Shown here piece by piece: positions 1 to 43,613 of a stretch of DNA of 43,613 nucleotides. The DNA lies in the IMG/VR virus record IMGVR_UViG_2654587728_000013, positions 1-43,613 of that record, one strand, 5' to 3'. Numbering within the stretch: the first letter of the stretch is position 1; the number at the start of each line of letters is the position of its first letter. The DNA is from a virus (Duplodnaviria > Heunggongvirae > Uroviricota > Caudoviricetes). The notes beneath the pieces are model-generated. The model did not search any database and had not been told where the DNA came from. It was given only the letters and a program-made list of their open reading frames with translations. A program made the position numbers and the translations under genes.

Positions 1-255
1 TTATTTCTCCGTATTCTTATCGATTAGCCGCATCATGCGTCTGAGCATTTTTTTGTATCGATCTGGTTCATCGAACTCAATAGAGAATCCTGGATCGCAA
101 AGTCCGCCATGTTCGTAATATGGTTTCTCAATCGGATATTTAGCCAATATTTTTGCATGCGCCTCCGCTCTTACCGCTGCCCTGCGCGTCAAAAAATGTC
201 GACCGCGAGAAGGAGAAAACCAGACTTTTTTCATTTGCATGGTCACCGTGCTCAT
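1..255 (-). CDS. hypothetical early protein (last gene of early-left operon)
   Basis: ORF 1..276(-); stop TAA at window position 1-3; start uncertain (ATG candidates at 276/255/240); follows coupled upstream gene. Confidence 0.4.
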   Translation of the reverse strand: MSTVTMQMKKVWFSPSRGRHFLTRRAAVRAEAHAKILAKYPIEKPYYEHGGLCDPGFSIEFDEPDRYKKMLRRMMRLIDKNTEK

Positions 256-428
256 ACTGTTCGTTCCTTCCCGCAAATATTAGATGTTGATGGCGCAGAG
301 TTATTAAGTGCCGCTGTTAGCATCTCAACATCACCGCGTAACCGGTTAATTTCATCGTCGCGCTGAACAATCACAGCGCGCTGCTCTTCCAGTTGGCGGA
401 TTAACTCCGCCTCATTGAACATGGTCAT
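252..428 (-). CDS. small hypothetical protein
   Basis: ORF frame 252..506(-); start MTMFNEAEL overlaps methyltransferase stop as ATGA (translational coupling). Confidence 0.4.
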   Translation of the reverse strand: MTMFNEAELIRQLEEQRAVIVQRDDEINRLRGDVEMLTAALNNSAPSTSNICGKERTV

Positions 429-1018
429 GCTGCCTCCGTCCTTACAACCGGAACAGAGCAGCCTGGTAGCAACTGCACCGACGGGCCTTCGCACTGATTG
501 CCCCATACGTCGAAACCATGTGACGACTGGCGGGCGAATAGCTCAATGCGCGGAACATCGCCCAGCAACTGCACCAGTTTTTCGCGGATGATGTCAGGCT
601 TGCGCGAGTTTTCCATGCGCGGCGCCGTGACGTGCTGGCAGATTGACGCATCCATGCGGGCCGGTAGTTTCCCACGCACCGCAAACAGGCAGTCTTCGCT
701 GTTCGCCCTTGTCATGTGGCCCATGCCGATCGCGCTGTTACCTTTGTGCTTATTCGTCTTGTGCCAGGTGAATCCCTTCATGGTCATCAGCTTGAAGCCC
801 CACGATTCGACCACTTTCAACGCCTCAACCGGCTGAGTAGGAACCCACCACATTGCCAGTAGGCAATCGTCGGCGGCAAGATCCCACACTGGCAGGCGGC
901 AGATATCCAGCACGTTCATCACCGGGTATTTAAACCCTGCTCCGCGCTCGCCGTCGGCTGCTTTGTCGCGGTATGTCCAGGGTGGATCTGCGTAGATAAG
1001 AGTGTATTTACCGGTCAT
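425..1018 (-). CDS. DNA N6-adenine methyltransferase, MT-A70 family (orphan phage methylase)
   Basis: 197 aa; motif IYADPPWTY (DPPW catalytic motif) near N-terminus. Confidence 0.85.
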   Translation of the reverse strand: MTGKYTLIYADPPWTYRDKAADGERGAGFKYPVMNVLDICRLPVWDLAADDCLLAMWWVPTQPVEALKVVESWGFKLMTMKGFTWHKTNKHKGNSAIGMGHMTRANSEDCLFAVRGKLPARMDASICQHVTAPRMENSRKPDIIREKLVQLLGDVPRIELFARQSSHGFDVWGNQCEGPSVQLLPGCSVPVVRTEAA

Positions 1019-1179
1019 TCTGCACCGCCTTTCACGAAAATGTTCATCAGCTCAGCAATGCGCTGAGCCTTTAATGGGTTTTTGATAACCTTTCTGCCTG
1101 GCACAATCCATCCGCAACGAAGAGCTGAATAAACCAGCGTGATGCTACCTACGCGGATATTGTCGTGAGGGTTAGTCAT
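1015..1179 (-). CDS. small hypothetical protein
   Basis: ORF 1015..1254(-); start trimmed to MTNPHDN to avoid overlap with upstream gene; stop overlaps methylase start. Confidence 0.3.
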   Translation of the reverse strand: MTNPHDNIRVGSITLVYSALRCGWIVPGRKVIKNPLKAQRIAELMNIFVKGGAE

Positions 1180-1471
1180 ACACCACCCCACGACATCCGA
1201 TCCCTGCATATTCGCCTCGGCGCAGGCCGTTACCTCTCGATATGCACTGATCACGGCGTATCGCTATTCTGGCGCGTTCAACCTCACCGACTGCTGCATC
1301 CATGCACAGCAACCAAAGCCTGGCTGCAATGCGGAACTGGCCTTTCGATTCTCGCTCAACAGCGCGCTTTTCTACCTCCATCGCCGCAGGAGTTACGGCG
1401 ACAACCTTTGAAGCCTGACGCTGAGACACATAGTTCAGGTGATACTTTTCAAGACGGGTTAATTTGCTCAT
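1172..1471 (-). CDS. hypothetical protein
   Basis: ORF 1172..1555(-); likely start MSKLTRLEKY at 1471. Confidence 0.45.
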   Translation of the reverse strand: MSKLTRLEKYHLNYVSQRQASKVVAVTPAAMEVEKRAVERESKGQFRIAARLWLLCMDAAVGEVERARIAIRRDQCISRGNGLRRGEYAGIGCRGVVYD

Positions 1472-1580
1472 CGGATCCAGCCTTCTCTGAAAATTACCGC
1501 CAGCAGATACAGCCAGGCGGAAACGGCGGTCAGGAATAAGTACCATCCTGACCATTTTTCCCAGTGCCTGATCAGCGCTG

Positions 1581-1832
1581 TCATGCGGCGTTACTTACTG
1601 GGCGGTAAACACGCTGATCAACCGGCGGCTTTTTTCCGGTGAACTCTGCCGGGCTGGTGGCCTGACGCTCATCAAGCCAGTTTTCAACCTCTTCAGCATT
1701 CCATGCACAACGTTTATCAGTGATCCAGAAGCGCTGCGGGAACTCGCCATTGCGCTCCATGCGGTCAATGGTGCTCATCGATACCGGCACCACTGCCATC
1801 AGTTCCTTTTTGCCAAATGCTCTTTTCATCAT
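1581..1832 (-). CDS. AlpA-family HTH transcriptional regulator / excisionase-like
   Basis: 83 aa; KELMAVVPVSMSTIDRMERNGEFPQ...AWNAEEVENWLDER matches AlpA/Xis-type HTH pattern; RBS AGAGAGG upstream. Confidence 0.7.
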   Translation of the reverse strand: MMKRAFGKKELMAVVPVSMSTIDRMERNGEFPQRFWITDKRCAWNAEEVENWLDERQATSPAEFTGKKPPVDQRVYRPVSNAA

Positions 1833-1875
1833 TACCTCTCTTGCATTTGCGACGCGCGCGGCGCCGCAGTGGTGG

Positions 1876-2757
1876 TTACATCGGTACTTCGTTCAGTTCG
1901 TCGCAGCGAATGGTGTAAACGTCAGTTGCTTTTGCCAGCAGGTCATCATCACCAGCCAGTTTCTGGGCAACGTATTTGTATGCTTTGTCCAGGTCAGCCT
2001 GGGTGTTGTAGTTCATCGCCGCGCCGGAAAATGCGTGCAAAATCTCTTCAGGACCGCGATCGTCTTTATGCTGCTGACGCTCTTCCTGCTTCTGCTCTGG
2101 TTTTGAGTTGATCAGGCTGTTCATGCCATGAGCCGTTGCCGCAGATGGCGTGATGTCGCGCTCAACACGCGGTGTTGTCTCCTGCAATTCGTCAGGGGTG
2201 TATACTCCGAGCAGAACATCAGGTGCATGCAGACGAGCCCAACGCTTAACGCACAGGTAAGCAAGCTGCTGTCGTGGATCCTGTTCCCACAGCGGAGAGT
2301 TACGGACACCTGCCTGAGCCATGCTGATGGTAAGCTCGCGCGGCTCTGCTTCGCCTTTCAGTACTGCCGATACTGTTACGGTCAGTGATGGTGATTTGTC
2401 GCTCTTGCCATTCACCTTTGACCAGTCACCATCCCAGCGGTAATTCAGGCGAGTTGAAAGCAGGTTTGAAGAAGACACGACGGCGTTAACCAGTTGTGCT
2501 TCATAGCCAAGAGTTCCGTTTACAACGTGCGTCTTCTGCGCAACAGCGAACGGGTTCATGCCCCATTGCGCCGCCTGCATGGTAACTGCCAGACAATCAG
2601 CAGGCTTTCCTGCCAGGTGCTGAGGAACGGTTGCTTTACTGTCTGCCATCAGGGTTGCGAAACGTACCAGGCGGTCCATACCCTCAGGACTGAATATTGC
2701 AGCCGCTGTCCCTACGGTAGCGCCTGGCTGTGATGTGATTGCGATATCGTTGCTCAT
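1876..2757 (-). CDS. recT: RecT-family single-strand annealing recombinase
   Basis: DRLVRFATLMADSKATVPQHLAGKPADCLAV...QWGMNPFAVAQKTHVVNGTLGYEAQL is characteristic of RecT; start MSNDIA overlaps upstream stop (ATGA). Confidence 0.85.
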   Translation of the reverse strand: MSNDIAITSQPGATVGTAAAIFSPEGMDRLVRFATLMADSKATVPQHLAGKPADCLAVTMQAAQWGMNPFAVAQKTHVVNGTLGYEAQLVNAVVSSSNLLSTRLNYRWDGDWSKVNGKSDKSPSLTVTVSAVLKGEAEPRELTISMAQAGVRNSPLWEQDPRQQLAYLCVKRWARLHAPDVLLGVYTPDELQETTPRVERDITPSAATAHGMNSLINSKPEQKQEERQQHKDDRGPEEILHAFSGAAMNYNTQADLDKAYKYVAQKLAGDDDLLAKATDVYTIRCDELNEVPM

Positions 2758-3575
2758 ACGTACATATCCTGTTTTCGTGCCCATTCAGGGCGTTTAATAA
2801 TTTCCACGCCGCCCCATTCATCGCTGATGCGGCATTCGTGATAGGTGTTCAGATCCCGGCGGAATAACTGATGCCCGGCGTCAACATCTGGCGCATCCAG
2901 CTCGAACACGCGGACAGGGTATCGACCGCAGTCGATGGTTTCGCTCACAGCCAGGAAGAAGAATCCGTGTGGCTGCCCGGTTACTTTCAGTGCGCCTTCG
3001 CGGTACATGGCGTCCTGGACGTGGTAGCGGAATTCCTCGATGTGACGGGCAAAGCGATCCATGTCTGCAACTTTTTTCACATCTACGATCACGTTGTGCT
3101 CATTCAGCCATTTATCTGGACGGATTCGGCACAGTTCGCCAGTCTCTTCGTCATTCCAGTACATCGACGCTTCATAGTGACCTGGTGCTTCCAGCATCCA
3201 CCTCGCCGCAGGGTGGGCCATTGCGCTGTCGCGCATCAGTTTCAGTTTCCGGCCCTGCTCGGCATCCATCACCGTCATACCCATGTCGGCAACGTCTTTC
3301 AGGAATGCTTCTTCGTCTGCTTTTCCCTGATTTGTGCGTCGGTTGAACTGTGGCGCCACGATGAAACGCTTATCGAATTCCTTCGGCTCCAGCAGCAGGC
3401 AGTGCAGAGCAGTACCCATGTCCAGTGCCGATTTTTTCTCTTCATCTTCCGGCGCTGCCTTGACCCATTTCAGAAGGGCAGGGTTCTTGGCCACCATATC
3501 CAGTTGTGACTTACTCACGCCGTCACCGGCGTGGTAGTCCTCGTTGCTGATGTCGAAATAGATACCGGTATTCAT
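2754..3575 (-). CDS. PD-(D/E)XK exonuclease (RecE/YqaJ-like partner of RecT)
   Basis: 273 aa; IVDVKK...EEFRYHVQ nuclease-like motifs; immediately upstream of and coupled to recT. Confidence 0.7.
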   Translation of the reverse strand: MNTGIYFDISNEDYHAGDGVSKSQLDMVAKNPALLKWVKAAPEDEEKKSALDMGTALHCLLLEPKEFDKRFIVAPQFNRRTNQGKADEEAFLKDVADMGMTVMDAEQGRKLKLMRDSAMAHPAARWMLEAPGHYEASMYWNDEETGELCRIRPDKWLNEHNVIVDVKKVADMDRFARHIEEFRYHVQDAMYREGALKVTGQPHGFFFLAVSETIDCGRYPVRVFELDAPDVDAGHQLFRRDLNTYHECRISDEWGGVEIIKRPEWARKQDMYV

Positions 3576-3874
3576 GCCGCATTCCTTTTGCTGTCGATCT
3601 GGTCAGCCAGGTCAAGACGGGCGATGACGCCAGTTAATTCACGTTTGAACGACGACATAAGCTCTTCGAAATCATCGCTTTCAAATGCCGCTTCCAGAAC
3701 TTCATAACGAACACCGGCACGGAGAATTGCCCGCTTGAATGACTCTTCCATTTCGCAACCAGCAACTGCTTCGATCAGCTCAACGTGGCGGTCGTACAGT
3801 TCAGATGACAGCTGGTAGTCATTGCTGAACTGAGTTGCTATTTTTTTCAGGTTATTGAATTGCTGAATGTGCAT
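3572..3874 (-). CDS. hypothetical protein
   Basis: ORF 3572..4003(-) trimmed to MHIQQFNNL start with GAGGTGG RBS; avoids overlap with upstream gene. Confidence 0.45.
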   Translation of the reverse strand: MHIQQFNNLKKIATQFSNDYQLSSELYDRHVELIEAVAGCEMEESFKRAILRAGVRYEVLEAAFESDDFEELMSSFKRELTGVIARLDLADQIDSKRNAA

Positions 3875-3881
3875 AGCCACC

Positions 3882-4874
3882 TCAGTAGTTGATGGTTGTT
3901 GCTGGAACTTTCCCGCGAGCGATGGCGACAACACATGCTTTCGCCCAGTCATCAGGAATACCCTGTTCAATGAGCGCCTGAACCGCAGCAGCATTAATGG
4001 CACGACGGTGCTCTACATCAGCAGCGCGTGCTGCCGCTTCATCAGCGATGCGCTTCTCTTCCGCCAGACGGGCTACTTCTTTCGCTTCAGCTTCACGCTT
4101 GATGCGATCGGCTTCTTCCTGCGCTTTGCGTTGCTCAACTGCGATAGCTTCCTGTTTTTCGCGCTCGGCACGATCTGCGGCTTCCTTCTTCTCTGCTTCA
4201 GCTTTTTGCTCTGTGGCAATGCGGTTACGCTCTGCTTGCTCTGCCTTGAGCTTTAATTCAGCCTCACGACGGGCAGATTCAGCGCGTTCACGCTCTATTT
4301 TCTCTTCAGCTTCACGCCTGGCCTTTTCTTCCGCCTGGCGCTTCAACTCTTCTTCATGAGCAATGCGCTGGCGCTCTGCTTCTTCTGCTTTCGCCTTCGC
4401 TTCTCGGTCGAATGCGTCGTTCATCAGCAGGGCCATCTCGTGATCCGCTTCGAACTTGGCAGCCCGCTCCTGATCGAACTTGATGTTCATCTCCAGTGCT
4501 TCGGCGTGCAGCACATTCATGGCTTCTTCAGCCTTGATGCGTTCCTGCTCGGCCTCCCATTCGGTAAGTGGGCGGCGAACCTCATCGCGCATCTCATCGC
4601 AAGCTGATACAAATCGACGCAGTTCAGCCTCAGCAGGTTTGACGGCTTCTTTCAGATGACGAAGGTAATCTCGACCAGGCTTTTCAACTGCTGTTTTACT
4701 GCGAGAAACCTGTGCTGCCAGAGATGCAATGCGGGCACGACCTTTGGCAGTGCTCAGGTCCGGAACTTCGTTAACGCTTTCGCGGATCTGTTCGAGGAAC
4801 TTTTCCAGACCGTTTTCTACGTAAATGCTTGGCGCCATATCTGGCGCAATTTCGATAATTGCTAATTCGCTCAC
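3882..4874 (-). CDS. highly charged coiled-coil protein (Glu/Arg/Ala/Lys-rich), function unknown
   Basis: 330 aa; ~200-aa central E/R/A/K heptad-like low-complexity region; GTG start with GGGGGTGAG RBS. Confidence 0.6.
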   Translation of the reverse strand: MSELAIIEIAPDMAPSIYVENGLEKFLEQIRESVNEVPDLSTAKGRARIASLAAQVSRSKTAVEKPGRDYLRHLKEAVKPAEAELRRFVSACDEMRDEVRRPLTEWEAEQERIKAEEAMNVLHAEALEMNIKFDQERAAKFEADHEMALLMNDAFDREAKAKAEEAERQRIAHEEELKRQAEEKARREAEEKIERERAESARREAELKLKAEQAERNRIATEQKAEAEKKEAADRAEREKQEAIAVEQRKAQEEADRIKREAEAKEVARLAEEKRIADEAAARAADVEHRRAINAAAVQALIEQGIPDDWAKACVVAIARGKVPATTINY

Positions 4875-5020
4875 TTACTCACCCCCATATCCATTTCCGT
4901 TTTTACCGCCAGCTTGCTGACGAATACCCAGTTCATTGCTTCACCCAGCGTGCGGAACTTCCAGCTCATCAGCCCGCAAGCTGTAACGCAGTACCAACCA
5001 TTGATGACTTTCCACTGCAT
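4871..5020 (-). CDS. small hypothetical protein, first gene of early-left operon
   Basis: Short version of ORF 4871..5152(-); start chosen at MQWKV (RBS AGAGAGG) because two perfect operator sites lie inside the longer ORF. Confidence 0.3.
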   Translation of the reverse strand: MQWKVINGWYCVTACGLMSWKFRTLGEAMNWVFVSKLAVKTEMDMGVSK

Positions 5021-5032
5021 ACGAACCTCTCT

Positions 5033-5188
5033 ATTACCATTTTGGTAATACCTGGAGATGCAGGAAAACCACGAAGTGGTGGTTTCTGCCTGAGCGATGC
5101 GCTCATGTATTACCTTTTGGGTAATAATCAGATCAAAAAGTGATTGTGTCAATAGGTATGACGAGAAAAAAATTACCGTTTTGGTAAT
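5033..5188. promoter_or_regulatory. OL-like operator triplet: ATTACC-N5-GGTAAT at 5033..5049, 5109..5125, 5172..5188
   Basis: Three perfect 17-bp palindromes spaced 76 and 63 bp; minus-strand TTGACA (5147-5152) 17 bp from GATTAT overlapping site 2. Confidence 0.6.
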
Positions 5189-5245
5189 TGCGTGAGGCGC
5201 GAGCTTACCGCCATCGGGCAGGTAAAGCGTCAGAATGGCGGGGGA

Positions 5246-5842
5246 TTACTTGCTTTTGTTCTGCTCAAACACGAAGTTAATGAATGAGGTGATCTTGTTT
5301 TTCTCTTCCTGAGGCAGAGCTGCATACAACCTGTGGTCGTAGTCGATAACACCAGGAGCGCCGACGGGAATAATCATCTCGTATGCTTCATGCCCGAACG
5401 CGCGCGCCAGGGAGGAAAGAACGCCGATAGTTGTGCTGACTTCCGCTTTCATAATCCGGTTAACTGTGGCCGGGCCAATACCAGCTGCTACAGCAACTTT
5501 CTTTTCTGATGTCATTTCCGTGTTCTTTCTCATCCAGGCATTGAGCGTGGCTGCAGCCTGCTTCTCTACAGTCCATTCGCCATCATCAGTGGCCGGAATA
5601 AAGATATCAGCCTGTACCGCGTCCAGTTCGTGATCGACATCAAGCCAGAACTTTTCTTTGCGCGCTGCTTCCTCAATGATACGCGCTGCATTTGGTCCGA
5701 TGTTTTTGATGCCAGTGCACCACCTGTTGACCAGGTTCTGCGAACGCTTCACACGTTCGGCAAAGCGCAACTGGGTATCATCGAAATCCCGGCGAATGAT
5801 TTCGTTAAGGTTTTTGCGTCTTATGTCATAAATACTTTTCAT
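5246..5842 (-). CDS. prophage repressor, tandem XRE-type HTH, no LexA-like peptidase domain
   Basis: 198 aa; two HTH-like segments (QLRFAERVKRSQNLVNRW... and EKKVAVAAGIGPATVNRIMKAE...); flanked by operator triplets; divergent from Cro-like gene. Confidence 0.6.
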   Translation of the reverse strand: MKSIYDIRRKNLNEIIRRDFDDTQLRFAERVKRSQNLVNRWCTGIKNIGPNAARIIEEAARKEKFWLDVDHELDAVQADIFIPATDDGEWTVEKQAAATLNAWMRKNTEMTSEKKVAVAAGIGPATVNRIMKAEVSTTIGVLSSLARAFGHEAYEMIIPVGAPGVIDYDHRLYAALPQEEKNKITSFINFVFEQNKSK

Positions 5843-5895
5843 AGCTATTGTATTTGTCCATTTAATGTTACCTAACTGACTAAATTTAAATGAAT

Positions 5896-5959
5896 ATTAC
5901 CATAAAGGTAAAGTTACCATAACGGTAATAATCATTGATTTTTTCACCAGAAAGGTAAT
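5896..5959. promoter_or_regulatory. OR-like operator triplet: 5896..5912, 5913..5929 (TTACC-N5-GGTAA) and 5943..5959 (TCACC variant)
   Basis: Divergent intergenic region between repressor and Cro-like gene; plus-strand TTGATT (5935-5940) then TAATAA/ATAATT about 17 bp downstream overlapping third site. Confidence 0.6.
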
Positions 5960-5997
5960 AATTCAGATATGAATAGACAGGCTGAGATAAGCAAAAT

Positions 5998-6231
5998 ATG
6001 AGTGACGAAAAAAAATTTGATTTCAAAAAGCACTGGCTGGGACTGTCTCCTGATGAGCGTGAAGCATTTGCAGATGAAGCCGGAACCACCAGTCATTACA
6101 TCCAGACTCACCTGACCGGGCGCCGCAAGATGCCGGGTAAGCGACTGATGGACGGGCTGTTTAAAGCATGTCGCTCCCGCGAATGGACAAAGTCTAAACC
6201 TGAATTAGTGCTCTTCTTCTACGACCGATAA
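5998..6231 (+). CDS. Cro-like HTH regulator
   Basis: 77 aa; first rightward gene divergent from repressor; HTH-like segment AGTTSHYIQTHLTGRRKMPGKRLMDGL. Confidence 0.5.
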   Translation: MSDEKKFDFKKHWLGLSPDEREAFADEAGTTSHYIQTHLTGRRKMPGKRLMDGLFKACRSREWTKSKPELVLFFYDR

Positions 6232-6379
6232 CCCTCCCTGAACCCATCAATGCCGTCATTACCTGGCGGCTCCTTCCTGCATAAAACACCTTTTCGGTAA
6301 TAAAAAACCATATACGGTTGATCTTTTTTTCTTCCTGCATCAAAATCATCGTAATAGTAAACGTTAATGAGGTTGTGCA

Positions 6380-6580
6380 ATGGAGATTATTACTCGCCTT
6401 GACGCTGCAAAGGCAGGTCTTAAGCGTTATTACACCGGAAAACAGTGTAAGCATGGTCATGACAGTGAGCGCTACGTTTACAACGGGCACTGCGTTACAT
6501 GCGCCATCAACACGAGCCTGCGCCGCCAGGCAGAAATAAAGCAGCTCATGGCCGAAGCCAGCCTGCAACACTCAAGCTGA
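6380..6580 (+). CDS. small zinc-binding protein, possible CII-position regulator
   Basis: 66 aa; Cys/His cluster CKHGHDSERYVYNGHCVTC; position between cro-like and replication genes. Confidence 0.35.
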   Translation: MEIITRLDAAKAGLKRYYTGKQCKHGHDSERYVYNGHCVTCAINTSLRRQAEIKQLMAEASLQHSS

Positions 6581-6595
6581 CGACAGGTATTTACC

Positions 6596-7414
6596 ATGAG
6601 CAGATACGCAACAGAGTGGGCATGGAAAACAAATCCGGGCAGCTCATCACTGAAACTCATCCTGCTCTCGATGGCTGATCGAGCCGATGAATACAACCTG
6701 TGCTATCCAAGCATCGAACGCCTGGTTACCGACACAAGCCTGAATAAAAAAACAGTTCAGGCTGGTCTTATTTCGCTCATCGGAATGGGGCTAATTTCAG
6801 ATACAGGAGAAAGAAAAGGGGCAACAAGAAGGGTCCGGGTTTTCTCTTTAAACATACCCAAAAACGGTAATGTTACCAATATTGGGAATATACCCAAAAA
6901 CGGGAAGTTGAATGATCCCAAAAACGGGAAGTTGAATGATCCCAAAAACGGGAAGTTGAATGATCCCAAAAACGGGAAGTTGAATGATCCCAAAAACGGG
7001 ATGCAGAACCTATCAGTTAACCAGTCATATAACCAAGAGAAGGAGAGGGGCGATAAAACTGGGGGTTTAGTGCCTCAGAGGACTGACGCTAACAACGCCG
7101 TGATTAACAACTTTGTCCCTCCTGGTGGACTGGGGCAATTCGGGAAATTTGTCATGCATGAGCACTGGTCACCATCGGATGATTTCCTCCGGGTGTCTTC
7201 ATTGCAGGGCATTAACCTGGATTGCCAGCCAACGCCACAGGAGCTTGCAGAGTTCAGGGTTTACTGGATGGCCGAGGGTAAGGCTTTCCACCATGCGCAA
7301 TGGGAGCAAAAACTTGCCAGACGTCTGCAGATCAGCAGACAGAACAAACTTACCTCACCTGAAAACAACGTACCGCACTGGAACAGTCCAGAGGCGTGGG
7401 AGGATTTCCTGTGA
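6596..7414 (+). CDS. replication initiation protein (lambda O-like) containing the origin iterons
   Basis: 272 aa; N-terminal HTH-like domain; internal PKNGKLND x4 repeats encoded by DNA iterons; followed by P-like gene. Confidence 0.75.
   Translation: MSRYATEWAWKTNPGSSSLKLILLSMADRADEYNLCYPSIERLVTDTSLNKKTVQAGLISLIGMGLISDTGERKGATRRVRVFSLNIPKNGNVTNIGNIPKNGKLNDPKNGKLNDPKNGKLNDPKNGKLNDPKNGMQNLSVNQSYNQEKERGDKTGGLVPQRTDANNAVINNFVPPGGLGQFGKFVMHEHWSPSDDFLRVSSLQGINLDCQPTPQELAEFRVYWMAEGKAFHHAQWEQKLARRLQISRQNKLTSPENNVPHWNSPEAWEDFL
6857..7000 (+). repeat. origin-like iteron array: 4 perfect 24-bp direct repeats (6893..6988) plus flanking partial copies
   Basis: CCCAAAAACGGGAAGTTGAATGAT x4, with CCCAAAAACGG partials at 6857 and 6989; lies inside the O-like gene as in lambda ori. 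Confidence 0.75.
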
Positions 7415-8196
7415 ATAACGTATTTACCGCCATCCAGAACCGAGACGGTGAGGCTATGGCCAGCTTAACCGGTTCAGACCGTCAATATGCAGGCAGCGAC
7501 AACGTTGTGAACATCACGGCAGAGCGCCTTGTAGATGCCCTGTTTAAACAGCTTAAGCAGCTATTCCCGGCAGCTGAGCAGACCAACCTGAAGACTCCGG
7601 CGCAGGAGACAGCAGCAAAGCAACAGTGGATCGCTGCATTCGCCGAAGGTGGCATCCGTACCCGTGAGCAGGTATCGGCAGGGATGCGACATGCCCGTGC
7701 CAGTGAATCACCGTTCTGGCCTTCACCTGGGCAATTCATCAAGTGGTGCAAAGACAGCAAGATGGTTCTGGGGATCAGCATTGATGACGTGATGGGGGAG
7801 TTTCACCGTTACGCCAAAGAGAAAAGCCTCCAGCCTGGTGGGCCCGAGAGATTCCCGTGGCGTCACCCGGTCATGTACTGGATTGTGTGTGATACCCGGA
7901 GGGCGATGTATCAGCGCCAGCTGAGTGAGGCTGAAGTTGAGAAGCATGCTCGCAAGCTGCTGGATGAATGGTCGGCAAAAGTGGCATCCGGTCACCAGAT
8001 TCCAGATCCGATACTCAGCATACAAGCCAAGCCAGAGCCAATGAGCACACCACAGACAGGCTCAGGTAACGCCTACCATCCACCAGGGCGAAGTTTCGGA
8101 TGCATGCCGAACGCAGCCACCCTGGGAGGGATAACGCCTGCACAGTGGCTCATGGAGGAATGCAGGCGAGGGAAGGCAGCAGGACTCATCAAGTAA
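7411..8196 (+). CDS. replication protein P-like helicase loader
   Basis: Recalled lambda P similarity (QQWIAAFAEGGIRTREQVSAGMRHAR...PSPGQFIKWCKD); GTG start at 7411 overlaps O-like stop (GTGA); ORF track start 7396. Confidence 0.75.
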   Translation: MNNVFTAIQNRDGEAMASLTGSDRQYAGSDNVVNITAERLVDALFKQLKQLFPAAEQTNLKTPAQETAAKQQWIAAFAEGGIRTREQVSAGMRHARASESPFWPSPGQFIKWCKDSKMVLGISIDDVMGEFHRYAKEKSLQPGGPERFPWRHPVMYWIVCDTRRAMYQRQLSEAEVEKHARKLLDEWSAKVASGHQIPDPILSIQAKPEPMSTPQTGSGNAYHPPGRSFGCMPNAATLGGITPAQWLMEECRRGKAAGLIK

Positions 8197-8232
8197 TACC
8201 AGCGCAGTAGCGCATTTTTTTACATCCAATGA

Positions 8233-8249
8233 ATTACCAAAAGGGTAAT
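8233..8249. promoter_or_regulatory. operator copy ATTACC-AAAAG-GGTAAT
   Basis: Perfect TTACC-N5-GGTAA in intergenic region upstream of resolvase gene. Confidence 0.5.
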
Positions 8250-8294
8250 AAAATATGCGCATTGCTATTGAAATTAACCCATTTGTGGTTTTAA

Positions 8295-8311
8295 ATTACC
8301 TGAGAGGTAAA
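8295..8311. promoter_or_regulatory. operator copy ATTACC-TGAGA-GGTAAA overlapping RBS of resolvase gene
   Basis: Perfect TTACC-N5-GGTAA ending 3 bp before ATG at 8314. Confidence 0.5.
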
Positions 8312-8313
8312 TC

Positions 8314-8778
8314 ATGGCGGCAGTATTAGGGATTGACCCAGGATGCAGCGGATCTCTGGTCCTGATAACTGAGCAGGGCGGATACATCGACCACCTGGCA
8401 ATGCCGACCATCAAGGTTGGGACAAAGTCCAGAGTCAACGGCGCAGCGGTGGCTGCATGGCTGCGTAAGTACGGAATTACGCACGCATACCTCGAGCAGG
8501 TGGGCGCAATGCCAGGGCAGGGAACGGCGAGCATGTTCACGTTCGGTCATGCCGCTGGGGTAGCGGAGGGGATCCTGCAGGGTCTCAACATTCCGTACAC
8601 GCTGGTAACGCCGCAGGCCTGGAAGAAGTCAGCCGGTCTCATCGGAAGTGACAAGGACGCGGCACGCAGCAGAGCAATTCAGCTCTACCCGGAACTCAGG
8701 GCGCTGGATGCAAAAGCGAAAGGTCAGGCCATAGCTGATGCGCTGTTAATCGCCAGGCACGGGATCGGTATCAAATAA
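8314..8778 (+). CDS. RuvC-like Holliday junction resolvase
   Basis: 154 aa; N-terminal LGIDPGCSGSLVL resembles RuvC-family catalytic motif. Confidence 0.65.
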   Translation: MAAVLGIDPGCSGSLVLITEQGGYIDHLAMPTIKVGTKSRVNGAAVAAWLRKYGITHAYLEQVGAMPGQGTASMFTFGHAAGVAEGILQGLNIPYTLVTPQAWKKSAGLIGSDKDAARSRAIQLYPELRALDAKAKGQAIADALLIARHGIGIK

Positions 8779-8834
8779 CGATCCTTTTAGTTATCAAACT
8801 AATCAATAACTTATACGGGTAAGCGAGGGTAATA

Positions 8835-9152
8835 ATGGGAAGCAATATCATTGAGTTAGCGAAGTTAGGACATGAGCGCGCGGCTGAACTGAAAGCATCA
8901 TGCGGTGCTGTCGACGTGCGCAGCATGGCGCAACTGATTAGCGATCTGGCTACACAACTTGAAGTGCAGCATGTTCGCTCAACCAGCATGGCAGTACAGC
9001 TCGCTAACGCCGAGAGCAAGTGCAGGGAGCTGGAATCTCGGACGGTCAATCTTCCTGAAGCACTGAACAGTTACGCTGGCGTGAAAATCTATCGCCCGAA
9101 TGATGTTATCGAAGCAATCCGCGCCGCTGGCATTGGCGTGAAGGGGGATTGA
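8835..9152 (+). CDS. hypothetical protein (possibly Ead/Ea22-like)
   Basis: 105 aa; RBS GAGGGTAATA; family assignment is a recollection only. Confidence 0.4.
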   Translation: MGSNIIELAKLGHERAAELKASCGAVDVRSMAQLISDLATQLEVQHVRSTSMAVQLANAESKCRELESRTVNLPEALNSYAGVKIYRPNDVIEAIRAAGIGVKGD

Positions 9153-9153
9153 G

Positions 9154-9525
9154 ATGGCACTGACGAAAAAACAACGTGCAGAGCTACGCATGAAGTTTGG
9201 CGGTCGCTGTGCTTACTGTGGGTGTGAGCTTGGAGATAAATGGCATGCAGACCATGTAAAGCCAGTTCTTAGGCACATGAACGGAGGCGGCATGATTCAT
9301 GCAGAAAACGACAATGAGGCAAATATGGTTCCGGCCTGTCACCCATGCAATCTGCATAAACACTGCAGTAGCCTGGAAGATTACCGGCGAATTATCGGTG
9401 ATGGTCGTCGTGAATTCCTTGTGTCCGGGAAAGGAAAAGCGCTAGTTCGTATGGGGTTGGTTGAAATGAAATCTGACCCAGTGGTGTTCTGGTTCGAAAA
9501 ATATCAAGAAGGAGCGTCAGCATGA
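9154..9525 (+). CDS. HNH endonuclease
   Basis: 123 aa; CAYCGCEL...HADHVKP...N...CHPCNLHK zinc-finger HNH motif. Confidence 0.8.
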   Translation: MALTKKQRAELRMKFGGRCAYCGCELGDKWHADHVKPVLRHMNGGGMIHAENDNEANMVPACHPCNLHKHCSSLEDYRRIIGDGRREFLVSGKGKALVRMGLVEMKSDPVVFWFEKYQEGASA

Positions 9526-10229
9526 CAACTAACAACCACCCGGCGAACGGCCCTGTATCACTCGATCGCCTGCACCAGATAAGCGAAATACTCAGTAAAG
9601 CAGCAGCACAAAGCGACGGCGGTAATCTCGGCTACGCAATGGTTGATGCTGTGAAGGTGATTGATGGAGCGATTGCTTCGTTTGGTGCTGATCCTGTTGG
9701 TTACTTCTACGCAGAGAAACCAGGCGATTGGTATCAAATTTCAGATGGAGACAGAGTACCAAGTCATAGGAGTATACCGCTTTACGCCAGACCGCAGTCA
9801 TCGCCAGTAGTGAAACTACCGAATGAATTCATCAGCAGTGAGGGTATCGTTGTTCAGATAGAAAAGTTGATGGCTGTGCTAGCAGTGCATGGAATTCAGT
9901 ATGAGCGCAGAGGTAACGCATGCTGCTCTGCCATGCTTCAGACTGGCAACTCTCCGGTGACTCCGGATGGTTGGATTCCGGTAAGCGAGCGGATACCTGA
10001 AGGAAGCGAAGAAGTTTTATGCACCAAAGAATTTGATGGTCCTGGTGACTGGCGCAAGAAGGTAGGTTATTGGCTCGCAGGGAAATGGACAGTGTATGGC
10101 GCATCATGGACGCCAACTCACTGGATGCCACTTCCAGCAGCACCGCAGCAGGAGGTGAAATCAGCGCTTGAACATGGGATGCAGCGTTACGCCGGAGCTA
10201 TGCAAAAACTGTCAGAAGGGGATAAGTGA
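9522..10229 (+). CDS. DUF551-type phage protein
   Basis: 235 aa; C-terminal W..P.THWMPLP motif typical of DUF551. Confidence 0.55.
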   Translation: MTTNNHPANGPVSLDRLHQISEILSKAAAQSDGGNLGYAMVDAVKVIDGAIASFGADPVGYFYAEKPGDWYQISDGDRVPSHRSIPLYARPQSSPVVKLPNEFISSEGIVVQIEKLMAVLAVHGIQYERRGNACCSAMLQTGNSPVTPDGWIPVSERIPEGSEEVLCTKEFDGPGDWRKKVGYWLAGKWTVYGASWTPTHWMPLPAAPQQEVKSALEHGMQRYAGAMQKLSEGDK

Positions 10230-10314
10230 TGCCGCCAGTTAAAGTGGTTGTTATTACGCTGGCTATGTGCGCTATCTGCCAGTTAATTGCTGCCTCTGGA
10301 ATGGGGATTTGGTG

Positions 10315-10653
10315 ATGGCTAAATCCGCAGCAGAGCGCAAAGCAGCGCAGCGTGCCCGCCAGGCTGAATCTGGTAACCGCAAGCTGGAATTGCAACTAGA
10401 CGAGCAGGAACTGGAGATGCTGGCGAGAAACTGCGCCGCCCGTCGCCCTGGTCGGGCGCCGTATGACATGAACGAGTACATCGCGTTGCTTATACGCCAG
10501 GATGATGCGCGGGTTCGTGGGCGCATCAAGTCAATCAGCTCTAACCGTTGCGGGAAATGTGGCGATGCGCTGCCAGTTGAGTCGTGTCCGTGTGATGGTG
10601 ATTCGGCATGCTGGGTGACGCGTGGCTGGCATGATACTAAACTAGCGGTGTGA
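10315..10653 (+). CDS. hypothetical Cys-rich protein
   Basis: ORF 10267..10653 trimmed to MAKSAAERKAAQ; C-terminal CGKCGD...CPCDGDSAC cluster; last gene before terminase. Confidence 0.45.
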   Translation: MAKSAAERKAAQRARQAESGNRKLELQLDEQELEMLARNCAARRPGRAPYDMNEYIALLIRQDDARVRGRIKSISSNRCGKCGDALPVESCPCDGDSACWVTRGWHDTKLAV

Positions 10654-10661
10654 CATGTCAC
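10650..10661. repeat. 12-bp palindrome GTGACATGTCAC (copy 1 of 3) overlapping stop codon
   Basis: Exact palindrome; same sequence at 13166..13177 and 31721..31732, each next to a GC hairpin. Confidence 0.6.
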
Positions 10662-10681
10662 GATAGAGACAATAAATTGCA

Positions 10682-10712
10682 AAGGCCGCCGACTATGGCG
10701 GCTTTGTTTTGC
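10682..10712 (+). terminator. rho-independent terminator
   Basis: AAAGGCCGCC-GACTAT-GGCGGC followed by TTTGTTTTG. Confidence 0.6.
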
Positions 10713-10720
10713 GTGTTACT

Positions 10721-10737
10721 ATTACCAAAACGGTAAT
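10721..10737. promoter_or_regulatory. operator copy ATTACC-AAAAC-GGTAAT upstream of terminase genes
   Basis: Perfect TTACC-N5-GGTAA between terminator and small terminase start. Confidence 0.5.
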
Positions 10738-10756
10738 TATTACTTCGGTGGTAACA

Positions 10757-11350
10757 ATGCCCGCAGAACCAAAAGCACCAAAACGCAAATCAACGCAGTA
10801 TAAGCCAATTACAGCGATGCAGGAGGCTTACGCGCAGGAATATACCAAATGCCCTGAGAATCAGACTCAGGCAGCGATTAACGCAGGATTTTCGCCAAAT
10901 ACGGCGGCAGTCAAGGCCAGTGTCATGATGCGTGATGAGCGTATCCAGAAACGGATCGCCGAACTGATGGAAGAGCGTAACAAGCGTTTGCGCGTCAGTG
11001 CGGACTACGTACTGCTCCGCCTGGTGGAAATTGACCAGATGGACGTGATCGATATCCTGAACGATGACGGCACACTGAAGCCTATCCGCGAGTGGCCAAA
11101 GATATGGCGTACTACACTGAGCGGTTTCGATTTGTCATCGACCATCATGAATATGAACGAGGATTCGATAGAAACAATCCTCAAAAAAATCAAATGGCCT
11201 GACAAGGTGAAGAACCTCGAGCTTATCGGTAAGCACGTCGACGTCAATGCGTTCAAAGAGCGCATGGAGGTTTCCGGCACAGTAACGATTGCCGACCGCA
11301 TGGCGAAGGCCCGCCGTCGCGTGAAAGAGCTGGATGGTGGTGAAGAATGA
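10757..11350 (+). CDS. terS: terminase small subunit
   Basis: ORF 10709..11350 trimmed to MPAEPKAPKRK; P27-like small terminase signature (AYAQEY...AAINAGFSP); immediately upstream of large subunit. Confidence 0.7.
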   Translation: MPAEPKAPKRKSTQYKPITAMQEAYAQEYTKCPENQTQAAINAGFSPNTAAVKASVMMRDERIQKRIAELMEERNKRLRVSADYVLLRLVEIDQMDVIDILNDDGTLKPIREWPKIWRTTLSGFDLSSTIMNMNEDSIETILKKIKWPDKVKNLELIGKHVDVNAFKERMEVSGTVTIADRMAKARRRVKELDGGEE

Positions 11351-12822
11351 CAGCCGCAGCCATGTCGCCGGAAGAGCAGCTTGTCGAGGATATTGCATCG
11401 TTCACATATGACCCGCTGGGCTATTCGCTGTATGCGTTTCCGTGGGGCGAAGAGGGGACAGAACTGGCGCATGCCACCGGCCCGCGAAAATGGCAGGCAG
11501 ACGCATTCCGCGAGATACGCGATCACCTGCAGAATCCAGCAACGCGTCACCAGCCGCTGATGTTGGCCCGCGCATCCGGCCACGGTATCGGTAAATCTGC
11601 GTTCATCTCGATGCTCATCAACTGGGGCATGTCTACCTGTGAAGACTGCAAGGTGGTGGTGACCGCCAACACCGACAACCAGCTGCGCACCAAAACATGG
11701 CCTGAAATCATCAAATGGTCGAACCTGGCTATCACGAAAGAGTGGTTCACCTGCACCGCCACCGCGATGTACAGCAACGATCCCGGTCACGACAAACGCT
11801 GGCGCGCTGATGCTATTCCATGGTCTGAACACAACACCGAGGCGTTCGCCGGTCTGCACAACGAACGCAAGCGCATCATCGTTGTATTCGATGAAGCGTC
11901 CAACATTGCCGATCTGGTGTGGGAAGTTGCCGAGGGTGCGCTGACGGACGAAGACACCGAAATCATCTGGGTGGCGTTCGGGAACCCTACGCGTAACACC
12001 GGGCGTTTCCGTGAATGCTTCCGCAAATACAAACACCGCTGGAAGTGCGCGCAGATAGACAGCCGCACCGTGGAAGGCACCAACAAGCAGCAGTTGCAGA
12101 AGTGGGTTGATGACTACGGCGAGGATAGCGACTTCGTGAAAGTTCGTGTACGCGGGATCTTCCCTGATGCGTCTGAACTCCAGTTTATCCCGACAGGCCT
12201 GACTGATTCCGCAATGAAGCGCGTGGTGACAGCCGGGCAGGTGGCGCACGCTCCGGTGATTATCGGTGTTGACCCGGCGTATTCCGGTGTGGATGACGCG
12301 GTGATATACCTGCGCCAGGGGCTTCACAGCAAAGTGCTATGGACCGGCAATAAGACAACCGATGATCTGATTATGGCAAAGCGTATCGCTGATTTTGAAG
12401 ACCAGTACCAGGCTGACGCTGTATTCATCGACTTCGGGTATGGTACCGGGCTGAAGTCAATCGGTGATGGCTGGGGCCGTTCCTGGCAACTGATACCTTT
12501 CGGCGGCGGCTCTACCGATCCGCAGATGCTCAACAAGCGCGGCGAGATGTTCAACAGCTGCAAAACGTGGCTGAAAATTGGTGGCGCACTGGATGACCAG
12601 GAAACGGCTGACGACCTGTCGGCGGCTGAGTACAAAGTCAGGGTGGACGGCAAGATAGTTATTGAGCCGAAGGAAGATATCAAAGAGCGGTTAGGCCGTT
12701 CTCCTGGCAAGGGTGATGCGCTGCTGCTGACGTTTGCTTTCCCGGTGTCGAAACGTATGAATATACCAGGACAGCAAAGCCAGCAGGGCAAGGCGTTGAC
12801 AGAATACGACCCCTATGCATAG
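11347..12822 (+). CDS. terL: terminase large subunit
   Basis: 491 aa; Walker A-like ASGHGIGKS, Walker B-like IIVVFDEASN; ATGA overlap with small subunit. Confidence 0.85.
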   Translation: MTAAAMSPEEQLVEDIASFTYDPLGYSLYAFPWGEEGTELAHATGPRKWQADAFREIRDHLQNPATRHQPLMLARASGHGIGKSAFISMLINWGMSTCEDCKVVVTANTDNQLRTKTWPEIIKWSNLAITKEWFTCTATAMYSNDPGHDKRWRADAIPWSEHNTEAFAGLHNERKRIIVVFDEASNIADLVWEVAEGALTDEDTEIIWVAFGNPTRNTGRFRECFRKYKHRWKCAQIDSRTVEGTNKQQLQKWVDDYGEDSDFVKVRVRGIFPDASELQFIPTGLTDSAMKRVVTAGQVAHAPVIIGVDPAYSGVDDAVIYLRQGLHSKVLWTGNKTTDDLIMAKRIADFEDQYQADAVFIDFGYGTGLKSIGDGWGRSWQLIPFGGGSTDPQMLNKRGEMFNSCKTWLKIGGALDDQETADDLSAAEYKVRVDGKIVIEPKEDIKERLGRSPGKGDALLLTFAFPVSKRMNIPGQQSQQGKALTEYDPYA

Positions 12823-13094
12823 TGAATTGATATCAGAGCTACAACCAAGGCAACTAATGCAATGATTAGTGACGCACCAGTTAGCAAAAGTGATGCGGTA
12901 TTCATCATGCGCTGATAATAGAATGCACGCATTGACTCTATTCTTTCACCGGTCTCAGCAGGGTCTTTTAATCCATTAGGGAATGTGCTTTCAAATCCTT
13001 CAAATACCTTTCTTTCAATGGCATTGTGCATGGCCATGTTCCACTCATGGGTTGAGTTCACAAAGGTATTAACAATTTTTTGTTTAATTTTCAT
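12813..13094 (-). CDS. small C-terminally membrane-anchored protein (moron)
   Basis: ORF 12813..13172 trimmed to MKIKQK so it excludes the terminator hairpin; C-terminal TM helix LLLTGASLIIALVALVVALISI; opposite strand to flanking operon. Confidence 0.45.
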   Translation of the reverse strand: MKIKQKIVNTFVNSTHEWNMAMHNAIERKVFEGFESTFPNGLKDPAETGERIESMRAFYYQRMMNTASLLLTGASLIIALVALVVALISIHYA

Positions 13095-13136
13095 GGTCCA
13101 CTCGCTGTGATAATCGAATGAGTGATTATGCCATAC

Positions 13137-13160
13137 AAAAAAGCCCGCGCATCGGCGGGC
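13137..13160 (-). terminator. rho-independent terminator (minus strand)
   Basis: GCCCGC-GCATCG-GCGGGC hairpin with T-run on minus strand, just downstream of stop of 13182..13613. Confidence 0.55.
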
Positions 13161-13165
13161 TGAAT

Positions 13166-13177
13166 GTGACATGTCAC
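13166..13177. repeat. 12-bp palindrome GTGACATGTCAC (copy 2 of 3)
   Basis: Exact copy; lies between stop of 13182..13613 and its terminator hairpin. Confidence 0.6.
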
Positions 13178-13181
13178 AGCG

Positions 13182-13613
13182 TTATATCAAATCTTTCCAT
13201 TCTACCCATTTTCCAGTTCTGCGATGGACCTCATCTCGTTTCAAAAACAGCAACTCCCTGCATCGTTCGCAGCCATCAAACTCATCGGAATTATTCTTGA
13301 AATTTTTTGCTCGGCGATACGTATAAATCCCGCAAACACAACGAGCAACATAGCGAGCACCTTTATTTTTTGCTCCTTGCGTGACAGCAAGGCCAATTAT
13401 TGTCAATCTCCCGCGCTTTCTTCCGATCATTGCTTTCACTTCTCGCCGTTGTTGCGGGTTTTTAATGTTATATACAGAAAACACTGGCAACGGCAGATCG
13501 CTGTCTCCTGTCTGGATAACTTTGTTTGGTGTCCAATCCACGCCCTTACCAACAACTCTCGCAGCAACCCGGTCAACCGGAAGGCGCTTCATGTCAAACA
13601 GGTCTTTGCTCAT
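13182..13613 (-). CDS. hypothetical basic Cys-cluster protein (moron)
   Basis: 143 aa; RBS AAGGTGAG; C-terminal CVCG...CERC cluster; opposite strand to flanking terminase/portal genes. Confidence 0.5.
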   Translation of the reverse strand: MSKDLFDMKRLPVDRVAARVVGKGVDWTPNKVIQTGDSDLPLPVFSVYNIKNPQQRREVKAMIGRKRGRLTIIGLAVTQGAKNKGARYVARCVCGIYTYRRAKNFKNNSDEFDGCERCRELLFLKRDEVHRRTGKWVEWKDLI

Positions 13614-13620
13614 AATCTCA

Positions 13621-13647
13621 CCTTAAAAAAATGCCCACCGAAGTGGG
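13621..13647 (-). terminator. intrinsic terminator on minus strand abutting the RBS of 13182..13613
   Basis: Minus strand reads GCCCAC-UUCG-GUGGGC followed by seven U, then AAGGTGAG-ATG. Confidence 0.55.
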
Positions 13648-14250
13648 CGAACTGGAAGTAAGGGTGCCTTCCATGGCAGTTACGGGTTTACAGCGCAACG
13701 TCATCGCAATGGCGTTCTGCTGTAAAAAAAGTGTCGGTACCAGCGAGGGGCAACTCGGGATGAATCTGGCACCGACAAAGTCACACAGCAATTACATTGG
13801 CACTACGGTTTACCACGGTCCTAACGTGATTCGTTTGTGGTGGCTGGTGCTGAACTCCAGCTCAGTGGCGCGGTGTTTCAATATCGTAACCGCCCGTTCC
13901 ATCCGCGTTCGATCAGTCCGTATGCTCGCTTAGAACGTTTCGCCTGCTTATCTTTTCTCAACCGTTTGACGGTCAGCCCCGCCATTAACCACAACATTGA
14001 GAGCACTGCGCCTGTATCGGTTAGCGTCATGGGATTAACCGGTCACCCCAATGCTCTCATCGTTGCATCCTCGTCTCTTCCGAGGTGTCACACCGTATCG
14101 CCACGATGGTGAATCGTCTGTCCGTGCTTACCTGACACTGGCTTGCACATTCCGGCTACCCGGCTGGGGAAGTAGCATCAATGGAACCCATCCGGACCGC
14201 TGCGGCACATGTGCCATATGCCGTACATCAACTGCGTTACATCAACATCA

Positions 14251-14267
14251 ATTACCTAAAAGGTAAT
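14251..14267. promoter_or_regulatory. operator copy ATTACC-TAAAA-GGTAAT upstream of portal operon
   Basis: Perfect TTACC-N5-GGTAA about 90 bp upstream of small ORF 14357. Confidence 0.5.
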
Positions 14268-14356
14268 ATCTGATGTTATAAGTGTCAATAGCCTACGCTA
14301 AATAAATCATATGTGGTTAAATTGGTAATAATTTAATTGCGTACGGAGCTATTGCT

Positions 14357-14563
14357 ATGTGTATCGGCAGCAAGCCATCAGTGCCAGCAGCGCCAGAAGT
14401 ACAGGCTGCGCCACAGGAGCAGGATGCAGCAGTTGTCAGTTCTCGTGACGACGAAGAACGCCGCCGCCGTGCAGCAGCAGGACGCAGTTCCACTCTGCTG
14501 ACTGGTGCTCAGGGTGACACCTCAACCGCAAACACCAGCGGTAAAACGCTGCTTGGTCAGTAA
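14357..14563 (+). CDS. small low-complexity protein preceding portal
   Basis: 68 aa; RBS GGAG 8 nt upstream; Ala/Gln/Arg-rich; could be spurious. Confidence 0.35.
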   Translation: MCIGSKPSVPAAPEVQAAPQEQDAAVVSSRDDEERRRRAAAGRSSTLLTGAQGDTSTANTSGKTLLGQ

Positions 14564-14577
14564 CGGAGTAGGCAGAG

Positions 14578-16248
14578 ATGGCGGAAACCGAAAAAGAGCG
14601 CCTGCTGAAGCAACTTGCGCAGCTGAAGAATGAGCGCACATCGTTCGAATCGCACTGGCGTGATCTGAGTGACTTCATCAATCCGCGTGGCTCCCGCTTT
14701 CTGACATCTGATGTAAACCGTGATGATCGCCGTAACACCAAGATTGTTGATCCCACTGGCTCAATGGCTCAGCGCATTCTGTCCAGCGGCATGATGTCAG
14801 GCATCACCAGTCCGGCACGACCGTGGTTCAAACTGGCAACGCCTGACCCTGACATGATGGACTATGGCCCGGTGAAAATCTGGCTGGAAGTCGTGCAGCG
14901 CCGCATGAACGAAGTGTTCAACAAATCGAATTTGTATCAGTCACTGCCTGTTATGTACGCAAGTCTGGGTACTTTCGGCACCGGCGCTATGGCTGTTCTG
15001 GAAGATGACCAGGACGTGATCCGCACAATGCCTTTCCCTATTGGCAGTTACTACCTGGCTAACAGTCCGCGCGGTAGCGTAGACACCTGCATTCGCCAGT
15101 TCTCCATGACCGTGCGCCAGATGGTGCAGGAATTCGGTCTGGATAACGTCAGTACATCCGTAAAAGGCATGTGGGAAAATGGCACGTATGAAACGTGGGT
15201 GGAGGTTAACCACTGCATCACGCCTAACGTCAACCGCGACAGCGGTAAGATGGACAGCAAGAACAAGCCTTACCGCTCTGTCTATTTCGAAACTGGCGGT
15301 GACGCTGACAAGCTGCTGCGTGAATCCGGATTTGATGAATTCCCTATTCTGGCGCCGCGCTGGGAAGTGAATGGCGAAGACGTTTACGCCTCATCCTGTC
15401 CTGGAATGCTGGCACTCGGTCAGGTTAAAGCCCTTCAGGTTGAGCAGAAGCGCAAAGCTCAGTTGATCGATAAAGCCACTAACCCGCCGATGGTTGCCCC
15501 GACATCGCTCAAGAATCAGCGGGTTTCCCTGTTGCCTGGCGATGTGACGTACCTCGACGTGTTGACCGGTCAGGATGGTTTCAAACCTGCATACCTGGTA
15601 AACCCGAATACCGCCGACCTGCTGGCTGACATTCAGGACACTAGGCAGACCATCAACAGCGCCTACTTCGTTGACCTCTTCATGATGCTGCAAAACATCA
15701 ACACCCGATCTATGCCGGTGGAAGCGGTGATCGAGATGAAGGAAGAGAAACTGCTGATGCTTGGCCCGGTGCTTGAGCGCCTGAATGACGAAGCGCTTAA
15801 CCCGCTTATCGATCGCGTGTTCTCAATCATGGCCCGCAAGAACATGTTGCCAGAACCTCCTGACGTTCTTCAGGGTATGCCGCTGCGTATCGAGTACATC
15901 TCTGTGATGGCTCAGGCTCAGAAATCTATCGGCCTCACCAGCCTGTCGCAGACAGTTGGATTTATCGGGCAACTGGCGCAGTTCAAACCTGAAGCGCTCG
16001 ACAAGCTTGATGTGGATCAGGCTATCGACGCGTTCTCTGAAATGTCAGGCGTATCGCCAACCGTCATCGTTCCGCAGGAGCAGGTACAGGGTATTCGTGA
16101 AGAGCGAGCTAAACAGGCTCAGGCGGCACAGGCAATGGCTATGGGTCAGGCGGCAGCGCAGGGGGCCAAGACTCTCAGCGAAACGCAGACCAGCGACCCG
16201 AGCGCATTAACTGCTATCGCTAATGCAGCAGGAGCACCGCAGCAATGA
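14578..16248 (+). CDS. portal protein
   Basis: 556 aa directly after terminase module; RBS GGAG; size and position typical of portal. Confidence 0.75.
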   Translation: MAETEKERLLKQLAQLKNERTSFESHWRDLSDFINPRGSRFLTSDVNRDDRRNTKIVDPTGSMAQRILSSGMMSGITSPARPWFKLATPDPDMMDYGPVKIWLEVVQRRMNEVFNKSNLYQSLPVMYASLGTFGTGAMAVLEDDQDVIRTMPFPIGSYYLANSPRGSVDTCIRQFSMTVRQMVQEFGLDNVSTSVKGMWENGTYETWVEVNHCITPNVNRDSGKMDSKNKPYRSVYFETGGDADKLLRESGFDEFPILAPRWEVNGEDVYASSCPGMLALGQVKALQVEQKRKAQLIDKATNPPMVAPTSLKNQRVSLLPGDVTYLDVLTGQDGFKPAYLVNPNTADLLADIQDTRQTINSAYFVDLFMMLQNINTRSMPVEAVIEMKEEKLLMLGPVLERLNDEALNPLIDRVFSIMARKNMLPEPPDVLQGMPLRIEYISVMAQAQKSIGLTSLSQTVGFIGQLAQFKPEALDKLDVDQAIDAFSEMSGVSPTVIVPQEQVQGIREERAKQAQAAQAMAMGQAAAQGAKTLSETQTSDPSALTAIANAAGAPQQ

Positions 16249-16544
16249 TGGATATCGACGACGAAGGACGCAAAGCAGAGCTTGACGCCAAACAGCAACT
16301 TCTGGCTCAGCGTGATATCGACGACATCAAGTTCGTTATGGGTAGCGAGCAAGGCCGCCGCGTTATCTGGTCGATGCTGGAGAGGGGAAAGGTGTTCTCA
16401 CCATGCTTCGCTGGTGATTCGCACTTAACTGCATTCAACGAAGGGCAGCGCAACCTGGCACTGGCATTGTTTCAGCGCGTCATGGCGCACTGTCCTGAAC
16501 AGTATCTGAAAATGGCCGCTGAGTCTCAGGAGAAAGACAAATGA
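16245..16544 (+). CDS. hypothetical head-morphogenesis protein
   Basis: 99 aa; ATGA-coupled to portal. Confidence 0.45.
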   Translation: MMDIDDEGRKAELDAKQQLLAQRDIDDIKFVMGSEQGRRVIWSMLERGKVFSPCFAGDSHLTAFNEGQRNLALALFQRVMAHCPEQYLKMAAESQEKDK

Positions 16545-17086
16545 TCCGTAAACGCATGATCAGGCTGAGAAACGATGGTAACTCGACCATTGCAGACTTT
16601 TATGCAGTGGATGAAGAGCCGCAGACATTTCAGATGGACATATTTAACTGGACTGGATCTCAGGTTGTGGCTGATGCCGCTTTTCAGAACTTCTTTTCAC
16701 TTTCCGGGATCGTTAAAGCTGCTGACGGTAACGCGAATCTCAGCATCAATTCGGGAAATCTTATATTCCCTGCTCAGGAAGCGCCGAGCCAGGTTCTTTT
16801 CAGTACCCGTATTAACGGTACCGTTGGTGGTGCGTCAGGAACGGCAAGGGAATGGATGATTCAGACCAGGCGCCCAAATGGCGACATCGTCGGATCCGAG
16901 TCAAGCGTGAAGGTGAACGGAACCAGCATCAGTAACCGTGACGATGTACTTGCCAGTTTCACCATGAATGAACTTGATCCGTTCACCGTCAGCGGAATTC
17001 AGGTCGGCCTTTCAAATGAATCAGGCCAGACCATCACGTTGACCTCTGTATCTGTCAGGGTTCAACGCGTCATCAGCATTGATTAA
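16541..17086 (+). CDS. hypothetical virion protein
   Basis: 181 aa; coupled to upstream gene. Confidence 0.45.
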   Translation: MIRKRMIRLRNDGNSTIADFYAVDEEPQTFQMDIFNWTGSQVVADAAFQNFFSLSGIVKAADGNANLSINSGNLIFPAQEAPSQVLFSTRINGTVGGASGTAREWMIQTRRPNGDIVGSESSVKVNGTSISNRDDVLASFTMNELDPFTVSGIQVGLSNESGQTITLTSVSVRVQRVISID

Positions 17087-17100
17087 CAAGAAGGTAACGT

Positions 17101-17811
17101 ATGAATTTATTTGATCGTTTGCTGCATCGCCGTCTTTGCAATGAGCAACCTGCTGATGGTGGCGCAGCTCCTGCTGCATCTGAACCCGCAGCATCAACTG
17201 GTGATAATCCGGCACCCGCTGGCGATCCGGCTAAACCAGAAGGCGATAAGTCACATCCTGGCACTGAAAGCGACAAGCCTCAGGACGACAAGCCTATCGA
17301 TGGCGATAAGCCAAAAGAGGAAAAGCCTGGTGAAGACAAGGATAAGAAGCCGGAAGGCGCTCCGGAGAAATACGAGTTCAAACCAGCTGAAGGTCAGGAA
17401 CTTGATGCTGCCGCTCTGGAGCAGTTCGAGCCTATCGCCCGCGAACTGAACCTGACTAATGAGCAGGCGCAGAAGATGGTCGATCTGTACGGCACCAAGA
17501 TTATGCCAATGGTCCAGCAGCAGCAGGCGGAAGCCTGGCAGAAAACCACCGAACAGTGGGCTGCTGACGTTAAGGCAGACAAGGAGATCGGCGGAGACAA
17601 TCTCACCGGTAACCTGAGCGCAGCACAGCGTGCTCTTGCTCAGTTCGGCACACCTGAACTGAAAGAATATCTGGAAGGCACCGGCCTGGGTAATCACCCT
17701 GAACTGGTGAAGGCTTTCATCAAAATCGGTAAAGCCATGTCAGAAGACGGCATGGTAACCGGGAAAGAAAGCGGTCAGCGTAGTGCTGCCGAAGTGCTCT
17801 ATGGCAAATAA
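17101..17811 (+). CDS. scaffolding protein (putative)
   Basis: 236 aa, acidic Pro/Lys/Asp-rich N-terminus, helical C-terminus; immediately upstream of capsid gene. Confidence 0.55.
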   Translation: MNLFDRLLHRRLCNEQPADGGAAPAASEPAASTGDNPAPAGDPAKPEGDKSHPGTESDKPQDDKPIDGDKPKEEKPGEDKDKKPEGAPEKYEFKPAEGQELDAAALEQFEPIARELNLTNEQAQKMVDLYGTKIMPMVQQQQAEAWQKTTEQWAADVKADKEIGGDNLTGNLSAAQRALAQFGTPELKEYLEGTGLGNHPELVKAFIKIGKAMSEDGMVTGKESGQRSAAEVLYGK

Positions 17812-17825
17812 GAGAGGAAATAACC

Positions 17826-18812
17826 ATGGCTGTTAAAGGCTTAACTGCGCTGACGCTGGCAGACTGGGGCAAGCGCATCGACCCGAACGGGAAAGTCGAT
17901 AAGATTATCGAGCTTCTCGCACAAACCAACCCTATCCTGCAGGATATGCTGATCGTTGAAGGTAACCTTCCTACAGGTCACCGTACCACTATCCGCTCAG
18001 GCCTGCCGTCAGCAACATGGCGTCTGCTGAACTATGGCGTGCAGCCAAGCAAATCCACCACTGTACAGGTAACAGACTCCTGCGGAATGCTGGAAACCTA
18101 TGCCGAAATCGATAAGTCTCTGGCTGACCTGAACGGCAACACCGCTGAATTCCGTCTGTCTGAAGACCGCGCATTCATTGAAGCTATGAACCAGCAGATG
18201 GCTCAGACCCTGTTCTATGGTGATACCAGTGTTAACCCGCAGCAGTTTATGGGGCTGGCGTCTCGTTATTCCAGCAAATCAGCTGGTAACGGCCAGAACA
18301 TTATCGACGCTGGTGGCACTGGCACAGATAACACTTCTATCTGGCTGGTTGTATGGGGTGAAAACACTGTTCACGGCATCTTCCCGAAAGGTCAAAAGGC
18401 TGGCCTTCATATGGAAGATAAGGGCCAGCAGACCCTTAAAGATGCCAATGGTGGCCAGTATGAAGGCTACCGCACTCACTATAAGTGGGATAACGGCCTG
18501 GCTCTTCGTGACTGGCGCTACGTTGTTCGTATCGCCAACATCGATGTAAGCGATCTGTCTGTTCCTGCCTCTGCTGCAAACATCGTCACTCAGATGGTTA
18601 AAGCTCTGCACCGCGTTCCTAACCTGAAGATGGGCCGTGCGGCTTTCTACATGAACCGCACCGTTGCCCAGGCTCTCGACCTGCAATCTCTGGATAAAGC
18701 CTCTCTGGCTCTGTCCGTCAAAGAGACAGAAGGCGAATGGTGGACCACTTTCCGTGGCATTCCTATCCGTGAAACCGATGCGATTCTGGAAACAGAAGCG
18801 CGCGTTGTTTAA
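17826..18812 (+). CDS. major capsid protein
   Basis: 328 aa following scaffold; strong RBS. Confidence 0.75.
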   Translation: MAVKGLTALTLADWGKRIDPNGKVDKIIELLAQTNPILQDMLIVEGNLPTGHRTTIRSGLPSATWRLLNYGVQPSKSTTVQVTDSCGMLETYAEIDKSLADLNGNTAEFRLSEDRAFIEAMNQQMAQTLFYGDTSVNPQQFMGLASRYSSKSAGNGQNIIDAGGTGTDNTSIWLVVWGENTVHGIFPKGQKAGLHMEDKGQQTLKDANGGQYEGYRTHYKWDNGLALRDWRYVVRIANIDVSDLSVPASAANIVTQMVKALHRVPNLKMGRAAFYMNRTVAQALDLQSLDKASLALSVKETEGEWWTTFRGIPIRETDAILETEARVV

Positions 18813-18863
18813 CGCCTGTTATTAACTGATGGGCCTTAACCGGCCCATGAATGGAGAAAGAAA

Positions 18864-19304
18864 ATGATCCTCGACAAACTGTTGATGTTCTCCGAAGCGC
18901 AGGCGGTTACGGCTTCCGCAGCTTCTACTGATGTAATCGATCTCGGTCCTATCGACGGTACCCGCCGTGATATCGGTGTTGGTTACCCGCTGGAGTTCTG
19001 GGCAAACGTGAATACCACTGCAACCGCAGGCGGTGCTGCAACCCTGAACGTTCAGTTGCAGACCAGCCCGGATAACTCCACCTGGACCACGCTGTACGAT
19101 AGCGGCACGTTGGCGCTAGCGGCGTTGACTGCTGGAAAGCGCCTGTTTTCCGCGAAAGTTCCGGCAGGTGTCCAGCGTTATCTGCGTGTTAACTATGTGG
19201 TCGGTACTGGCCCGCTGACTGCCGGTGCTTTCACCTCGGGAATTAACCTGGATGTTGATAACAACAGCCCGTACTACCCGATTCGTTCAAAAGTGACTGG
19301 CTAA
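18864..19304 (+). CDS. hypothetical structural protein (possible capsid decoration)
   Basis: 146 aa; RBS GGAGA; Thr/Ala/Gly-rich beta-like composition. Confidence 0.45.
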   Translation: MILDKLLMFSEAQAVTASAASTDVIDLGPIDGTRRDIGVGYPLEFWANVNTTATAGGAATLNVQLQTSPDNSTWTTLYDSGTLALAALTAGKRLFSAKVPAGVQRYLRVNYVVGTGPLTAGAFTSGINLDVDNNSPYYPIRSKVTG

Positions 19305-19314
19305 GGGGATAGCG

Positions 19315-19695
19315 ATGTCAGGTGAAAAAGCAAGATACCGCGTCCTGCGTTTATCTCACATTCATAACAACCTCTGGCCAGAAGGCTCTGAAGTTGAGTA
19401 TGACGGCGAACCAGGTACGGCGCTGGAGCCACTGAACGATGCGGCGAAATTGGCAAAAGAGATCGCCGAAAAGCGTAAAGGAAGATCGGCTTCTGTAGTT
19501 ATCAATGTTCCATCTCCAGCTGCGGTTCATCAAGTAGTGGAAGAAGTGAAATCTGATGGCACTGGCGCGGTAAGTGAAGACCTTACTCTGCTTCGACAGC
19601 AGTATGAGGATTTACTAGGCAAGAAGCCGGGCAATAAAACGGCTGAAACTCTGGCAAAAGAGATCGCCGAAAAGCGTGCCGAACTGGGCGTCTAA
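19315..19695 (+). CDS. hypothetical protein with internal 27-bp direct repeat
   Basis: 126 aa; LAKEIAEKR occurs twice; followed by terminator. Confidence 0.45.
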   Translation: MSGEKARYRVLRLSHIHNNLWPEGSEVEYDGEPGTALEPLNDAAKLAKEIAEKRKGRSASVVINVPSPAAVHQVVEEVKSDGTGAVSEDLTLLRQQYEDLLGKKPGNKTAETLAKEIAEKRAELGV

Positions 19696-19711
19696 GCCTC
19701 GCTAATCAAAC

Positions 19712-19733
19712 AAGGGGCTTCGGCCCCTTTATT
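19712..19733 (+). terminator. rho-independent terminator/attenuator
   Basis: AAGGGGC-TTCG-GCCCCTT followed by TATT. Confidence 0.6.
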
Positions 19734-19746
19734 GCAGGAGTCCGTT

Positions 19747-20070
19747 ATGGATCTGGTAAACCTCAAAACCGGCACCGACACCTATCAGGATGAGGAGGGT
19801 AAAACCCAGACTCGTGATGATTATCCGTGGGGCCTTTGCATTGAATTGAACAACGAGACGTTAGCCAAGCTAAAGGCAGCACCTCAATCTGCTGGCACTG
19901 AAGTAATGATCACTGCAAAGGCAACTATTCGCTCAACTTCTACCCGCGAAACGGAAGATGGAATGCAGCATAACGCCAGTCTGCAGATCACTGATATGGC
20001 GCTCAGTCCAGTATCCGGTGAGCAACCGAAGTCAGCAGCGCAAACTCTCTACGGTGGGGAGGATGATTAA
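19747..20070 (+). CDS. hypothetical virion protein
   Basis: ORF track start 19732 is TTG; ATG at 19747 with CAGGAG RBS preferred. Confidence 0.45.
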   Translation: MDLVNLKTGTDTYQDEEGKTQTRDDYPWGLCIELNNETLAKLKAAPQSAGTEVMITAKATIRSTSTRETEDGMQHNASLQITDMALSPVSGEQPKSAAQTLYGGEDD

Positions 20071-20675
20071 TGGCTTCTGTTATCGAGATCTGCAACCGCG
20101 CGCTGAGCAATATCGGCAACAGTCGCAGCATTAACAGCCTGAATGAAGCCAGCAAAGAGGCCGGGCAGTGCTCCCTGCATTTTGATGCGTGCCGCGATGC
20201 TGCTCTGGCTGACTTCGACTGGAACTTTGCTACCAAACGCGTGGCGCTGGCTGATACCAATAACCCGCCTCCTGACTGGCAGTACGCTTACCAGTACCCA
20301 TCTGATTGCGTCCGTATAACTGAGATCATGCCGACCGGCATACGCAATCCTACCGCTGCGCAGCGCATTGAATATGTTGTCGGTTCCAATGAGGACCTGA
20401 CAGGTAAGCTCATTTACACCGATCAGCCGAAAGCGTGGTTGAAGTACGTGGCGCGGGTTACTGACGTCAATATGTATGATGCCATTTTTATGGAGGCGCT
20501 TTCCTGGCGTCTGGCCGCTGCCATTAATATGGCGCTTACCGGTAGCGCAGATCTCGGTAACAACGCACTGACGATGTACAACCGTGTGATCCTGAGCGCT
20601 GGCTCACATAGCCAGAATGAATCGCAGGAGCCACAACCTCCGGTAGATGAATTCACAGCAGCGAGGTTGTCATAA
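20070..20675 (+). CDS. tail adaptor-like protein (podovirus gatekeeper-like)
   Basis: 201 aa directly upstream of 825-aa protein; assignment by size and gene order only. Confidence 0.4.
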   Translation: MASVIEICNRALSNIGNSRSINSLNEASKEAGQCSLHFDACRDAALADFDWNFATKRVALADTNNPPPDWQYAYQYPSDCVRITEIMPTGIRNPTAAQRIEYVVGSNEDLTGKLIYTDQPKAWLKYVARVTDVNMYDAIFMEALSWRLAAAINMALTGSADLGNNALTMYNRVILSAGSHSQNESQEPQPPVDEFTAARLS

Positions 20676-23152
20676 TGGCTTTTAGCTGGATTCAACCGAG
20701 CTTTGCCGGTGGTGAAATTGGTCCGTCACTGTATGGCCGTATTGATATGTCAAAGTATCAGGTGGCACTGCGCAAGTGCGATAACTTCATTGTTCGCCAA
20801 TATGGTGGTGTAGAGAACAGACCAGGTACGCGCTTTGTTGGTCCTGCTAAATACCCTGATCGCAAGTGCCGGTTAATCCCATTTCAGTTCTCGACCGTAC
20901 AGACCTATGCTCTGGAGTTCGGGCACAACTATATGCGCGTTATCAAAGATGGCGCTTATGTTCTGACGACCAGCAATGTTATTTATGAGCTGGCGATGCC
21001 GTATGCTGACACTGACCTTTTCCGCATTAAATTCACGCAGAGCGCCGATGTTCTGACGCTGGTGCATCCCGCATACCCTCCGAAAGAACTGCGCCGCTAT
21101 GCGCACGACAACTGGCAGATCGTCGATGTCACCACCAAAAACGGGCCGTTCGAAGATATCAACGTTGACGAGACTGTGAAGGTCTACGCCAGCGCCAGCA
21201 CCGGCACCATTACGTTGACGGCCAGTTCTGCAATCTTCGGTGCTGAACAGGTTGGAAAACTGTTCTATCTCGAGCAGCCCGCGGTTGATTCCGTCCCAGT
21301 ATGGGAAACCAGTAAAACCACAGCAATAAACGACGTTCGTCGTGCAGACAGCAACTACTACCGCGCGAATACTGCAGGTAAGACCGGGACCCTTCGCCCG
21401 TCTCACACTGAAGGTATGTCTTGGGATGGATGGGGCGGTACCGGATCAGATGATACCGGGATACAGTGGGAATACCTGCACAGCGGTTTCGGCATTGCAA
21501 AAATCACAGCAGTGGCTGGCGATGGCCTGACAGCAACTGCCGATGTGATCTCGTTCATTCCATCTCAGGTTGTTGGCTCCGCTAACGCCAGCTATAAGTG
21601 GGCTAAATATGCGTGGAACAGCGTTAACGGCTACCCTAGTACCGTTGTTTACTACCAGCAGCGCCTGTACTTTGCCGCATCTACCGCGTATCCACAAACC
21701 ATCTGGGCAAGCCGCACCGGAGACTATAAAGACTTCGGTAAGAACAACCCTATTCAGGATGACGATCGCATCATCTACACCTACGCCGGGCGACAGGTGA
21801 ATGAGATCCGTCATCTTATTGACGTTGGTAACCTGGTCGCTCTGACATCTGGCGGGGAATATACGATATCCGGGGACCAGAATAAGGTCCTCACGCCATC
21901 GGCGTTCTCGTTCAGTTCGCAGGGCAATAACGGCTCCAGCAATGTTCCGCCGATCGCTGTGGCAAACATCGCACTGTTCATCCAGGAGAAAGGTAGCGTT
22001 GTGCGTGATCTGGCCTACTCCTTCGATGTCGACGGATATCAGGGAACAGACCTGACCATACTGGCAAACCACCTGTTCCAGAAACACAGCATTGTTGACT
22101 GGTCATTCTGCATTGTGCCGTACAGCAGCGCTTTCTGCATTCGTGATGACGGTAAATTACTGGTGCTCACGTATATGCGCGATCAGCAGGTTTTCGCCTG
22201 GGCACCGCAGTCCAGCGCTGGTAAATACGAAAGCACCTGCTCAATCAGTGAAGGCAGCGAGGATGCTGTTTACTTCGTGGTTAACCGTACTATCAATGGG
22301 CAGACCGTACGTTACATCGAACGCCTGTCCAGCCGCCTGTTTACCAGTGATGAAGATGCGTTCTTTGTCGATTGTGGCCTGAGCTACGACGGGCGCAATA
22401 CATCATCACGCACAATGACCATCAGTGGAGGCACAGGTGACTGGAACTATCAGGTTGATTACCCGGTTACAGTAAGCGGTGGTGCGTATTTCGTTAATAC
22501 TGATGTAGGCGCTCAGATTCAGTTCCCATATACCGGCACAGATCCAGACACTAATGAACCGGTCGCTAAAGAGTTGCGCGGCGACATCATTTCAGTGACC
22601 AGTAATACTGCGGTAGTCGTGCGCTTCAATCGTAATGTTCCGGCGGTACTGCGCAATGCGGCCACAACTAACTGGCAGATGGCCCGCCAGACGTTCAGTG
22701 GCCTGTCGCACCTCGAAGGTCAGACAGTAAACATCCTGTCAGATGCCAGCGTTGAGCCTCAGAAGGTTGTCACTGGTGGTTCAGTCACGCTGGAGTCACC
22801 AGGTGCAGTTGTGCATATCGGATTGCCTATCACCGCTGAATTCGAAACACTGGACATCAATATCAATGGGCAGGAAACGCTGCTGGACAAAAAGCAGGTA
22901 ATCCCTACTGTCACGATGGTAGTCAACGCAAGCCGTGGAATCTGGGCAACAACTCCTGGCGGAACCTGGTATGAATATCCGCAGCGTGAATTTGAGTTCT
23001 ACGACGATCCTGTTGATGATGCTACAGGCAAGGTTGAAGTGAAACTCGACAGCAACTGGGATAAAAACGGACGCGTTAAGGTTCGCCAGCTTGACCCACT
23101 CCCGCTTTCTGTTCTTGCTGTATTGCCTCGCCTCACCGTCGGAGGCTTCTGA
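20675..23152 (+). CDS. large tail structural protein (nozzle/tail-tube-B-like)
   Basis: 825 aa; position between adaptor-like gene and internal virion genes. Confidence 0.5.
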   Translation: MAFSWIQPSFAGGEIGPSLYGRIDMSKYQVALRKCDNFIVRQYGGVENRPGTRFVGPAKYPDRKCRLIPFQFSTVQTYALEFGHNYMRVIKDGAYVLTTSNVIYELAMPYADTDLFRIKFTQSADVLTLVHPAYPPKELRRYAHDNWQIVDVTTKNGPFEDINVDETVKVYASASTGTITLTASSAIFGAEQVGKLFYLEQPAVDSVPVWETSKTTAINDVRRADSNYYRANTAGKTGTLRPSHTEGMSWDGWGGTGSDDTGIQWEYLHSGFGIAKITAVAGDGLTATADVISFIPSQVVGSANASYKWAKYAWNSVNGYPSTVVYYQQRLYFAASTAYPQTIWASRTGDYKDFGKNNPIQDDDRIIYTYAGRQVNEIRHLIDVGNLVALTSGGEYTISGDQNKVLTPSAFSFSSQGNNGSSNVPPIAVANIALFIQEKGSVVRDLAYSFDVDGYQGTDLTILANHLFQKHSIVDWSFCIVPYSSAFCIRDDGKLLVLTYMRDQQVFAWAPQSSAGKYESTCSISEGSEDAVYFVVNRTINGQTVRYIERLSSRLFTSDEDAFFVDCGLSYDGRNTSSRTMTISGGTGDWNYQVDYPVTVSGGAYFVNTDVGAQIQFPYTGTDPDTNEPVAKELRGDIISVTSNTAVVVRFNRNVPAVLRNAATTNWQMARQTFSGLSHLEGQTVNILSDASVEPQKVVTGGSVTLESPGAVVHIGLPITAEFETLDININGQETLLDKKQVIPTVTMVVNASRGIWATTPGGTWYEYPQREFEFYDDPVDDATGKVEVKLDSNWDKNGRVKVRQLDPLPLSVLAVLPRLTVGGF

Positions 23153-23616
23153 TGATTAAAGCTCAGATCGTACCAGCTACCACAGAGCACATCGAAGCCA
23201 TCGTTCCACATGTTCGCCAGGCTGATATCGATGAATTTCTGGCAACCAATGGATGGAGTCCGCGTCGCGTACTGGAAACCGGTCTGCGCACGTCAACATT
23301 CTGCTGCGCCGGATTGATTAATGGTGAAGTGGTGACTGTCTTTGGCGTAGCGCCAGCATCGATGATCGGCGGCAGCGGTATTCCGTGGCTGGTTGGCACT
23401 GACGCGCTGGAAAAATACCAGCGTACTTTCCTTCGCCGCTGCGGAAAAGTGGTCAATGCAATGCTGACCGTTTATCCGTATCTTGAAAATTATGTTGATG
23501 CGCGTAACCACACTGCACGCATCTGGCTTCACTGGCTGGGATTCACCATCGATGAGCCTCAGCCATACGGCATTAATAACCTACCGTTTCACCGTTTCCA
23601 CATGGAGAGAAAATAA
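23152..23616 (+). CDS. hypothetical virion protein
   Basis: 154 aa; coupled start. Confidence 0.4.
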   Translation: MIKAQIVPATTEHIEAIVPHVRQADIDEFLATNGWSPRRVLETGLRTSTFCCAGLINGEVVTVFGVAPASMIGGSGIPWLVGTDALEKYQRTFLRRCGKVVNAMLTVYPYLENYVDARNHTARIWLHWLGFTIDEPQPYGINNLPFHRFHMERK

Positions 23617-24158
23617 TGTGCAGCCCGGCTATCGCTCTTGCTGGCGCCAGTGTCGCTTTAAGTGGCGTTTCAGCATACAACCAGTACCAGCAAGGTAAGT
23701 ATTCATCTGCTGTTGCAGAGCAGAATGCAGAAGTGGCCACGGCACAGGCACAGGATTCTATCAACCGTGGCAACGCTCAGGCTGATGAGGTTCGTCGCCG
23801 TAATCGTCAGGCCGCTGGCACCCAGGCGGCAACCATGGGCGCTACAGGTGCAGATCTATCCACTGGTGGAGCGCTGGATATCTTCGGCGATACAGCGCAG
23901 TTTGGCGCGCTGGATGCGCTGACCACGGTCAATAACGCTCAGCGTGAAGCATATGGCTTTCAGGTTCAGGCTGAAAACTACAAAGCTCAGGCCAACTCAG
24001 CACGCAAGCAGGGGAATATGGGAGCATTTACCACACTGCTGACTGCTCCGCTTAATGCCTATGGTGCTTATAGGATTGGTGGTGGTGAATGGAACCCGTT
24101 CACACAAAGTACCCCAGCACCGATCAGCGCTGCCATCGGCACACCAACCGGTCGATAA
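23616..24158 (+). CDS. internal virion protein (putative)
   Basis: 180 aa; N-terminal hydrophobic segment, Ala/Gln/Gly-rich. Confidence 0.45.
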   Translation: MCSPAIALAGASVALSGVSAYNQYQQGKYSSAVAEQNAEVATAQAQDSINRGNAQADEVRRRNRQAAGTQAATMGATGADLSTGGALDIFGDTAQFGALDALTTVNNAQREAYGFQVQAENYKAQANSARKQGNMGAFTTLLTAPLNAYGAYRIGGGEWNPFTQSTPAPISAAIGTPTGR

Positions 24159-24170
24159 GGAGACATAGAA

Positions 24171-26792
24171 ATGCCAACAGTACCAACAGTCACCGGTCGA
24201 CAGGTAGAAAGCAGAGGGTTTCAGTCTCCTGGGTTTCAGGCATTCGATCAGCCAAATATCGGTGATGCTATCGTCGACGCTGGCAGCAAAGCCATCAACG
24301 TATTTGGAGAGGCCAAGCAACGGGCAAATGTGGCACTTACCCAAGAGGCAACTCTTCAACTGAATGCGGTTGGCAACGATCTGCTAAATAACCCTGATTC
24401 AGGATTCATGAATCTGCAAGGGAAGAACGCGATCGGCAAGGGGCAGGAGTACGTGCAGCAGTTTGATTCTCAGGCGCAGAGCATTGCAGCAAGCCTGCCG
24501 GATGAGCAGGCGCGAAATGCGTTTCTTCAGCAGGCACAGCAGCAGAGAATCCAGTTCAAGACGACCGCTGTTCGCCATGAAGTTGGGCAGGTGCGTCAGT
24601 ACGAAGCAGGTATGCAGGAGGGAACGTTACGTTCGCTGGCACAGCAGGCGATTTCTCCTGGTCTGTTTGTTCCTGCATTGATGAATGCTCGTAATTCTAT
24701 TATCGCTTATGGGAAAGCCCACGGACAGAGCGATGAGGAAATAGAGTCTAATTTCGTGCAGTGGCGTGAGCAGGCCGCCAACCGCGCCAGCGAAGCATGG
24801 TATACACCAACCTATCAGCAAATCATGGGGCCGGAAGGTAAGATCGAAGTTACCGACACTCCGAGCGAATCGCAGCTTTTTTCCGCGATGATCTGGCAGG
24901 AATCCGGAGGTAATCAGTATGGCAAAGACGGTTTACCACTGGTATCTCCGAAAGGTGCAGTAGGGGTGGCGCAGGTGATGGAGGATACGGGGCCGGAAGC
25001 AGCACGACTGGCTGGCGTACCGTGGGATCGTGATAAGTGGCTGAACGATACGCGCTACAATGCGAAGCTTGGTCAAGCCTACTTCGGCGCGCAGATGAAG
25101 AAGTATGACAATAATCCTGTACTGGCGGTGGCGGCGTATAACGCTGGGCCAGGTGCGGTTGATGGATGGATAAAGCAGTTTGGCGACCCGCGTACTGGTG
25201 CGGTGAGCAATGAGCAATTCGCTGCGGCAATCCCTTATGATGAAACTCGCAACTATGTCGCGAAAGTAACCGGCAGCGCTCCGGCGATACCAGGAACTGC
25301 TACGATGGAAAACCTCATCAATCAGCCTTTCTGGGATGCGATGAGTCCGCAGAACAAATCAGCGATGATGAGCAAAGTGGCAGGCATGTACGATATGCAA
25401 GCCGCAGCTGGTCGCGTGTCATTGCAAAGCCGCATGCAGGATGACCTTGCTAAATTAGAGTCAGGACAGAAAGTTAACCCGATCTCGGAACGTGAGTGGC
25501 TGGCGGTCATGCCGTTGCAGGCAAGCCCGGCGGAGCGCATTCAGATGCGCGAGTCATTCCAGCAATATCAGCAGGCGATGACGCTGCAACCGGTATATCA
25601 ATCCATTGTTCAGGGTTCTGCGCAGCAGGGTATCGCTGCGGTGCAGTCTATGGTGCCGCAGGAAGATGACCCTGACTTTAAATTTAAGCAGAGCTTGTAC
25701 GCAACTGCGCAGGCCAAACTGAATCAGGTAATTAAAGCGCGCGAGTCCGACCCGGGTACGTGGCTACAAGCCAACTCGCCGGTGGTGAAAAACGCCTTTG
25801 AGCAATATCAGAACAACCAGGCATCAGGTGAATATCTGGTTTCCCGTCTGCAAGCAGAGAAAGACCGCCTTGGTATCAATAGTAAGAAGGTACTTCCTGA
25901 CGCCATGGTTAACAACCTCATTTCTCAGATCGATAACAATAAAGAATCAAGCGTAACCGCCATTCAGTCGGTGGCGCAGTCGTTCGGAAAATACTCCGAT
26001 CAGGTTATGCAGCAGGTGCAGAAAAGCGCATATCCAGCGCTTCAAGTCATCATGGCGACCAATAATCCTCGGGCCGCCAACGCGCTCTGGCAAAACCGCA
26101 GTGTTAAAACTTCTGACCTGCGCGGCAGCTTTGAGAAGACAGACGCCGACAGCGCTGATTCATCTTGGAATGACCAGGCAAAAGATTTTGCCGGGACGAT
26201 GGTTGTACAGCCTGGCGGGTCTGCCGTGTGGAACAACTTCAACGAGCAGGGTAAACGCCTGACCTACACCTATATGCAGCGCGGCATGTCGCCTGGCGAT
26301 GCAGCAAAACAGGCATATCAGGACGTTCTCGGTGAGCAGTATCAGACCAATGGCACCTGGCGTATGCCTAACAACGCCGGGCATGATATTCGTGACGTTA
26401 ATGACGGCGCTAACGTGTACCTGAAGAATCTGTCAGCAGATCAGATCATGCCGCTAATCGGTGACGCCCGTCTGCCGGATGAGGTTAACCGAGAGCAAAG
26501 TATTTCCCGCATTCGTGATAACGCACAGTGGGTAACCAACAGCGACGAAACAGGGCTTACGCTGATGATGAATGGTCTGTTGATCAACAATGCGCAGGGG
26601 CAGCCGATTACAGTTTCGTTTGCTGACCTCGCGAAACTTGGCGCTGGCAACCGTACAACTTGGAACAGCCTGACCAAATTCGTGCAGACGCCGGTTAAGT
26701 ACACTCCGGGCCAGTCGAAGAATTACACGGTAGAAAGTCAGCGTGAAAATCTGATCAACATTATCCAGAACGGCCAGCAGACGGGACGATAA
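24171..26792 (+). CDS. internal virion protein with lytic transglycosylase (SLT) domain
   Basis: 873 aa; WQESGGNQYGKDG...GVAQVMEDTGPE...AAYNAGPGAVDGW matches SLT signature. Confidence 0.75.
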   Translation: MPTVPTVTGRQVESRGFQSPGFQAFDQPNIGDAIVDAGSKAINVFGEAKQRANVALTQEATLQLNAVGNDLLNNPDSGFMNLQGKNAIGKGQEYVQQFDSQAQSIAASLPDEQARNAFLQQAQQQRIQFKTTAVRHEVGQVRQYEAGMQEGTLRSLAQQAISPGLFVPALMNARNSIIAYGKAHGQSDEEIESNFVQWREQAANRASEAWYTPTYQQIMGPEGKIEVTDTPSESQLFSAMIWQESGGNQYGKDGLPLVSPKGAVGVAQVMEDTGPEAARLAGVPWDRDKWLNDTRYNAKLGQAYFGAQMKKYDNNPVLAVAAYNAGPGAVDGWIKQFGDPRTGAVSNEQFAAAIPYDETRNYVAKVTGSAPAIPGTATMENLINQPFWDAMSPQNKSAMMSKVAGMYDMQAAAGRVSLQSRMQDDLAKLESGQKVNPISEREWLAVMPLQASPAERIQMRESFQQYQQAMTLQPVYQSIVQGSAQQGIAAVQSMVPQEDDPDFKFKQSLYATAQAKLNQVIKARESDPGTWLQANSPVVKNAFEQYQNNQASGEYLVSRLQAEKDRLGINSKKVLPDAMVNNLISQIDNNKESSVTAIQSVAQSFGKYSDQVMQQVQKSAYPALQVIMATNNPRAANALWQNRSVKTSDLRGSFEKTDADSADSSWNDQAKDFAGTMVVQPGGSAVWNNFNEQGKRLTYTYMQRGMSPGDAAKQAYQDVLGEQYQTNGTWRMPNNAGHDIRDVNDGANVYLKNLSADQIMPLIGDARLPDEVNREQSISRIRDNAQWVTNSDETGLTLMMNGLLINNAQGQPITVSFADLAKLGAGNRTTWNSLTKFVQTPVKYTPGQSKNYTVESQRENLINIIQNGQQTGR

Positions 26793-26793
26793 T

Positions 26794-28500
26794 ATGCCGA
26801 TTTATACAGATGACCCAGGGCAGGGAATAAACCAGCCGCTGTCGAATGCCCCATCAGGGCTTGGTGAATCGCTGCTTTCCTCCCTGAAAGAGGGATTCAA
26901 AGAGGGGCCTGTTGTGTCAGGTTATCGGTTTTCTCAAGCCGACCAACTGGCAAATGACCCAAATTCGACCATCGTCAGTAAATCTGACGCGGAAACACGC
27001 CTTAAAGAGTACGGCGTTAAAAGTATCAATGTGCCTGACGGCGGTGTTACACAAACATTCCTCGACCATGTGATCAGCGAGCGCAGAGAAACTCTGGCGA
27101 AGCAGCAGATCGCCATGTCTGCCCCGTCTGGATGGGTTGCCACTCCGCTTAACTTTGCCGCAAACCTTGCAGGATCAATGGCTGATCCCGGTAACGTGGC
27201 TTTGGCGCTGGTCCCGTTCGGTGGAGAAGCAAAGGCGGCAACTATGCTTGGGCGCTTCGGTGAGCGTCTTTCCACCGGTGCTCGGCTTGGCGCTGCTCAG
27301 GCCATTGCCACCGTACCTCTGACGGCACAGGCAGCAGCGGCAGAAGGAGATGACTTCACATATGGCAACGCGCTGGAGAGCACCTTCTTTAACACCATCG
27401 CTGGCGGGTTGATGCACGCTGGCGGCGGGCTGATATCGGATGTGGTACGCTCCCGCAGGGCTGGTACTGTTGAAAATCCTGCTGCCTCGCAAGACGTTCA
27501 GCCTGTCGCTGATGCGCAGCCAACACCGGTGTTTACGCCTGACAATATACCGGCAGGCGTAAATATTCCTGAGTCCGGCACCAACGCCGATCTGTCAGCG
27601 GCAATCGCGCGGGATGCGGAAGCGTATGCCTACAGCCGCGCCTATGATGATGTTGTGCCGGAATATATGGCAAGGCAGCAGGAGCTACAGACAGGGAGCA
27701 TTGACAACGTTGCGGATCTGCGAACTGAGTTGGTGACCAACAACAGGCAAAGTGAGGCACTTGACGCAACTCTGGCCCAGCGCACGACCGATTACCAGGC
27801 GCAACGCATGAAATTCAAAGCAGCACGAGCCAGGGCGCAGCGAGATATTGAGGTTGAGAAAGACGCCATCACCGCGCGTAACCAGGAAATTACGCAACAG
27901 ATTGAACGTAATGCTGCAGCAGAGCAGGCAAAAGGCAGAGAGGCGCAACTGTCCCGCAAAGAGATACCTGACGACTTGGCGCCGTTGATAGCCCAGCGTG
28001 CGCAACAGATTCGCGAAAGCATGCAGATGTCGCCTGTGGCTGGCGCAGTGCGCACTGCGTCGGCAGCGGTTCGTGAGGCTGACTGGAGCGTTAACCAGCA
28101 GGCGTATCGAGGCGCACTGGCGCACATGATGGAAGGGCGCTCGCCTGATATTGAGCCATTCTATGATCTGCACAAACCAGCTCTACGCGAGCGTGCTATC
28201 CAGCGCATACAAAATCCGGTGCGGCAGGCTGATGAAGGTTCCCGCGCCGTCAGTGAAAGTGCGGATCGTGTGTGGCAGGATACGCAGAAGGTTGACCATG
28301 AAATAACAGCGGCTACCGCTGATCTGGAAAATGAATTTAATATCAGTGATGCGCTGCTGAACGACATTGCCACTGACAATCCTGACCTGGCTGCGTCGAT
28401 GCGGGAGAATATTGCAGCGATCCGTGCAGAGGCCAGTGACGACTCTATCGGAAAAGCGTACCGCGCTTTCGCCGCCTGTCTGATTAACCGGGGGCTGTAA
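26794..28500 (+). CDS. internal virion / ejection protein (putative)
   Basis: 568 aa; in injection-protein block. Confidence 0.5.
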   Translation: MPIYTDDPGQGINQPLSNAPSGLGESLLSSLKEGFKEGPVVSGYRFSQADQLANDPNSTIVSKSDAETRLKEYGVKSINVPDGGVTQTFLDHVISERRETLAKQQIAMSAPSGWVATPLNFAANLAGSMADPGNVALALVPFGGEAKAATMLGRFGERLSTGARLGAAQAIATVPLTAQAAAAEGDDFTYGNALESTFFNTIAGGLMHAGGGLISDVVRSRRAGTVENPAASQDVQPVADAQPTPVFTPDNIPAGVNIPESGTNADLSAAIARDAEAYAYSRAYDDVVPEYMARQQELQTGSIDNVADLRTELVTNNRQSEALDATLAQRTTDYQAQRMKFKAARARAQRDIEVEKDAITARNQEITQQIERNAAAEQAKGREAQLSRKEIPDDLAPLIAQRAQQIRESMQMSPVAGAVRTASAAVREADWSVNQQAYRGALAHMMEGRSPDIEPFYDLHKPALRERAIQRIQNPVRQADEGSRAVSESADRVWQDTQKVDHEITAATADLENEFNISDALLNDIATDNPDLAASMRENIAAIRAEASDDSIGKAYRAFAACLINRGL

Positions 28501-31046
28501 TGGCTAACGAATTTCTTACGCAATGCGAAATGACCGTCAATGCAGCTGCCGGGCGCAAGCTGTCTGATGACGAAATGGAATCTTTGGTGCGTGACATGAA
28601 CGACACCACAAACCGGATACTGGCTGGTAATGAAGCACTGACGCTGGAAGAAGCAGCGATGCGCGCCGCGCAGGAGCTTGGTAATCGCGAGCAACTGGCT
28701 AAAGTCATTGAGGCACGGAATAAGGCCATTAATACCCGTATTGCAGCTCAGCGCCTTGGCGAGCTTCGCCGGACTTGGAAAGACCGTCCGGACATCGGTC
28801 TGGAGGCTATTCTTGTCGGACGTAATGACGCGCGCACTGGTTCCCGCCGCTCGGTATCCTCTGAGGTTGCCCAACTGCGCGGTAAGTATCATGCTGGTAT
28901 CAACTATGATTTCGACCAGGCAGGACTGGTTAAATTTATTGCCAGTGGCAGCAATGACCGCGAGATAGCCGACGCCATGTGGCGCATTGGCCGCGGACAG
29001 AAAACGGACGGTATGACGCCGCAATCAGTCAGTGCCGCTAAGATCATCATGAAGTGGCAGGAAACTGCGCGCGTGGATGAAAACCGTGCTGGTGCCTGGA
29101 TTGGTAAGATGCCTGGCTACATCGTCCGGCAGTCGCATGACATACTGAAAATCCGTGCCGCCGGGTATGAATCCTGGCGCAATACCATTCTGCCGCGGCT
29201 GGATGATGCCACCTTTGACGGGATCACAGACCGAGAAGGGTTCCTGCGTGGTGTCTACGACGGCCTTGCCTCCGGTGTGCACCTTACCTCTGAAAAACCA
29301 GACTGGATGAATGGCTTTAAGGGATCGGCGAATGCGGCCAAACGAGCCAGCCAGGAGCGGGTGTTGCACTTCAAAGACGGTGTTAACTGGCACGAATACA
29401 ACGAGCAATTCGGAACTGGCAGCCTGCGTGAGGCAGTATTCGGCGGACTGAACAGCGCGGCGCGCACTACGGGCATGATGCGCGTGCTTGGTACCAACCC
29501 GCAGAACATGTTCAAGTACCTGACAGACACCATCGCAAAAGACGTGAGCAAGCAGAGCAACCCTTCGGCGCTGGCTGATTTCATGACCAAGGTGCGCCGC
29601 CTGAATCGCACGGTTATGCCACAGGTTGATGGATCGCTGAATATCCCCGGCAGTGTTGGCTGGGCTAATGCCTCAGCCAACGTGCGCGGCTGGCTGCGTA
29701 TGAGTCAGCTTGGAGGAGCGGTCATTTCATCTTTTAACGACGTGCCAATCTCGGCGACAGAAATGCGGTATCAGGGCCAGAACTTCATGCAGGCGCTGAC
29801 CGGCGCGATGAAGGGGCGCTTTTCCCGCTACACCAGTGATGAGCAGAAGGAGATCCTTTCATCTATCGGCGTTTACTCCGACGCGATGACGCAGGAAATC
29901 ATCCGTCGCATGTCTGGCGACGACAGCATGAGCGGCAAGATGGGGCGTGCGCAGCAGCTATTCTTCAAATACAACCTTATGAACTTCTGGACAGAATCCG
30001 GGCGTAACAGCAACGCCATGATGATAACAAACTGGCTGGCGAAGAACGCCGATCAGCAATTTTCTGCACTGCCGGAGGACCTGCGCCGCGTTCTGGACCT
30101 GCACGGCATAGGTGACGCTGAATGGAATATCTACCGCAGCATGGACATGGCAGACAGCGAAGGCCGCAAATTCATGACGACCAGCGGAATTCGTGGCGTT
30201 CCGGATGAGGTGATAGCCTCATATGTTGAAGGAAAAGGCATGAAGGTCACCGAGCGATCTATTGCCGATGCGAGAGACACGCTGGAAAGCCAACTTCGTG
30301 GGTATATTCTTGACCGACTAAACATCGCTATGTCAGAGCCGGGAGATCGTACGCAGGCGTTTATGAAGATGGGCACTGTACCAGGAACAGTAGCTGGGGA
30401 GGCAATACGTTTCGCTGGTCAGTACAAATCGTTCACTGCGAGTTTCATGCAGAACGTGCTTGGACGTGAGGTATTCGGGCGCGGTTATACTCCCGCTGGC
30501 CTGGGTGAATCAAAAACAGGATCGCTGACGAATGCGCTGCTGCGTAACGGAAAAGGTGCATTCTTGGGGGCGGCAAACCTGTTCGTCTGGGCAACCATGT
30601 TTGGCTATATCTCTATGCAGTCGAAACTATTGCTTAAGGGGCAGACGCCGCGTCCGGCAGATGCCAAGACATTCCTCGCAGCCGCATCTCAGGGCGGCGG
30701 CCTAGGCATCTTGGGCGACTTCATGTTTGGCGAAGTCAATCGCATGGGTGCTGGTCCAGTGACATCATTGATGGGGCCAGCCGCGTCGAACGCTGATAGC
30801 ATTATCACGCTGTTCCAGCAGACAACGCGCGGCGATGCAGACCTGGGTGACTGGTATCGCACCGCGCTGGACAATACGCCTTTCCTTAACGTGTTCTGGC
30901 TGCGCACAGCAATGAATGGTTTAATATTGAACCGTATACAGGATGCTCTTGACCCTGGATCACTGGAGCGCTATCAGCGCCGTGTTGAACGGGAGCAGGG
31001 TAACGACTTTCTGATCCCACCATCGCAGTTCATGCTAGGGAAGTAA
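28500..31046 (+). CDS. large internal virion / ejection protein (putative)
   Basis: 848 aa; last large gene of the core block. Confidence 0.5.
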   Translation: MANEFLTQCEMTVNAAAGRKLSDDEMESLVRDMNDTTNRILAGNEALTLEEAAMRAAQELGNREQLAKVIEARNKAINTRIAAQRLGELRRTWKDRPDIGLEAILVGRNDARTGSRRSVSSEVAQLRGKYHAGINYDFDQAGLVKFIASGSNDREIADAMWRIGRGQKTDGMTPQSVSAAKIIMKWQETARVDENRAGAWIGKMPGYIVRQSHDILKIRAAGYESWRNTILPRLDDATFDGITDREGFLRGVYDGLASGVHLTSEKPDWMNGFKGSANAAKRASQERVLHFKDGVNWHEYNEQFGTGSLREAVFGGLNSAARTTGMMRVLGTNPQNMFKYLTDTIAKDVSKQSNPSALADFMTKVRRLNRTVMPQVDGSLNIPGSVGWANASANVRGWLRMSQLGGAVISSFNDVPISATEMRYQGQNFMQALTGAMKGRFSRYTSDEQKEILSSIGVYSDAMTQEIIRRMSGDDSMSGKMGRAQQLFFKYNLMNFWTESGRNSNAMMITNWLAKNADQQFSALPEDLRRVLDLHGIGDAEWNIYRSMDMADSEGRKFMTTSGIRGVPDEVIASYVEGKGMKVTERSIADARDTLESQLRGYILDRLNIAMSEPGDRTQAFMKMGTVPGTVAGEAIRFAGQYKSFTASFMQNVLGREVFGRGYTPAGLGESKTGSLTNALLRNGKGAFLGAANLFVWATMFGYISMQSKLLLKGQTPRPADAKTFLAAASQGGGLGILGDFMFGEVNRMGAGPVTSLMGPAASNADSIITLFQQTTRGDADLGDWYRTALDNTPFLNVFWLRTAMNGLILNRIQDALDPGSLERYQRRVEREQGNDFLIPPSQFMLGK

Positions 31047-31047
31047 T

Positions 31048-31419
31048 ATGAACAGAATTATATTAATGACTCTTCTTATTTTTTTTGTTGGAAAAGCTTC
31101 TGCTGATACTACATCACCTTTAATGATTCAGCCTAAAAATGGAGAAACATTGGAGGATTCTAAAAAGCATACAATGGAATACTTTGGATGCATAAAAGGG
31201 CAGGCTGTAAAGTATGCCAAGACAGGAGAAAGTGTTGATTCCATATCAAAAGCTTCGGTTGTGTCATGCGAGTCATATATACCAATGATCGCCGAGTCGA
31301 ATATATATTATTTAAACTCTTCGCAAGATGGTAAGCGGCAATTTACAGAAAGGCTAAAATCTGATGGTGAGAGATTAGCCACAAAATTTGCCATGGATGA
31401 GAAGATTAAAAATAAATAG
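31048..31419 (+). CDS. small secreted protein (AT-rich moron)
   Basis: 123 aa; signal peptide MNRIILMTLLIFFVGKASA; visibly low GC (estimated ~35%, not computed). Confidence 0.55.
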   Translation: MNRIILMTLLIFFVGKASADTTSPLMIQPKNGETLEDSKKHTMEYFGCIKGQAVKYAKTGESVDSISKASVVSCESYIPMIAESNIYYLNSSQDGKRQFTERLKSDGERLATKFAMDEKIKNK

Positions 31420-31427
31420 GTGACCAC

Positions 31428-31724
31428 ATGCAAGCTATTGGTTTCATTGTTTACATAGTTGTTGGTCTTTTTCAGTTGGCTGCGATCATGGCTGGTCTTG
31501 AATCGTGGTGGGGACTGCACTGGATAGTGGCTGCACCCATTGCTTTCATCGTTAGTTATATCCCGTTGGTCGGTTCCATTGTTGGAATGGTTGGCGCTGT
31601 CGACGTATGGCGTTGGGAATGGTGGCAGGCAGGGCTTCTTTTCTTTGGCGGCCTGGTTTTTGCTATTGCGTGCGGGGGGATGTCTTCGTTCTTCGAATGG
31701 CTATCCTTCAGGAAAAGAGCGTGA
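31428..31724 (+). CDS. small three-TM membrane protein
   Basis: 98 aa; three hydrophobic helices; RBS AGGTGA; stop overlaps GTGACATGTCAC palindrome. Confidence 0.55.
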   Translation: MQAIGFIVYIVVGLFQLAAIMAGLESWWGLHWIVAAPIAFIVSYIPLVGSIVGMVGAVDVWRWEWWQAGLLFFGGLVFAIACGGMSSFFEWLSFRKRA

Positions 31725-31732
31725 CATGTCAC
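31721..31732. repeat. 12-bp palindrome GTGACATGTCAC (copy 3 of 3)
   Basis: Exact copy overlapping stop of 31428..31724; GC hairpin 25 bp downstream. Confidence 0.6.
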
Positions 31733-31748
31733 AAAGGCCACTGCACCC

Positions 31749-31771
31749 ACAAAAAAGCCCGCGTCGCGGGC
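31749..31771 (-). terminator. rho-independent terminator (minus strand; possibly bidirectional)
   Basis: GCCCGCG-T-CGCGGGC hairpin with A-run on plus / T-run on minus, directly after stop of 31772..32236. Confidence 0.55.
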
Positions 31772-32236
31772 TTACTCTTCTTCATCGCTACCAAAGAGCG
31801 GGTTATCGTTGTAGTCAGAGAGAAGAAACGGTATGTGCTCCCTCGAATACCCAACCACAACTATTTCATCTCCGTCTTTCGCATAGTGAATGCATTCATT
31901 TGAATGCTTCCCACCAGGGTTGAATTTTAAGTCAACAGTATGATTTCTGAAGGTGTTAGGATACCACGTGGGACCACAATGATAGTGCCAGTAATTTTCC
32001 TGCTCATAATTGTCTGAACCGGGAATTTTATCATAGTTGTCGTCAACCCAAGATGGCTTGTTTTTACCTACAAGCGTTCTGCCATTGGCAACATCTTCCA
32101 TAAAATTTTGGATGGTTTCCAACTCCAGGTCCGTGAGATGTGGTCCATCTACTGCGAAAGGTTCGTTACTGGCACCGGTTATAAAGCCAAATGCAACCCT
32201 AGGCTTAAACTTCAAGTTACACCCCTGACAGGTCAA
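31772..32236 (-). CDS. hypothetical protein with acidic C-terminal tail
   Basis: 154 aa; only start-like codon at 5' end is TTG immediately after in-frame TAA of upstream small ORF; start uncertain. Confidence 0.4.
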   Translation of the reverse strand: MTCQGCNLKFKPRVAFGFITGASNEPFAVDGPHLTDLELETIQNFMEDVANGRTLVGKNKPSWVDDNYDKIPGSDNYEQENYWHYHCGPTWYPNTFRNHTVDLKFNPGGKHSNECIHYAKDGDEIVVVGYSREHIPFLLSDYNDNPLFGSDEEE

Positions 32237-32404
32237 TTATTTTGCGCGAAATGCCGCCTTGAAGTCGTTGAAAGAAGTCCCTGACTGATAAGTCATGTCC
32301 TGGTCGCGATCTTTGTTAGCGCGACCAAGCATTACTTTACCAATGGCATCCCAGCATTGCTTGGCTTGCTCATTTTGTTGAGTCCGATTTTTCAACGCTG
32401 TCAT
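32237..32404 (-). CDS. small ORF (55 aa) in same frame as downstream 154-aa ORF
   Basis: Found by manual translation (below ORF-track size cut-off); strong RBS AGGAGA; ends at TAA followed in frame by TTG of next ORF. Confidence 0.35.
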   Translation of the reverse strand: MTALKNRTQQNEQAKQCWDAIGKVMLGRANKDRDQDMTYQSGTSFNDFKAAFRAK

Positions 32405-32418
32405 AGTGCGTCTCCTTC

Positions 32419-32435
32419 TTTACCTTTGAGGTAAT
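32419..32435. promoter_or_regulatory. operator copy TTTACC-TTTGA-GGTAAT over RBS of small ORF
   Basis: Perfect TTACC-N5-GGTAA. Confidence 0.5.
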
Positions 32436-32499
32436 ATTACGCGAATCTACGTCACACCGCCAATGATTATTTTATAGGCGCATCCCTGCGCCATCGTCA

Positions 32500-33198
32500 T
32501 CAGAACTTACCAGTCATGCTGTTGATGTACTGCGCATGAGTCTGGATATCGCGCAGGCATTTACTGGCGCCGACAATGTAGCTCATCATGGCCGCGAACT
32601 CTGCTACAGCACCTTCAACATCATGCCCGTCTGCGTCCAGTTGGCGTAGCAGGCTCATCATCAAAGAGTGCTCTGTCAGACCAAGAACACCTTCAGGTGA
32701 ATGGATGTGTTCACGGTAGTTTGGCTTGAGTGGGGCGCTGTATTCCTGTTTCTCTTCCGTCTTCATCGCTTCCAGAATGGCGGGCATGAAGCTGGCTACA
32801 ACCTTTTGCGCTTTGTCTGCCGGTGATAATTCTTCACGAACGTATCGACCAGTGCGGCGGATTTGCGGAAGAACGTCGCCAGTTACCCATTTGCGGAAAC
32901 GATAGGGGATAGTACCAGGAGTTACCGCATCGCGGCAGCGCAGGATCAGAGTGTAGAGGCCGGATTCAGAGATGATGAGGGTATTAGGGTTCCCTCGTTT
33001 TCCGTCGGTTAAAGCGACGGTATTCTTTTCGTCGTCATCCAATTTAAGCAGAGCATCACGGTTGTTTGATATACCAAGAGCATTACATACATCTAACGCA
33101 ATAAACCATGGCTCGCCGTCGATGATGATTGCACGAATATCGGCTTGCGATTCGAAAGAAAAAACTGAAGTATTTTTTTGAGTTGTCATAGTGATCAC
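32500..33198 (-). CDS. Bro-N domain antirepressor
   Basis: 232 aa; N-terminal FSFESQADIRAIIIDGEPWFIALDVCNALGI matches Bro-N; distinct C-terminal domain. Confidence 0.7.
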   Translation of the reverse strand: MITMTTQKNTSVFSFESQADIRAIIIDGEPWFIALDVCNALGISNNRDALLKLDDDEKNTVALTDGKRGNPNTLIISESGLYTLILRCRDAVTPGTIPYRFRKWVTGDVLPQIRRTGRYVREELSPADKAQKVVASFMPAILEAMKTEEKQEYSAPLKPNYREHIHSPEGVLGLTEHSLMMSLLRQLDADGHDVEGAVAEFAAMMSYIVGASKCLRDIQTHAQYINSMTGKF

Positions 33199-33457
33199 CT
33201 TTTAGTCTGGTTAATCACCACCGGAGGTTCCAATCTCGGAGGTGGTGAACTGTGCAGGGTTGGAACTACCGGCTAAAAGGACCCGGCGCACCTTTCGGTG
33301 CCCCCACACAGCCCACCATAATGCGAATGTGGCCGTGCTTAACGCATAAAAAAACCGCTTGCGCGGTGAATGCGCCTTTTAGTATCCGGGGTTCCAATCC
33401 CGGCACTGGATTTTGCCAGTGCCTGATCACTATGGCACAAGTATTTTGCGTTGTAAA

Positions 33458-33474
33458 TTTACCGTAAAGGTAAT
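33458..33474. promoter_or_regulatory. operator copy TTTACC-GTAAA-GGTAAT in antirepressor promoter region
   Basis: Perfect TTACC-N5-GGTAA. Confidence 0.5.
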
Positions 33475-33504
33475 AATAAACGCATTATGTAGGTTATTTC
33501 AACC

Positions 33505-33765
33505 TTATGTGGTTTGCTTGCGTAACTGTTCCGCACAGTAATCGAGATGCGTTTGCAGATCCTGCATGGTCATTTGAGAGCTTGTTACGTAATTCACAAG
33601 GGCAACCAATTCAGCCAGCGGCCCGTCAACGTTGAAGCCGTCTTTATCGAGTTCCCGCAGCAACTTCATCAGATGCGAGTCCTCCACCAGGGATCTAACG
33701 CCTACCGGCGTGTGTATTCTTTCCTCAAATCCTTCTTCCAGCGGATGGTGATACTGCCGTTGCAT
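33505..33765 (-). CDS. stand-alone paralog of the antirepressor C-terminal domain
   Basis: Aligns by eye to C-terminus of 32500..33198 (HLMKLLRELDKDGFNVDGPLAEL vs SLMMSLLRQLDADGHDVEGAVAEF); start at MQRQYHH with GGAG RBS. Confidence 0.5.
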   Translation of the reverse strand: MQRQYHHPLEEGFEERIHTPVGVRSLVEDSHLMKLLRELDKDGFNVDGPLAELVALVNYVTSSQMTMQDLQTHLDYCAEQLRKQTT

Positions 33766-33840
33766 CTCTTCTTCTCCATGCAATCACTGTATAAACATAC
33801 AGTAGCAGAAGATTTACTGACTATCCAGCACGAAATGTAA

Positions 33841-33857
33841 ATTACCTGTAAGGTAAT
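33841..33857. promoter_or_regulatory. operator copy ATTACC-TGTAA-GGTAAT between antirepressor paralog and tailspike
   Basis: Perfect TTACC-N5-GGTAA in divergent intergenic region. Confidence 0.5.
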
Positions 33858-33962
33858 AAAGTATGTGTTCATTCCTCATTAGGTTCATATAAGGTTTTTA
33901 TGGTAATACAATGATTCAGAGTGCATGCGCGCCGGGCGCAAAAGCAATCTGGAGAAAATGAC

Positions 33963-36650
33963 ATGACGGTTTCAACCGAAGTTGACCACAATGACTACAC
34001 AGGTAACGGGGTCACGACATCATTCCCATATACCTTCCGAATTTTTCATAAGTCTGATCTGGTGGTGCGGGTTGTTGACCTGAGCGAAAACATCACTGAA
34101 TTAACACTGGACACTGACTACACGGTGACAGGTGCTGGCGGATATACTGGCGGGAATGTTGTTTTATCGTCGCCTCTTGCCAATGGTTATCAGATTTCGA
34201 TATCCAGAGAGTTACCGGTTACCCAGGAGACTGATCTCAGAAATCAGGGTAAGTTTTTCGCAGAAGTGCATGAGGATGCTTTTGATAAGTTGACCATGCT
34301 GATACAGCAGGCAATTAGTTGGCTGCGCCTTTCTTTACGTAAGCCGTCTTTTATTGCAAATTATTATGATGCCCTGGGTAACTACATACGAAATCTTCGT
34401 GACCCGTCACGACCACAGGATGCAGCTACAAAAAATTACGTTGACGGAGTTGCTGAAGGTAACACTTCTTATGCAGATTCTCTATTTAAAAGAACCTTAA
34501 GAGTTCCTGAGGATTATGTTGACCAGATACCATCAAATGCTGATAGATCAAATAAAATACTTGCTTTTGATTCTGGCGGTAAACCTATTGCTGTTTTACC
34601 TGAATCTGGTTCTGCTTCAGATGTTTTAATTGAGCTGGCAAATAACGGTGATAAAAAAATTGGTAGCTCATATGGAGGCACAGTTTATAGCGACTACCAA
34701 CGATCAATTTTTGTCAAAAAGGCAGAATTTTCTTCAGGTTTAACCATTTCATCAAAGAATGATGCTTGTCTTTATGCTGATGGGCTATGGTACGTATGGA
34801 CTGGAGCATTACCTCACACCATCTCGTCTGGTGAATTTCCGGATGTCGAAACAACTAAATGGGCATGCGTTGGACTTCTGAATGGTTACCGAATCAATGA
34901 AGTAAAAAATTTCATTGAGAAACCCGGCATCACAAATGATTCACCAGCAATTAAACTTGCTATTTACTCGTTAGTGCGTCTTGGCTACGGAGAGTTGATT
35001 GTTACAGCTAACTCAAAAGTAAACATAATCACAGAGGTTGCAATACCATTTGCCATTGATGGAATCCCTGTATCCATAGGAATAAGAGGTGAAGGTGTAA
35101 TAAACTCTCTGGGGAATGTCCCAGAGATAAGGTTTGGACTTAACTCAAGGGGGATTGTGTTTGGTAATGTTTGCTATTCATTAGACCGCCTGGTGTTATC
35201 ACAATATGTAGGATCAGAAAATACAGATGTGATAAGCAAAACATCCAACACCATTACTCTGGTATCAAATCCATTTCAGGCTAATGGTGGAAATATAATT
35301 ACATGGCCTTTGACTGACAACAACACCGCAGGTGTTCCAGTAAGTAACTTCTGTCAATTCAGCACTAACTCTGGGGCTTTCTTTGCTACAGGACTTGTTA
35401 ATAACTCTGATGGGAGTTGTACATTAACCGGAGTTACTGGGTGCAATGGAACCCCTTCGTCAGAGATATCGAACGTCACAAAAGTTGTCAGATTTACATC
35501 AAGAGCGCATCAGTTACCAGATGACACCTATCCGCGCACAGCAGCATGCATCAGTTTAGATGTCATAGAGAACCCTACTATAAGCAACTTATGGGTTCTG
35601 CAAACATATCGAACTTTCTCATTCAAAGATGGAAATGGAGGCGGAGAAGGTTCAGGTCTGGGTCATTACGGATTGTGGAATGACATCATAGTCGATGGGA
35701 CCAAAGAATTTGTAGGCGGTACAGATTTGAGTGGCGGCAGCATTCAAGGAATTGAAGGCGGACAGTTTGTTAATATCCATCTGTTTGGTACTAAGTATGG
35801 TTTTCGTGGCCGAAGAATGAAGTCATGTATGTTCTCAAACTGCACACACTATGCTTTTACAGGCGGTAAAATATTTGACATTCTGGAGTTTGATGGTTTT
35901 TCATGGGGAGGCGGTTCTATTGGTTGGAACTCAGGTTCTGGGTACATCAGCAATGTTATGGATTGTGTAAATGGTGATAACATTACATTCACCGGTGTTA
36001 AGTTTGGTAGGCACCACACTACAGAATCAGGACCGGCTTTTAAATGCTCATCTCGTTTTACTAATTTTTCATTTACCGGAAACAGCCATGAATCAGTGAG
36101 CGAAGGTGGATTCACTGATATTGGTTTCTTTGATGTAAATGAATTTTCTAGATCAAGTATTGGCGAAAACGCAATTGGGTTTAATGGTAATGGGCAACCA
36201 ACACTAACGATGTCTACTTCTGCACCTGATATTGCAAGATTCGCAGGTACTAGATTTAATCAGCCTGTTCTCACAAATGCCCCTGCTGGCATTTATGATA
36301 ACGAACATACTTCAGGTAAAGGAACATTCTATTCTACATCAGACTATCGTGACTCAGGTAAGATTTTAATAATACCTGATATTAACTCGGCCTCACCATG
36401 GCCTGATGATTCTAGAAATATAATAAAATTTGGCGGTACTTTATCTCCTGGTAAAACTCTAATGCTTCCAGAGCTAACTATATTGAATGGGACGCTTCTT
36501 AGGAGCATGGTTTTACTAGATCTTTCATCAGTAAATTTCAATGGTCAGACTATCGGTATTTATAATGGACCTACACTTATAACTACATTGTCATCACAAG
36601 GAATATATGAGTTTCTTAGTGTAGGATCTACTTATTACAGGATAAAATAA
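33963..36650 (+). CDS. tailspike / receptor-binding protein (mosaic)
   Basis: 895 aa from ATG with GGAGAAAA RBS (ORF track start 33921); N-terminal region of normal GC, C-terminal ~2.2 kb AT-rich and Gly/Asn/Ser/Thr-rich. Confidence 0.7.
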   Translation: MTVSTEVDHNDYTGNGVTTSFPYTFRIFHKSDLVVRVVDLSENITELTLDTDYTVTGAGGYTGGNVVLSSPLANGYQISISRELPVTQETDLRNQGKFFAEVHEDAFDKLTMLIQQAISWLRLSLRKPSFIANYYDALGNYIRNLRDPSRPQDAATKNYVDGVAEGNTSYADSLFKRTLRVPEDYVDQIPSNADRSNKILAFDSGGKPIAVLPESGSASDVLIELANNGDKKIGSSYGGTVYSDYQRSIFVKKAEFSSGLTISSKNDACLYADGLWYVWTGALPHTISSGEFPDVETTKWACVGLLNGYRINEVKNFIEKPGITNDSPAIKLAIYSLVRLGYGELIVTANSKVNIITEVAIPFAIDGIPVSIGIRGEGVINSLGNVPEIRFGLNSRGIVFGNVCYSLDRLVLSQYVGSENTDVISKTSNTITLVSNPFQANGGNIITWPLTDNNTAGVPVSNFCQFSTNSGAFFATGLVNNSDGSCTLTGVTGCNGTPSSEISNVTKVVRFTSRAHQLPDDTYPRTAACISLDVIENPTISNLWVLQTYRTFSFKDGNGGGEGSGLGHYGLWNDIIVDGTKEFVGGTDLSGGSIQGIEGGQFVNIHLFGTKYGFRGRRMKSCMFSNCTHYAFTGGKIFDILEFDGFSWGGGSIGWNSGSGYISNVMDCVNGDNITFTGVKFGRHHTTESGPAFKCSSRFTNFSFTGNSHESVSEGGFTDIGFFDVNEFSRSSIGENAIGFNGNGQPTLTMSTSAPDIARFAGTRFNQPVLTNAPAGIYDNEHTSGKGTFYSTSDYRDSGKILIIPDINSASPWPDDSRNIIKFGGTLSPGKTLMLPELTILNGTLLRSMVLLDLSSVNFNGQTIGIYNGPTLITTLSSQGIYEFLSVGSTYYRIK

Positions 36651-36672
36651 AAAAGCGGGGCATTGACCCCGC
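36642..36672 (-). terminator. rho-independent terminator (minus strand)
   Basis: GCGGGG-CATTGA-CCCCGC hairpin preceded on plus strand by A-run (T-run on minus). Confidence 0.55.
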
Positions 36673-36732
36673 AGCTAAACTATCTTCGAATCTTATTAAT
36701 TATCTTTCTTCCTAGATTAACAAAAGGCTTTT

Positions 36733-37698
36733 CTACTGTCCTGTAGAAATAATTAAAGGAATACCATTTATTAAATTGAAGTAACTTTTATATCCAACAA
36801 AGAAAGCAGAAGGATACTTATCACTCACATTTAATCTTTTCCCTAATCCGTATTTAGTGTCTAACCATACCACAACTTCATCATTATGTTTGTTCTTTGC
36901 AGTCATGCGGTAAACATTTGGATATTTACCCTTAGGGCCACTATCATTTGGTCCGCTGGAGGTGTCTTTCCATTCTTGAGAGTCACCTGATTCATAACAA
37001 ATTGAACTGTTAGCATACAGTTGGGAAAGTGCAGTTTGTAGTCCGTAGTAAGTGTGTATCCTCACCTTTTCAAGGGGAACCATTTTGATATGCACATCTG
37101 CACGTCCTTCATTAAATTTCATTTTTACTTTCTGTTGAATAATCTCTCTACCAGAACCATCTTTCTTTTTGGTGTTAAAGCCCTGTATGTTAGACGTAGT
37201 TTCTATCACTAAATCATTTGTATACCCCTTAAATGTATCATTGACCATCTTCCCATCTACCCATACCTGAAGAGAAACATGCCTGGCTGTAGGAGAGCCA
37301 CTCTGGTTCCCATTAAACCCATGCCAGCCACCTGTGAACTCAGCTATTGGGTCATCACCATCTTCATTACTTTCTGCGCTGACCATAATTGGTCCAATGA
37401 TGTCCGTGTCGAATGTTTGAACTGTCGTTAACCCATCCAGTCTGCCACTGGGAAAATCTGTATACTTCCAAGAAAAATTTTTGTAAATCCTTGAAAATGA
37501 AAATATTTTGTTAAGACCAGTTCTATTAAGCTCAATTACCCGGTCTTCAAGTAGTGAATATTTGTACTGAATTTTTATGTCTGCGTTCGGAACATCAACA
37601 CTAACGTACTGTTTTTCTTTTGCAACATCCTCAGACGCTGTTCCTGCTAACGTGCAAGCTATGATGATAAACAAAGAAATTGATATCGTTTTTTTCAT
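36733..37698 (-). CDS. predicted lipoprotein, function unknown (AT-rich moron)
   Basis: 321 aa; signal peptide with lipobox-like IIAC; low GC; convergent with tailspike. Confidence 0.55.
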   Translation of the reverse strand: MKKTISISLFIIIACTLAGTASEDVAKEKQYVSVDVPNADIKIQYKYSLLEDRVIELNRTGLNKIFSFSRIYKNFSWKYTDFPSGRLDGLTTVQTFDTDIIGPIMVSAESNEDGDDPIAEFTGGWHGFNGNQSGSPTARHVSLQVWVDGKMVNDTFKGYTNDLVIETTSNIQGFNTKKKDGSGREIIQQKVKMKFNEGRADVHIKMVPLEKVRIHTYYGLQTALSQLYANSSICYESGDSQEWKDTSSGPNDSGPKGKYPNVYRMTAKNKHNDEVVVWLDTKYGLGKRLNVSDKYPSAFFVGYKSYFNLINGIPLIISTGQ

Positions 37699-37816
37699 GC
37701 CAATTTACCCGAAAACAATCTTGTAGTAATCATAACTTTTCTGTGCATTTTTTTCATTTTGTTAGATTTATCCACAAATAATGTGTAGAAACTCGCCAAG
37801 AGTGTCATAGTTTATT

Positions 37817-37834
37817 TAAACCATATATGGTTTA
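37817..37834. promoter_or_regulatory. 18-bp perfect palindrome TAAACCATATATGGTTTA
   Basis: In divergent promoter region between lipoprotein gene and lysis cassette. Confidence 0.4.
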
Positions 37835-37894
37835 TTGTGTATGATGTGATCACCAACTAATGGGGGTCTTTATGCACAGTAAACGGTGGTCACC

Positions 37895-38299
37895 ATGTCA
37901 GCCCAGCTAACCAGTGAGTCTTTAAATCAGTGGCTTAGTATGGGTTCTCTGGCTGCAGTGATCGCAGGAGTTCCACCCGAAGTGGCGCTTGGTGCTTTAT
38001 CAGGTGCGGTAATATTTATTACCTCAGCCGTTGAGTATCCAATACGCCGCCGGGTTCTCCTGTCGATGCTCAGCTTCCTCTGCGGGCTTCTATTCTACAA
38101 ACCAACTGCATCAATCCTTATCGGCGTAGCCAGCCTGATCCCAACTATCACACAGGATTCATTCGAGAAAGGGATCGTCTTCTCTGCTGGCGCGTTCGTG
38201 TCGGCAATCGTCGCAGTACGTATTGGTATCTGGCTCTATCACCGTTCCGACAATCCACGCGATTTAATCCCGGGGAGAAAAGACGATGACAACTCATGA
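37895..38299 (+). CDS. holin-like membrane protein (about 4 TM)
   Basis: First gene of lysis cassette; multiple hydrophobic helices; ORF track start is GTG at 37886. Confidence 0.45.
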   Translation: MSAQLTSESLNQWLSMGSLAAVIAGVPPEVALGALSGAVIFITSAVEYPIRRRVLLSMLSFLCGLLFYKPTASILIGVASLIPTITQDSFEKGIVFSAGAFVSAIVAVRIGIWLYHRSDNPRDLIPGRKDDDNS

Positions 38300-38594
38300 G
38301 CTGCTTTTACTGATTGCCAATGCGGTTATCTGTTCTGCGATAGCAATCCGCGTCGGAACCTTCCGGCGTAATGGATCGCAACACCGCCGGTGGGGTGGGT
38401 GGATAGCCTACTTCCTTATCGTGGCATCAGCCAGCATCCCCGTCCGCGCCGCATATGCAATCTGGTATCACACACCAATGGCCGCTGATTTATCAGAGGT
38501 CATCATCAATGCTGTCATGCTTGCCGCTGTTCTGAAGACGCGCGGCAATGTCGTGCAGATATTCAAAATATCGAGGTCTCAACATGGACATTAA
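38286..38594 (+). CDS. holin/antiholin-like membrane protein (3 TM)
   Basis: 102 aa; three TM helices, basic C-terminus; overlaps neighbours. Confidence 0.45.
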
Positions 38595-39210
38595 CCAGTT
38601 CCGGCTAGCAGCCGGTATTACTGAACAACTGGCCACGCGCTGGTACCCACACATCACCGCAGCCATGAATGAGTTTGGCATTATTAAACCTGATGACCAG
38701 GCGATGTTTATTGCGCAGGTCGGGCATGAGTCCGAAGGGTTTACCCGGTTACAGGAAAACTTCAACTACAGCGTTAACGGTCTGTCCGGGTTTATCCGTG
38801 CCGGGCGTATCACTCCAGACCAGGCCAACGCACTCGGCAGGAAAACATATGAGAAGTCTCTTCCTCTGGAGCGCCAGCGCGCGATCGCCAATCTGGTGTA
38901 CAGCAAGCGCATGGGTAACAACGGCCCAGGTGATGGATGGAATTATCGCGGTCGTGGACTTATCCAGATCACTGGTCTGAACAACTACCGGGATTGCGGT
39001 AATGGTCTGAAGGTTGATCTGGTCGCTCATCCTGAACTGCTGGCGCAGGATGAATACGCGGCCCGCAGCGCGGCGTGGTTCTTCGCCAGCAAAGGTTGCA
39101 TGAAGTACACGGGAGACCTAGTGCGCGTCACGCAGATTATCAACGGTGGCCAGAACGGTATCGACGACCGGCGAGCACGTTACGCCGCTGCTCGTAAGGC
39201 ACTGTTATGA
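38584..39210 (+). CDS. endolysin, glycoside hydrolase family 19 (chitinase-like)
   Basis: [17 protein letters not shown] and QVGHESEGF motifs; start MDINQF (ORF track 38548). Confidence 0.8.
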
Positions 39211-39689
39211 TCTGGGCATTCATCAAAGCGTACTGGAAACAGTTGCTTATCGTAGTGATGCTTGCGGCGCTGGTTATCGGTGGAGTGGTTGCGTGGAAGG
39301 ATAACGGCGACCGGAAGTATGCCGCCGGGTATGCTCAGGCGCAGGCAGACCAGAAACAGGCTGATGATAAAGCCCGTAAACACGACGAACAGGAGAAAGT
39401 GATCAATGAACGTGAAGCGCAGCAGAGGATCGACCAGGCGCGTAATGATGCTCTTGATGCTTCCGCTCGCGCTGGCCGGTTGCAGCAACAGCTCGTTGCC
39501 ATCCGTGAGCAGCTCAGGCAGTATAACTCCACTGTCGGCGCTGGGACGTCAGCCGCAGATACCGGCGTTTTGCTTACCGACGTGCTCAGCAAATCTCTCG
39601 AGCGAAACCGACAACTGGCAGAGTACGCTGACCGGGCCGCCGAAGCCGGAAGAGTCTGTGAAAAGCAGTACGATTCGCTGACTAGGTGA
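39207..39689 (+). CDS. i-spanin (Rz-like)
   Basis: 160 aa; N-terminal TM helix then Gln/Ala/Arg-rich coiled coil; follows endolysin. Confidence 0.7.
39406..39681 (+). CDS. o-spanin (Rz1-like lipoprotein) embedded in +1 frame
   Basis: 91 aa; RBS AGGAGA; signal peptide with lipobox LALAGC; Pro/Ser-rich; fully nested in i-spanin gene. Confidence 0.6.
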   Translation: MNVKRSRGSTRRVMMLLMLPLALAGCSNSSLPSVSSSGSITPLSALGRQPQIPAFCLPTCSANLSSETDNWQSTLTGPPKPEESVKSSTIR

Positions 39690-40120
39690 CATGGCATTTT
39701 TCATGGTACTGATTTCCGGTGACGGTATATAAAACGGTACGGTAAAAATCGGTTTCAGGAAAATTGTTGTCAGTCAATTAGTTATGCTTACCGTAAATAA
39801 TTGAGTGGGAATGATTTAACGTCTGGCAACAGCCTGCACGTAAAAGCAGTAAAGTACCTCTAAGCCCGCGTAACTGCGGGCTTTTTTGTTTTTGTATCTG
39901 GCACTTTCTGGCAGCTGTTAGCAACGGGAAGCACGGTTTTTTCAATGGAATTTTTGATGGTACTCTCTGGTTTCGAATTCAGGTTTGAAAAAGTACCATG
40001 TGATAAATTTCGGTTGAGTTATGGTATTTATTTTTTATAACTCAATTAAAAACAGAGAGTTAAACAAGTTTTCTGAATTTTTTACAACATGGTATTTTTG
40101 ATAAAGGAAAACAATAAAAC
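39690..40120. other. candidate attP / integrase arm-site region
   Basis: Non-coding 430 bp upstream of int with repeated ATGGTA(C/T)T elements at 39702, 39955, 40019, 40088 and inverted copy AGTACCATG at 39992. Confidence 0.4.
39862..39893 (+). terminator. rho-independent terminator after lysis cassette
   Basis: AAGCCCGCG-TAACT-GCGGGCTT followed by TTTTTGTTTTT. Confidence 0.7.
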
Positions 40121-41311
40121 ATGTTGACTGACACCAGGCTGCGTCACCTTAAGCCGAAGGAGAAACTCTATAAAGTTAATGACCGTGATGGTCTGTATGT
40201 TGCGGTCACTCCGGCTGGAACTATTTCATTTCGTTATAACTATTCAATAAACGGAAGACAGGAGACCGTTACTTTTGGCCGCTATGGTGTTGGAGGGATC
40301 ACGCTTGCAGAAGCGCGTGAACGGCTCAATGAAGCTAAAAAAATGGTTGCCAGTGGAAGATCGCCAGCGAGGGAAAAAGCTAGAGATAAAGCTCGTATCA
40401 AAGATGCGGAGACTTTTGGTGCATGGGCTGAGAAATGGTTACGCGGTTATCAAATGGCTGAATCGACGCGTGATATGCGGCGTTCGGTATATCAAAGGGA
40501 GTTGAAGTCAAAATTTGCGCAGCAGAAATTGACCGAGATTACACATGAAGACTTACGCGCATTAACCGATAACATTGTCGAGAGAGGGGCACCGGCGACA
40601 GCTGTGCACGCCAGAGAGATTGTATTGCAAGTCTATCGCTGGGCTATTGAGCGCGGTCAGAAGGTTGAGAATCCCGCTGATCTGGTACGGCCTGCAAGCA
40701 TAGCGAAATTTGAGCCTCGTGACAGGGCATTGACGCCAGTTGAAATTGGTCTGATGTATCGGTACATGGAACGGGTAGGAACGACGCCATCAATCAGAGC
40801 AGCGGTTAAACTTTTGCTGTTAACGATGGTACGTAAAAGTGAGCTTACTAACGCAACCTGGAACGAGATCAATTTTAGTGAGGCATTATGGACGATACCA
40901 AAGGAGAGGATGAAACGACGTAATCCACATTTGGTTTTTCTTTCCAGACAGGCAATGGATATTATGATTGCTCTCAAAACCTTTGCCGGTAGCTCTGATT
41001 TTATCCTTCCTTCGCGGTACGATTCCGATGCGCCAATGAGTAGCGCTACTTTAAACCGGGTTTTGACACTGACGTATCGTCTGGCTCAGAAAGAAGGGGA
41101 CTTGTTACCTAAGTTTGGTCCCCATGACTTACGGCGTACTGCCAGCACCTTGCTACATGAGGCCGGGTACAATACTGACTGGATTGAGAAGTGCCTTGCC
41201 CATGAACAAAAGGGGGTACGAGCTGTTTATAACAAGGCTGAATATCGTGAGCAGAGGGCCGAGATGCTACAAGATTGGGCGAATATGATTGATGAATGGA
41301 CTAGTAAGTAG
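40121..41311 (+). CDS. int: site-specific tyrosine integrase
   Basis: 396 aa; N-terminal arm-binding-like domain (LTDTRLRHLKPKEKLYKV), C-terminal catalytic region with HDLRRT and conserved Tyr context. Confidence 0.9.
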   Translation: MLTDTRLRHLKPKEKLYKVNDRDGLYVAVTPAGTISFRYNYSINGRQETVTFGRYGVGGITLAEARERLNEAKKMVASGRSPAREKARDKARIKDAETFGAWAEKWLRGYQMAESTRDMRRSVYQRELKSKFAQQKLTEITHEDLRALTDNIVERGAPATAVHAREIVLQVYRWAIERGQKVENPADLVRPASIAKFEPRDRALTPVEIGLMYRYMERVGTTPSIRAAVKLLLLTMVRKSELTNATWNEINFSEALWTIPKERMKRRNPHLVFLSRQAMDIMIALKTFAGSSDFILPSRYDSDAPMSSATLNRVLTLTYRLAQKEGDLLPKFGPHDLRRTASTLLHEAGYNTDWIEKCLAHEQKGVRAVYNKAEYREQRAEMLQDWANMIDEWTSK

Positions 41312-41434
41312 TTAATAATCAGTGATTTAAGTGGATATACTTCTTTTATCTACGCCAGGAGAGCAATTTTAGCCGCTAAAATTTACTGAATCTTTACTGG
41401 TTTTATCTGGATTGCATAAAAAGGAAAAATAAAA

Positions 41435-42064
41435 GTGCCTGAGTTGTCTGTAATTATACAATGGATGAATCAATACCCTAAGACCGGCTGGCTATTGCTG
41501 TGTATCTATATTGCACTCGGTGTAGTTCGTCACAGAGTAATTAATGCTGAATCTGGAAGTGTATTTCGTGGACTACTCAATCTTAGGAAGCGCCGGCTAG
41601 AGCAAATGCTGACACAGCCATATTTGAATAAAAATGCGGTCCGTCTGGCAAAGCGTGAGCTTCGTCAGCGCAGCCTTTATCGGCTCACAGGCTTGTATAA
41701 TTATCGGCTGCAGGATTTGGCTGTAATAATGTGTGATCGTTATGGGTTGCGGGCTGGTTATCTCAAGCCGTGGCGTAACTGGCTCGAAGAACGGGATGGA
41801 CGGATTGTGTTCAACAGGAAATGGCATTGTTTTCGCTGGCGTCTTTTTCTGGTAGGTCAGATTGTAAACACAGTTCTACTAATCTTATTCATTATGTATA
41901 TAGTTTCTCATTCTTCGGCCGAAATGATCGCACCGCTTATGTTACTCTTCATGCTTGTATGGTGGTTTCCTTGGCTAATGATCACCTCGGTACCTACCCC
42001 TAGGTGGACTCGCGAAATGGAAGTCTATCTTGAGAAATTTAACGCTGAACAGACCATGGTTTAA
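41435..42064 (+). CDS. membrane protein, function unknown (AT-rich, integrase-adjacent)
   Basis: 209 aa; one N-terminal and two C-terminal TM helices around a basic cytoplasmic region; GTG start (ATG alternative at 41465). Confidence 0.45.
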   Translation: MPELSVIIQWMNQYPKTGWLLLCIYIALGVVRHRVINAESGSVFRGLLNLRKRRLEQMLTQPYLNKNAVRLAKRELRQRSLYRLTGLYNYRLQDLAVIMCDRYGLRAGYLKPWRNWLEERDGRIVFNRKWHCFRWRLFLVGQIVNTVLLILFIMYIVSHSSAEMIAPLMLLFMLVWWFPWLMITSVPTPRWTREMEVYLEKFNAEQTMV

Positions 42065-42641
42065 ACTGTTCTTTGTTACCATGCATTCAGAGTGAATTGT
42101 CAGAGTTTTGGAAGATTCCATCCTACGAGTAATACTCACAAGGTAATTCACATAATCAATAGGTTAAGTCATAAGCTTCTTGACCCTACATGAGAAGACG
42201 AATTTTAGCTGCTAAAAGTTTGGGCATATTTGGACTTAAATGCCACCGACATGATTCTAATAATTAAGCCAGTACCTAATGAGCCAAGAGAAGACAACTG
42301 TAAACGCCCCTTGGCTTAGACTTGCTTTCAGGAAAGCGAATGCTTTTTATGGTCAGGGACAAGTAAGGGGATGAGCCATTGCATAACCATAAAACCAATT
42401 CGTTCTATGTCATTACAGATCGGCTTCAGTGATTTACTGGTGAGGTAGTATCACTGTGATCCGTTTTGCATAACGCTTACAGCTGCGCTACAAACAATAA
42501 ACTATAATACTGTATTTTCAAAATCATCAATTTGAAGCAGGGTAATCGCGAAAAACCCTCGTAAGTGGCTGGTTATAATTCAATAAAGTGGATGATATTA
42601 AGACTTAAACTGCCACCATAATAGCTCGTGGATATACTATT

Positions 42642-43613
42642 TTAAATATTAAATTCTTTCCTCACAGACGCTAAGGCCTTGGACACAGCCTGCTTTGTCA
42701 TAGTTGTGTAGTGATTTTTTTCTAAAACCTGTGCGGTTTCAAACTGGTTAAAACCTTGGTGTTTTAATATGATTATTTTTTTCTTAGTATCAGTGAATTT
42801 GGAGTCAACCATTCGTCTGGCAATATTCCTAAGTTTATCTAGATCTGCTGGGGTTAAAGTTTGACCCTGCATCCACTCATGAAAATAGGTATCAATCAAT
42901 ATATCCCCTGTGTTTGCGTTAGCTTTATGCGGTTTAGCGCATTGCCGTCTAAGCCTTATTAATTCTTTATTGAACTGTTCGAGAGACCGCTTTCCTTGTC
43001 TGTATTTGGGATTCCATAGACCATTGGTGAGTTTGGGCCTATGGTCAGAACAATATCGATGACTAAGGACCTGTTTTTCATGAACGGGGAACTCATTATC
43101 GTTAGCAACAAATTCTGATATCTCACTGATCAACTTGGAAAATTCGGTTAGATTACCGCAGAACTCGCAATAACCGAGCTTACGCTGTGAATTTATAGTT
43201 ACTCCTTTTGCAGGAGAGGATTTCTTCGGCCGCTTGGATGCGCACTCACTGACTAATTCAATAAGAGACTCAATCGTAGCGGTAAAGCATTTATCAAGAG
43301 AAGTTTGTTGATCTAAAGTCAGAACGAAATTACGCAAAAGAAGTCTTTGTGCCTGTACTACGACGTTTAAGCCCACTTTTTTAAGTACATCACTAAATCC
43401 TAGATTTACTCCAGAAATGTAGTCTTTATGACTTGGTGGCAGGGAATTTACATAAGCAGCTACTGCTGGATCAATAACTTCCTGTATGAGACGCAGTATT
43501 GGATACCTCCGTGAAAATATGGAGTACGGATAACTACGCTCTACAAATAATTTAATTGCAGCTGCAACTGTGAGGTCACAGCCTTCCCAGATAGTAATTT
43601 TCATGTCAACCAT
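42642..43613 (-). CDS. hypothetical protein with C-terminal HTH (LuxR/sigma-70 region-4-like), possibly truncated at window edge
   Basis: 323 aa; AT-rich; C-terminus IIILKHQGFNQFETAQVLEKNHYTTMTKQAVSKAL; first ATG is the last 3 nt of the window. Confidence 0.45.
   Translation of the reverse strand: MVDMKITIWEGCDLTVAAAIKLFVERSYPYSIFSRRYPILRLIQEVIDPAVAAYVNSLPPSHKDYISGVNLGFSDVLKKVGLNVVVQAQRLLLRNFVLTLDQQTSLDKCFTATIESLIELVSECASKRPKKSSPAKGVTINSQRKLGYCEFCGNLTEFSKLISEISEFVANDNEFPVHEKQVLSHRYCSDHRPKLTNGLWNPKYRQGKRSLEQFNKELIRLRRQCAKPHKANANTGDILIDTYFHEWMQGQTLTPADLDKLRNIARRMVDSKFTDTKKKIIILKHQGFNQFETAQVLEKNHYTTMTKQAVSKALASVRKEFNI

Follow-up and report, generated by a model that had tools for sequence, protein, structure and literature searches.

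A conserved pseudoknotted RNA in a long non-coding gap between the terminase and portal genes of a phage

The stretch of DNA considered here (the window; 43,613 nucleotides of the virus record IMGVR_UViG_2654587728_000013) contains a gap of about 700 bp between its terminase and portal genes. A preliminary description of the region 13648-14356 had stated that the minus strand is devoid of open reading frames (ORFs) of 60 aa or more and that the plus strand has three overlapping ones. Both statements are correct: the longest minus-strand ORFs are 57, 50, 30 and 58 aa long, and those of the plus strand, which lie in different frames, 100, 91 and 71 aa. None of the plus-strand ORFs has a match in Pfam. 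Only the first 40 residues of the 100-aa ORF match a PHROG of unknown function, and this PHROG is probably built from over-annotated ORFs itself. That so much non-coding DNA is unusual, as had also been stated, does not hold for this phage group, in which long non-coding gaps regularly occupy this position; they amount to ~490 bp in epsilon15, ~610 bp in SPN9TCW and ~1130 bp in PAT1. The gap serves as template for a leftward (minus-strand) transcription unit, which consists of a promoter, a structured RNA core, a long-range helix (P6), a second domain (domain B) and two terminators (T1 and T2), followed by accessory genes (Table 1).

Table 1. Components of the leftward transcription unit, with positions in the window
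Feature	Position	Strand	Basis or remark
Putative -35 hexamer TTGACA	14283..14288	-	read from sequence; conserved in epsilon15-like relatives
Putative -10 hexamer TACCTT	14260..14265	-	conserved in relatives; inside operator palindrome
Operator palindrome ATTACCTAAAAGGTAAT (TTACC-N5-GGTAA)	14251..14267	.	recurrent motif, overlaps promoter
Structured RNA core, 162 nt (P1, P2, invariant junction, P3, P4 + pseudoknot, P5)	14065..14226	-	covariance model, covariation
P1 hairpin CGGCAUAU-GGCAC-AUGUGCCG	14203..14223	-	covariation
P2, conserved base CCGG/CCGG, variable distal stem-loop	14160..14195	-	covariation
Junction GGUAGCCGGAAUGUGCAAG, most conserved stretch	14142..14160	-	near-invariance
P4 hairpin ACGA/UCGU, loop UUCACCA, + pseudoknot (loop CACC with downstream GGUG)	14091..14117	-	covariation
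P5 hairpin CCUCG-GAAGAGA-CGAGG, boxB-like	14069..14085	-	covariation
P6 long-range helix, GAGAGCAUUG (14058-14049) with CAGUGCUCUC (14008-13999), encloses variable insert	13999..14058	-	complementarity
Domain B, second conserved domain, ~165 nt, closed by GUUGUGGU/CACCACAA	13833..13995	-	homologues
T1 intrinsic terminator, long hairpin GUCGGUGCCAG...CUGGUACCGAC, then AC + U7	13724..13776	-	folding
Inter-terminator spacer (T1-T2), two hairpins	13653..13723	-	folding, z = -2.84
T2 intrinsic terminator GCCCAC-UUCG-GUGGGC, A + U7	13625..13648	-	directly precedes ribosome-binding site of 143-aa gene
143-aa accessory gene (phrog_18493), variable downstream cargo	13182..13613	-	unrelated genes fill the slot in relatives
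T3 terminator, downstream of 143-aa gene	13161-13142		consensus scan

The putative promoter falls below the threshold of a consensus scan, because its -10 hexamer agrees with the consensus at just three of six positions. In divergent epsilon15-like relatives the distance between TTGACA or TTGACC and TACCTT is fixed at 17 nt, while the sequence of the spacer varies. Transcription is predicted from the sequence to start near 14253. The operator motif occurs 18 times in the window, as against 0.77 occurrences expected; none of 100 shuffles reached 18. Its sites are clustered in an arrangement reminiscent of oL/oR, and in epsilon15 the homologous site carries the annotation of a repressor binding site next to an IHF site. 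From this context we infer that the leftward promoter is controlled by the repressor, which implies that its transcript would be made early after induction. The core begins ~30 nt past the operator-overlapped -35/-10 pair. Promoter-like sites are found within 160 nt upstream of the core in 43 of 157 loci on the sense strand and in 6 of 157 on the antisense strand.

Judged by its covariation, the core is a conserved RNA fold with five helices, including a pseudoknot. The covariance model of the family (R1) scores the copy in the window with 164.6 bits (E about 1e-48). In a MAFFT alignment (A2), 96.8% of the cells are paired, as against 29-49% after sliding of the partners, and compensatory changes occur in 11 pairs. 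In an alignment of 94 distinct sequences (A4), which was fitted to the covariance model, 97.1% are paired, and 14 of the 25 pairs show compensatory changes, in 291 cells; the observed values of pairing and compensation were reached by 0 of 500 shuffles. Moreover, those G·U pairs that are invariant or frequent would turn into A·C mismatches if the opposite strand were transcribed, which identifies the minus strand as the one that is read into RNA. The alternative that the preliminary description had offered, a structured RNA or a leader transcribed leftward, is thus supported by the covariation, by the strand signal of the G·U pairs and by the conserved -35/-10 pair with its operator upstream.

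In P1, one pair switches between A-U (42 sequences) and G-C (50), and 91 sequences have an unchanging U·G pair; a second subfamily is characterised by CGCUG/CAGCG. P2 varies between C-G (56) and U-A (30) in one pair and between G-C (86), A-U (3) and U-A (2) in another, and in other phages various hairpins or three-way junctions stand in for its distal part. Three of the four pairs of P4 are compensatory (A-U/C-G/U-G; C-G/G-C), as are four of the five of P5 (e.g., C-G 65/G-C 28; U-A 61/C-G 24), and one pair of the pseudoknot covaries (C-G 85/A-U 4). Units of the type UGAC-N-hairpin(GAARAGA), which are akin to P5, are repeated farther along the leaders of two loci (L007, L004). The junction was invariant in the first six sequences, and the exact 19-mer is present in at least 120 IMG/VR contigs. 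A search that was independent of this 19-mer found CCGGAAUGUGCAAG conserved, whereas GGUAG may be GAACA. An RfaH ops-like reading of GGUAGC is therefore out, since the second subfamily has GAACAACC there.

A few other pairings were considered. RNAalifold, when applied to the first alignment, replaced P1 by a long-range pairing GCACAU/AUGUGC. This pairing was rejected, because the pairs of P1 covary, while those segments are invariant. Of a possible kissing contact between the P1 loop and the junction (GCAC:GUGC), three single variants were seen, all of them uncompensated. An all-against-all comparison of column covariation, with a filter that was too permissive, yielded no reliable additional tertiary pairs; AGCGG and CCGG were linked by a weak G-C/A-U signal. 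Folded as a single sequence, the core region was on neither strand more stable than its shuffles (z = 0.10 and 0.96). The fold thus becomes visible by comparative evidence only.

The core was also screened for known RNAs. The covariance-model scan that the preliminary description had suggested was done with Rfam 15 (4227 models): at the gathering threshold, only C4 and isrK near 33.3 kb were found in the entire window. With permissive filters and E <= 10, the core had no match within 13100-14700 either; the matches obtained, none of them above 22 bits or beyond position 13698, were chance ones driven by terminators. Such an empty scan means that the core can be recognised only through comparative analysis. 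Nor is it a tRNA. It lacks a cloverleaf, ARAGORN found no tRNA or tmRNA gene in the window, and RF00005 gave no match at E <= 10 in 13100-14700. A published description of the core was not found when the literature was searched by sequence string and by topic.

Downstream of the core, P6 brings distant segments together. Its complementarity is complete (10/10) in 87 and nearly so (9/10) in 23 of 110 distinct contexts, the mean best value of shuffled sequences being 8.2. Compensatory variants include GAGAGCAUUU/AAGUGCUCUC, AAGAGCAUUG/CAGUGCUCUU, GAGAGCGCAC/GUGCGCUCCC and AAGCGCAUUA/UAGUGCGCUC. Domain B was detected in 34 loci; 22 of them have a core 257-610 nt upstream and 12 have no such core. 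The fold that RNAalifold proposes for it is 99% paired, yet 33 of the 39 pairs never vary, and this modelled fold is to be regarded as unproven. In relatives, the slot of domain B is taken by a tRNA-Arg(UCU). The copy in E2348/69 bears the NCBI PGAP label "pseudogenic tRNA-Gly", which is the sole hint to a tRNA at domain B. In short, only the core and P6 are conserved; the remainder of the unit from the promoter to T1 is exchangeable.

The unit ends in two terminators. T2 is the minus-strand intrinsic terminator adjoining the 143-aa gene that had already been seen in the preliminary description, and the homologous hairpin of epsilon15 is annotated as a rho-independent terminator. T1, which lies upstream of T2 and is the stronger one, had escaped notice there and was missed by the consensus scan as well. 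It has a 12-bp stem; the segment 13712-13800 folds with -32.7 kcal/mol (z = -5.05), and none of 200 shuffles was equally stable. The whole gap, folded as minus strand, has a z of -3.8, as estimated from 20 shuffles only. The sequence from 13608 to 13727 is 93-94% identical in epsilon15 and SPN9TCW, and PAT1 aligns at 79%. A promoter scan revealed no promoter-like site in the spacer between T1 and T2, and the U-tract of T2 is separated from the start codon of the 143-aa gene by ~11 nt only. Without a promoter-like site of its own and behind two terminators, this gene can be reached by read-through only.

Homologues of the core are found in epsilon15-like phages, in lambdoid phages including the Shiga-toxin (Stx) phages, and in P1/P7; all contexts are phages, prophages or phage-plasmids, and the hosts are Enterobacteriaceae and Erwinia only. 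In complete E. coli genomes the core is common: 2133 of 5426 have a BLAST match (some of them partial), 566 a match over at least 80% of its length, and it is never annotated. In lambdoid phages it lies just downstream of the early pL promoter, the order being cI stop, terminator, operators and pL, core, and it starts at about +8 to +110 relative to the predicted transcription start. In P1/P7, it is located between trnI and ban. Lambdoid carriers include phages of the Stx2a_1447 and mEp390 types, and in the E2348/69 prophage the core occupies 2836825-2836986 of NC_011601. A tRNA is present within 1.1 kb in 40 of 150 distinct contexts, in all 40 on the strand of the core. The phage tRNAs, i.e., the tRNA-Arg(UCU) of SPN9TCW and phiV10-like phages and trnI of P1, share strand and transcription unit with it. 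An adjacent tRNA keeps a fixed distance: it ends ~15 nt before P1 or starts ~65 nt after P5. Epsilon15 has retained merely a 73-nt remnant. The cryptic prophage CPS-53 of E. coli K-12 has the downstream genes yfdP-yfdQ; the core was not found there. The Pas sRNAs of EPEC are something else, being located near Q and the lysis genes and not at the core locus.

One of the closest known parallels is put of phage HK022. PutL and putR are cis-acting, protein-independent processive antiterminator RNAs, which suppress termination in cis by binding to the zinc-binding domain of the beta' subunit of RNA polymerase. The put sequence follows closely on the repressor-controlled early-left promoter (PMC9378689). 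Like put, the core occurs in temperate enterobacterial phages, in lambdoid ones just past the repressor-controlled early-left promoter; it is highly conserved and structured, and terminators and early genes come after it. Also, the lambdoid carriers examined have no N gene at pL; among their first early-left genes, an N-type antiterminator was found neither with Pfam nor with PHROGs. Put and core further have some strings in common: a 5-bp stem CGGCG/CGUCG that has ...CAUG on its 3' side and is followed by AGCG... and next by AAUG.UGC, as well as ACGGCG and CAUGCGUCG. The differences are, however, substantial. Put has ~70 nt and two stems; the core has 162 nt, five helices including the pseudoknot, and P6 in addition. 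Put has a copy on the pR side, whereas lambdoid loci have a single core on the pL side and none within ~3 kb on the pR side. The core, in contrast to put, occurs behind a tRNA in P1 as well, and epsilon15-like podoviruses have it too; its family is much more widespread and diverse than that of put, the homologues of which hardly vary and are confined to HK022-like phages. Model R1 did not match putL or putR, not even with filters off on 2.2 kb, and membership of the core in the put family was rejected on the basis of this model; the strings in common are short.

Like the antitermination signals of lambda nut and the rrn leaders, the core is promoter-proximal in the pL leader. P5 and the recurring hairpins with a GAAAGA loop resemble lambda boxB (GCCCU-GAAGA-AGGGC), with loops of 6-7 nt (7 nt in P5) instead of 5. 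The core is, however, ten times the size of a nut site, and the single-stranded boxA (CGCUCUUA) of a lambda-type nut site is absent from it. Strings like UGCUCUUU recall boxA, but a boxA reading of UGCUCUUU was rejected, since this string is the paired 3' arm of P6.

GOLLD and ROOL RNAs, described mainly from Lactobacillales, rumen and lake samples, invite comparison in another respect. They share with the present unit the residence in phages or prophages, often beside co-oriented tRNAs, and a multi-domain build; also, the unit from promoter to T1 (~530 nt) approaches the 581 nt of ROOL. Their Rfam models, however, found no match in the window, and the core family differs from them in being confined to Enterobacteriaceae and Erwinia and in its position tied to early promoters.

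What, then, may the core be good for? We tentatively favour, from the sequence comparisons, a cis-acting leader of early operons that helps transcription past terminators, as put does. It would be a portable, promoter-proximal element that folds while emerging from RNA polymerase and confers resistance to termination on the elongation complex or on the long untranslated transcript, be it by processive antitermination or by protection against Rho, akin to HK022 put RNA or the rrn leader. The cargo downstream would thereby be expressed: tRNAs, domain B, accessory genes, the early-left operon of lambdoid phages, ban of P1. The position at the 5' end of early transcripts and the lambdoid carriers without an N-type match speak in favour of such a leader, as do the minus-strand fold, the promoter-like sites upstream, the 143-aa gene behind its two terminators and the strings shared with put. 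With the core of P1 starting 13 nt after trnI, maturation of the tRNA would bring it close to a 5' end, too. Behind an unchanging core, domain B, tRNA-Arg, other inserts and unrelated genes replace one another, which fits a mechanism that depends neither on distance nor on cargo; co-oriented tRNAs would be untranslated cargo otherwise exposed to Rho; and the narrow host range is expected of an RNA fitted to the polymerase of one host.

A number of observations argue against this cis-acting leader. A crude scan revealed no excess of terminators downstream of the core (73 of 157 loci in sense, 76 of 157 in antisense orientation). The absence of a copy from the pR side of lambdoid loci and the failure of R1 to match put have been mentioned, as has the remnant of epsilon15. 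Two epsilon15-like loci (L065, L101) have no credible ORF downstream, and a third locus (L161) has a tRNA only. In P1, CRISPRi knock-down from tciA through dbn proved the region to be non-essential (PMC10695390), which means that the core is dispensable in laboratory P1. Finally, put is a simpler structure than a pseudoknotted fold of five helices that contains a near-invariant junction. The narrower claim, i.e., that the core represents a new, widespread class of RNA-only processive antiterminators (or anti-Rho leaders), unrelated or very distantly related to put and in no need of a phage antiterminator protein, is put forward with still more reserve. Borne by P1/P7, by Shiga-toxin and other lambdoid phages and by epsilon15-like phages, and hence by many E. 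coli genomes, such a class would permit the expression of early operons and of tRNAs or non-coding RNAs transcribed with them.

The chief rival to the leader is a stable RNA that stands alone and acts in trans. Such an RNA would be the early lytic product of ~530 nt that comprises core, P6 and domain B; it might bind a macromolecule of host or phage, in takeover or counter-defence, or be a tRNA-associated RNA of the GOLLD/ROOL type. We are inclined to doubt it. A strong T1 indeed closes the unit ahead of any gene, some relatives have the unit and no ORF behind it, and the complex fold with a pseudoknot and a near-invariant single-stranded junction would suit such a role. So would the location in islands of RNA genes with co-oriented tRNAs, as GOLLD and ROOL, too, are borne by prophages and are often found near tRNAs (PMC5737381), and the existence of 3'-half-only copies directly behind a consensus promoter (L133, L149). 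In P1, however, the core continues into ban, and the 93 nt read between the two show no obvious terminator; a terminated RNA at the start of the main early-left operon of a lambdoid phage would block the early genes. Also, the universal part is the core only; the rest of the presumed RNA is exchangeable and, as stated, GOLLD and ROOL models do not match. A scaffold for processing or stability, the helices of which guide cuts by RNase III, E or P or shield the 5' end of downstream RNA, is an unlikely solution. Here, arms of the P6 type would bracket exchangeable inserts in a precursor to be cut into tRNAs, domain B and mRNAs. The precursors of 16S and 23S rRNA carry flanking stems, which the P6 arms resemble; the arms flank variable inserts and may be repeated in one leader (L101), the tRNAs keep their fixed distance from the core, and an annotation by the authors of the epsilon15 record places an RNase III site within the gap. 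That site, however, lies within an insert specific to epsilon15, outside the conserved core. The ~10 + 4 bp of P6 are short for RNase III, and a 162-nt pseudoknotted core with its near-invariant junction exceeds what a nuclease guide or a 5' hairpin requires.

A riboswitch-like attenuator, in which the core senses a metabolite, an ion, a tRNA or a protein and sets the formation of T1 or T2, appears very improbable. A structured leader ahead of terminators is what one would look for, and ACAGCAG beside T1 can pair upstream or downstream, a hint of alternative structures. Yet the stretch between the core and the nearest terminator varies from 100 to more than 400 nt, which leaves no conserved expression platform, and the downstream genes have no common function. 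The decayed gene, which the preliminary description had kept as an option, is largely refuted, and so is an element acting at the level of DNA, such as a recombination boundary or an array of protein-binding sites. Public records do place "hypothetical proteins" over the core (e.g., mEp390_036), and conserved arms around exchangeable inserts could serve homologous recombination of mosaic phages. There is, however, no match to a Pfam family and no conserved reading frame; the homologues of the core are 149-181 nt long and differ in length by numbers not divisible by three; and substitutions compensate one another within helices instead of following a codon pattern. Compensation in 14 pairs of the core and in P6, with G·U pairs kept in a strand-specific manner, is not explained by coding or DNA constraint.

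Whatever its role, the core is a pseudoknotted RNA supported by covariation that had remained unannotated in well-studied systems: P1, the pL leaders of Stx-converting and other lambdoid prophages, and phages of Salmonella and E. coli of the epsilon15/SPN1S type. It corrects spurious annotations as "hypothetical protein" or "pseudogenic tRNA", and its covariance model is a marker of early promoters in prophages. If it acts in trans, it would be an enterobacterial and genetically tractable counterpart of the tRNA-associated GOLLD and ROOL. To our knowledge, HK022 put is the only case of RNA-only processive antitermination in phages. If the core acts in cis, this mechanism would become a common phage strategy and could account for early-left gene expression in lambdoid phages that lack N.

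The window stems from an epsilon15-like (Uetakevirus) phage or prophage, and the corresponding place is a non-coding gap in relatives as well (epsilon15, about 490 bp; SPN9TCW, about 610 bp; PAT1, about 1130 bp). The preliminary description of the gap, about 700 bp at 13648-14356, was accurate in its inventory: the minus strand is devoid of any ORF of 60 aa or more, three overlapping ORFs (100, 91 and 71 aa) occupy the plus strand, and the minus-strand terminator abutting the 143-aa gene is real. None of the three ORFs has a Pfam match; one partially matches a PHROG of unknown function, over the conserved terminator-spacer region. Of the two readings then proposed, a structured RNA or leftward leader is borne out by compensatory changes and by the strand evidence of G·U pairs. 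The other one, a decayed gene, is essentially excluded, as is a purely DNA-level element. Comparison with other phages reveals the gap to be a mosaic of conserved modules.

The gap encodes a conserved structured RNA, the core, on its minus strand. Its secondary structure was derived by hand, and compensatory changes were already visible in an alignment of six homologues. In a MAFFT alignment of 26 diverse core sequences 96.8% of the cells pair, against 29-49% with the partners slid, and in 11 of the 25 pairs both partners have changed. When 94 distinct sequences are aligned to the model, towards which this alignment leans, 97.1% pair and 14 of 25 pairs (291 cells) are compensatory, values reached by no shuffle. 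The exact 19-mer GGTAGCCGGAATGTGCAAG of the core is present in at least 120 contigs of IMG/VR; a search that dispensed with it found a second subfamily, with helix P1 as CGCUG/CAGCG and more covariation. That the RNA lies on the window's minus strand follows from a U·G pair that is invariant and from the frequency of G·U pairs. Scored with R1, a covariance model built from core homologues, the core reaches 164.6 bits and spans 14226-14065.

Features of the gap, its RNA elements and the neighbouring genes (window coordinates)
Feature	Position	Strand	Remark
Large terminase gene	11347-12822	+	
Accessory gene (119-aa ORF)	12813-13172	-	
143-aa accessory gene	13182-13613	-	
Module	13608-13727		common to epsilon15 and SPN9TCW
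Terminator T2	13648-13625	-	abuts 143-aa gene
Terminator T1	13776-13724	-	second terminator, upstream of T2, stronger; z = -5.05
Module	13814-14008		81% identity with phage 15G
Domain B	13995-13833	-	conserved unit of about 165 nt closed by GUUGUGGU/CACCACAA
Module	14049-14226		common to many unrelated temperate phages
Helix P6 (long-range)	14058-14049 with 14008-13999	-	
Helix P5		-	CCUCG-GAAGAGA-CGAGG
Pseudoknot		-	CACC of P4 loop with downstream GGUG
Helix P4		-	loop UUCACCA
Helix P3		-	variable hairpin
Junction		-	near-invariant
Helix P2		-	conserved base, variable tip
Helix P1		-	CGGCRUAU/AUGYGYCG, loop GGCAC
Module	14250-14356		regulatory region upstream of gp3
Putative -10 TACCTT	14265-14260	-	conserved in divergent relatives
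Putative -35 TTGACA	14288-14283	-	conserved in divergent relatives
gp3 lipoprotein gene	14357-14563	+	directly after gap
Portal gene	14578-16248	+	

Copies of the core also occur in tandem or in part. One viral contig (L024; L-numbers denote the phage and bacterial sequences compared) has two, at 3996-4155 and 4803-4960, about 650 nt apart. L133 (8821-8900) and L149 (5510-5589) have the 3' half alone (P3, P4/pseudoknot, P5 and, before them, the 3' part of the junction), directly after a consensus TTGACA-N17-TAATAT promoter, which suggests that this half may be a functional unit by itself. Epsilon15 (L001/L129) has only a 73-nt remnant at 2612-2684 / 2652-2724, essentially helix P1 (42 bits); the element is thus dispensable for this type phage. 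An epsilon15-specific insert of about 200 bp in the gap is an RNase III site according to the authors of the epsilon15 record.

Between the putative promoter hexamers, the sequence of the 17-nt spacer varies among divergent relatives. The -10 hexamer sits within the palindrome ATTACCTAAAAGGTAAT (14251-14267). The operator motif TTACC-N5-GGTAA is found 18 times in the window (12 perfect) versus 0.77 expected and is clustered in the way usual for oL/oR, and the epsilon15 homologue of the operator site is an annotated repressor site. We infer a leftward promoter under repressor control, the transcript being off in the lysogen and made early upon induction, with a predicted start near 14253, about 30 nt before helix P1. 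Operator sites are located at 5034-5187, 5897-5958, 8234-8310, 10722-10754, 32420, 33459 and 33842, as oL/oR-like triplets and as single sites before several operons, one ahead of the terminase genes. This distribution suggests a repressor with direct control over many promoters, in line with the epsilon15 annotation. Sites 33459 and 33842 adjoin a C4 antisense RNA (Rfam, 77 bits) next to isrK (76 bits) at 33238-33422 (minus strand): an immI-like antisense control module of the P1/P7 type in an epsilon15-like phage. No promoter-like site was found between T1, T2 and the 143-aa gene, so this gene can be reached only through both terminators. A further one, T3 (13142-13161, minus strand), comes after it, at the mechanical start of the 119-aa ORF, which it overlaps. 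The true start of that gene is probably the internal MKIKQKIV...; its product would then be a small membrane protein, weakly matching Hol_Tox.

In 110 distinct contexts the arms of helix P6 are complementary at 10/10 positions (87) or 9/10 (23), with several compensatory variants. Within P6 sits a variable insert, and a single leader can contain repeated P6-type arms. In some phages (Stx2a_1447, L005, 2900-3000, minus strand; L101) the insert contains tRNA-like 3' halves, GGTTCAATTCCAG... and GTCCGTTCGATTCGGAC..., which get no ARAGORN call and may be decayed tRNA cargo. Domain B, the second conserved RNA domain, is too conserved for a covariation test because 33 of its 39 pairs never vary. Of its 34 loci, 22 have the core ahead of it and 12 lack the core. 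Phage 15G belongs to the latter: there domain B is near a tRNA-Met, with a NinG-like gene on one side and the lysis genes on the other. In relatives the slot of domain B is occupied by tRNA-Arg(UCU). NCBI PGAP labels domain B of E. coli E2348/69 (L237, 2733-2845) a pseudogenic tRNA-Gly; in several phage records (mEp390_036, SPN1S, phiV10) hypothetical proteins are placed on the core or the opposite strand. Such public annotations over core or domain B RNA are probably wrong.

Among 126 core copies, 59 share the strand of a cI-like repressor gene and are 103-410 nt downstream of it, 26 have an epsilon15-like context, and about ten others are just upstream of a DnaB-type helicase gene, those read coming after tRNA(CAU). 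In the lambdoid phages read, the cI stop is followed by a terminator, by the operators with pL and then by the element, whose start we put at about +8 to +110 relative to the predicted transcription start. The helicase context is that of phage P1/P7: in phage P1 the core (71,021-71,201; 141 bits) is placed between trnI (end 71,008) and ban (start 71,295). A 14-codon ORF between core and ban (L185, about 2205-2295, read in the homologous L093) has a stop overlapping the ban start codon (GGAGTGTTAATG), which may mean translational coupling. A tRNA is present within 1.1 kb in 40 of 150 distinct contexts, always on the same strand; tRNA(CAU) ends about 15 nt before helix P1, and tRNA-Arg(UCU) starts about 65 nt after P5. 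By blastn, 2133 of 5426 complete E. coli genomes match the core, and in 566 a match spans 80% or more of the query; 495 of the places are on plasmids, and the single one inspected bears P1-type tRNA genes. None of the 40 matches listed from these genomes annotates the element. A strict pattern retrieved 21 contigs from a species-representative genome set, 19 being Enterobacteriaceae or Erwinia; the other two, metagenome-assembled genomes of other groups, are probably contaminated. The records 'Stenotrophomonas phage BUCT708' (L007, OM816834) and 'Pseudomonas phage 15b' (L006, LN889991/LN889992) bear the element or domain B and are enterobacterial lambdoid-type sequences; their host labels may be unreliable.

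Rfam 15 has no match to the core, ARAGORN no tRNA in the window, and our literature searches found no description of the element. The Pas sRNAs of EPEC were ruled out, being located elsewhere in their prophages. By position and phage type, the closest functional analogue is put, the antiterminator RNA of HK022 (PMC9378689). Model R1, however, gives no match at putL or putR; short strings alone are in common, such as ACGGCG...CAUGCGUCG in putL and helix P1. The put RNAs (HK022, L128, 28235-28310, minus strand, and 29460-29530, plus strand) are near-invariant over 37 viral contigs (L238-L274), and the putL variants AGACG/CGUCU and UGUCG/CGACA covary, in agreement with the 5' duplex from cryo-EM. 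P5 and recurring GAAAGA-loop hairpins resemble boxB, but unlike nut-type signals the core has no single-stranded boxA; Pfam and PHROGs reveal no N-like protein among the first downstream genes. Hairpins of the type UGAC-N-[CCNGG-GAA(A/G)AGA-CCNGG], of which P5 is one case, number up to five per early-left leader (leaders of BUCT708, L007, and mEp390, L004, 200-750 nt around the core). They look like a repeated site, a candidate for binding a protein or polymerase.

Fold, strand, conservation, terminators and genomic contexts are established by the analysis. As to function, we infer, tentatively and with less than full conviction, that the core would fold as a promoter-proximal leader and act in cis to make transcription resist termination, as with put. 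We favour this because the constant core is at the 5' end of early transcripts, because it is combined with exchangeable downstream cargo, because the 143-aa gene sits behind two terminators, and because the lambdoid carriers examined lack an N gene at pL. Against it, a crude scan saw no terminator enrichment, the pR side has no core copy within about 3 kb, some carriers have no downstream ORF, epsilon15 retains the remnant only, and knock-down showed the tciA-dbn genes of phage P1 to be non-essential (PMC10695390). The main rival, somewhat unlikely in our view, is a stand-alone early RNA acting in trans, of the kind of the large ornate RNAs GOLLD and ROOL. These are associated with prophages and tRNAs (PMC5737381), and the element shares that association, but their covariance models do not match it. 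A processing or stability scaffold is improbable, and a riboswitch-like attenuator more improbable still.

The conserved RNA family itself is real and, as far as the tools used show, undescribed. It adds a new variety to the leader and structured RNAs of phages. Standard genetics of E. coli, phage P1 and lambdoid phages would allow a direct test of its mechanism.

Follow-up and report, generated by a model that had tools for sequence, protein, structure and literature searches.

An exact 26-nt direct repeat lies within a small head-module gene of a temperate Salmonella phage. We read it as the probable footprint of recurrent short-tract gene conversion, or of double template switching, between two segments of that one gene, and we assign this reading a probability of roughly two in three. 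Evidence for it includes that the repeat unit is chimeric, that substitutions are found in both copies of the same allele, and that other segments of the same protein family are repeated, in frame, in other lineages.

The window (the whole stretch of 43,613 nt that was analysed) is the genome of a Uetakevirus-type (epsilon15-like) prophage, whose head module is 95% identical to those of the Salmonella phages PAT1, 65FD, and 66FD and ~78-80% identical to those of phiV10, TL-2011b, and Tyrion. Its products include an integrase, a RecT/PDDEXK-exonuclease pair, a replication protein, and SLT-domain and tailspike proteins; neither the window ORFs that were scanned nor the annotation of 65FD contain a reverse transcriptase. 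Away from the head and early regions, similarity to 65FD, the closest sequenced relative, is patchy at 24269-33505 and 39374-43613, where the regions for the internal virion protein, tailspike, and integrase differ, as is typical of module mosaicism.

The repeat and the gene that carries it

The initial annotation of this gene had described an exact 27-bp direct repeat at about 19455 and 19662, which gives the protein a duplicated LAKEIAEKR segment. The peptide is indeed encoded by both copies and an exact direct repeat does occur twice in the gene, but its maximal length is 26 nt (TGGCAAAAGAGATCGCCGAAAAGCGT), one base shorter, and the position given for the second copy was about 10 nt too far downstream (Table 1). 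The 25-mer quoted at the time occurs on the plus strand exactly twice (19452-19476 and 19653-19677), with no third copy on either strand at up to three mismatches in the whole window, and none of 100 dinucleotide-preserving shuffles of the sequence gave a 25-mer match. The 26-nt copies start 201 nt apart, i.e., 67 codons, and are in frame with each other. Their Leu codons differ (TTG versus CTG), and identity stops at the first base of that codon. Two dispersed copies separated in this way by a unique spacer do not make a tandem repeat or contingency locus, and no copy-number variants occur among 72 alleles. An assembly artefact is excluded by the presence of the repeat in the independently sequenced phages PAT1, 65FD, and 66FD as well as in many IMG/VR contigs.

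Besides an iteron array at 6851-7005, the 26-nt pair is the sole exact local direct repeat of at least 16 nt in the 43.6-kb window. The array consists of about five units of 24 nt (GAATGATCCCAAAAACGGGAAGTT) and a related 20-mer pair; it sits inside the replication-protein gene (6596-7414; HTH_36 and DnaT domains) and looks like origin iterons within an initiator gene, in the style of lambdoid phages. Elsewhere, an imperfect 22-nt direct repeat (4080-4101 and 4299-4320, 91% identical, spaced by 219 nt or 73 codons) may be another intragenic repeat, within a minus-strand ORF of 330 aa that has no Pfam family (3882-4874).

The gene itself had been placed in the structural region, rightly so, and is the counterpart of epsilon15 gp9 and phiV10 p12. 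Its product matches PHROG 590 over its full length (residues 1-126 against profile positions 1-111, E=3.4e-42). The position is also the same, because the gene is flanked in the same order by Bbp16-like and gp10-like genes: it follows the major capsid and Bbp16-like genes, the latter directly, and precedes the gp10-like gene and the tail-tube A- and B-like genes of Uetakevirus. The window shares with epsilon15 and phiV10 the terminator hairpin after this gene (the matching site is annotated in epsilon15 as a bidirectional rho-independent terminator) as well as the invariant residues of the N-domain and the C-terminus. Epsilon15 gp9, however, has 94 aa where the window's protein has 126, the window's linker being longer, and the LAKEIAEKR duplication is absent from epsilon15, phiV10, Tyrion, and BUCT554. 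Both Bbp16-like and epsilon15 gp10-like capsid “staple” proteins are thus encoded in this head module, with gp9 in between; Bbp16 is the cement protein of Bordetella phage BPP-1.

Table 1. Coordinates in the window of the repeat, the gp9-like gene, its neighbours, and the recombination genes
Feature	Position	Strand	Remarks
RecT-family single-strand annealing protein	1876..2784	-	PF03837, E=2.5e-31; RecT annotated in 65FD
PDDEXK-type exonuclease (DUF3799), RecT partner	2754..3575	-	PF12684, E=7.1e-22; “putative RecET” in 65FD
Scaffold/“protease” gene	17101-17811		Head module
Major capsid protein	17826-18812		PF20911
Bbp16-like (epsilon15 gp8-like) protein	18864..19304	+	PF21190, E=3.9e-43; upstream neighbour, without comparable repeats
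Shine-Dalgarno-like AAGGGGA	19303..19309	+	5 nt before ATG, overlaps the Bbp16-like stop codon; read from the sequence
gp9-like gene, 126 aa	19315..19695	+	ORF; PHROG 590, E=3.4e-42; syntenic with epsilon15 gp9 and phiV10 p12
Repeat copy 1	19451..19476	+	26 nt, (L)AKEIAEKR, aa 46-54, first helix after the N-domain; lineage-specific, replaced AAKKKA(D/E)QK
Repeat copy 2	19652..19677	+	26 nt, (L)AKEIAEKR, aa 113-121, in the conserved C-terminal helix ..AETLxxxIAEKRxELGV
GC-rich hairpin AAGGGGC-TTCG-GCCCCTT	19712..19729		Directly 3' of the gp9-like gene
Epsilon15 gp10-like capsid protein	19747..20070	+	PF21628, E=2.2e-46; downstream neighbour, without comparable repeats

A function for the gp9 family did not emerge from homology, which beyond PHROG 590 gave only uncharacterised phage proteins. 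The protein has no Pfam match at E<=0.1 and no NCBIfam match, a PDB sequence-profile search and Foldseek searches of PDB and BFVD returned nothing informative, and the N-domain is only weakly SH3-like (E>2). In the literature searched for epsilon15 gp8/gp9 and phiV10 proteomics, we found no statement on the role of gp9. An AlphaFold2 model built with 37 homologues (mean pLDDT 66) predicts a small five-stranded beta N-domain (aa 7-39), a helix at 42-57, a disordered linker at 57-84, and helices at 86-101 and 110-124, which would put copy 1 in the helix at 42-57 and copy 2 in that at 110-124. The orthologue alignment has a corresponding layout: the N-domain and the C-terminus (LRxxYExLFxxKPxxNxxAETLxxxIAEKRxELGV) are conserved, and the linker between them varies in length and composition. 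The protein is accordingly predicted to have two domains joined by a disordered, variable linker, the C-terminal one being a conserved helix-turn-helix. We take the motif LRxxYExLFxxKPxxNxxAETLxxxI to resemble Rho_N; a HeH/Rho_N/SAP-like C-terminal domain was nevertheless rejected, as Pfam gave no hit at E<=0.1 and PDB none by sequence or fold. When 1.84 billion representative proteins were searched with a profile, 433 relatives came up, most of which share the N-domain only.

In-frame repeats across the gp9 family

Exact intragenic direct repeats of at least 14 nt occur in 33 of 72 distinct alleles of the gene, compared with a longest repeat of 8.3 nt on average, and 13 nt at most, in codon-shuffled controls (n=2160). 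At the same loci, repeats in the flanking 380 nt upstream and downstream are never longer than 12 nt. The repeated segment varies with the lineage. In Tyrion, in Klebsiella, and in many prophage alleles of E. coli, the end of the N-domain, (A)LEP(L/I/M/V)N(D/E)A, recurs 75-96 nt further downstream; other lineages have a second DGEPGS or DGKPGS after 123-147 nt, and remote homologues repeat (E/K)PGEEV and (H/N)LLEEG. The segments of the conserved domains that recur in this way, in frame and exact over 14-30 nt, number at least five. All 35 repeats of at least 12 nt are spaced by a multiple of 3. Such spacing agrees with homology-guided conversion, or with duplication and subsequent deletion, and does not fit random templated insertion; it is also expected if selection favoured the duplicated peptide. 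We also considered whether independent insertions of the spacer had left the second copies behind as target-site-like duplications, and rejected this: the spacers of different lineages are homologous, and the segments flanked by three of the repeat types overlap.

Copies within one gene are closer to each other than to the copies of other lineages, synonymous sites included. The strongest statistics for such co-variation belong to a repeat type different from the window's, in sister lineages: for the PxN(D/E) type (type A), 10 haplotype pairs give 0.3 differences per 12 nt within genes versus 2.2 between genes (permutation p=1e-5). Variants common to both copies of one gene include CCC ATC AAC GAT, CCA GTG AAC GAA, CCG ATG AAC GAT, CCG CTG AAC GAC, and CCG CTG AAT GA-, so that the synonymous choices CCC/CCG/CCA, AAC/AAT, and GAT/GAC are all found in both copies. 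Because synonymous choices co-vary, homogenisation acts on the DNA and not on the peptide alone. Some alleles have a one-mismatch repeat (L094, L068, L070, and L052), and in the abundant phiV10 type the second copy is fully decayed (EPVNDAA versus KIINDVS). The process is therefore sporadic, and such states are what sporadic conversion plus mutation predicts.

Other internal duplications were noted in relatives. In a remote homologue (P0144), 30 aa of the N-domain are duplicated in tandem, with NNTLV.EG.IVEFEGDAGANLEPLKKEPAK present twice, and in a near homologue (P0030) the Lys-rich helix has a tandem AEQKAEQK; both further indicate that internal duplications are readily taken up in the gp9 family. 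An ancient three-fold internal repeat (“P-x-N-D-A-A + helix”), seen by eye in short segments of low complexity, is speculation.

The repeat had also been proposed as a recombination substrate, for which an allele of the expected kind in a sister lineage gives indirect support only. An 87-aa gp9 protein (P0124), encoded at 1501-1764 of L176 (a 46-kb contig, Logan ERR5464220) with capsid and tail-tube neighbours intact, corresponds to the allele of the Klebsiella ST11-OXA245phi3.2 type (L006) minus 78 nt, i.e., one repeat plus the spacer, and the deletion junction falls, in frame, inside a 16-nt repeat. Since this is an exact repeat-to-repeat deletion allele, repeats of this kind appear to be resolved in nature by in-frame deletion. 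For the window's own 26-mer, on the other hand, the predicted 201-nt deletion junction is absent from IMG/VR and JGI metagenome contigs, and no junction for the E. coli-type repeat was found in viral contigs. The 201-nt deletion would take out the conserved LRxxYE helix and is probably selected against for that reason. Only one deletion allele was found; with such alleles this rare, the intervening segment, perhaps the repeat arrangement too, is likely to be under some selection.

Selection on the protein is a rival explanation. Two identical peptides (LAKEIAEKR in the window, EPLNDA or DGEPGS elsewhere) might be functional, e.g., in bivalent binding of a single partner or as an intramolecular mimic of part of the folded domain, with conversion merely supplying coordinated changes. 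The in-frame spacing of all repeats agrees with this, as do the non-synonymous variants (I/L/V/M, D/E) common to both copies, the persistence of the arrangement across the clade with few deletion alleles, and the placement of both copies in predicted helices. Yet the repeat is missing or decayed in about half of the alleles, the abundant phiV10 type among them, the choice of segment changes from lineage to lineage so that no single motif is required, the deletion allele sits in an otherwise intact structural module, and protein-level selection alone leaves the synonymous co-variation unexplained. We consider it unlikely as the explanation of the repeats, and possible as a contributing filter.

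Origin and co-variation of the two copies

The repeat had been put down to a recent internal duplication. Comparison with orthologues agrees with this insofar as the upstream copy is lineage-specific: the repeat is no ancient feature of the whole family, and phiV10, Tyrion, BUCT554, epsilon15 gp9, and 111 homologues have AAKAAKKKA(D/E)QK instead. Copy 2 lies inside the C-terminal helix that is conserved in the family, and at the site of copy 1 nearly all other members have AAKAAKKKA(D/E)QK(R/H)G. Because this segment has the same length, copy 1 is an equal-length replacement of a Lys/Ala-rich helix and not an insertion, in which respect the proposed duplication does not hold.

The sequence of the unit points to transfer between two sites that were already alike. 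The closest repeat-free relatives are of the Cronobacter type (L090); there, 13 of 18 nt already agree between the two sites when these are aligned in register (AAGAAAAAGGCGGAGCAG versus AAGGAAATCGCAGAGAAG), which makes the upstream site ~70% similar to the C-terminal site before conversion. The 111 homologues that lack the repeat have neither Leu46 nor Ile50 at the upstream site and rarely Lys53/Arg54, whereas all of them have A47/K48 there; at the C-terminal site, Ala114 is never found, and Lys takes its place in 106 of 111. L46, I50, K53, and R54 of copy 1 thus derive from the C-terminal site, and Ala114 of copy 2 is a derived residue that matches the invariant Ala47 of the upstream site. 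Across these homologues, the derived state at one site is the ancestral state of the other. The repeat unit is therefore chimeric, with sequence having moved in both directions at least once.

The repeat-bearing clade is found in Salmonella, Citrobacter, and E. coli. Its 13 distinct 381-nt alleles have 78 variable sites, and the subclades diverge by ~10-12% overall and by 16-22% at third positions; copy 1 and copy 2 nonetheless have 0 differences in all 13. The only variable sites inside the repeats of these alleles are the paralogous pairs 153/354, with C->T in both copies of L093, and 156/357, with A->G in both copies of L018. A mosaic allele (L094) is in an intermediate state, with GAG in copy 1 and GAA in copy 2. 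At ~64% protein identity, L091 and L092 have a shorter repeat of 16-18 nt at the same two sites, in which that lineage's own synonymous variants (GCT GAG AAG CGG AAA) are present in both copies, and in some alleles both copies run on with AAAG to give a 30-nt repeat. For this repeat type (type C), differences per 12 nt are 0.67 within genes versus 2.2 between genes (permutation p=0.011); the co-variation behind this value consists of the two paired substitutions and the L091/L092 haplotype.

Several of these alleles have peculiarities of their own. In L094 (on an ENA ERZ1309396 contig), an N-domain of another subtype (MSLSEIPRFKLLEKSFIDG...) is joined at LEPLNDAAK to a linker and C-terminus of the window's type, and the upstream major capsid gene is split into two ORFs (116 and 209 aa) by a frameshift or a sequencing error. 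In L091 and L092 (Logan contigs), a 201-aa tail-tube-A-like gene comes straight after gp9 without an intervening gp10-like capsid gene, a gene order that differs from that of the window and epsilon15, where the gp10-like gene comes after gp9.

A single recent duplication, whose copies are identical for lack of time and without ongoing homogenisation, would account for a repeat that is exact and absent from distant orthologues, and among PAT1 and 65FD (1-2% divergence) the identity of 52 nt is unsurprising. It is contradicted by identical copies throughout a clade as diverged as this one, which also speaks against calling the event recent, and by two substitutions that are each in both copies of the same allele. 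Nor does it provide for the absence of added length, for a chimeric unit that needs at least two transfers, or for the within-gene identity and between-lineage difference that recur in the other repeat types. We regard it as very improbable.

Mechanism and relation to known systems

In the mechanism that we favour, recurrent conversion or template switching, two Lys/Glu/Ala-rich segments coding for alpha-helices, already alike at 13 of 18 nt, would exchange sequence non-reciprocally. The C-terminal helix would have given most of the unit (L, E, I, K, and R) to the upstream helix, and the upstream site would have returned Ala to the C-terminal helix. Later substitutions would again have spread to both copies, which would thus evolve in concert. 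The same process would have been repeated in the gp9 family, with at least five pieces of conserved domains copied in frame into the linker. Fixation may be preferential where the protein tolerates change, in the linker and the flanking helix, which is the probable reason for the location of the copies. The RecT/exonuclease pair of the phage is a candidate catalyst of short-homology annealing, and as a side effect the repeats would become substrates for in-frame deletion of the intervening segment. From the sequences, we infer both the molecular mechanism, be it a template switch or annealing-mediated conversion, and that the duplicated peptide has no special function.

The repeats might instead be selected as such. 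An exact linker copy, kept by each lineage, of a piece of its own folded domain or C-terminal helix could act as an intramolecular mimic competing for the same partner, be it on the capsid or elsewhere, or the repeats could form a reversible in-frame deletion switch between long and short gp9 within a phage population, with nucleotide identity kept because it sets the rate of switching or conversion; we give this little credence. Still less probable is a nucleotide-level element (paired DNA- or RNA-binding sites, a recoding or bypass signal, or a selected deletion switch for long and short isoforms), for although identity and co-variation extend to synonymous positions, products of a deletion or bypass could be translated given the in-frame spacing, and a sister lineage has a natural deletion allele, the window has no third or complementary copy, there is no Rfam match, the RNA fold is mildly stable (z-score -2.4) and mostly terminator, the reading frame continues past copy 1 without the stop of T4 gene 60 bypassing, the repeated sequence and its position vary by lineage with many alleles having no repeat at all, variable third positions in the repeats (4/18) are not clearly below those in the rest of the gene (38/108), and the window ORFs scanned and the annotation of 65FD have no reverse transcriptase or DGR components. 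On the same counts of third positions, which are not distinguishable, we rejected lowered variation in the repeats by nucleotide-level selection. A DGR with a TR/VR pair was likewise rejected, since those ORFs and the 65FD annotation have no RT, the repeat is exact and 26 nt long as against ~100 nt or more, and the one-mismatch states have no adenine-specific pattern. So was programmed translational bypass of the T4 gene 60 type, as the ORF is continuous through the copies and the spacer, and the spacer encodes the conserved LRxxYE helix.

Concerted evolution and gene conversion of intragenic repeats are established in repeat-containing bacterial surface proteins and in multigene families. The gp9 repeats share with classical concerted evolution that copies within a genome are more alike than orthologous copies and that substitutions spread to both. 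They differ from the usual conversion substrates in having far shorter tracts, as two dispersed copies without flanking homology in a 126-aa phage protein. Intrinsically disordered regions are also known to expand by internal duplication. Here too there is a likeness, as the copies are found within or beside a linker that is variable in length, compositionally biased, and modelled with low confidence, and as relatives have tandem duplications; in the window, however, the copy replaced predicted-helix sequence without lengthening the protein. Deletion between direct repeats, by slipped-strand or single-strand-annealing events, is a process that L176 fits, whereas the window's 26-nt repeat has no junction among the IMG/VR and JGI metagenome contigs.

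Another parallel is template switching, which homogenises short inverted repeats in yeast coding genes (PMC8604942). Shared with this Ripley model is the multi-nucleotide, multi-residue replacement that perfects an imperfect short repeat in a coding gene, in parallel lineages. The cases in PMC8604942 are quasi-palindromes with arms of 7-16 nt and spacers of at most 70 nt, whereas the gp9 repeats are direct, 14-30 nt long, and 75-201 nt apart; direct repeats are mentioned there as preliminary only.

Although it has more structure than first described, the gp9 repeat belongs to a known kind of process and is no new biological system. What is new is the example, a well-replicated one, of concerted evolution on a small scale and of deletion mediated by repeats. 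From the point of view of annotation, an uncharacterised small head-module gene with an internal repeat is an ordinary finding, which gains weight only if the duplicated segments prove to be functionally selected. Short-repeat homogenisation in coding DNA is documented mainly for inverted repeats, and gp9 offers a direct-repeat case with clear synonymous co-variation. The family is a compact natural case in which direct repeats of 14-30 nt appear to arise, to be homogenised both ways, and at times to be resolved through deletion, with dozens of sequenced alleles and a phage group that has its own RecT recombinase. It is a possible test system in which to measure short-tract conversion in phages, and the view of gp9 as a two-domain protein with a dispensable-looking linker may help to work out its role in the assembly of epsilon15-like virions.

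Follow-up and report, generated by a model that had tools for sequence, protein, structure and literature searches.

A mosaic seven-gene block of an epsilon15-like prophage as the probable tail and DNA-ejection module of a podovirus

What kind of particle is built by a late operon in which the capsid genes are followed by a handful of mostly large proteins, and how would such a particle deliver its DNA? The question is raised by seven consecutive genes in the viral record IMGVR_UViG_2654587728_000013, analyzed here over its full length of 43,613 nucleotides (the window), which belongs to a prophage adjoining guaA in E. coli. The best explanation, to which we assign a probability of roughly 90%, is that these genes encode the tail and the DNA-ejection apparatus of a temperate podovirus, intact and epsilon15-like, that resides next to guaA; the position of the prophage is what identifies the phage as temperate. 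The original prediction made from this DNA, that of a temperate podovirus which ejects an internal core, is supported through collinearity with epsilon15 gp11–gp17, podoviral relatives of the tail proteins and the guaA prophage. The epsilon15-type short-tailed temperate phage module is a well-known, ordinary kind, and the sole twist on it here is that the three largest injection proteins have been swapped in from a different lineage.

The seven genes all lie on the + strand at window positions 20070–31046 and are tightly packed (99.9% coding, with 13 non-coding bases in 10,977), stop and start codons overlapping at four junctions. The block and its landmarks are as follows.

14578..16248, + strand: T7-type portal protein (Pfam PF12236), context upstream of the block
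20070..20675, + strand: tail adaptor/gatekeeper at the epsilon15 gp11 position, 201 aa (counterpart of T7 gp11, "tail tubular protein A")
20675..23152, + strand: tail nozzle at the epsilon15 gp12 position, 825 aa (counterpart of T7 gp12, "tail tubular protein B")
23152..23616, + strand: small internal virion protein (epsilon15 gp13; IVP-A position), 154 aa
23616..24158, + strand: internal virion/ejection protein of the T7 gp14 family (epsilon15 gp14; IVP-B), 180 aa
24171..26792, + strand: large, chimeric ejection protein with a predicted muralytic domain (epsilon15 gp15 position), 873 aa
24250..24870, strand not applicable: mosaic junction between epsilon15-like DNA on the left and a second lineage on the right, placed by DNA identity and megablast
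24864..25187, + strand: SLT (family 1 lytic transglycosylase) domain, residues 232–339 of the 873-aa protein (Pfam PF01464)
26794..28500, + strand: 568-aa ejection protein occupying the epsilon15 gp16 position, all-alpha, with a coiled coil in its middle
28500..31046, + strand: large ejection protein of the epsilon15 gp17 family (IVP-D homolog), 848 aa
31755..31773, strand not applicable: GC-rich hairpin, likely a bidirectional terminator (consensus match only)
33963..36650, + strand: tailspike at the epsilon15 gp20 position, 895 aa, beyond the block

In order, orientation and packing, the block matches epsilon15 gp11–gp17 and, like it, follows the capsid staple gene gp10. By position all seven genes map onto gp11–gp17 and by homology most of them do; orthology does not extend to all seven, the gp15 match being partial, gp16 lacking a BLAST match and gp17 being 21% identical. 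Because the gp11–gp14 proteins are 91–99.5% identical to those encoded at the same positions in epsilon15, these are real genes rather than chance ORFs, and 61 complete E. coli genomes have this gene order too, as do Klebsiella, Leclercia, Pseudescherichia and Serratia. The five large proteins originally read downstream of the nozzle are in fact two small ones (154 and 180 aa) followed by three large ones (873, 568 and 848 aa).

An alternative is that the block is a decaying remnant or a co-opted element, for example a tailocin-like or defence block, that yields no infectious podovirus particles. The prophage's own integrase does lie outside the window, to its left, and a second integrative element abuts the right end, both of which could be counted toward decay or co-option; against this, a 417-aa integrase adjoins the MT-A70 gene in contigs with the same left end, each of the seven genes is full-length by comparison with its homologs (gp11–gp14 agreeing exactly in length, and the large proteins having 873/568/848 aa versus 873/565/849 aa in the E. 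coli PF9285 prophage), and intact genes for terminase, portal, protease, capsid, tailspike and lysis accompany them, so that a defunct element is improbable. A reading of the window as a free circular phage genome, prompted by an integrase after the lysis genes, was discarded because that integrase belongs to the second island and the prophage's own lies to the left.

A tRNA scan of the sequence found none, and promoter-like sites were no more frequent than in shuffled sequence. The hairpin beyond the block (a stem of 8 bp, 6 of them GC pairs, with a score on either strand) likely closes the late operon after two small accessory genes. The tailspike that had been predicted to come next exists, although it is not adjacent to the block, from which it is separated by a 2.9-kb, low-GC accessory gene cluster; its start is likely the ATG at 33963 and not the GTG at 33921 given in the ORF list. 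The protein is recognized by Pfam Tail_spike_N and phrog_1640, is 76% identical to epsilon15 gp20 over its N-terminal ~260 aa, and matches with its N-terminal 171 aa the virion-anchoring domain D1 of Carin-1 Dpo31 (8ck1; 8e-26), whereas its C-terminal part differs from that of epsilon15, so that receptor specificity has probably been swapped.

The portal protein (Pfam PF12236 Head-tail_con, E=8e-189; phrog_332) is 98.9% identical to epsilon15 gp4. The adaptor, 99.5% identical to epsilon15 gp11, matches phrog_394 "tail protein" (4e-84) and phrog_9239 "tail tubular protein" (1e-17), together with the Carin-1 "Connector Protein" 8ck1_E (3e-23) and the LME-1 adaptor 9efk_T (4e-6). By the historical label "tail tubular protein A/B" the adaptor and nozzle of T7 are meant, and not the tube of a long tail. 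The nozzle is 98.8% identical to epsilon15 gp12 and matches phrog_376 (E=0), the "Tail Nozzle" 8ck1_A (1e-208 over residues 2–824) and the nozzle 9efk_M (2e-15). What had been described as an adaptor-sized and an 825-aa protein can accordingly be named a T7-type adaptor and a nozzle, both with Carin-1 and LME-1 relatives, and the tails of these two phages have been described as T7-like. Neither protein shows detectable pairwise similarity to T7 gp11 or gp12, and phmmer searches of all module proteins against T7 gp8–gp17 gave noise save for a weak match between SLT domains; with pairwise similarity to T7 gp11–gp16 at noise level, the link to T7 rests on profiles, intermediates and published HMM-HMM work, including the comparison by Hardies et al. 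that ties epsilon15 gp12 to T7 gp12 (PMC4819975).

The same proteins weigh against a module of P22 type, in which the ejection proteins would be dispersed in the head without a pre-formed core and the tail would be closed by a needle. According to one review, trees of gp14 and of gp16 group epsilon15 with P22, and its gp15- and gp16-like proteins are comparatively "small", yet the same review reports that it shows a T7-like core stack (PMC8954989); moreover, the portal is of the PF12236 family, and the adaptor and nozzle match those of Carin-1 and LME-1, whose tails resemble that of T7. A P22-type arrangement is slightly less probable still than a defunct element, and the epsilon15-like podovirus module remains the preferred reading.

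The two small internal proteins also point to this reading. The 154-aa protein is 90.9% identical to epsilon15 gp13, which has been assigned as IVP-A (PMC4819975), and matches phrog_308 "internal virion protein" at 5e-59; the epsilon15 record itself carries a GNAT-like HHpred match for gp13. The 180-aa protein belongs to Pfam PF24072 T7_gp14 (34.1 bits versus a cut-off of 27, E=3e-8, residues 1–158) and to phrog_418 (3e-67), and is 92.8% identical to epsilon15 gp14; a profile search of the PDB with it returned coiled-coil or chance matches only.

The 873-aa protein carries the SLT lytic transglycosylase domain that the original prediction had noticed (PF01464, 59.4 bits versus a cut-off of 21.3, E=3e-16); with the catalytic WQES (E244-S245), GVAQVM and AAYNAG (AYNAG) motifs all in place and Slt70-type PDB entries matched at 1e-12, it is predicted to cleave peptidoglycan. 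That this protein is instead the tape measure of a long-tailed siphovirus or myovirus with unrecognizably divergent tube and sheath genes, as the label "tail length tape measure protein" of phrog_37649 (E=4e-24) and of phrog_2276, matched by epsilon15 gp15, might suggest, is the least probable alternative and was rejected, the phrog_37649 match being confined to residues 228–367, that is to the SLT domain, versus positions 1208–1347 of a 2006-position profile, the neighboring genes encoding a portal of T7 type together with an adaptor and a nozzle that have podovirus relatives of solved structure, the late operon having no leftover ORF as a candidate tube, sheath, chaperone or baseplate gene, and the close relative epsilon15 being a podovirus by cryo-EM. 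Pfam and PHROG scans of about 45 window ORFs detected no tape-measure, tail-tube or sheath families; the absence of such genes that had been noted from the sequence is thus borne out, and the homologs whose detection was to speak against a podovirus were looked for by profile without any turning up beyond the SLT match.

This gene is also where the module changes ancestry. Its product is 51% identical to epsilon15 gp15 over the N-terminal 232 aa and not alignable to it thereafter, and epsilon15 gp15 has no Pfam SLT match; to the homolog in the E. coli PF9285 prophage, by contrast, it aligns from end to end at 78% identity. Among PHROGs it matches phrog_1044 and phrog_992. DNA identity to epsilon15 is 90–100% up to ~24250, 56–70% up to ~24650 and 42–50% between ~24650 and ~24900, and megablast matches to Uetakevirus phages end at query positions 4187–4494, corresponding to 24256–24563 in the window. 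The module is a mosaic: from the adaptor through nozzle, gp13 and gp14 and into the first ~200 residues of gp15 it is of epsilon15 type, and the muralytic domain, the remainder of gp15, gp16 and gp17 represent a second lineage from enterobacterial prophages, otherwise found only distantly, in Stenotrophomonas and Pseudomonas podophages. The combination of an epsilon15-type proximal block with a distal block of PF9285 lineage follows from gp11–gp14 being 91–99.5% identical to epsilon15 versus 62–88% to PF9285.

The 568-aa protein (phrog_3003, E=2e-242) has no BLAST similarity to epsilon15 gp16, to which its C-terminal half is related at profile level (1e-11). It also matches phrog_342, the T7 gp16 family, at E=6.5e-6 (25 bits), residues 26–408 aligning with only positions 224–586 of the 1235-position profile, and its relatives reach the same profile region at up to 2.7e-13. 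A DPxN..VP..G motif is common to the 568-aa family and T7 gp16, and hhalign of the family alignment against T7 gp16 alone gave a weak E=0.04, with nothing found against T7 gp15. Together, these matches suggest that the N-terminal half of the protein is linked to the central segment of T7 gp16, one new detail of modest weight. An AlphaFold2 model of it (pLDDT 80) consists entirely of helices; Foldseek retrieved no PDB match, and a BFVD search returned family members and, at 5e-4, a 1401-aa "Lysozyme" of Marinomonas phage CPP1m, with low TM-scores. The family that may be connected in this way to the center of T7 gp16 comprises about 1,300 clusters at 50% identity; databases mostly label it "hypothetical" or name its members after the coiled coil. 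The E. coli PF9285 homolog is 74% identical to the 568-aa protein.

The 848-aa protein is 89.7% identical to an E. coli prophage homolog, matches phrog_684 (8e-263), a PHROG shared with epsilon15 gp17, and is 21% identical to gp17 itself (phmmer, 1e-22); Pelagibacter podophage homologs are annotated as internal virion proteins. There is no match to phrog_342, and the connection to T7 gp16 and IVP-D runs through epsilon15 gp17, which has been assigned as IVP-D (PMC4819975). An hhalign comparison of the 848-aa family with T7 gp16, which aligned a "Q[FY]KSFT" stretch at E=0.098, is too weak to support a claim, and the AlphaFold2 model of the protein was unusable (pLDDT 47) and left out of the fold search, which fits a published remark on the unreliability of AlphaFold with proteins of the ejection type. 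Profile searches of the PDB with the 568- and 848-aa families returned coiled-coil or chance matches only, and no relative of solved structure.

For epsilon15, a T7-like tail and internal-virion-protein assignments have been published (PMC4819975), and cryo-EM has revealed a portal/core/hub apparatus whose core, on infection, exits the capsid and builds a periplasm-spanning tube (PMC12391199; PMC4819975). By analogy with these observations and with the T7 ejectosome model (PMC8954989), we infer that a dodecameric adaptor and a hexameric nozzle would bolt onto the T7-type portal as a short tail hub bearing six tailspikes, and that the next five proteins (154–848 aa) would be packaged inside the head, stacked on the portal to make up a core. 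Upon adsorption the five would be ejected through the nozzle; the gp14-family protein would go to the outer membrane, peptidoglycan would be cut by the SLT domain of the 873-aa protein, and the helical 873-, 568- and 848-aa proteins would jointly refold into a channel across the periplasm and inner membrane, a substitute for what long-tailed phages have in their tail tube and tape measure. Since none of the seven proteins showed a strongly hydrophobic segment in a simple hydropathy scan, membrane insertion is not arguable from sequence.

A more speculative reading, whose parts we put forward jointly and at somewhat under even odds, is that the functions of T7 gp16 are split collinearly here, with the SLT domain in the 873-aa, the central DPxN..VP..G segment in the 568-aa and the C-terminal part in the 848-aa protein; that the N-terminal domain of the 568-aa family is a general "ejection ticket", fused in other phages to ADP-ribosyltransferase and nuclease domains of polyvalent proteins for delivery into the host; and that the recombination joint in gp15 separates two units of the ejectosome, one next to the portal (nozzle, gp13, gp14 and the N-terminus of gp15) and a distal one that can be exchanged freely.

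In summary, confirmation of the window as a complete epsilon15-type podovirus prophage provides a sound frame for the accessory insertions elsewhere in it. The mosaic joint and the link between the 568-aa protein and T7 gp16, which suggest what parts of podovirus ejectosomes exchange as units, are modest contributions, the latter supplying a working annotation for a large protein family; current understanding is unchallenged by these findings.

Among known systems, Salmonella phage epsilon15 (Uetakevirus epsilon15) shares the gene order, guaA integration, gp11–gp14 proteins of identical lengths (99.5, 98.8, 90.9 and 92.8% identical), the portal (99%), the tailspike N-terminal anchor (76%) and the lysis cassette (84–100%). 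It differs in that its gp15 corresponds to the first 232 aa only (51%) and has no Pfam-recognizable SLT domain, in its gp16 (profile-level match to the C-terminal half only) and gp17 (21% identity), and in capsid shell genes of another type, with a major capsid protein 44% identical. The ICTV genus criterion is ~70% genome-wide nucleotide identity; computed genome-wide against epsilon15 only, window positions 1–39700 show 43% coverage at 89.5% identity (about 39% identity x coverage), which lies below that value for Uetakevirus, and no deposited phage covers more than 41% of the module by megablast.

Uncharacterized prophages of epsilon15-like type occur in E. coli and other Enterobacterales; the example of E. 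coli PF9285 (NZ_CP038791) has a collinear module with 873/568/848-aa proteins 78/74/90% identical, a major capsid protein 90% identical, the same secreted 123-aa gene after gp17 as in the window and integration in the guaA/yfgI region, whereas its adaptor, nozzle, gp13 and gp14 are only 85, 88, 62 and 72% identical. No deposited Enterobacterales phage has a trio of the 873/568/848-aa type; the nearest deposited phages with the same three-protein order are Stenotrophomonas phages BUCT708/709 and Pseudomonas Ab31-like podophages, far more distant than the enterobacterial prophage copies (36, 39 and 49% protein identity to the 873-, 568- and 848-aa proteins for BUCT708; 31 and 46% to the 568- and 848-aa proteins for Ab31).

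Cobetia marina phage Carin-1 (8ck1) and Legionella phage LME-1 (9efk) have adaptor and nozzle homologs by sequence, and Carin-1 shares the spike-to-virion anchor, the tailspike N-terminal domain being homologous to Dpo31 D1; hosts and receptor-binding parts differ. [quoted passage not shown]

T7, finally, lacks pairwise sequence similarity, carries its SLT domain at the gp16 N-terminus rather than internally in the gp15-position protein, and has two large proteins (747 and 1318 aa) versus three here; the window phage, in turn, is temperate, without a phage RNA polymerase, and bears tailspikes instead of fibres. Nevertheless, both share the succession of adaptor, nozzle, small internal protein, gp14-family protein, large helical ejection proteins including an SLT domain, and receptor-binding protein, and the 568-aa protein gives a partial match, of modest strength, to the T7 gp16 family profile.

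The tail and ejection genes form a block of seven ORFs that matches epsilon15 gp11-gp17 by position, with the tailspike encoded separately downstream:

Window 20070-31046, + strand: seven ORFs of 201, 825, 154, 180, 873, 568 and 848 aa (ORF listing), at the positions of epsilon15 gp11 (adaptor), gp12 (nozzle), gp13, gp14, gp15, gp16 and gp17, respectively.
Window from 33963 (start ATG; GTG 33921 in the ORF list), + strand: tailspike, 895 aa.

Stop and start codons overlap at four junctions of the block and 13 of its 10,977 bases are non-coding, indicating a single tightly coupled operon segment; its GC content of 0.52-0.57 drops to 0.43 right past 31046, so that the conserved structural block ends where the right boundary had been placed. 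The 201-aa adaptor matches phrog_394 and phrog_9239 (tail / tail tubular protein), the "Connector Protein" chain of PDB 8ck1 (3e-23) and orf17 of 9efk, and the 825-aa nozzle matches the "Tail Nozzle" of 8ck1 over its whole length (1e-208) and, in 9efk, orf18. The former entry has a chain in common with crystal entries of Dpo31, which is the tailspike of podovirus Carin-1 from Cobetia marina; the latter is the portal-tail complex of Legionella phage LME-1, whose tail is considered by its authors to have a close resemblance to that of T7 and to be most similar to that of Carin-1. The portal, encoded upstream of the block, is also T7-type (Pfam PF12236, 8e-189), and HMM-HMM matching by Hardies et al. 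had linked epsilon15 gp11 and gp12 to T7 "tubular tail A/B" (PMC4819975). The old name "tail tubular protein" designates an adaptor and a nozzle, not the tail tube of a siphovirus or myovirus.

Pfam and PHROG scans of ~45 ORFs across the window detected no tape-measure, tail-tube, sheath, tail-chaperone or baseplate family. The one "tape measure" PHROG that matches the 873-aa protein was rejected, since the alignment is confined to the SLT domain (aa 228-367) and to profile positions 1208-1347 out of 2006. ORFs longer than 400 aa are all assigned, to the large terminase, portal, nozzle, three ejection proteins and tailspike, the sole one left over being antisense and overlapping the large terminase gene. 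Together, these results support the original prediction of a temperate podovirus with an ejected internal core, and its remark that no tape-measure, sheath or tail-tube gene is apparent is borne out; the podovirus-type virion module as described also stands, with minor corrections such as the tailspike start, which was moved to 33963 because this is where homology to epsilon15 gp20, the alignments with PHROGs and the gene calls in public records start.

When compared by megablast with 50,697 phage records, the block matched only Uetakevirus-type temperate podoviruses (epsilon15, SPN1S, PAT1, phiV10 and others), along its first ~4.2-4.5 kb and with up to 94.6% identity. Collinearity of the window with the annotated epsilon15 genome extends from the gene for the small terminase subunit as far as the lysis cassette, and proteins identical to the 873-aa protein and to the tailspike are recorded in E. 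coli draft assemblies. In contigs with the same left end, a 417-aa integrase, followed by guaA, lies just to the left of window position 1. The element is therefore a prophage that occupies guaA as its site, like epsilon15; this integrase is its own and is all that the window lacks of it. Another tyrosine integrase of 396 aa, 52% identical to epsilon15 Int, is found in window 40121-43613, 3' of the lysis cassette. Judging from other genomes, where its homologue directly adjoins guaA and is followed by AlpA, AAA_25, NikA-like and TrbL genes, it belongs to a second integrative island inserted in tandem at the same site and not to the prophage.

The ancestry of the module changes within the gp15 gene. 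Adaptor, nozzle, gp13 and gp14 are 99.5, 98.8, 90.9 and 92.8% identical to their epsilon15 counterparts, whereas identity to epsilon15 gp15 (51%) is limited to residues 1-232, no BLAST match exists between the gp16-position proteins, gp17 is 21% identical, and tailspike gp20 is 76% identical only over its N-terminal ~260 residues. At the DNA level, identity to epsilon15 is 90-100% up to ~24250, 56-70% up to ~24650 and 42-50% at ~24650-24900; protein identity along gp15 falls from 82% over the first 40 residues to background past ~residue 200. Genes to the right of this joint belong to a second lineage, found in 61 of 5,426 complete E. coli genomes (~77% nucleotide identity) and also in Klebsiella, Leclercia, Pseudescherichia, Serratia, Citrobacter and others; in the uncharacterised epsilon15-like prophage of E. 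coli PF9285 (NZ_CP038791), the 873-, 568- and 848-aa proteins are 78, 74 and 90% identical. The trio is absent from all deposited Enterobacterales phages, the nearest deposited phages that carry it being Stenotrophomonas BUCT708/709 (36, 39 and 49% identical) and Pseudomonas Ab31-like phages.

Ancestry also alternates across the head genes (window 14578-20070). Like adaptor, nozzle, gp13 and gp14, the portal (99% identical) sides with epsilon15, to which the protease is 86% identical; the capsid shell genes side with the second lineage, since identities of only 44, 36 and 44% to epsilon15 stand against 90, 81 and 73% to the E. coli prophage type for major capsid protein, cement and staple, respectively. 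With epsilon15, the product of nucleotide identity and coverage amounts to 39% overall, below a genus-level relationship to that phage itself. The module is a mosaic new representative of a well-described phage module type, and its value lies chiefly in annotation.

Several further genes lie between or beside these segments. Two antisense ORFs (window 12813-13613, - strand, GC 0.47) separate the large terminase from the portal operon and encode 119 aa without a family and 143 aa matching phrog_18493 and, weakly, HNH; at this position an unrelated gene is found in epsilon15, and DUF2829 plus a tRNA-Arg in E. coli PF9285. Between a Bbp19-like gene and the prohead protease, a 181-aa ORF (window 16541-17086, + strand) belongs to phrog_17779 ("unknown function") and has no Pfam match; epsilon15 and the E. 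coli PF9285 prophage lack a gene there. Directly 3' of the last ejection gene, two small genes (window 31048-31724, + strand, GC 0.43) encode a protein of 123 aa that starts with a signal peptide and matches no family, and a 98-aa phrog_3075 protein with three hydrophobic segments; they look like morons co-transcribed with the late operon. The minus-strand cluster between ejection genes and tailspike includes an antirepressor-like Bro-N domain protein (window 32500-33198, - strand); in E. coli PF9285 the corresponding place is taken by a BRO-N gene whose product is 60% identical. The tailspike is closely followed by a 321-aa ORF (window 36733-37698, - strand, GC 0.36-0.39) without a match in Pfam or PHROG, where epsilon15 carries O-antigen conversion genes.

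The remaining block proteins have probable roles in ejection, with links to T7 at the profile level only. The 154- and 180-aa proteins fall into PHROG "internal virion protein" families, the latter scoring above the gathering threshold of Pfam T7_gp14. An SLT domain is clearly recognisable in the 873-aa protein (PF01464, 3e-16, aa 232-339), where the catalytic motif E244-S245, together with GVAQVM and AAYNAG, has TES, GMMQF and AYNQG as T7 gp16 counterparts. Epsilon15 gp15 (epsilon15 12141-14669) has no SLT match in the Pfam scan and a different sequence (RNNNPGN... motif) opposite the SLT domain of the window (24864-25187), suggesting that the muralytic domain was replaced along with the distal block, in what appears to be a non-orthologous replacement at the same position; the GenBank note on epsilon15 gp15 cites an SltB-like HHpred match. 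The 848-aa protein shares phrog_684 with epsilon15 gp17, placed by Hardies et al. in the T7 gp16 (IVP-D) family of internal virion proteins (PMC4819975), and its Pelagibacter podophage homologues are annotated as internal virion proteins; its AF2 model is unusable (pLDDT 47).

The 568-aa protein, a member of phrog_3003 ("unknown function"), belongs to a family of 1,301 representative clusters (full HMMER scan, E<=1e-3), most of 540-660 aa, with a conserved N-terminal region in which D131, P132, N134 and P141 are invariant. Its aa 26-408 match positions 224-586 of phrog_342 (6.5e-6, a partial-profile match), identified as the T7 gp16 family by the 1355 bits that T7 gp16 scores against it; other members independently match the same region (up to 2.7e-13), and hhalign aligns the family motif DPGNVALALVPFGGEA to T7 gp16 DPLSYVPMVGVTGKG (residues 338-352). 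Similarity of the family profile to epsilon15 gp16 is restricted to the C-terminal half (1e-11, 9-sequence set). The AF2 model (pLDDT 80) is all-helical, including a long coiled coil in the centre, and no fold match to it was found in the PDB. In relatives of more than 1000 aa (P0194, P0216 and P0246), the 568-aa-type N-terminal domain is fused to domains that typify polyvalent proteins, namely ART-PolyVal (ADP-ribosyltransferase), LPD3 and the nuclease PBECR1. Polyvalent proteins are thought to enter the recipient cell together with DNA, which would fit the 568-aa-type domain being an ejected carrier module.

Comparable machinery is known from epsilon15, where cryo-EM revealed a core/portal/hub apparatus (PMC12391199) and gp15 and gp16 were considered IVP-C candidates on positional grounds only (Hardies et al., PMC4819975). 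In the T7 ejectosome model, gp14 occupies the outer membrane, gp15 forms the tunnel and gp16 provides the transglycosylase and inner-membrane parts, and muralytic domains switch between gp15-like and gp16-like proteins among phages (PMC8954989). With moderate confidence, the profile matches suggest that the 568-aa protein is the counterpart of the middle portion of T7 gp16; more tentatively, the SLT domain and the 568- and 848-aa proteins may together parallel T7 gp16, in collinear order.

Follow-up and report, generated by a model that had tools for sequence, protein, structure and literature searches.

The two open reading frames that share a frame on the minus strand of the window, by which we mean the whole analysed stretch of 43,613 nucleotides, are almost certainly two separate genes, to judge from the comparison of homologous sequences. 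We call the upstream one gene A and the downstream one gene B; their promoter, spacer, and terminator are on the minus strand as well. Same-frame ORFs with a stop codon between them are not interesting in themselves. What lies beneath is a conserved two-gene cassette that is recognised by no curated library, and structure prediction leads from its second product to the RelE/ParE toxin superfamily. The reading towards which we lean, with some reserve, takes A-B for a toxin-antitoxin-like module of type II that has been tied into the regulon of the phage repressor.

Gene A encodes 55 aa (32404-32237, minus strand; ATG at 32404, TAA at 32239-32237) and was delimited as an ORF and by its match to phrog_8607. 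Its Shine-Dalgarno sequence, AAGGAG (32417-32412, minus strand), was read from the sequence at a spacing of 7 nt to the ATG, and it is kept in relatives. Directly after the TAA comes an in-frame TTG (32236-32234), from which a frame of 154 aa is open until it closes with ...GSDEEE-TAA at 31772. The first-pass annotation was correct in its literal description, i.e., a 55-aa ORF with a strong ribosome binding site, a TAA, and then the in-frame TTG of a 154-aa ORF, and the DEEE tail it pointed out is there in the sequence. The 154-aa ORF is nevertheless a by-product of taking the first ATG, GTG, or TTG past a stop. The start of gene B (147 aa, LKFK...; 31772-32215, minus strand) was placed by the PHROG profile and by the starts of homologs at a second TTG (32215-32213), 7 codons beyond the first and 21 nt past the TAA. 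The alignment to phrog_5954 (143 positions) begins at residue 9 of the 154-aa ORF, the B homologs in databases have 141-149 aa and all start with M-K-[FI], and gene callers gave B as 147 aa from the second TTG in eight other assemblies. Inspection of the sequence found no Shine-Dalgarno sequence ahead of the first TTG, while the second is preceded by AGGGG (32226-32222) at 6-nt spacing. An SD-like purine run stands 6-7 nt before the TTG in relatives too, being AGGAG in those from E. coli and AGAGG in Enterobacter and Raoultella. The earlier remark that the downstream ORF has no ribosome binding site of its own holds for the first TTG, but not for the real start at 32215.

The intergenic spacer of 21 nt (32216-32236, minus strand), which contains both the first TTG and the AGGGG, was defined from the sequence and from relatives, and its seven "linker" codons are not conserved as coding sequence. 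In relatives of about 85% identity with the same 21-nt gap the codon after the TAA is AAT or TTA, and the A-B gap of Serratia holds an in-frame TAA, so the first TTG of the window is a one-off. Over 40 nt the junction is base-for-base identical in eight independent assemblies, whose B is 99% identical to that of the window. A sequencing error at the TAA, which had been raised as one possible way out, is thereby dismissed.

Among the 22 sequence-distinct homologous loci the relative frames 0, 1, and 2 all occur, and A and B are separated by gaps of 0-31 nt or overlap by 4 or 35 nt. In phiv142-3 and E. coli XJ55, A stops at a TAG and B follows in another frame after a 20-nt spacer. In a Vibrio filamentous phage TAA and ATG adjoin directly (gap 0), the gaps are 1-9 nt in Pasteurellaceae and 31 nt in Erwinia, and the genes overlap by 35 nt in Aeromonas and by 4 nt in one metagenomic relative. 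Since all three frames are represented in relatives, the two genes of the window share theirs by chance, and the shared frame is, on this comparison, a coincidence of ORF calling. A and B match separate PHROG families of 55 and 143 positions, respectively, and PGAP as well as other annotation pipelines call them as two genes. No continuous A-B ORF was found among the homologous loci; every locus consisted of two separate genes with independent starts. A representative of B with 201 aa (50%-identity set) owes its extra length to a C-terminal extension and has a separate A-like gene upstream of its own, and entries of 193-195 aa have the same length as a long out-of-frame ORF overlapping gene A in locus L001.

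These observations bear on two explanations in which A and B would form one product. One of them, put forward in the first-pass annotation, was that a single ancestral gene of about 210 codons had been split by a nonsense mutation, leaving a pseudogene or a recent gene fission. Only the local geometry speaks for it, with a TAA followed by an in-frame frame of 154 open codons, and with two distinct families, differing frames, overlaps and gaps in relatives, a junction that is the same in the eight other assemblies, and linker codons that vary and include a stop in Serratia, we regard its chance as negligible. The other is that programmed readthrough, or termination followed by reinitiation at the TTG at 32236, gives a functional A-B fusion or a 154-aa isoform of B. 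The stop codon and a start-capable codon do adjoin in the window, and the adjoining TAA and ATG of the Vibrio phage indicate that spacer-free reinitiation occurs in the family. However, the first TTG is missing from close relatives, the A-B frames differ in others, and the conserved N-terminus of the family, M-K-[FI], falls at the second TTG. The stop context in the window is moreover TAA-T, the most efficient termination signal in E. coli. Functional readthrough across the TAA is very unlikely on these sequences, and the two mechanisms taken together have a very slim chance.

A megablast search with the region against phage records gave no match, and the relatives were obtained with tblastn. 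The window is an epsilon15-like (Uetakevirus-type) prophage; across 63% of a structural segment of 22 kb, its identity to Salmonella virus PAT1 is 92.8%. In tblastn searches against phage records the A-B cassette was absent from PAT1 and from most other Uetakeviruses, which marks it as an accessory moron. Hosts that are far apart, and mobile elements of different kinds, have kept the two genes together. In epsilon15-like prophages with varying flanks it lies behind a Bro-N antirepressor, an Arc/Mnt region, or AlpA, and at the end of a lambdoid-type prophage it is placed between DinI and tail-fibre genes. The Vibrio inovirus already mentioned carries it, and in a Pasteurellaceae prophage it comes directly after a giant MuF/ART polyvalent protein. 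On the Aeromonas salmonicida plasmid pAsa5 it shares an island with genes for NYN and a ParE toxin and with two AbiTii genes. The cassette has in common with type II toxin-antitoxin systems that it is bicistronic and coupled, that the small partner is upstream, and that it resides on mobile elements.

Upstream of gene A a candidate promoter was read from the sequence (32434-32463, minus strand), with TTGGCG (32463-32458) as -35, an 18-nt spacer, and TAATAT (32439-32434) as -10. The hexamers agree with the consensus at 8 of 12 positions, i.e., the promoter would be weak, and it was left unlisted by our consensus scan because the scan requires 9 of 12. Relatives have TTGCAG-17-TACTAT or TTGACG-17-CAAAAT at the same place. 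Between the -10-like TAATAT and the Shine-Dalgarno sequence of A a pattern search located the palindrome TTACCTCAAAGGTAA (32434-32420; as a strandless feature 32420-32434), which has the core TTACC-N5-GGTAA and overlaps the -10/+1 region of the promoter. The palindrome is a real one: a search that allowed up to two mismatches counted 19 copies in the window, where 1.0 +/- 1.1 were expected and shuffled sequences gave 5 at most. Of these copies 12 have the exact core, usually followed by TA.

The positions of the other copies tell to which regulator the site belongs. Two triple clusters flank a 198-aa HTH_3 repressor-like gene (5246-5842, minus strand), which is the layout of an immunity region, and further copies are found ahead of a RuvC-like gene and of the small-terminase gene. 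Within the antirepressor region the pattern stands before a 92-aa gene (33842), the isrK/C4/ant unit (33459), and A-B (32420). PAT1, which is without A-B, has 10 exact copies (0.02 expected) at equivalent places, and its repressor is 99% identical to that of the window; hence the site belongs to the regulon of the phage repressor, and not to A. A private autoregulatory operator of A, which we had considered, was set aside as the primary interpretation, the site being genome-wide and present also in PAT1. The claim that the ORFs are under operator control is thus supported, but with another meaning, since the palindrome is a member of the genome-wide operator family of the prophage repressor. 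From its position, the 198-aa repressor probably binds there and represses A-B. The palindrome goes with the cassette in all enteric loci, and in the lambdoid-type prophage, where it likewise accompanies the cassette, 17 kb contain no other copy; A itself or its complex with B may therefore also bind the site that travels with the cassette. The picture for Uetakevirus-type prophages is one of a single operator sequence that is used at promoters, both early and late, as well as in the immunity region and for accessory genes. Downstream, a terminator scan returned an intrinsic terminator (31745-31773, minus strand), AAGCCCGCGACGCGGGCTT followed by TTTTGTGGGT, which overlaps the stop codon of B. 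Its stem has 8 pairs, 6 of them GC, followed by a T-run, and it is kept after B in all enteric loci.

The B protein of 147 aa is acidic, with a pI of 4.8 and a net charge of -13, and much of the negative charge is located in the N-terminal 44 residues and in the C-terminal tail. Close members of the family had pI values below 7 in 27 of 27 cases (median 5.0). B gave no match in Pfam, NCBIfam, or PADLOC (E <= 1), none to curated sequence models of the RelE, ParE, YafQ, HigB, YoeB, Gp49, and YhaV types, and only noise in a PDB sequence search with its profile; ten distant relatives were equally without a Pfam match, including to the Pfam YafO model. An exhaustive profile search yielded only 121 representatives at 50% identity. 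The AlphaFold2 model, built with 27 homologs, reached pLDDT 89.9 and pTM 0.85, and its elements are ordered beta1-alpha1-alpha2-beta2-beta3-beta4 with two insertions, i.e., a predicted RelE-type alpha/beta fold. In Foldseek the RelE/ParE-type families ranked first, while the search against viral structures gave nothing significant. On the evidence of this model, B would be a member of the RelE/ParE toxin superfamily by fold and a new family by sequence.

The motifs GKNKPSW, WHYHCG, S-x4-HY, and S-x2-H-x-P are invariant in B, comprising residues G50-K-N-K53, S55, D59, W76-H-Y-H-C-G81, S105, H110-Y111, S124, and H127. H77 and H79 are on beta2 (75-79), H110 is on beta3 (108-114), and S124 and H127 are around or after beta4 (117-124). 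In the predicted structure these residues occupy the positions of K52/K54, R61, and R81 of RelE, a correspondence by secondary-structure register only. At position 80, distant members have I, L, V, S, or F in place of the Cys, and Cys 108 is not conserved. With invariant histidines on beta2, on beta3, and after beta4, an RNase centre built on His, as in YafQ, HigB, and YoeB, is plausible, and we infer from the model that B may be an mRNA endonuclease that works through His, probably depends on the ribosome, and is of the RelE/YafQ/HigB/YafO kind.

The A protein is basic (pI 9.65 in the window, median 9.5) and aligns with phrog_8607 from end to end (positions 1-55 of 55, E 2e-35). The identical protein is recorded on 116 contigs, and among the homologous loci A was directly upstream of B in every case. 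No match was found for A in Pfam, NCBIfam, or PADLOC (the latter at E <= 1), and none in Pfam for the long A-type proteins. Modelled alone with AF2, A consists of helix 2-34 and helix 45-54 (pLDDT 64, pTM 0.28), and in this model it has no globular or recognisable DNA-binding fold. Such a non-globular, helical protein behaves as do the antitoxin segments that fold on their toxin partner. A does not have the appearance of a DNA-binding, autoregulating antitoxin: a domain of that kind is missing, the two helices are modelled at low pLDDT, and the operator at its promoter is of the repressor family.

What is shared by the upstream genes is a motif, approximately [EY]K..a D..hL.R ... S[FM].[DE]F[KR].A, in the C-terminal ~45 residues at every locus examined. 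Identity to A of the window is 32-40% in Haemophilus, Necropsobacter, and Actinobacillus seminis (loci L007, L011, L014, and L016). The remaining distant loci reach only 11-20%, and there the alignment is carried by the motif alone. In enterics and the Vibrio phage, A has 50-57 aa and comprises the motif only; in Erwinia it has about 75 aa, and in Pasteurellaceae and one metagenomic relative it forms the C-terminal domain of a protein of 160-214 aa. The long A proteins of Pasteurellaceae (160-190 aa) have a signal-peptide-like hydrophobic N-terminus, which is hard to square with a cytoplasmic antitoxin. A is a putative antitoxin or neutralising partner of B.

A homolog of B has been hit by a published knockout. 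In the prophage phiv142-3, deletion of "orf10" lowered serum survival to about 60% and K1 capsule (kps) transcripts about 2-fold, and it reduced loads in the blood and hearts of chickens to 7-8% of the wild type, with normal growth in LB; orf10 was induced 2^4.12-fold (~17-fold) in serum, alongside the early genes orf40 and orf41 (PMC7724020). When we mapped the recombineering arms, the deletion proved to span positions 3143-3301 of locus L001, corresponding to residues 44-97 of the B homolog (146 aa, 74% identical to B of the window), and it removes both GKNKPSW and WHYHCG. The annotated Orf10 of 52 aa is a +1 out-of-frame ORF nested inside B. That loss of B is tolerated in the lysogen is what one expects of a toxin, and not of an antitoxin, and co-induction with early genes fits repressor control; a dispensable toxin under the repressor would account for both. 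The complementing fragment was described only as "coding sequence and putative promoter" (PMC7724020), and the effects on virulence, which are modest, may have come about indirectly.

The first-pass annotation had offered, beside the split gene, a small protein and an effector in tight coupling, for instance as a toxin-antitoxin-like module, and it is this explanation that the conserved pairing, the RelE/ParE fold predicted for B, and the helical, non-globular A favour. Put as a mechanism, A-B would be a bicistronic accessory cassette in the antirepressor/tail region of an epsilon15-like prophage. It would be transcribed from a weak sigma-70-type promoter, the -10/+1 region of which is overlapped by a copy of the repressor operator, and transcription would end at the intrinsic terminator right after B. 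A would be translated from its ATG with a strong Shine-Dalgarno sequence, and B from a weak TTG with a Shine-Dalgarno sequence of its own 21 nt later, so that translation of the two is coupled and less of B is probably produced. The TTG or GTG start of B, set against the ATG and strong Shine-Dalgarno sequence of A, fits a low toxin-to-antitoxin ratio. B may cleave mRNA by a His-based and probably ribosome-dependent mechanism, and A may neutralise it by folding onto it, by analogy with RelB-C, Phd-C, and PaaA2. As A has no DNA-binding domain, transcription would be left to the phage repressor, much as with paaA2-parE2 in its lambdoid circuit. The toxicity of B, its RNase chemistry, the binding of A to B, and the action of the repressor are all steps that we infer.

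Some of the evidence pulls in the other direction. With B acidic and A basic, the charges are the reverse of those of classical RelE and RelB, which is odd for a protein that binds ribosomes or RNA, and the lack of membership in the RelE, ParE, YafO, or HigB sequence families also speaks against a toxin-antitoxin system. If the operator represses in the lysogen, the module would furthermore be silent at the time at which one expects expression of a classical addiction or defence module. The main rival, which we take seriously while holding it to be a minority possibility, is a two-protein phage effector used after derepression or infection and having no addiction or defence role. B would then be an enzyme or RNA-binding factor that, for example, shuts off host mRNA, acts in counter-defence, or alters capsule and serum resistance by lysogenic conversion, and A a chaperone, timer, or regulator. 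The repressor operator in the promoter, like that of ant and other accessory genes of the region, is consistent with such a role, as are the acidity of B, the Pasteurellaceae pair behind the MuF/ART polyvalent protein, and the homologous region of phiv142-3, which is serum-induced with early genes and the deletion of which lowers serum survival and kps transcripts (PMC7724020). Against this stand the fold, the gene order, the coupling, the weak start of B, and the Abi and ParE neighbours on pAsa5, together a classical toxin-antitoxin signature, and the published phenotypes are about 2-fold in size and come from a knockout that was designed on a mis-annotated ORF and complemented with a loosely described fragment. 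It is improbable, although not to be neglected, that B is a catalytically dead RelE-fold binder, for instance one that serves as decoy for, or inhibits, a host factor or defence system, with the His and Cys residues as a structural metal site. Its net charge and acidic tail would suit such a binder, H77, H79, C80, H110, and H127 could ligate a metal, and catalytic RelE-family HMMs do not match. But C80 and Cys 108 vary, the invariant residues fall on the canonical active-site strands in the modelled register, and the obligate pairing with a small partner would be left unexplained.

Returning to the toxin-antitoxin-like module, a bolder proposal can be made tentatively. A-B may found an unrecognised toxin-antitoxin or defence family, in which an acidic, His-based RelE-fold nuclease is paired with a small basic partner that folds on binding, and which is fired on derepression of the prophage or on infection by a related phage; it would then also be the true gene behind the "orf10" phenotype in serum resistance and virulence of avian pathogenic E. 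coli (APEC). Under the same tentative proposal the pair would be common to tailed prophages, filamentous phages, and plasmids, and the epsilon15-like phages would switch it through the repressor instead of by autoregulation. Confirmation of the toxin-antitoxin reading would enlarge the type II repertoire by one family of toxins and one of partners, their charges unusually reversed. With paaA2-parE2 as the first, it would also provide the second case of a toxin-antitoxin system in a prophage under the lysis-lysogeny circuit of the phage. It would also move an APEC virulence-associated phenotype (PMC7724020) from a spurious nested ORF of 52 aa to the B homolog of 146 aa.

Among known systems, the type II toxins of the RelE/ParE group (RelE, YafQ, YoeB, HigB; PDB 1wmi_C, 2khe, 4q2u_B, 2a6q_E, 7nbu_Y) resemble B in having the toxin gene downstream of a small coupled partner and in being carried on mobile elements. 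Unlike them, B has no sequence-family membership, is about 55 aa longer, with insertions that include GKNKPSW and a long beta2-beta3 loop, is acidic instead of basic, and has conserved His where RelE has Lys or Arg. Their partners also differ from A, which is without an RHH, HTH, or Phd-type DNA-binding domain.

Our initial hunch for B was YafO, which is an mRNA interferase that depends on translation and is related to RelE (PMC2814082), and we keep it as a lead only. The YafO family (PF13957; yafN-yafO) is of similar size (132-152 aa, against 141-154 aa for B) and mostly acidic or neutral in pI, like B, so the acidity of B does not exclude a toxin. By eye the succession of motifs is alike in both, F..YK..G / G[RK]D, h-H-h-H-h, TS[DN]..h.Y, and hhh...H. 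An hhalign comparison of 74 B with 6 YafO sequences aligned 77 columns in this register at a probability of 4.4% (P 0.009), with a score of 20.4 against 13.8 +/- 2.9 for shuffled profiles, 1 of 60 shuffles being as good (empirical p ~0.02); with a single YafO sequence the probability was 1.4%. The Pfam model PF13957 did not match B, no YafO structure was found for comparison, and no YafO was found in viral contigs. On plasmids, YafO-family genes abut an unannotated upstream gene of ~175-205 aa that is reminiscent of the long A proteins, whereas A is unrelated to YafN.

By location A-B can be compared with the immI operons of the P1/P7 type (C4 antisense RNA, icd, ant) and with the Gifsy-type isrK locus, since it is placed at the distal end of an ant locus. 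The ant locus of the window has isrK and C4 RNA elements, each of which exceeds its Rfam gathering score, and a repressor operator ahead of it. To our knowledge, A-B is not part of the immI operons described; it differs from them in having its own promoter and operator and in being absent from related phages such as PAT1.

By analogy, the closest functional precedent of A-B would be paaA2-parE2. In the cryptic prophage CP-933P, expression of paaR2-paaA2-parE2 is under phage CI/Cro-type regulators (PMC8630535). Both pairs are prophage-borne and combine a RelE/ParE-fold toxin, predicted as such for B, with a small antitoxin, putative in the case of A, and in both, for A-B probably, the control is not by classical autoregulation through a DNA-binding domain of the antitoxin. 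They differ in their protein families, the toxin of CP-933P being a ParE-family member, and in the place of the regulator, the gene for which lies within the operon in CP-933P, whereas A-B has none in its operon and carries as operator the genome-wide site of the resident repressor.

What is annotated as 'Orf10' (QGF19616.1) in phage phiv142-3, and was examined in a published virulence study (PMC7724020), is a +1 out-of-frame ORF nested in a 146-aa homolog of B, the acidic member of the A-B cassette. The ORF lies at 3143-3301 of our locus L001, equal to 6498-6656 of MN187550.1, and the real gene has no annotation in the phiv142-3 record. The published 'Orf10' knockout (PMC7724020) removed residues 44-97 of B.

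The domain represented by A, the small basic partner of B, forms the C-terminus of a 160-214-aa protein in Pasteurellaceae and in one metagenomic relative. These long A proteins, encoded upstream of B homologs in L005-L016, L018 and L040, start with a short hydrophobic, signal-peptide-like segment with a maximum 15-aa Kyte-Doolittle score of 1.5-2.1, and no Pfam match was found for their N-termini in these loci. Such an N-terminus is difficult to reconcile with a cytoplasmic antitoxin.

The A-B pair has two further mobile contexts. In a prophage of Pasteurellaceae bacterium LFhippo2 (L030, 1-6363) it directly follows the gene of a polyvalent protein that exceeds 2900 aa and contains MuF_C, ART-PolyVal and LPD domains. 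On the Aeromonas salmonicida plasmid pAsa5 (CP000646.1, L031-L034), A has 71 aa and B 154 aa, and their genes share 35 nt; the surrounding island also contains a NYN-domain gene, two AbiTii genes, IS elements and a toxin pair of the ParE type. Enterobacterial IncF plasmids (L035-L039) carry genes whose annotation is YafO-family toxin (136-152 aa). Upstream of each, a gene for a 'hypothetical protein' (about 175-205 aa, unannotated) abuts or overlaps it; a YafN-type antitoxin is not the upstream neighbour in these loci.

Downstream of the cassette, the perfect 12-bp palindrome GTGACATGTCAC lies just past the A-B terminator, at 31721-31732, across the stop codon of a convergent 98-aa ORF. The window holds three copies of it (0.17 expected), the others at 10650-10661 and 13166-13177. 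The copy after the cassette is kept in eight other assemblies, despite differing downstream genes; the palindrome may mark the edge of the cassette or serve as a binding site for a protein. Two small genes at 31048-31724 (+), convergent with A-B, are probably further morons; they encode a protein of 123 aa whose N-terminus is signal-peptide-like and the 98-aa hydrophobic protein (phrog_3075). One related locus, L028, has in the same place a gene with a Rap1a (T6SS immunity) domain.

Operators of the TTACC-N5-GGTAA(TA) family are spread genome-wide (5034-5187, 5897-5958, 8234-8310, 10722-10754, 14252, 32420, 33459 and 33842), with 12 exact copies in the window and 19 when up to two mismatches are allowed, against 1.0 expected. 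A triple cluster is placed on either side of a 198-aa HTH_3 repressor-like gene (5246-5842, minus strand). Single or double copies stand upstream of a RuvC-like gene, the small-terminase gene and, in the ant region, every accessory unit. Salmonella virus PAT1 shows this pattern too, with 10 copies.

Within the ant region, a 92-aa ORF at 33505-33783 (-) resembles the C-terminal domain of the adjacent antirepressor (...HLMKLLRELDKDGFNVDG... compared with ...SLLRQLDADGHDVEG...); it has its own promoter with an operator at 33842-33856, divergent from a 909-aa tailspike-like gene. Rfam models placed a C4 antisense RNA at 33238-33323 (-), with 77 bits against a gathering score of 45, and isrK at 33348-33435 (-), with 76 bits against 50. 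Together with an a1/b1 target element they lie 5' of the Bro-N antirepressor gene (32500-33198), and the whole is preceded by the repressor operator at 33459. This layout is a P1/P7-type immI arrangement within an epsilon15-like prophage.

Follow-up and report, generated by a model that had tools for sequence, protein, structure and literature searches.

The antirepressor of the phages P1 and P7 is encoded in the immI operon, the arrangement of which, c4-icd-ant, was reportedly described by Citron and Schuster in 1990 and 1992. In this operon, the two loops of a processed antisense RNA, a' and b', are complementary to the upstream boxes a1/b1 as well as to the downstream boxes a2/b2 at the ribosome-binding site; specificity variants exist, and the main repressor controls the operon promoter. 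The c4 RNA of P1 is cut from a longer precursor by RNase P, such precursors being substrates of this enzyme. Dedicated controls, including a small antisense RNA, are also found in P22 immI (mnt-arc-ant with the sar antisense RNA), where the antirepressor lies beside the tailspike gene of a temperate podovirus. For the Salmonella phage SPC32H, an Ant-Rep system is said to have been characterised by Kim and Ryu in 2013 and by Kim et al. in 2016, with the PDB entries 5D50 and 5D4Z.

In P1, c4 represses the synthesis of Ant (PMC8546580). In the isrK-orf45-anrP module of Gifsy-1, the short IsrK RNA binds Hfq and acts in trans as an activator of antirepressor translation (Hershko-Shalev et al. 2016, PMC4825925). 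Annotations of the APSE phages of Hamiltonella show isrK, C4 and a Bro-N gene together with the positions of a' and b' (Rouil et al. 2020, PMC7313666).

The DNA considered here (the window, the whole stretch of 43.6 kb) is an epsilon15/SPC32H-like temperate phage of the Uetakevirus type. Adjoining its tailspike gene are two tandem antirepressor units on the minus strand, and it is highly probable that an SOS-triggered Ant unit and a c4/IsrK-controlled large-Ant unit together account for the whole region. Every part matches something described before, so that the locus is real, tidy and ordinary. The features pointed out by an earlier note on this DNA are all present in the sequence but are read from the minus strand. 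The parts of P22 immI are unrelated to those of the window, where Mnt and Arc are absent. In P22, moreover, sar is transcribed as a true cis-antisense RNA, and Ant is another protein altogether; the region showed no detectable homology to P22 immI.

The small antirepressor and its predicted control sites

The two genes and the sites upstream of the first are as follows.

33505..33765, minus strand: small ant gene, encoding a stand-alone antirepressor of 86 aa (ATG at 33765, Shine-Dalgarno sequence GGAG at 33777-33774)
32500..33189, minus strand: large ant gene, 229 aa (ATG at 33189), with Bro-N at residues 18-108 and an Ant-like C-domain at residues of about 146-224
33785..33804, minus strand: predicted LexA (SOS) box TACTGTATGTTTATACAGTG, with the small ant start codon about 20 nt downstream
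33841..33857, unstranded: predicted Rep operator, an ATTACC-N5-GGTAAT palindrome upstream of small ant

The small open reading frame had been thought to resemble only the C-terminal domain of the adjacent antirepressor, to have its own ribosome-binding site and so possibly to be a modulator rather than a remnant. The resemblance is borne out by pairwise BLASTP of the two open reading frames (92 and 232 aa), which share 41% identity over 79 aa (E = 6e-22), and the GGAG sequence supplies the ribosome-binding site. That the gene is not a remnant agrees with about 170 homologues in Enterobacterales, almost all of them 85-86 aa long. The idea of a truncated copy or mere modulator of its neighbour, on the other hand, has to be given up: the product is identical at 86/86 residues to chain E of PDB 5D50, "Anti-repressor protein" (E = 5.7e-55), and by its sequence is the stand-alone, Rep-binding Ant antirepressor of SPC32H, the structure of which is already solved. 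The orthologue in SPC32H is annotated as ant. As no Pfam or NCBIfam family was found for the small open reading frame, with only a sub-threshold match to DUF724, its identity was settled by the PDB sequence search.

In SPC32H, Ant binds directly to the repressor Rep, an Ant tetramer binding two Rep dimers and breaking up the DNA-binding Rep tetramer (PMC9638917). The genome that encodes the small Ant also contains the cognate Rep repressor and its operators. The rep gene at 5246-5842 gives a full-length match to 5D50_A, Repressor (6 of 198 residues differ, E = 4e-128), with 97.5% identity to SPC32H rep by tblastn and about 97-98% overall. The sequence TTACC-N5-GGTAA occurs in 12 exact copies in the window, compared with 0.77 expected even when one mismatch is allowed.

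An oligomeric protein that shares a domain at 41% identity with the product of an adjacent gene could act mainly on that neighbour, for example by forming mixed oligomers through the common domain, rather than as an effector of its own. Ant is a tetramer (PMC9638917), and the small and large ant genes are adjacent in many phages. This is nonetheless very improbable, as the protein is identical to the Ant that was crystallised in complex with Rep, and the small Ant occurs without a large Ant in SPC32H, epsilon15 and SPN1S. Moreover, the small Ants and the C-domains of the large Ants form two old, separate lineages that are about 40% identical in every pairing. An effector role of its own is the preferred reading for the 86-aa protein, which may have a modulating side-activity in addition.

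The motif CTGT-N8-ACAG occurs only once in the window, and this occurrence is the near-consensus LexA box. The box is kept in all four aligned phages with more variable flanks, and the two substitutions in phiV10 are both outside the CTGT/ACAG core. SOS/LexA control of this Ant family is attributed to Kim & Ryu 2013 in the review PMC7380047. The operator at 33841..33857 is kept in SPC32H, epsilon15 and phiV10, and the epsilon15 record carries an annotated "repressor" binding site at the homologous place. A consensus scan gave no convincing -10 element for the small ant promoter. With a LexA box and a Rep operator in its promoter region, the first unit would constitute an SOS-triggered induction switch, an assignment founded on identity to characterised parts.

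In SPC32H, ant occupies the same place adjoining the tailspike gene, the small Ant is 100% identical, Rep is about 97-98% identical, and the LexA box and Rep operator are kept. Unlike the window, SPC32H and epsilon15 are without the whole c4/large-Ant module, and their homology to the window ends right after the ant stop codon.

The IsrK-type RNA, the c4 RNA and their boxes

The region between the two genes contains the following features, given in the direction of transcription.

33473..33502, minus strand: putative promoter-like site TTGAAA-18-TATTAT from a consensus scan, abutting the operator
33459..33473, unstranded: predicted Rep operator TTACCGTAAAGGTAA, directly upstream of the -35 element of the isrK/c4 promoter
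33429..33457, minus strand: predicted promoter of the isrK-c4-ant operon, TTTACA-17-(TG)CATAGT, from a consensus scan and kept in relatives
33422->33348, minus strand: IsrK-type short RNA (76.1 bits with Rfam RF01394, gathering score 50, over all 77 model positions)
33403-33422, minus strand: first hairpin of isrK, covarying at 5 of 7 pairs
33397-33391, minus strand: b1 box UUGGAAC, in a hairpin loop inside isrK
33382-33375, minus strand: a1 box CUAAAAGG, inside isrK
33367-33354, minus strand: isrK terminator stem ACCGCGCAAGCGGT, followed by a run of seven U
33323->33238, minus strand: c4 antisense RNA (77.1 bits with Rfam RF01695, gathering score 45, over all 87 model positions)
33280-33273, minus strand: a' loop of c4, CCUUUUAG
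33266-33260, minus strand: b' of c4, GUUCCAA
33215..33248, minus strand: b2 hairpin, whose loop holds the b2 box UUGGAAC (33233-33227)
33205-33198, minus strand: a2 box CUAAAAGG, the exact 8-nt complement of a'
33201-33195, minus strand: Shine-Dalgarno sequence AAGGUGA of large ant, overlapped by a2 and ending 5 nt before the ATG at 33189

The spacer of the earlier note exists but measures 315 bp when the likely start of large ant is used, not 306 bp. Its two hairpins are also present: the first has the stem TCACCACC (33215-33222) / GGTGGTGA (33241-33248) and is the b2 hairpin, whereas the second, with a CCGG..CCGG stem at 33386-33403, extends to 33403 and not to 33394. Their loops carry the 10-mer GGTTCCAATC, which occurs exactly twice in the window (33226-33235 and 33390-33399) against 0.07 copies expected from shuffles, none of 100 shuffles reaching two. 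On the low-coordinate side of each copy lies CCTTTTAGT (33198-33206 and 33375-33383). As the minus strand is transcribed, the RNA reads GAUUGGAACC and ACUAAAAGG. The GGTTCCAATC loops correspond to the b boxes targeted by c4 and the preceding TTTTAGT to the a boxes, and the 18-bp palindrome CACTGGATTTTGCCAGTG, found at 33404-33421 as described, is the first hairpin of isrK. The structure of the spacer is genuine, but it consists of known c4/IsrK target boxes and hairpins and not of an unknown structure.

The spacing of the TTTACA/CATAGT promoter places the +1 at about 33422, the first base of the Rfam isrK match. The operator at 33459..33473 is kept in epsilon15-like and Klebsiella relatives and is absent from lambdoid and APSE copies of the module; equivalents of the promoter-like site at 33473..33502 exist in ZX5 and KpST11. 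The model RF03163 (c4-a1b1) reaches 42.1 bits at 33435->33383 (E = 3.9e-9), narrowly under its gathering score of 46.7; the bases of this near-miss pass the overlapping isrK model. A 14-nt inverted repeat between the -10/GATC region of the isrK promoter and the start region of large ant was considered as an extra cis element and rejected, being weak in ZX5, absent in KpST11 and probably due to chance.

The complementarity of the boxes is exact, over 8 nt for a'/a1/a2 and over 7 nt for b'/b1/b2, with the b2/a2 set preceding large ant; there is no further b..a pair in the window that could be another c4 target. The c4 segment has a predicted fold of -45.8 kcal/mol (z = -4.7) and a tRNA-like closing stem with an ACCA-type 3' end, of which the 3' strand doubles as the 5' arm UCACCACC of the b2 hairpin.

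Comparison with related loci showed that isrK and C4 are both present in 16 of 16. Pairing was compared by explicit helix-length tables and column counts. RNAduplex energies of c4 cores with cognate and non-cognate targets had been tried and were dropped because of poor separation, which is explained by palindromic CCGG stems that pair with everything. Both target sets can pair with c4 in each of the 17 loci, a' forming helices of 8 nt or more and b' helices of 7 nt, and one a' helix (8 nt or more) falls shortly before the start codon of the next gene or spans it. There are 12 variants of a' and 5 of b' among these loci, and the boxes change together; non-cognate combinations of c4 and target pair over about 5 nt on average. 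In the alignment of 17 c4 sequences, paired cells make up 96.7% and compensatory changes occur at 17 pairs, which was matched by none of 500 shuffles. Column-wise covariation of the boxes was likewise reached by 0/500 shuffles and collapses once the partners are slid. The outer stem of the b2 hairpin is 97.7% paired with 2 compensatory pairs, and the pairing of b' with b2 is about 97% paired, all five variable pairs changing on both sides. That the spacer is structured, as the earlier note had it, and also conserved is supported by the Rfam matches as well as by covariation in relatives.

These data also bear on the suggestion that no regulatory RNA is involved and that remnants of a tRNA-like kind, debris of an attachment site or simple terminators account for the hairpins. 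GGTTCCAATCC does resemble a tRNA T-loop, and CACCACC/GGTGGTG resembles an acceptor stem. A search with ARAGORN for a tRNA or tmRNA gene at the hairpins finds none in the window, two Rfam families score above their gathering scores, and three-way covariation of boxes is not expected of debris, which leaves this explanation with a negligible probability. The tRNA-like look of the hairpins fits the role of c4 precursors as RNase P substrates.

The window shares with Gifsy-1 the succession, on one strand, of isrK, a c4-like segment and an antirepressor gene. A scan of Gifsy-1 gave isrK with 79 bits, then C4 with 69 bits, then anrP, so that its "orf45/STnc1160" segment scores as a C4-family RNA. 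The two loci have the same order and spacing of parts: promoter, IsrK b1/a1 hairpins, leaky terminator, C4-family RNA, b2/a2 at the Shine-Dalgarno sequence, and antirepressor. The boxes of Gifsy-1 differ (b' ACGCCAA, which is also the phiV10 type, and a' UCGGUGAU), the promoter of the window has an epsilon15-type Rep operator, unlike Gifsy-1, the C-domain of the antirepressor is different, and no link to antQ is evident in the window. In the Gifsy-1 model orf45 is translationally coupled, whereas the corresponding frame of the window (AUG 33319) has 17 codons, stops inside c4 and is uncoupled to ant; a second frame (GTG 33309) ends at 33211. There is no icd- or orf45-like coupled open reading frame in the window that would bridge c4 and ant, and with the 17-codon frame ending in c4, control would have to act directly on the ant Shine-Dalgarno sequence.

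P1/P7 immI and the window have in common a c4-type RNA of the Rfam C4 family with two sets of target boxes, the existence of specificity variants and, as predicted for the window, a promoter under the main repressor and repressed antirepressor synthesis. In contrast to P1/P7, where icd is translationally coupled to ant, the window has no icd gene and its a2 overlaps the Shine-Dalgarno sequence of ant itself. An intrinsic terminator after a1b1 would furthermore yield a separate short RNA, unlike in P1/P7. The antirepressor is a single Bro-N/Ant-C protein instead of Ant1/Ant2, and the host phage is a podovirus, while P1 is a plasmid prophage. The APSE phages share the order of isrK, C4 and Bro-N with the window, and matching a1/b1 and a2/b2 boxes could be recovered in APSE-7; their b' is GUCUCAA, however, their Bro-N protein is without an Ant-like C-domain, and no small ant gene lies upstream.

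In the minimum-energy fold of the read-through RNA (z = -5.25), a1b1 pairs with a'b' in cis and leaves a2 and the Shine-Dalgarno sequence open. The same cis helix is predicted for Gifsy-1 and agrees with "helix b-I" of the IsrK paper (PMC4825925). This long-range helix would suit a purely cis-acting leader switch in which the c4-like segment is never released in trans and the short IsrK is an activator that opens an inactive mRNA leader. Such a switch is close to the explanation given for anrP by alternative read-through structures A/B with short IsrK in trans (PMC4825925), and the strand shared by the c4 stem and the b2 hairpin, with both pairings covarying, is what would be expected of alternative folds. 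However, the predicted cis fold does not sequester the ant Shine-Dalgarno sequence or a2, and the covariation of a2/b2 with a'/b' in 17 of 17 loci would be unneeded by a switch centred on a1b1. In addition, a stable processed RNA of about 80 nt (STnc1160) arises from the Gifsy-1 segment (PMC4825925), and the homologous P1 RNA acts in trans (PMC8546580). A switch acting purely in cis is therefore considered unlikely, and the preferred reading is that c4 would repress large ant by pairing with a2 and b2. The assignment of this second unit is built on Rfam membership and covariation, and its mechanism would follow those of P1/P7 and Gifsy-1.

The large antirepressor

The large protein combines a Bro-N domain (PF02498, residues 18-108, 73.8 bits against a gathering threshold of 25.6, E = 1.8e-20) with a C-domain in which residues 148-222 match residues 3-77 of Ant (5D50_E, E = 3e-16). 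PHROG anti-repressor families match as well, PHROG 450 with E = 1.3e-33, and the exact protein is already called as a gene in GCA_001265355.1. Shared with Ant are the stretch IH-P-GV..L.E-S..M-LLR-LD-DG..V-G..AE and the motif D-QTH..Y. It is the large protein that is the derived form, in which Bro-N, or another N-domain in phiv142-3, has been joined to an Ant-like C-domain.

As its C-domain is a diverged copy of the Rep-binding Ant (about 41% identity), the large Ant is most likely a second antirepressor for Rep-family repressors, although its binding to Rep is predicted from the 41% identity only. The Bro-N protein might instead be directed at the repressors of other co-resident prophages or act by Bro-N DNA binding, with the Ant-like domain serving only for oligomerisation. 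In Stx, APSE and Gifsy phages, the Bro-N proteins encoded after c4 end in C-termini of unrelated sequence, trans-acting antirepressors that cross-induce Salmonella prophages are known (Lemire 2011, cited in PMC7380047), and identity to Ant is only 41%. A target other than the resident Rep is still quite unlikely: the Ant-like C-domain is present only in phages that also encode a Rep-family repressor, the two co-occurring in the same roughly 35 phage records, and it is retained where the N-domain is exchanged (phiv142-3) or lost (KpST512). The sequence motifs shared with Ant argue for the same conclusion, that Rep-family repressors are the target.

A candidate induction circuit

Transcription from the Rep-operated promoter would start at about 33422, and most transcripts would stop at the terminator to give an IsrK-type RNA of roughly 75 nt with the b1/a1 boxes. 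In read-through transcripts, c4 would be followed by the mRNA of the large antirepressor, with b2/a2 flanking and overlapping its Shine-Dalgarno sequence. The a'/b' loops of c4 may pair with a2/b2 and block ribosome binding, so that with c4 in excess the large Ant would not be made. These c4 loops could equally be bound by the b1/a1 boxes, in cis within the read-through RNA or in trans by means of the short RNA, and b1/a1 would then act as a decoy that frees a2 for translation, as shown for IsrK/anrP in Gifsy-1. The large Ant would then be released only once the controls by Rep and by c4 have both been lifted. If Rep fully represses the operon promoter in the lysogen, little c4 would be made, which counts against the proposed role of c4 in that state.

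The window, ZX5 and a Klebsiella relative all lack a terminator-like site between the small ant stop codon and the isrK terminator. This implies that SOS-induced ant transcripts would have an IsrK-type 3' UTR that includes the b1/a1 decoy. It is possible, if rather doubtful, that the two antirepressor units are wired in series as a feed-forward induction switch, with the a/b boxes as an exchangeable RNA "barcode". If so, a single LexA-cleavage event would make Ant, which removes Rep from the c4-operon promoter, and would at the same time deliver a c4-soaking RNA that licenses translation of the second antirepressor with its Ant-like domain. The barcode would decide which related co-resident or incoming phages check each other's second antirepressor.

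As the Gifsy-1 orf45/STnc1160 segment belongs to the C4 family, the P1 repression model and the IsrK activation model may be regarded as two halves of one circuit, a link that was not found in the IsrK paper (PMC4825925) or in the other literature cited. For the annotation of the window, "hypothetical protein / structured spacer" is replaced by an Ant of known structure, an IsrK-type RNA, a c4 RNA with four target boxes and a Bro-N/Ant-C antirepressor. The circuit could be studied conveniently in epsilon15-like phages, since solved structures exist for Rep and Ant and natural variants of the boxes offer ready specificity swaps. The window has its a type in common with phiV10 and its b type with phiP27 and YpM39.

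A known antirepressor and its repressor

The region between and around the two antirepressor genes can be accounted for by elements already described, namely an established antirepressor and a member of the c4/IsrK antisense family guarding a Bro-N/Ant-C antirepressor. It holds no new kind of element, the c4/IsrK copy itself is a new family member, and the locus is useful for annotation and might serve as an experimental system.

Read from the ATG at 33765, the small ORF (33505-33765, minus strand) encodes 86 residues and matches PDB 5D50 chain E ("Anti-repressor protein") at 86/86 of them. The crystallised protein is Ant from Salmonella phage SPC32H, in whose genome the orthologue is annotated ant. 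The partner repressor is also in the window, as ORF 5246-5842, a full-length match to 5D50 chain A ("Repressor") in which 6 of 198 residues differ. Rep is described as binding DNA as a tetramer, which is broken apart when one Ant tetramer binds two Rep dimers (PMC9638917), and a review describes production of SPC32H-type Ant as SOS-dependent (PMC7380047). Two sites upstream of small ant are kept in the window, SPC32H, epsilon15 and phiV10:

33804-33785, minus strand: near-consensus LexA box TACTGTATGTTTATACAGTG
upstream of small ant: palindrome ATTACCTTACAGGTAAT, at a position matching a repressor site annotated in the epsilon15 record

The motif TTACC-N5-GGTAA can be assigned from sequence as the Rep operator, because it occurs in 12 exact copies in the window (<1 expected) which cluster near rep and the early genes. 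The operator clusters flank rep at 5034-5958 and recur at 8234-8310, 10722-10754 and 14252; several early-region genes are preceded by such palindromes, and the clusters likely map the Rep regulon.

The earlier note had likened the small ORF to the C-terminal domain of the neighbouring antirepressor and had raised the possibility that it is a modulator and not a remnant. Pairwise protein alignment bears out the likeness (41% identity over 79 residues, E = 6e-22). The identity to 5D50, the partner Rep, the conserved upstream sites and the uniform size of the ~170 homologues (Salmonella, Citrobacter, Escherichia, Klebsiella, Yersinia and others; nearly all 85-86 aa) all argue that it is a conserved stand-alone gene and no fragment. 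No -10 element could be placed for the small ant promoter. Between the window and E. coli relatives, Rep identity falls to 42% but small Ant identity holds at ~87%.

The isrK/c4 module and the large ant gene

The two ant genes and all signals in the spacer are minus-strand features, so the motifs pointed out earlier are to be read as GAUUGGAACC and ACUAAAAGG. Across the 43.6 kb of the window, the repeated GGTTCCAATC indeed has exactly two copies, one at 33226 and one at 33390 (0.07 expected from shuffles), both in hairpin loops and each with an accompanying CCTTTTAGT (33198, 33375). These "hairpins preceded by TTTTAGT" are the b1/a1 and b2/a2 target sets of a c4 RNA, and the palindrome CACTGGATTTTGCCAGTG, present at 33404-33421, is hairpin 1 of isrK. 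The signals are as follows, on the minus strand:

33502->33473: second promoter-like site TTGAAA-18-TATTAT, on the other flank of the next operator
33459-33473: predicted Rep operator, abutting the -35 of the isrK/c4 promoter
33457->33429: predicted promoter TTTACA-17-(TG)CATAGT, predicted transcription start coinciding with the 5' base of the isrK match
33422->33348: isrK (Rfam), 76.1 bits, gathering score 50
33397-33391 and 33382-33375: b1 and a1, inside isrK, exact complements of b' and a'
end of isrK match: predicted intrinsic terminator ACCGCGCAAGCGGT + U7
33323->33238: C4 antisense RNA (Rfam), 77.1 bits, gathering score 45
33280-33273: a' CCUUUUAG, loop of the second c4 hairpin in the predicted fold
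33266-33260: b' GUUCCAA, single-stranded after a' in the predicted fold
33233-33227 and 33205-33198: b2 and a2, before large ant, exact complements of b' and a'

The c4-a1b1 family scores 42.1 bits over 33435-33383, narrowly under its gathering score of 46.7. In the predicted c4 fold a long closing stem bears two hairpins, the first with a tetraloop. No further b..a target pair exists elsewhere in the window. Box a2 overlaps the Shine-Dalgarno sequence (SD) AAGGUGA of large ant, which ends 5 nt before ATG 33189. The b2 hairpin and the c4 closing stem should be alternative structures in the unprocessed transcript, because UCACCACC serves as the 5' arm of the former and the 3' strand of the latter. 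An inverted repeat of 14 nt (93% complementary) has one arm at 33184-33197, at the large ant start codon, and the other at 33424-33437, at the -10/GATC of the isrK promoter. Both arms include a GATC site; since KpST11 lacks the repeat and ZX5 has only a weak form, it is probably due to chance.

The large protein (229 aa from ATG 33189) has a Bro-N domain at residues 18-108 (Pfam E = 1.8e-20) and a C-domain matching the Ant of 5D50 (E = 3e-16). Small Ants and these C-domains are old lineages maintained separately, because the C-domains are 57-69% identical to one another among relatives and ~40% identical to every small Ant from any phage. The same C-domain is joined to a different N-domain in phiv142-3 (L017 1222-1878), kept without Bro-N in KpST512 (L009 1435-1890, 151 aa), and in phiV10 (L003 1754-2338, 194 aa) the protein is truncated within the Ant-like domain. 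The same phages carry both the Ant domain, present in 35 phage records, and the Rep family, present in 36; proteins downstream of c4 in the Stx-type (phi296, YYZ-2008), IdasGreatGrand and APSE-7 loci lack the Ant-like domain. We infer that the C-domain is a repressor-binding module, which would make the large protein a second antirepressor for Rep-family repressors. Just past its stop codon, the hairpin GGCGCAGGGATGCGCC (32478-32493, minus strand) is not a canonical terminator, since UAUAAAAUAAU follows instead of a U-run.

Conservation and covariation in relatives

The module is matched in 363 phage records, and 16 loci from epsilon15-like, Klebsiella, lambdoid/Stx, Yersinia, Hafnia and APSE phages were compared with the window (17 in all). 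The structure conservation that the earlier note had proposed to check is found throughout. Both isrK and C4 exceed gathering scores in 16/16 related loci, ~25 nt apart. Box by box, helices of at least 8 nt join a' to a1 and to a2, and helices of 7 nt join b' to b1 and to b2, in 17/17 loci, across 12 a' loops and five b' heptamers (GUUCCAA, ACGCCAA, AGACCAA, GUCUCAA, GUGCUAA); non-cognate combinations average ~5 nt. Column-wise counts on the alignment agree with this.

Pairing and compensatory change by alignment column
isrK + c4 stems: 96.7% of cells paired; 17 compensatory pairs, reached in 0/500 shuffles; slid partners 37-46% paired
b'-b1: 100% paired; both sides changed in 5/7 pairs
b'-b2: ~97% paired; 5/5 variable pairs changed on both sides
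b2 hairpin outer stem: 97.7% paired; 2 compensatory pairs

In a type the window agrees with ZX5, phiV10 and TL-2011b, its nearest relatives, and in b type (GUUCCAA) with phiP27 and a Yersinia phage. Against the ACGCCAA of the closest relatives (L003, L005, L007), concerted 3-4-nt changes fall at b' 33260-33266, b2 33227-33233 and b1 33391-33397, with a specificity unchanged. Because the b boxes changed in concert and the a boxes did not, the module resembles a "barcode" that has recombined or co-evolved.

A proposed control circuit and its relatives

Sequence comparison establishes or strongly supports the identity of Ant and Rep, the family membership of isrK and c4, the complementarity and covariation of the four boxes, and the position of a2 on the SD. 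In P1, Ant synthesis is summarised as being repressed by c4 (PMC8546580). By analogy with P1/P7 and Gifsy-1, c4 would pair with b2 and a2 and block translation of large Ant, and b1/a1, as a short terminated RNA or in cis, would compete for the same c4 loops and relieve the block. Fold prediction for the read-through transcript gives a cis a1b1:a'b' helix that leaves a2 and the SD open (z = -5.25), corresponding to "helix b-I" of the Gifsy-1 IsrK paper (PMC4825925). From the small ant stop codon to the isrK terminator, nothing resembling a terminator is seen in the window (33348-33505), ZX5 (L005 904-1062) or KpST11 (L010 880-1040), so SOS-induced ant mRNA may have the a1b1 decoy in its 3' UTR, and the two units would then be coupled. 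Transcripts started at ant or at the TTGAAA-18-TATTAT site would end in IsrK.

SPC32H and epsilon15, whose homology to the window ends exactly at the ant stop codon, have the small Ant only, whereas the window, phiV10, ZX5, Tyrion, phiv142-3, PH444 and Klebsiella phages have the extra c4/large-Ant module. In Gifsy-1 (L020), isrK is followed by an Rfam C4 match (69 bits) and anrP with the same spacing as in the window, and its own matching a and b boxes adjoin the anrP SD. On this score, spacing and set of boxes, orf45/STnc1160 of the IsrK paper (34131-34316, minus strand) is a c4-family RNA; that paper compares the locus with P4 CI/SeqA, and a search of its text gave no hit for "phage P1" (PMC4825925). 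Unlike P1/P7 and Gifsy-1, the window lacks an ant-coupled ORF of the icd or orf45 type, and its operon promoter bears a predicted Rep operator.

Downstream of large ant, the -10 of a promoter-like site is covered by a third Rep-type operator, TTACCTTTGAGGTAA (32420-32434). Two minus-strand ORFs follow it, one of 55 aa (32237-32404, phrog_8607) and one of 147/154 aa (31772-32236, phrog_5954), neither with a Pfam/NCBIfam match. The stretch 31772-32434 looks like a Rep-controlled two-gene cassette. Between the gene of an 848-aa virion protein and the minus-strand cluster, 31048-31724 (plus strand) holds a 123-aa ORF with a signal-peptide-like N-terminus and no family match and a 98-aa ORF (phrog_3075) whose hydrophobic product is apparently a membrane protein, where SPC32H has a single 46-aa membrane protein.

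Follow-up and report, generated by a model that had tools for sequence, protein, structure and literature searches.

A mosaic tailspike of an epsilon15-type temperate Escherichia coli phage with an exchangeable module, probably for O127/O90 and O:13 O-antigens, in an AT-rich cassette

The tailspike gene studied here lies at positions 33963–36650, on the plus strand, of a 43,613-nucleotide stretch of caudoviricete DNA (IMG/VR record IMGVR_UViG_2654587728_000013; hereafter the window). Its open reading frame and translation (895 amino acids) bear out the coordinates given in an earlier reading made from the letters of the DNA (the sequence-only reading). The frame is open from a GTG at 33921; the start was set at the ATG at 33963 (MTVSTEV, as in homologues), which has a GGAG 9 nucleotides upstream, and the stop is at 36650. 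The protein is identical to WP_064758820.1 from E. coli by exact-sequence look-up, shares 99% amino acid identity with the tailspike of the E2348/69 prophage, and matches the PHROG family phrog_1640 (‘tail protein’, E 1.7e-217); NCBIfam gave no match for it. The gene is of an ordinary prophage type, a mosaic tailspike of a well-known sort.

The virion-anchor domain (amino acids 1–122; 33963–34328), delimited by homology and by GC content at third codon positions (GC3), resembles the N-termini of epsilon15 gp20 and T7 gp17, and is 90–93% identical in amino acid sequence to those of epsilon15 and PAT1. The N-terminus of Dpo31 is the PDB sequence match for residues 1–171 (E 8e-26), and the N-terminus of the tailspike is common to about 20 different PHROG families. 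A neck or linker follows (amino acids 123–228; 34329–34646), along which identity to epsilon15 drops from 86% to 60%, while that to a 903-amino acid epsilon15-type family is still 98–100%. The neck has the lowest GC3 of the gene, with a trough of 0.14–0.24 over codons 125–250. Residues 135–229 match the Acinetobacter KN1 depolymerase 9m4c (E 4e-10). Next is a small β domain (amino acids 229–304; 34647–34874), assigned from the structure model and a Pfam match to Tail_spike_N (PF18668; amino acids 248–294, E 1.4e-6, model pLDDT ~90). The remainder consists of a predicted right-handed parallel β-helix (amino acids ~305–790; 34875–36332), putatively an O-antigen endoglycosidase, and a C-terminal β-sandwich domain (amino acids ~791–895; 36333–36650), which is the AT-richest part of the gene (GC 0.343) and whose strands lie at model positions 598–671 (pLDDT ~90). 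All of these segments are on the plus strand.

The structure model, computed for the monomer, is moderate overall (pLDDT 72, several segments below 50). For the central domain it predicts the right-handed parallel β-helix that characterizes β-helix tailspike depolymerases. Foldseek searches of the PDB gave low TM-scores (~0.2), with GH110 α-galactosidases on top, a likeness we took as generic β-helix resemblance. Sequence searches of the PDB, run both with this protein and with profiles of its family, matched the anchor only and gave nothing for the β-helix. Two residues, E536 and D578, are invariant in the receptor-binding module and, with E714, are candidate catalytic residues.

By sequence comparison, the tailspike is a chimera of an epsilon15-type anchor and a domain common to P22-type and other anchors. 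Epsilon15-type phages match only the first ~500–600 nucleotides of the gene (77–85% nucleotide identity), and even PAT1, which shares 95% identity with the window in its head and tail genes, loses its likeness after this 5' part. Beyond it there is no DNA match, and protein identity to epsilon15-type tailspikes is 14–31% in forced global alignment; conservation of the C-terminal domain in all relatives, which would have spoken against the sequence-only reading, is thus not seen. Residues 229–895 are 95–96% identical to E. coli tailspikes bearing the P22 head-binding domain (PF09008, present in relatives P0001, P0003, and P0012, and without a Pfam match in the window tailspike), and 94% identical to a tailspike with a third type of anchor (MATQPTNLPVPS...). 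The same module in Salmonella P22-type prophage tailspikes is 77% identical, and relatives at 42–56% identity have further, different N-termini. Its presence on P22-type and third anchors bears out the proposal that the specificity module was acquired separately from the virion anchor.

At 34659, at a conserved GDK-IGSSYGG motif, similarity to the P22-type tailspike DNA of E. coli S1 sets in sharply, and the alignments place the first exchange junction at 34650–34659, within the Tail_spike_N domain. A second junction appears near amino acid 300, where identity to the 903-amino acid family falls from 85% to 38%. Strain S1 is a mouse isolate with its prophage at argW, which led us to consider Kapi1; this phage was absent from the phage searches, E2348/69 is not infected by it, and the lead was dropped. 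The receptor-binding domain is rare: a set of 1.84 billion representative proteins yielded only 15 clusters of it at 50% identity. Among catalogued phages, tblastn found nothing above 29% identity to the domain (the nearest being Vibrio phages), and a domain-alignment scan of one genome per species found no relative. We propose that residues 1 to ~228, anchor and neck, anchor a presumably trimeric spike on the tail and track the lineage of the phage, and that residues 229–895, comprising the Tail_spike_N domain, the right-handed β-helix, and the C-terminal β-sandwich, act as the host-specificity module.

The host distribution of the module points to its receptor. Of 5426 complete E. coli genomes, 8 matched in a blastn search with the receptor-binding domain alone, every one of them within the 11 that have the O90/O127 wzx/wzy cluster (hypergeometric 9e-24; 1.4e-15 with the four E2348/69 assemblies collapsed). 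This association, drawn from five independent E. coli lineages and from serovar names, is one of co-occurrence, not cleavage. The three genomes that have the cluster and lack the domain are expected of a prophage trait, but limit the inference. The domain-carrying genomes differ in prophage type and insertion site. The 77% identical relative occurs in Salmonella serovars Worthington, Kedougou, Cubana, Vridi, and Idikan, and Kedougou, Cubana, and Idikan are O:13 (PMC3464306); work cited in PMC7685785 connects the O13 antigen with O127. The O127 repeat unit contains L-Fuc, Gal, and two GalNAc, without uronic acid, and fucose acetylation differs between O127 and O90 (PMC7685785). In EPEC O127, the repeat unit of the group 4 capsule is the same as that of the O-antigen (PMC8592465). 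We consider it most likely that the module recognizes and binds a fucose-containing O-antigen, the one that E. coli O127/O90 shares with Salmonella O:13, and most likely, too, that it hydrolyses this O-antigen, an action that would bring the virion down onto the outer membrane.

The composition of the gene changes along its length. GC is 0.405 and GC3 0.31 for the whole gene, as compared with GC 0.52–0.56 (about 0.54) and GC3 0.55–0.67 for structural genes and GC 0.50 for the window. The sequence-only reading had described the N-terminal region as genome-typical in GC; we found instead that the first 366 nucleotides are intermediate (GC about 0.46, or 0.464; GC3 0.49). The first 450 nucleotides have a GC of 0.453, a value equally low in 1.9% of 450-nucleotide windows of the structural region, and the tailspike N-termini of epsilon15 and PAT1 are likewise intermediate (0.445–0.454). 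A scan of total GC for a single change point within the gene was not significant (60/500 permutations, best break near the 3' end), and a cut pre-set at nucleotide 450 separated GC 0.453 from 0.395 (p=0.02). GC3 has a change point at codon 122 (window ~34329), falling from 0.49 to 0.28, as reached in 1 of 2000 permutations; GC3 is hence not uniform across the gene, and the even composition that would have spoken against the sequence-only reading is not seen. This break gives an AT-rich part of ~2.3 kb, near the C-terminal 2.2 kb proposed earlier, which stands on GC3 and not on the total-GC scan. Enrichment in Gly, Asn, Ser, and Thr, also proposed, holds: these make up 39.4% of residues 229–895, 29.8% of residues 1–228, and 26.3% of structural proteins, with Gly (12.7% of residues 229–895) the main share of the excess.

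Low GC extends past the tailspike gene, in an AT-rich island at 34329–37815 (GC 0.386) that we regard as an exchangeable cassette; of all 3.5-kb stretches in the window, the one that begins at 34351 has the lowest GC. The AT-rich DNA downstream of the gene had been overlooked in the sequence-only reading. In alignments to epsilon15 and PAT1, the flanks of the window match at 33505–34642 and from 37816, with similarity ending at 34444–34642 and returning at 37816–37821; similarity to P22-type prophages spans 34659 to 37629/37709. The receptor-binding domain has a GC of ~0.40 whatever the phage backbone. As delimited by these alignments, the cassette comprises the receptor-binding domain, the presumed O-antigen conversion gene(s), and a 335-amino acid secreted protein. 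Horizontal exchange as proposed earlier is supported, and the exchanged unit is larger than the domain, as it includes the downstream conversion genes.

In relatives of the cassette, the putative conversion genes directly after the tailspike are either Acyl_transf_3 or gtrABC. In the window, a terminator-like GC-rich hairpin and T-run (36655–36672, minus strand), for the minus-strand conversion genes, lies 5 nucleotides past the tailspike stop. It falls within the remnant of an Acyl_transf_3 gene (36651–36739, minus strand), reduced to its last 20 codons (...TVEKPFVNLGRKIINKIRR and stop) and ending at a deletion junction at 36737–36739. By alignment, 1153 bp present in E2348/69 (L001, 8839–9991) and in a Salmonella prophage (L014) are missing from the window, with TGT microhomology at both ends of the deletion. 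The deleted gene encodes a 357-amino acid PF01757 acyltransferase (E 1e-34), which is intact downstream of the tailspike in E2348/69, S1, and Salmonella, and not in the window. Adjacent is a gene for 321 amino acids (36733–37698, minus strand), a truncated copy of the 335-amino acid signal-peptide protein that has lost 14 C-terminal residues. NCBIfam had no match for the acyltransferase or the 321-amino acid protein, and PDB sequence searches with single sequences and profiles found nothing for the family of the latter.

The 335-amino acid protein invariably accompanies the receptor-binding domain. It is predicted to have a galactose-mutarotase-like fold, with GH174 endo-fucanases among its nearest structural matches. 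Tentatively, and with the odds rather against it, this protein (321 amino acids here) might be no passenger, but a new phage-encoded periplasmic or outer-membrane carbohydrate-active protein that serves in conversion or superinfection exclusion by acting on the O127/O13-type O-antigen with its fucose residues. Such a role would explain its linkage to the domain across three phage types, with the conversion enzyme (acyltransferase or gtrABC) being interchangeable. The cassette as a whole has very probably moved among three or more phage backbones, found in E. coli, Salmonella, and Citrobacter, with recombination points at the GDK-IGSSYGG motif (amino acid ~229) and at a site just upstream of the lysis genes. 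In the window the cassette is now decaying, its 1153-bp deletion having taken the acyltransferase and clipped the gene of the 335-amino acid protein.

The compositional difference might be ascribed to amino acid content or codon selection in a β-helix protein rather than to foreign origin, as the enrichment in Gly, Ser, Thr, and Asn and the nonsignificant total-GC scan would suggest. However, the break sits at synonymous third positions, Gly is enriched even though its codons are GC-rich, low GC persists in intergenic DNA and in an opposite-strand gene, and unrelated phage backbones carry the same DNA at 92% identity, making this explanation highly improbable. A more serious consideration concerns when the fusion occurred. 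The block at 33505–39820, which contains a small upstream gene, the tailspike, the cassette, and the lysis genes, is 96–98% identical in nucleotide sequence, anchor included, to epsilon15-type prophages of E2348/69 and Salmonella; upstream of 33505, blastn found no similarity to these prophages. The tailspike proteins of E2348/69 and Salmonella are likewise 98.8–99% identical to that of the window along their full length. The latest event in this phage was probably an en-bloc exchange of 33505–39820 between epsilon15-type prophages. We lean toward the view that there was no domain-level swap in the window phage itself, the whole tailspike having arrived with its anchor in this block and the anchor–domain fusion being older and inherited. 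This refines the chimeric origin and does not contradict it, as the gene still joins an epsilon15-type anchor to a shared domain.

As for activity, the module could bind O-antigen without being a glycosidase, either as a noncatalytic adhesin or by acting on fucose O-acetyl groups. We consider this unlikely, while recognizing that the catalytic residues are putative, that fucose is acetylated differently in O127 and O90, and that non-enzymatic adhesins such as PfbA are among the structural matches of the β-helix. The sequence-only reading had suggested searching for β-helix or pectate-lyase folds, and the β-helix is indeed predicted; no lyase Pfam family was matched, and the resemblance to lyases is that of the generic fold. 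Cleavage by β-elimination requires a uronic acid. A polysaccharide lyase was rejected because the O127 repeat, the probable substrate, has none, and we give this reading almost no weight. Hydrolysis of the O-antigen remains our preferred reading for the module. Taken together, the locus very probably encodes the mosaic tailspike of an epsilon15-type (Uetakevirus-like) temperate E. coli podovirus, with an exchangeable module for O127/O90 and O:13 O-antigens located in an AT-rich cassette.

From the analysis, the O127/O90 and O:13 O-antigen emerges as the probable receptor of a rare and uncharacterised tailspike domain. The current view of tailspike evolution is left unchanged, and the locus provides a clear worked example of an exchanged unit that comprises a specificity domain together with genes that modify the receptor, between defined junctions. 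Since the prototype EPEC strain, E2348/69, carries this domain in its prophage, possible uses are as a reagent for typing or decapsulation and as a component in phage engineering.

The tailspikes of Uetakeviruses (epsilon15 gp20, PAT1, SPN1S, and phiV10) are related to that of the window through their N-terminal anchors (90–93% over residues 1–122, and 83–85% nucleotide identity over the first ~550–600 nucleotides) and through synteny: tail genes, a small opposite-strand gene, the tailspike, opposite-strand conversion genes, and holin/lysis genes. In epsilon15 and PAT1, too, the conversion genes are on the opposite strand right after the tailspike. Past residue ~180–230, however, similarity ceases to be meaningful (17–31% identity beyond residue 229 in forced alignment), and epsilon15 gp20 has no ortholog of the C-terminal domain; receptor specificity therefore probably differs from that of epsilon15 and PAT1. 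The proteins also differ in length (1070 amino acids for epsilon15 gp20 and 769 for PAT1, versus 895). P22-type (Lederbergvirus-like) prophage tailspikes of O90/O127 E. coli (e.g., WP_073527284 of strain S1) and of Salmonella O:13 are instead alike in the module and the downstream cassette, and differ in their N-terminal P22 head-binding domain. The O-antigen tailspike endoglycosidases with known structures, those of P22, Sf6, HK620, Det7, and CBA120 (TSP1–4), have only 8–11% sequence identity, without a PDB sequence match, and probably a different substrate. Known O-antigen conversion cassettes (epsilon15 gp21/gp22, the PAT1 acyltransferase, and P22-type gtrABC) occupy the same place next to the tailspike; in the window the acyltransferase is deleted, and the accompanying 335-amino acid protein belongs to no described family. 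Tailspike anchors have been found to follow phage genus and receptor-binding domains to follow O-serogroup (PMC10408124, Virol J 2023), a principle the window tailspike fits exactly; neither O127 nor O90 came up when the text of that paper was searched for them. The same paper notes that, in Lederberg- and Uetakeviruses, synteny is not conserved on the downstream side of the gene for the receptor-binding protein. Relative to that work, what is shown here for this cassette is that the downstream conversion genes are co-transferred with the domain.

The tailspike gene (33963–36650, + strand) is a single long ORF that coincides with the feature, stops at 36650, and encodes 895 amino acids. ATG 33963 is taken as the start because homologues begin MTVSTEV..., and a GGAG lies 9 nt upstream. 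The exact protein was found by sequence look-up as WP_064758820.1 (E. coli). The window is the genome of a temperate epsilon15-type podovirus. Its head and tail genes are 92–95% identical in nucleotide sequence to those of Salmonella phages PAT1, SPN1S, and epsilon15, and 3' of the tailspike gene are holins, a GH19 endolysin, a DUF2514 protein, and an integrase (40121–41311). Between the tail genes and the tailspike are two opposite-strand genes, one for a Bro-N domain protein of 232 amino acids (32500–33198) and one for a 92-amino acid protein resembling an anti-repressor C-terminus (phrog_450, phrog_1760; 33505–33783); the two products share a similar C-terminal motif (...LMxLLRxLDxDGxxVxG...). 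A small AT-rich gene directly 3' of the last large tail gene (31048–31419, + strand, GC 0.35) is a candidate moron; its 123-amino acid product has a signal-peptide-like N-terminus (MNRIILMTLLIFFVGKASA) and no match in Pfam and PHROG searches. Two ORFs 3' of the integrase (209 and 323 amino acids, within 40121–43613) lie in low-GC DNA (0.38–0.44) and have no family matches; the start of the latter is exactly the window end.

The sequence-only reading had proposed a mosaic tailspike with a separately acquired specificity module, and homology supports this: epsilon15-type tailspikes of catalogued phages match the 5' end only, and the same C-terminal module occurs on several anchors. Among catalogued phages, relatives were found for about the first 500–600 nt only, all of them epsilon15-type tailspikes (77–85% identity). 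Alignment with epsilon15 and PAT1 ends at 34642 and 34444, respectively, and restarts at 37816–37821, just 5' of the holin gene. The N-terminal 170–250 residues are common to about 20 different PHROG families; one family, phrog_22294, instead matches residues 227–893. A database search with residues 231–895 recovered the C-terminal module on the P22 head-binding domain (96% and 77% identity), on a 'MATQPTNLPVPS' N-terminus (94%), on at least four further N-termini (42–56%), and on the epsilon15-type N-terminus at only 44–45%. The match in DNA to the E. coli S1 tailspike, which is P22-type, has an abrupt onset at 34659, on the motif GDK-IGSSYGG. A second junction near residue 300 is evident from the 903-amino acid epsilon15-type proteins, which are 98–100% identical to the tailspike over residues 1–228, 83–88% over 229–300, and 37–49% beyond. 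In an AlphaFold2 model of residues 223–895 (mean pLDDT 72, some stretches poorly modelled), a small β domain, corresponding to a Pfam Tail_spike_N match (residues 248–294), is followed by a long β-helix and a C-terminal β-sandwich. The β-helix part is rare, with 15 clusters at 50% identity among 1.84 billion representatives.

The accompanying observation on composition was partly confirmed, with corrections. The N-terminal region does not have the genome-typical GC attributed to it: GC is 0.464 in the first 366 nt and 0.453 in the first 450 nt, a value as low as which occurs in only 1.9% of 450-nt windows of the structural region. The epsilon15 and PAT1 tailspike N-termini have the same intermediate GC. 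The proposed composition break was not significant in a change-point scan of total GC within the gene (60 of 500 permutations), but GC3 drops from 0.49 to 0.28 at codon 122 (about 34329; reached in 1 of 2000 permutations), with a trough of 0.14–0.24 across codons 125–250. The C-terminal part is indeed AT-rich, but so is the whole gene (GC 0.405 and GC3 0.31, compared with 0.52–0.56 and 0.55–0.67 in structural genes) and the DNA beyond it; GC is 0.386 across 34329–37815, and the window's lowest-GC 3.5-kb stretch begins at 34351. The Gly/Asn/Ser/Thr enrichment is real (39% versus 30%), and chiefly due to Gly.

The exchanged unit is the whole cassette, and the block coincides with the AT-rich island. 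In all contexts examined (E2348/69, Salmonella, four P22-type E. coli prophages, the E. coli contig at locus L007, and Citrobacter freundii), the receptor-binding domain is followed by one or more opposite-strand conversion genes, either Acyl_transf_3 (PF01757) or gtrA-gtrB-gtrC, and then by the 335-amino acid protein gene. The C. freundii prophage carries the domain on a third anchor type. Domain GC is about 0.40 on every backbone, and that of the accompanying genes 0.31–0.38.

The window lacks 1153 bp found in the E2348/69 and Salmonella prophages. This deletion starts within the 3' end of the Acyl_transf_3 O-antigen acyltransferase gene, of which only the last 20 codons remain (36651–36739), and ends within the 3' end of the 335-amino acid protein gene, removing its last 14 codons. 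The junction is at 36737–36739, with TGT microhomology at both ends. The residual ORF encodes 321 amino acids, without a conserved C-terminal segment. A terminator-like hairpin is located at 36655–36672.

The sequence of the 335-amino acid protein, read directly, shows a signal peptide and in it a lipobox-like IIAC; searches of Pfam, PHROG, NCBIfam, and the PDB gave no sequence match. Distant homologues occur in Firmicutes, and invariant residues include D99, H126 (motif FTGGWHG), Y218, K304, and Y306. Its constant linkage to the receptor-binding domain is the sole unexplained feature of the locus. Another gene copy (87% nucleotide identity) occurs at locus L016 in E. coli 2017.01.04CC (NZ_AP021891.1, 1388484–1389491), a strain outside the O90/O127-cluster genomes, where it survives beside intS and gtr genes disrupted by IS elements, in the remnant of a prophage that has lost its tailspike.

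The phage as a whole is mosaic on a large scale. In the head and tail genes (about 14068–24270), identity to PAT1 is 95%. Because the tailspike-to-lysis region (33505–39820) is 96–98% identical to epsilon15-type prophages of E. coli E2348/69 and Salmonella enterica, and the tail genes upstream show no similarity to these prophages by blastn, the latest event was probably an en-bloc swap in which one epsilon15-type phage passed the tailspike to another along with the cassette and lysis region. The fusion of anchor to domain would then be older.

The epsilon15-type prophage of EPEC E2348/69 (serotype O127:H6) has a tailspike with 99% identity to this one. Among 5426 complete genomes of E. coli, 11 have the O-antigen cluster of this strain, queried through its fucosyltransferase, glycosyltransferase, wzy, acetyltransferase, and wzx genes. 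When only the receptor-binding domain was used as the query, sensitive blastn matched exactly eight genomes, each of them one of these eleven (hypergeometric probability 9e-24; 1.4e-15 with the four E2348/69 assemblies collapsed). The Salmonella serovars that carry the 77% relative on the P22 anchor are Worthington, Kedougou, Cubana, Vridi, and Idikan, of which Worthington and Vridi are O:13 in the Kauffmann-White scheme. Kedougou, Cubana, and Idikan are O:13 (1,13,23) (PMC3464306). In a review of E. coli O-antigens (PMC7685785), the O127 repeat is ->2)-alpha-L-Fuc-(1->2)-beta-D-Gal-(1->3)-alpha-D-GalNAc-(1->3)-alpha-D-GalNAc-(1->; the review also cites a paper on how the Salmonella O13 antigen is related to that of E. 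coli O127. Judging from these genomic associations, the tailspike probably recognizes the O-antigen of E2348/69-cluster (O127/O90) E. coli and of Salmonella O:13. Because the O127 repeat contains no uronic acid, its chemistry rules out a lyase mechanism; a hydrolase is the likely mechanism.

Epsilon15 and PAT1 also have conversion genes, at the same position. In a published study covering Lederbergviruses and Uetakeviruses among others, anchors track phage genus, whereas receptor-binding domains track O-serogroup and are transferred horizontally (PMC10408124); a word search of that article found neither O127 nor O90. As the anchor/domain principle is already published there, the tailspike is another case of a well-known pattern.
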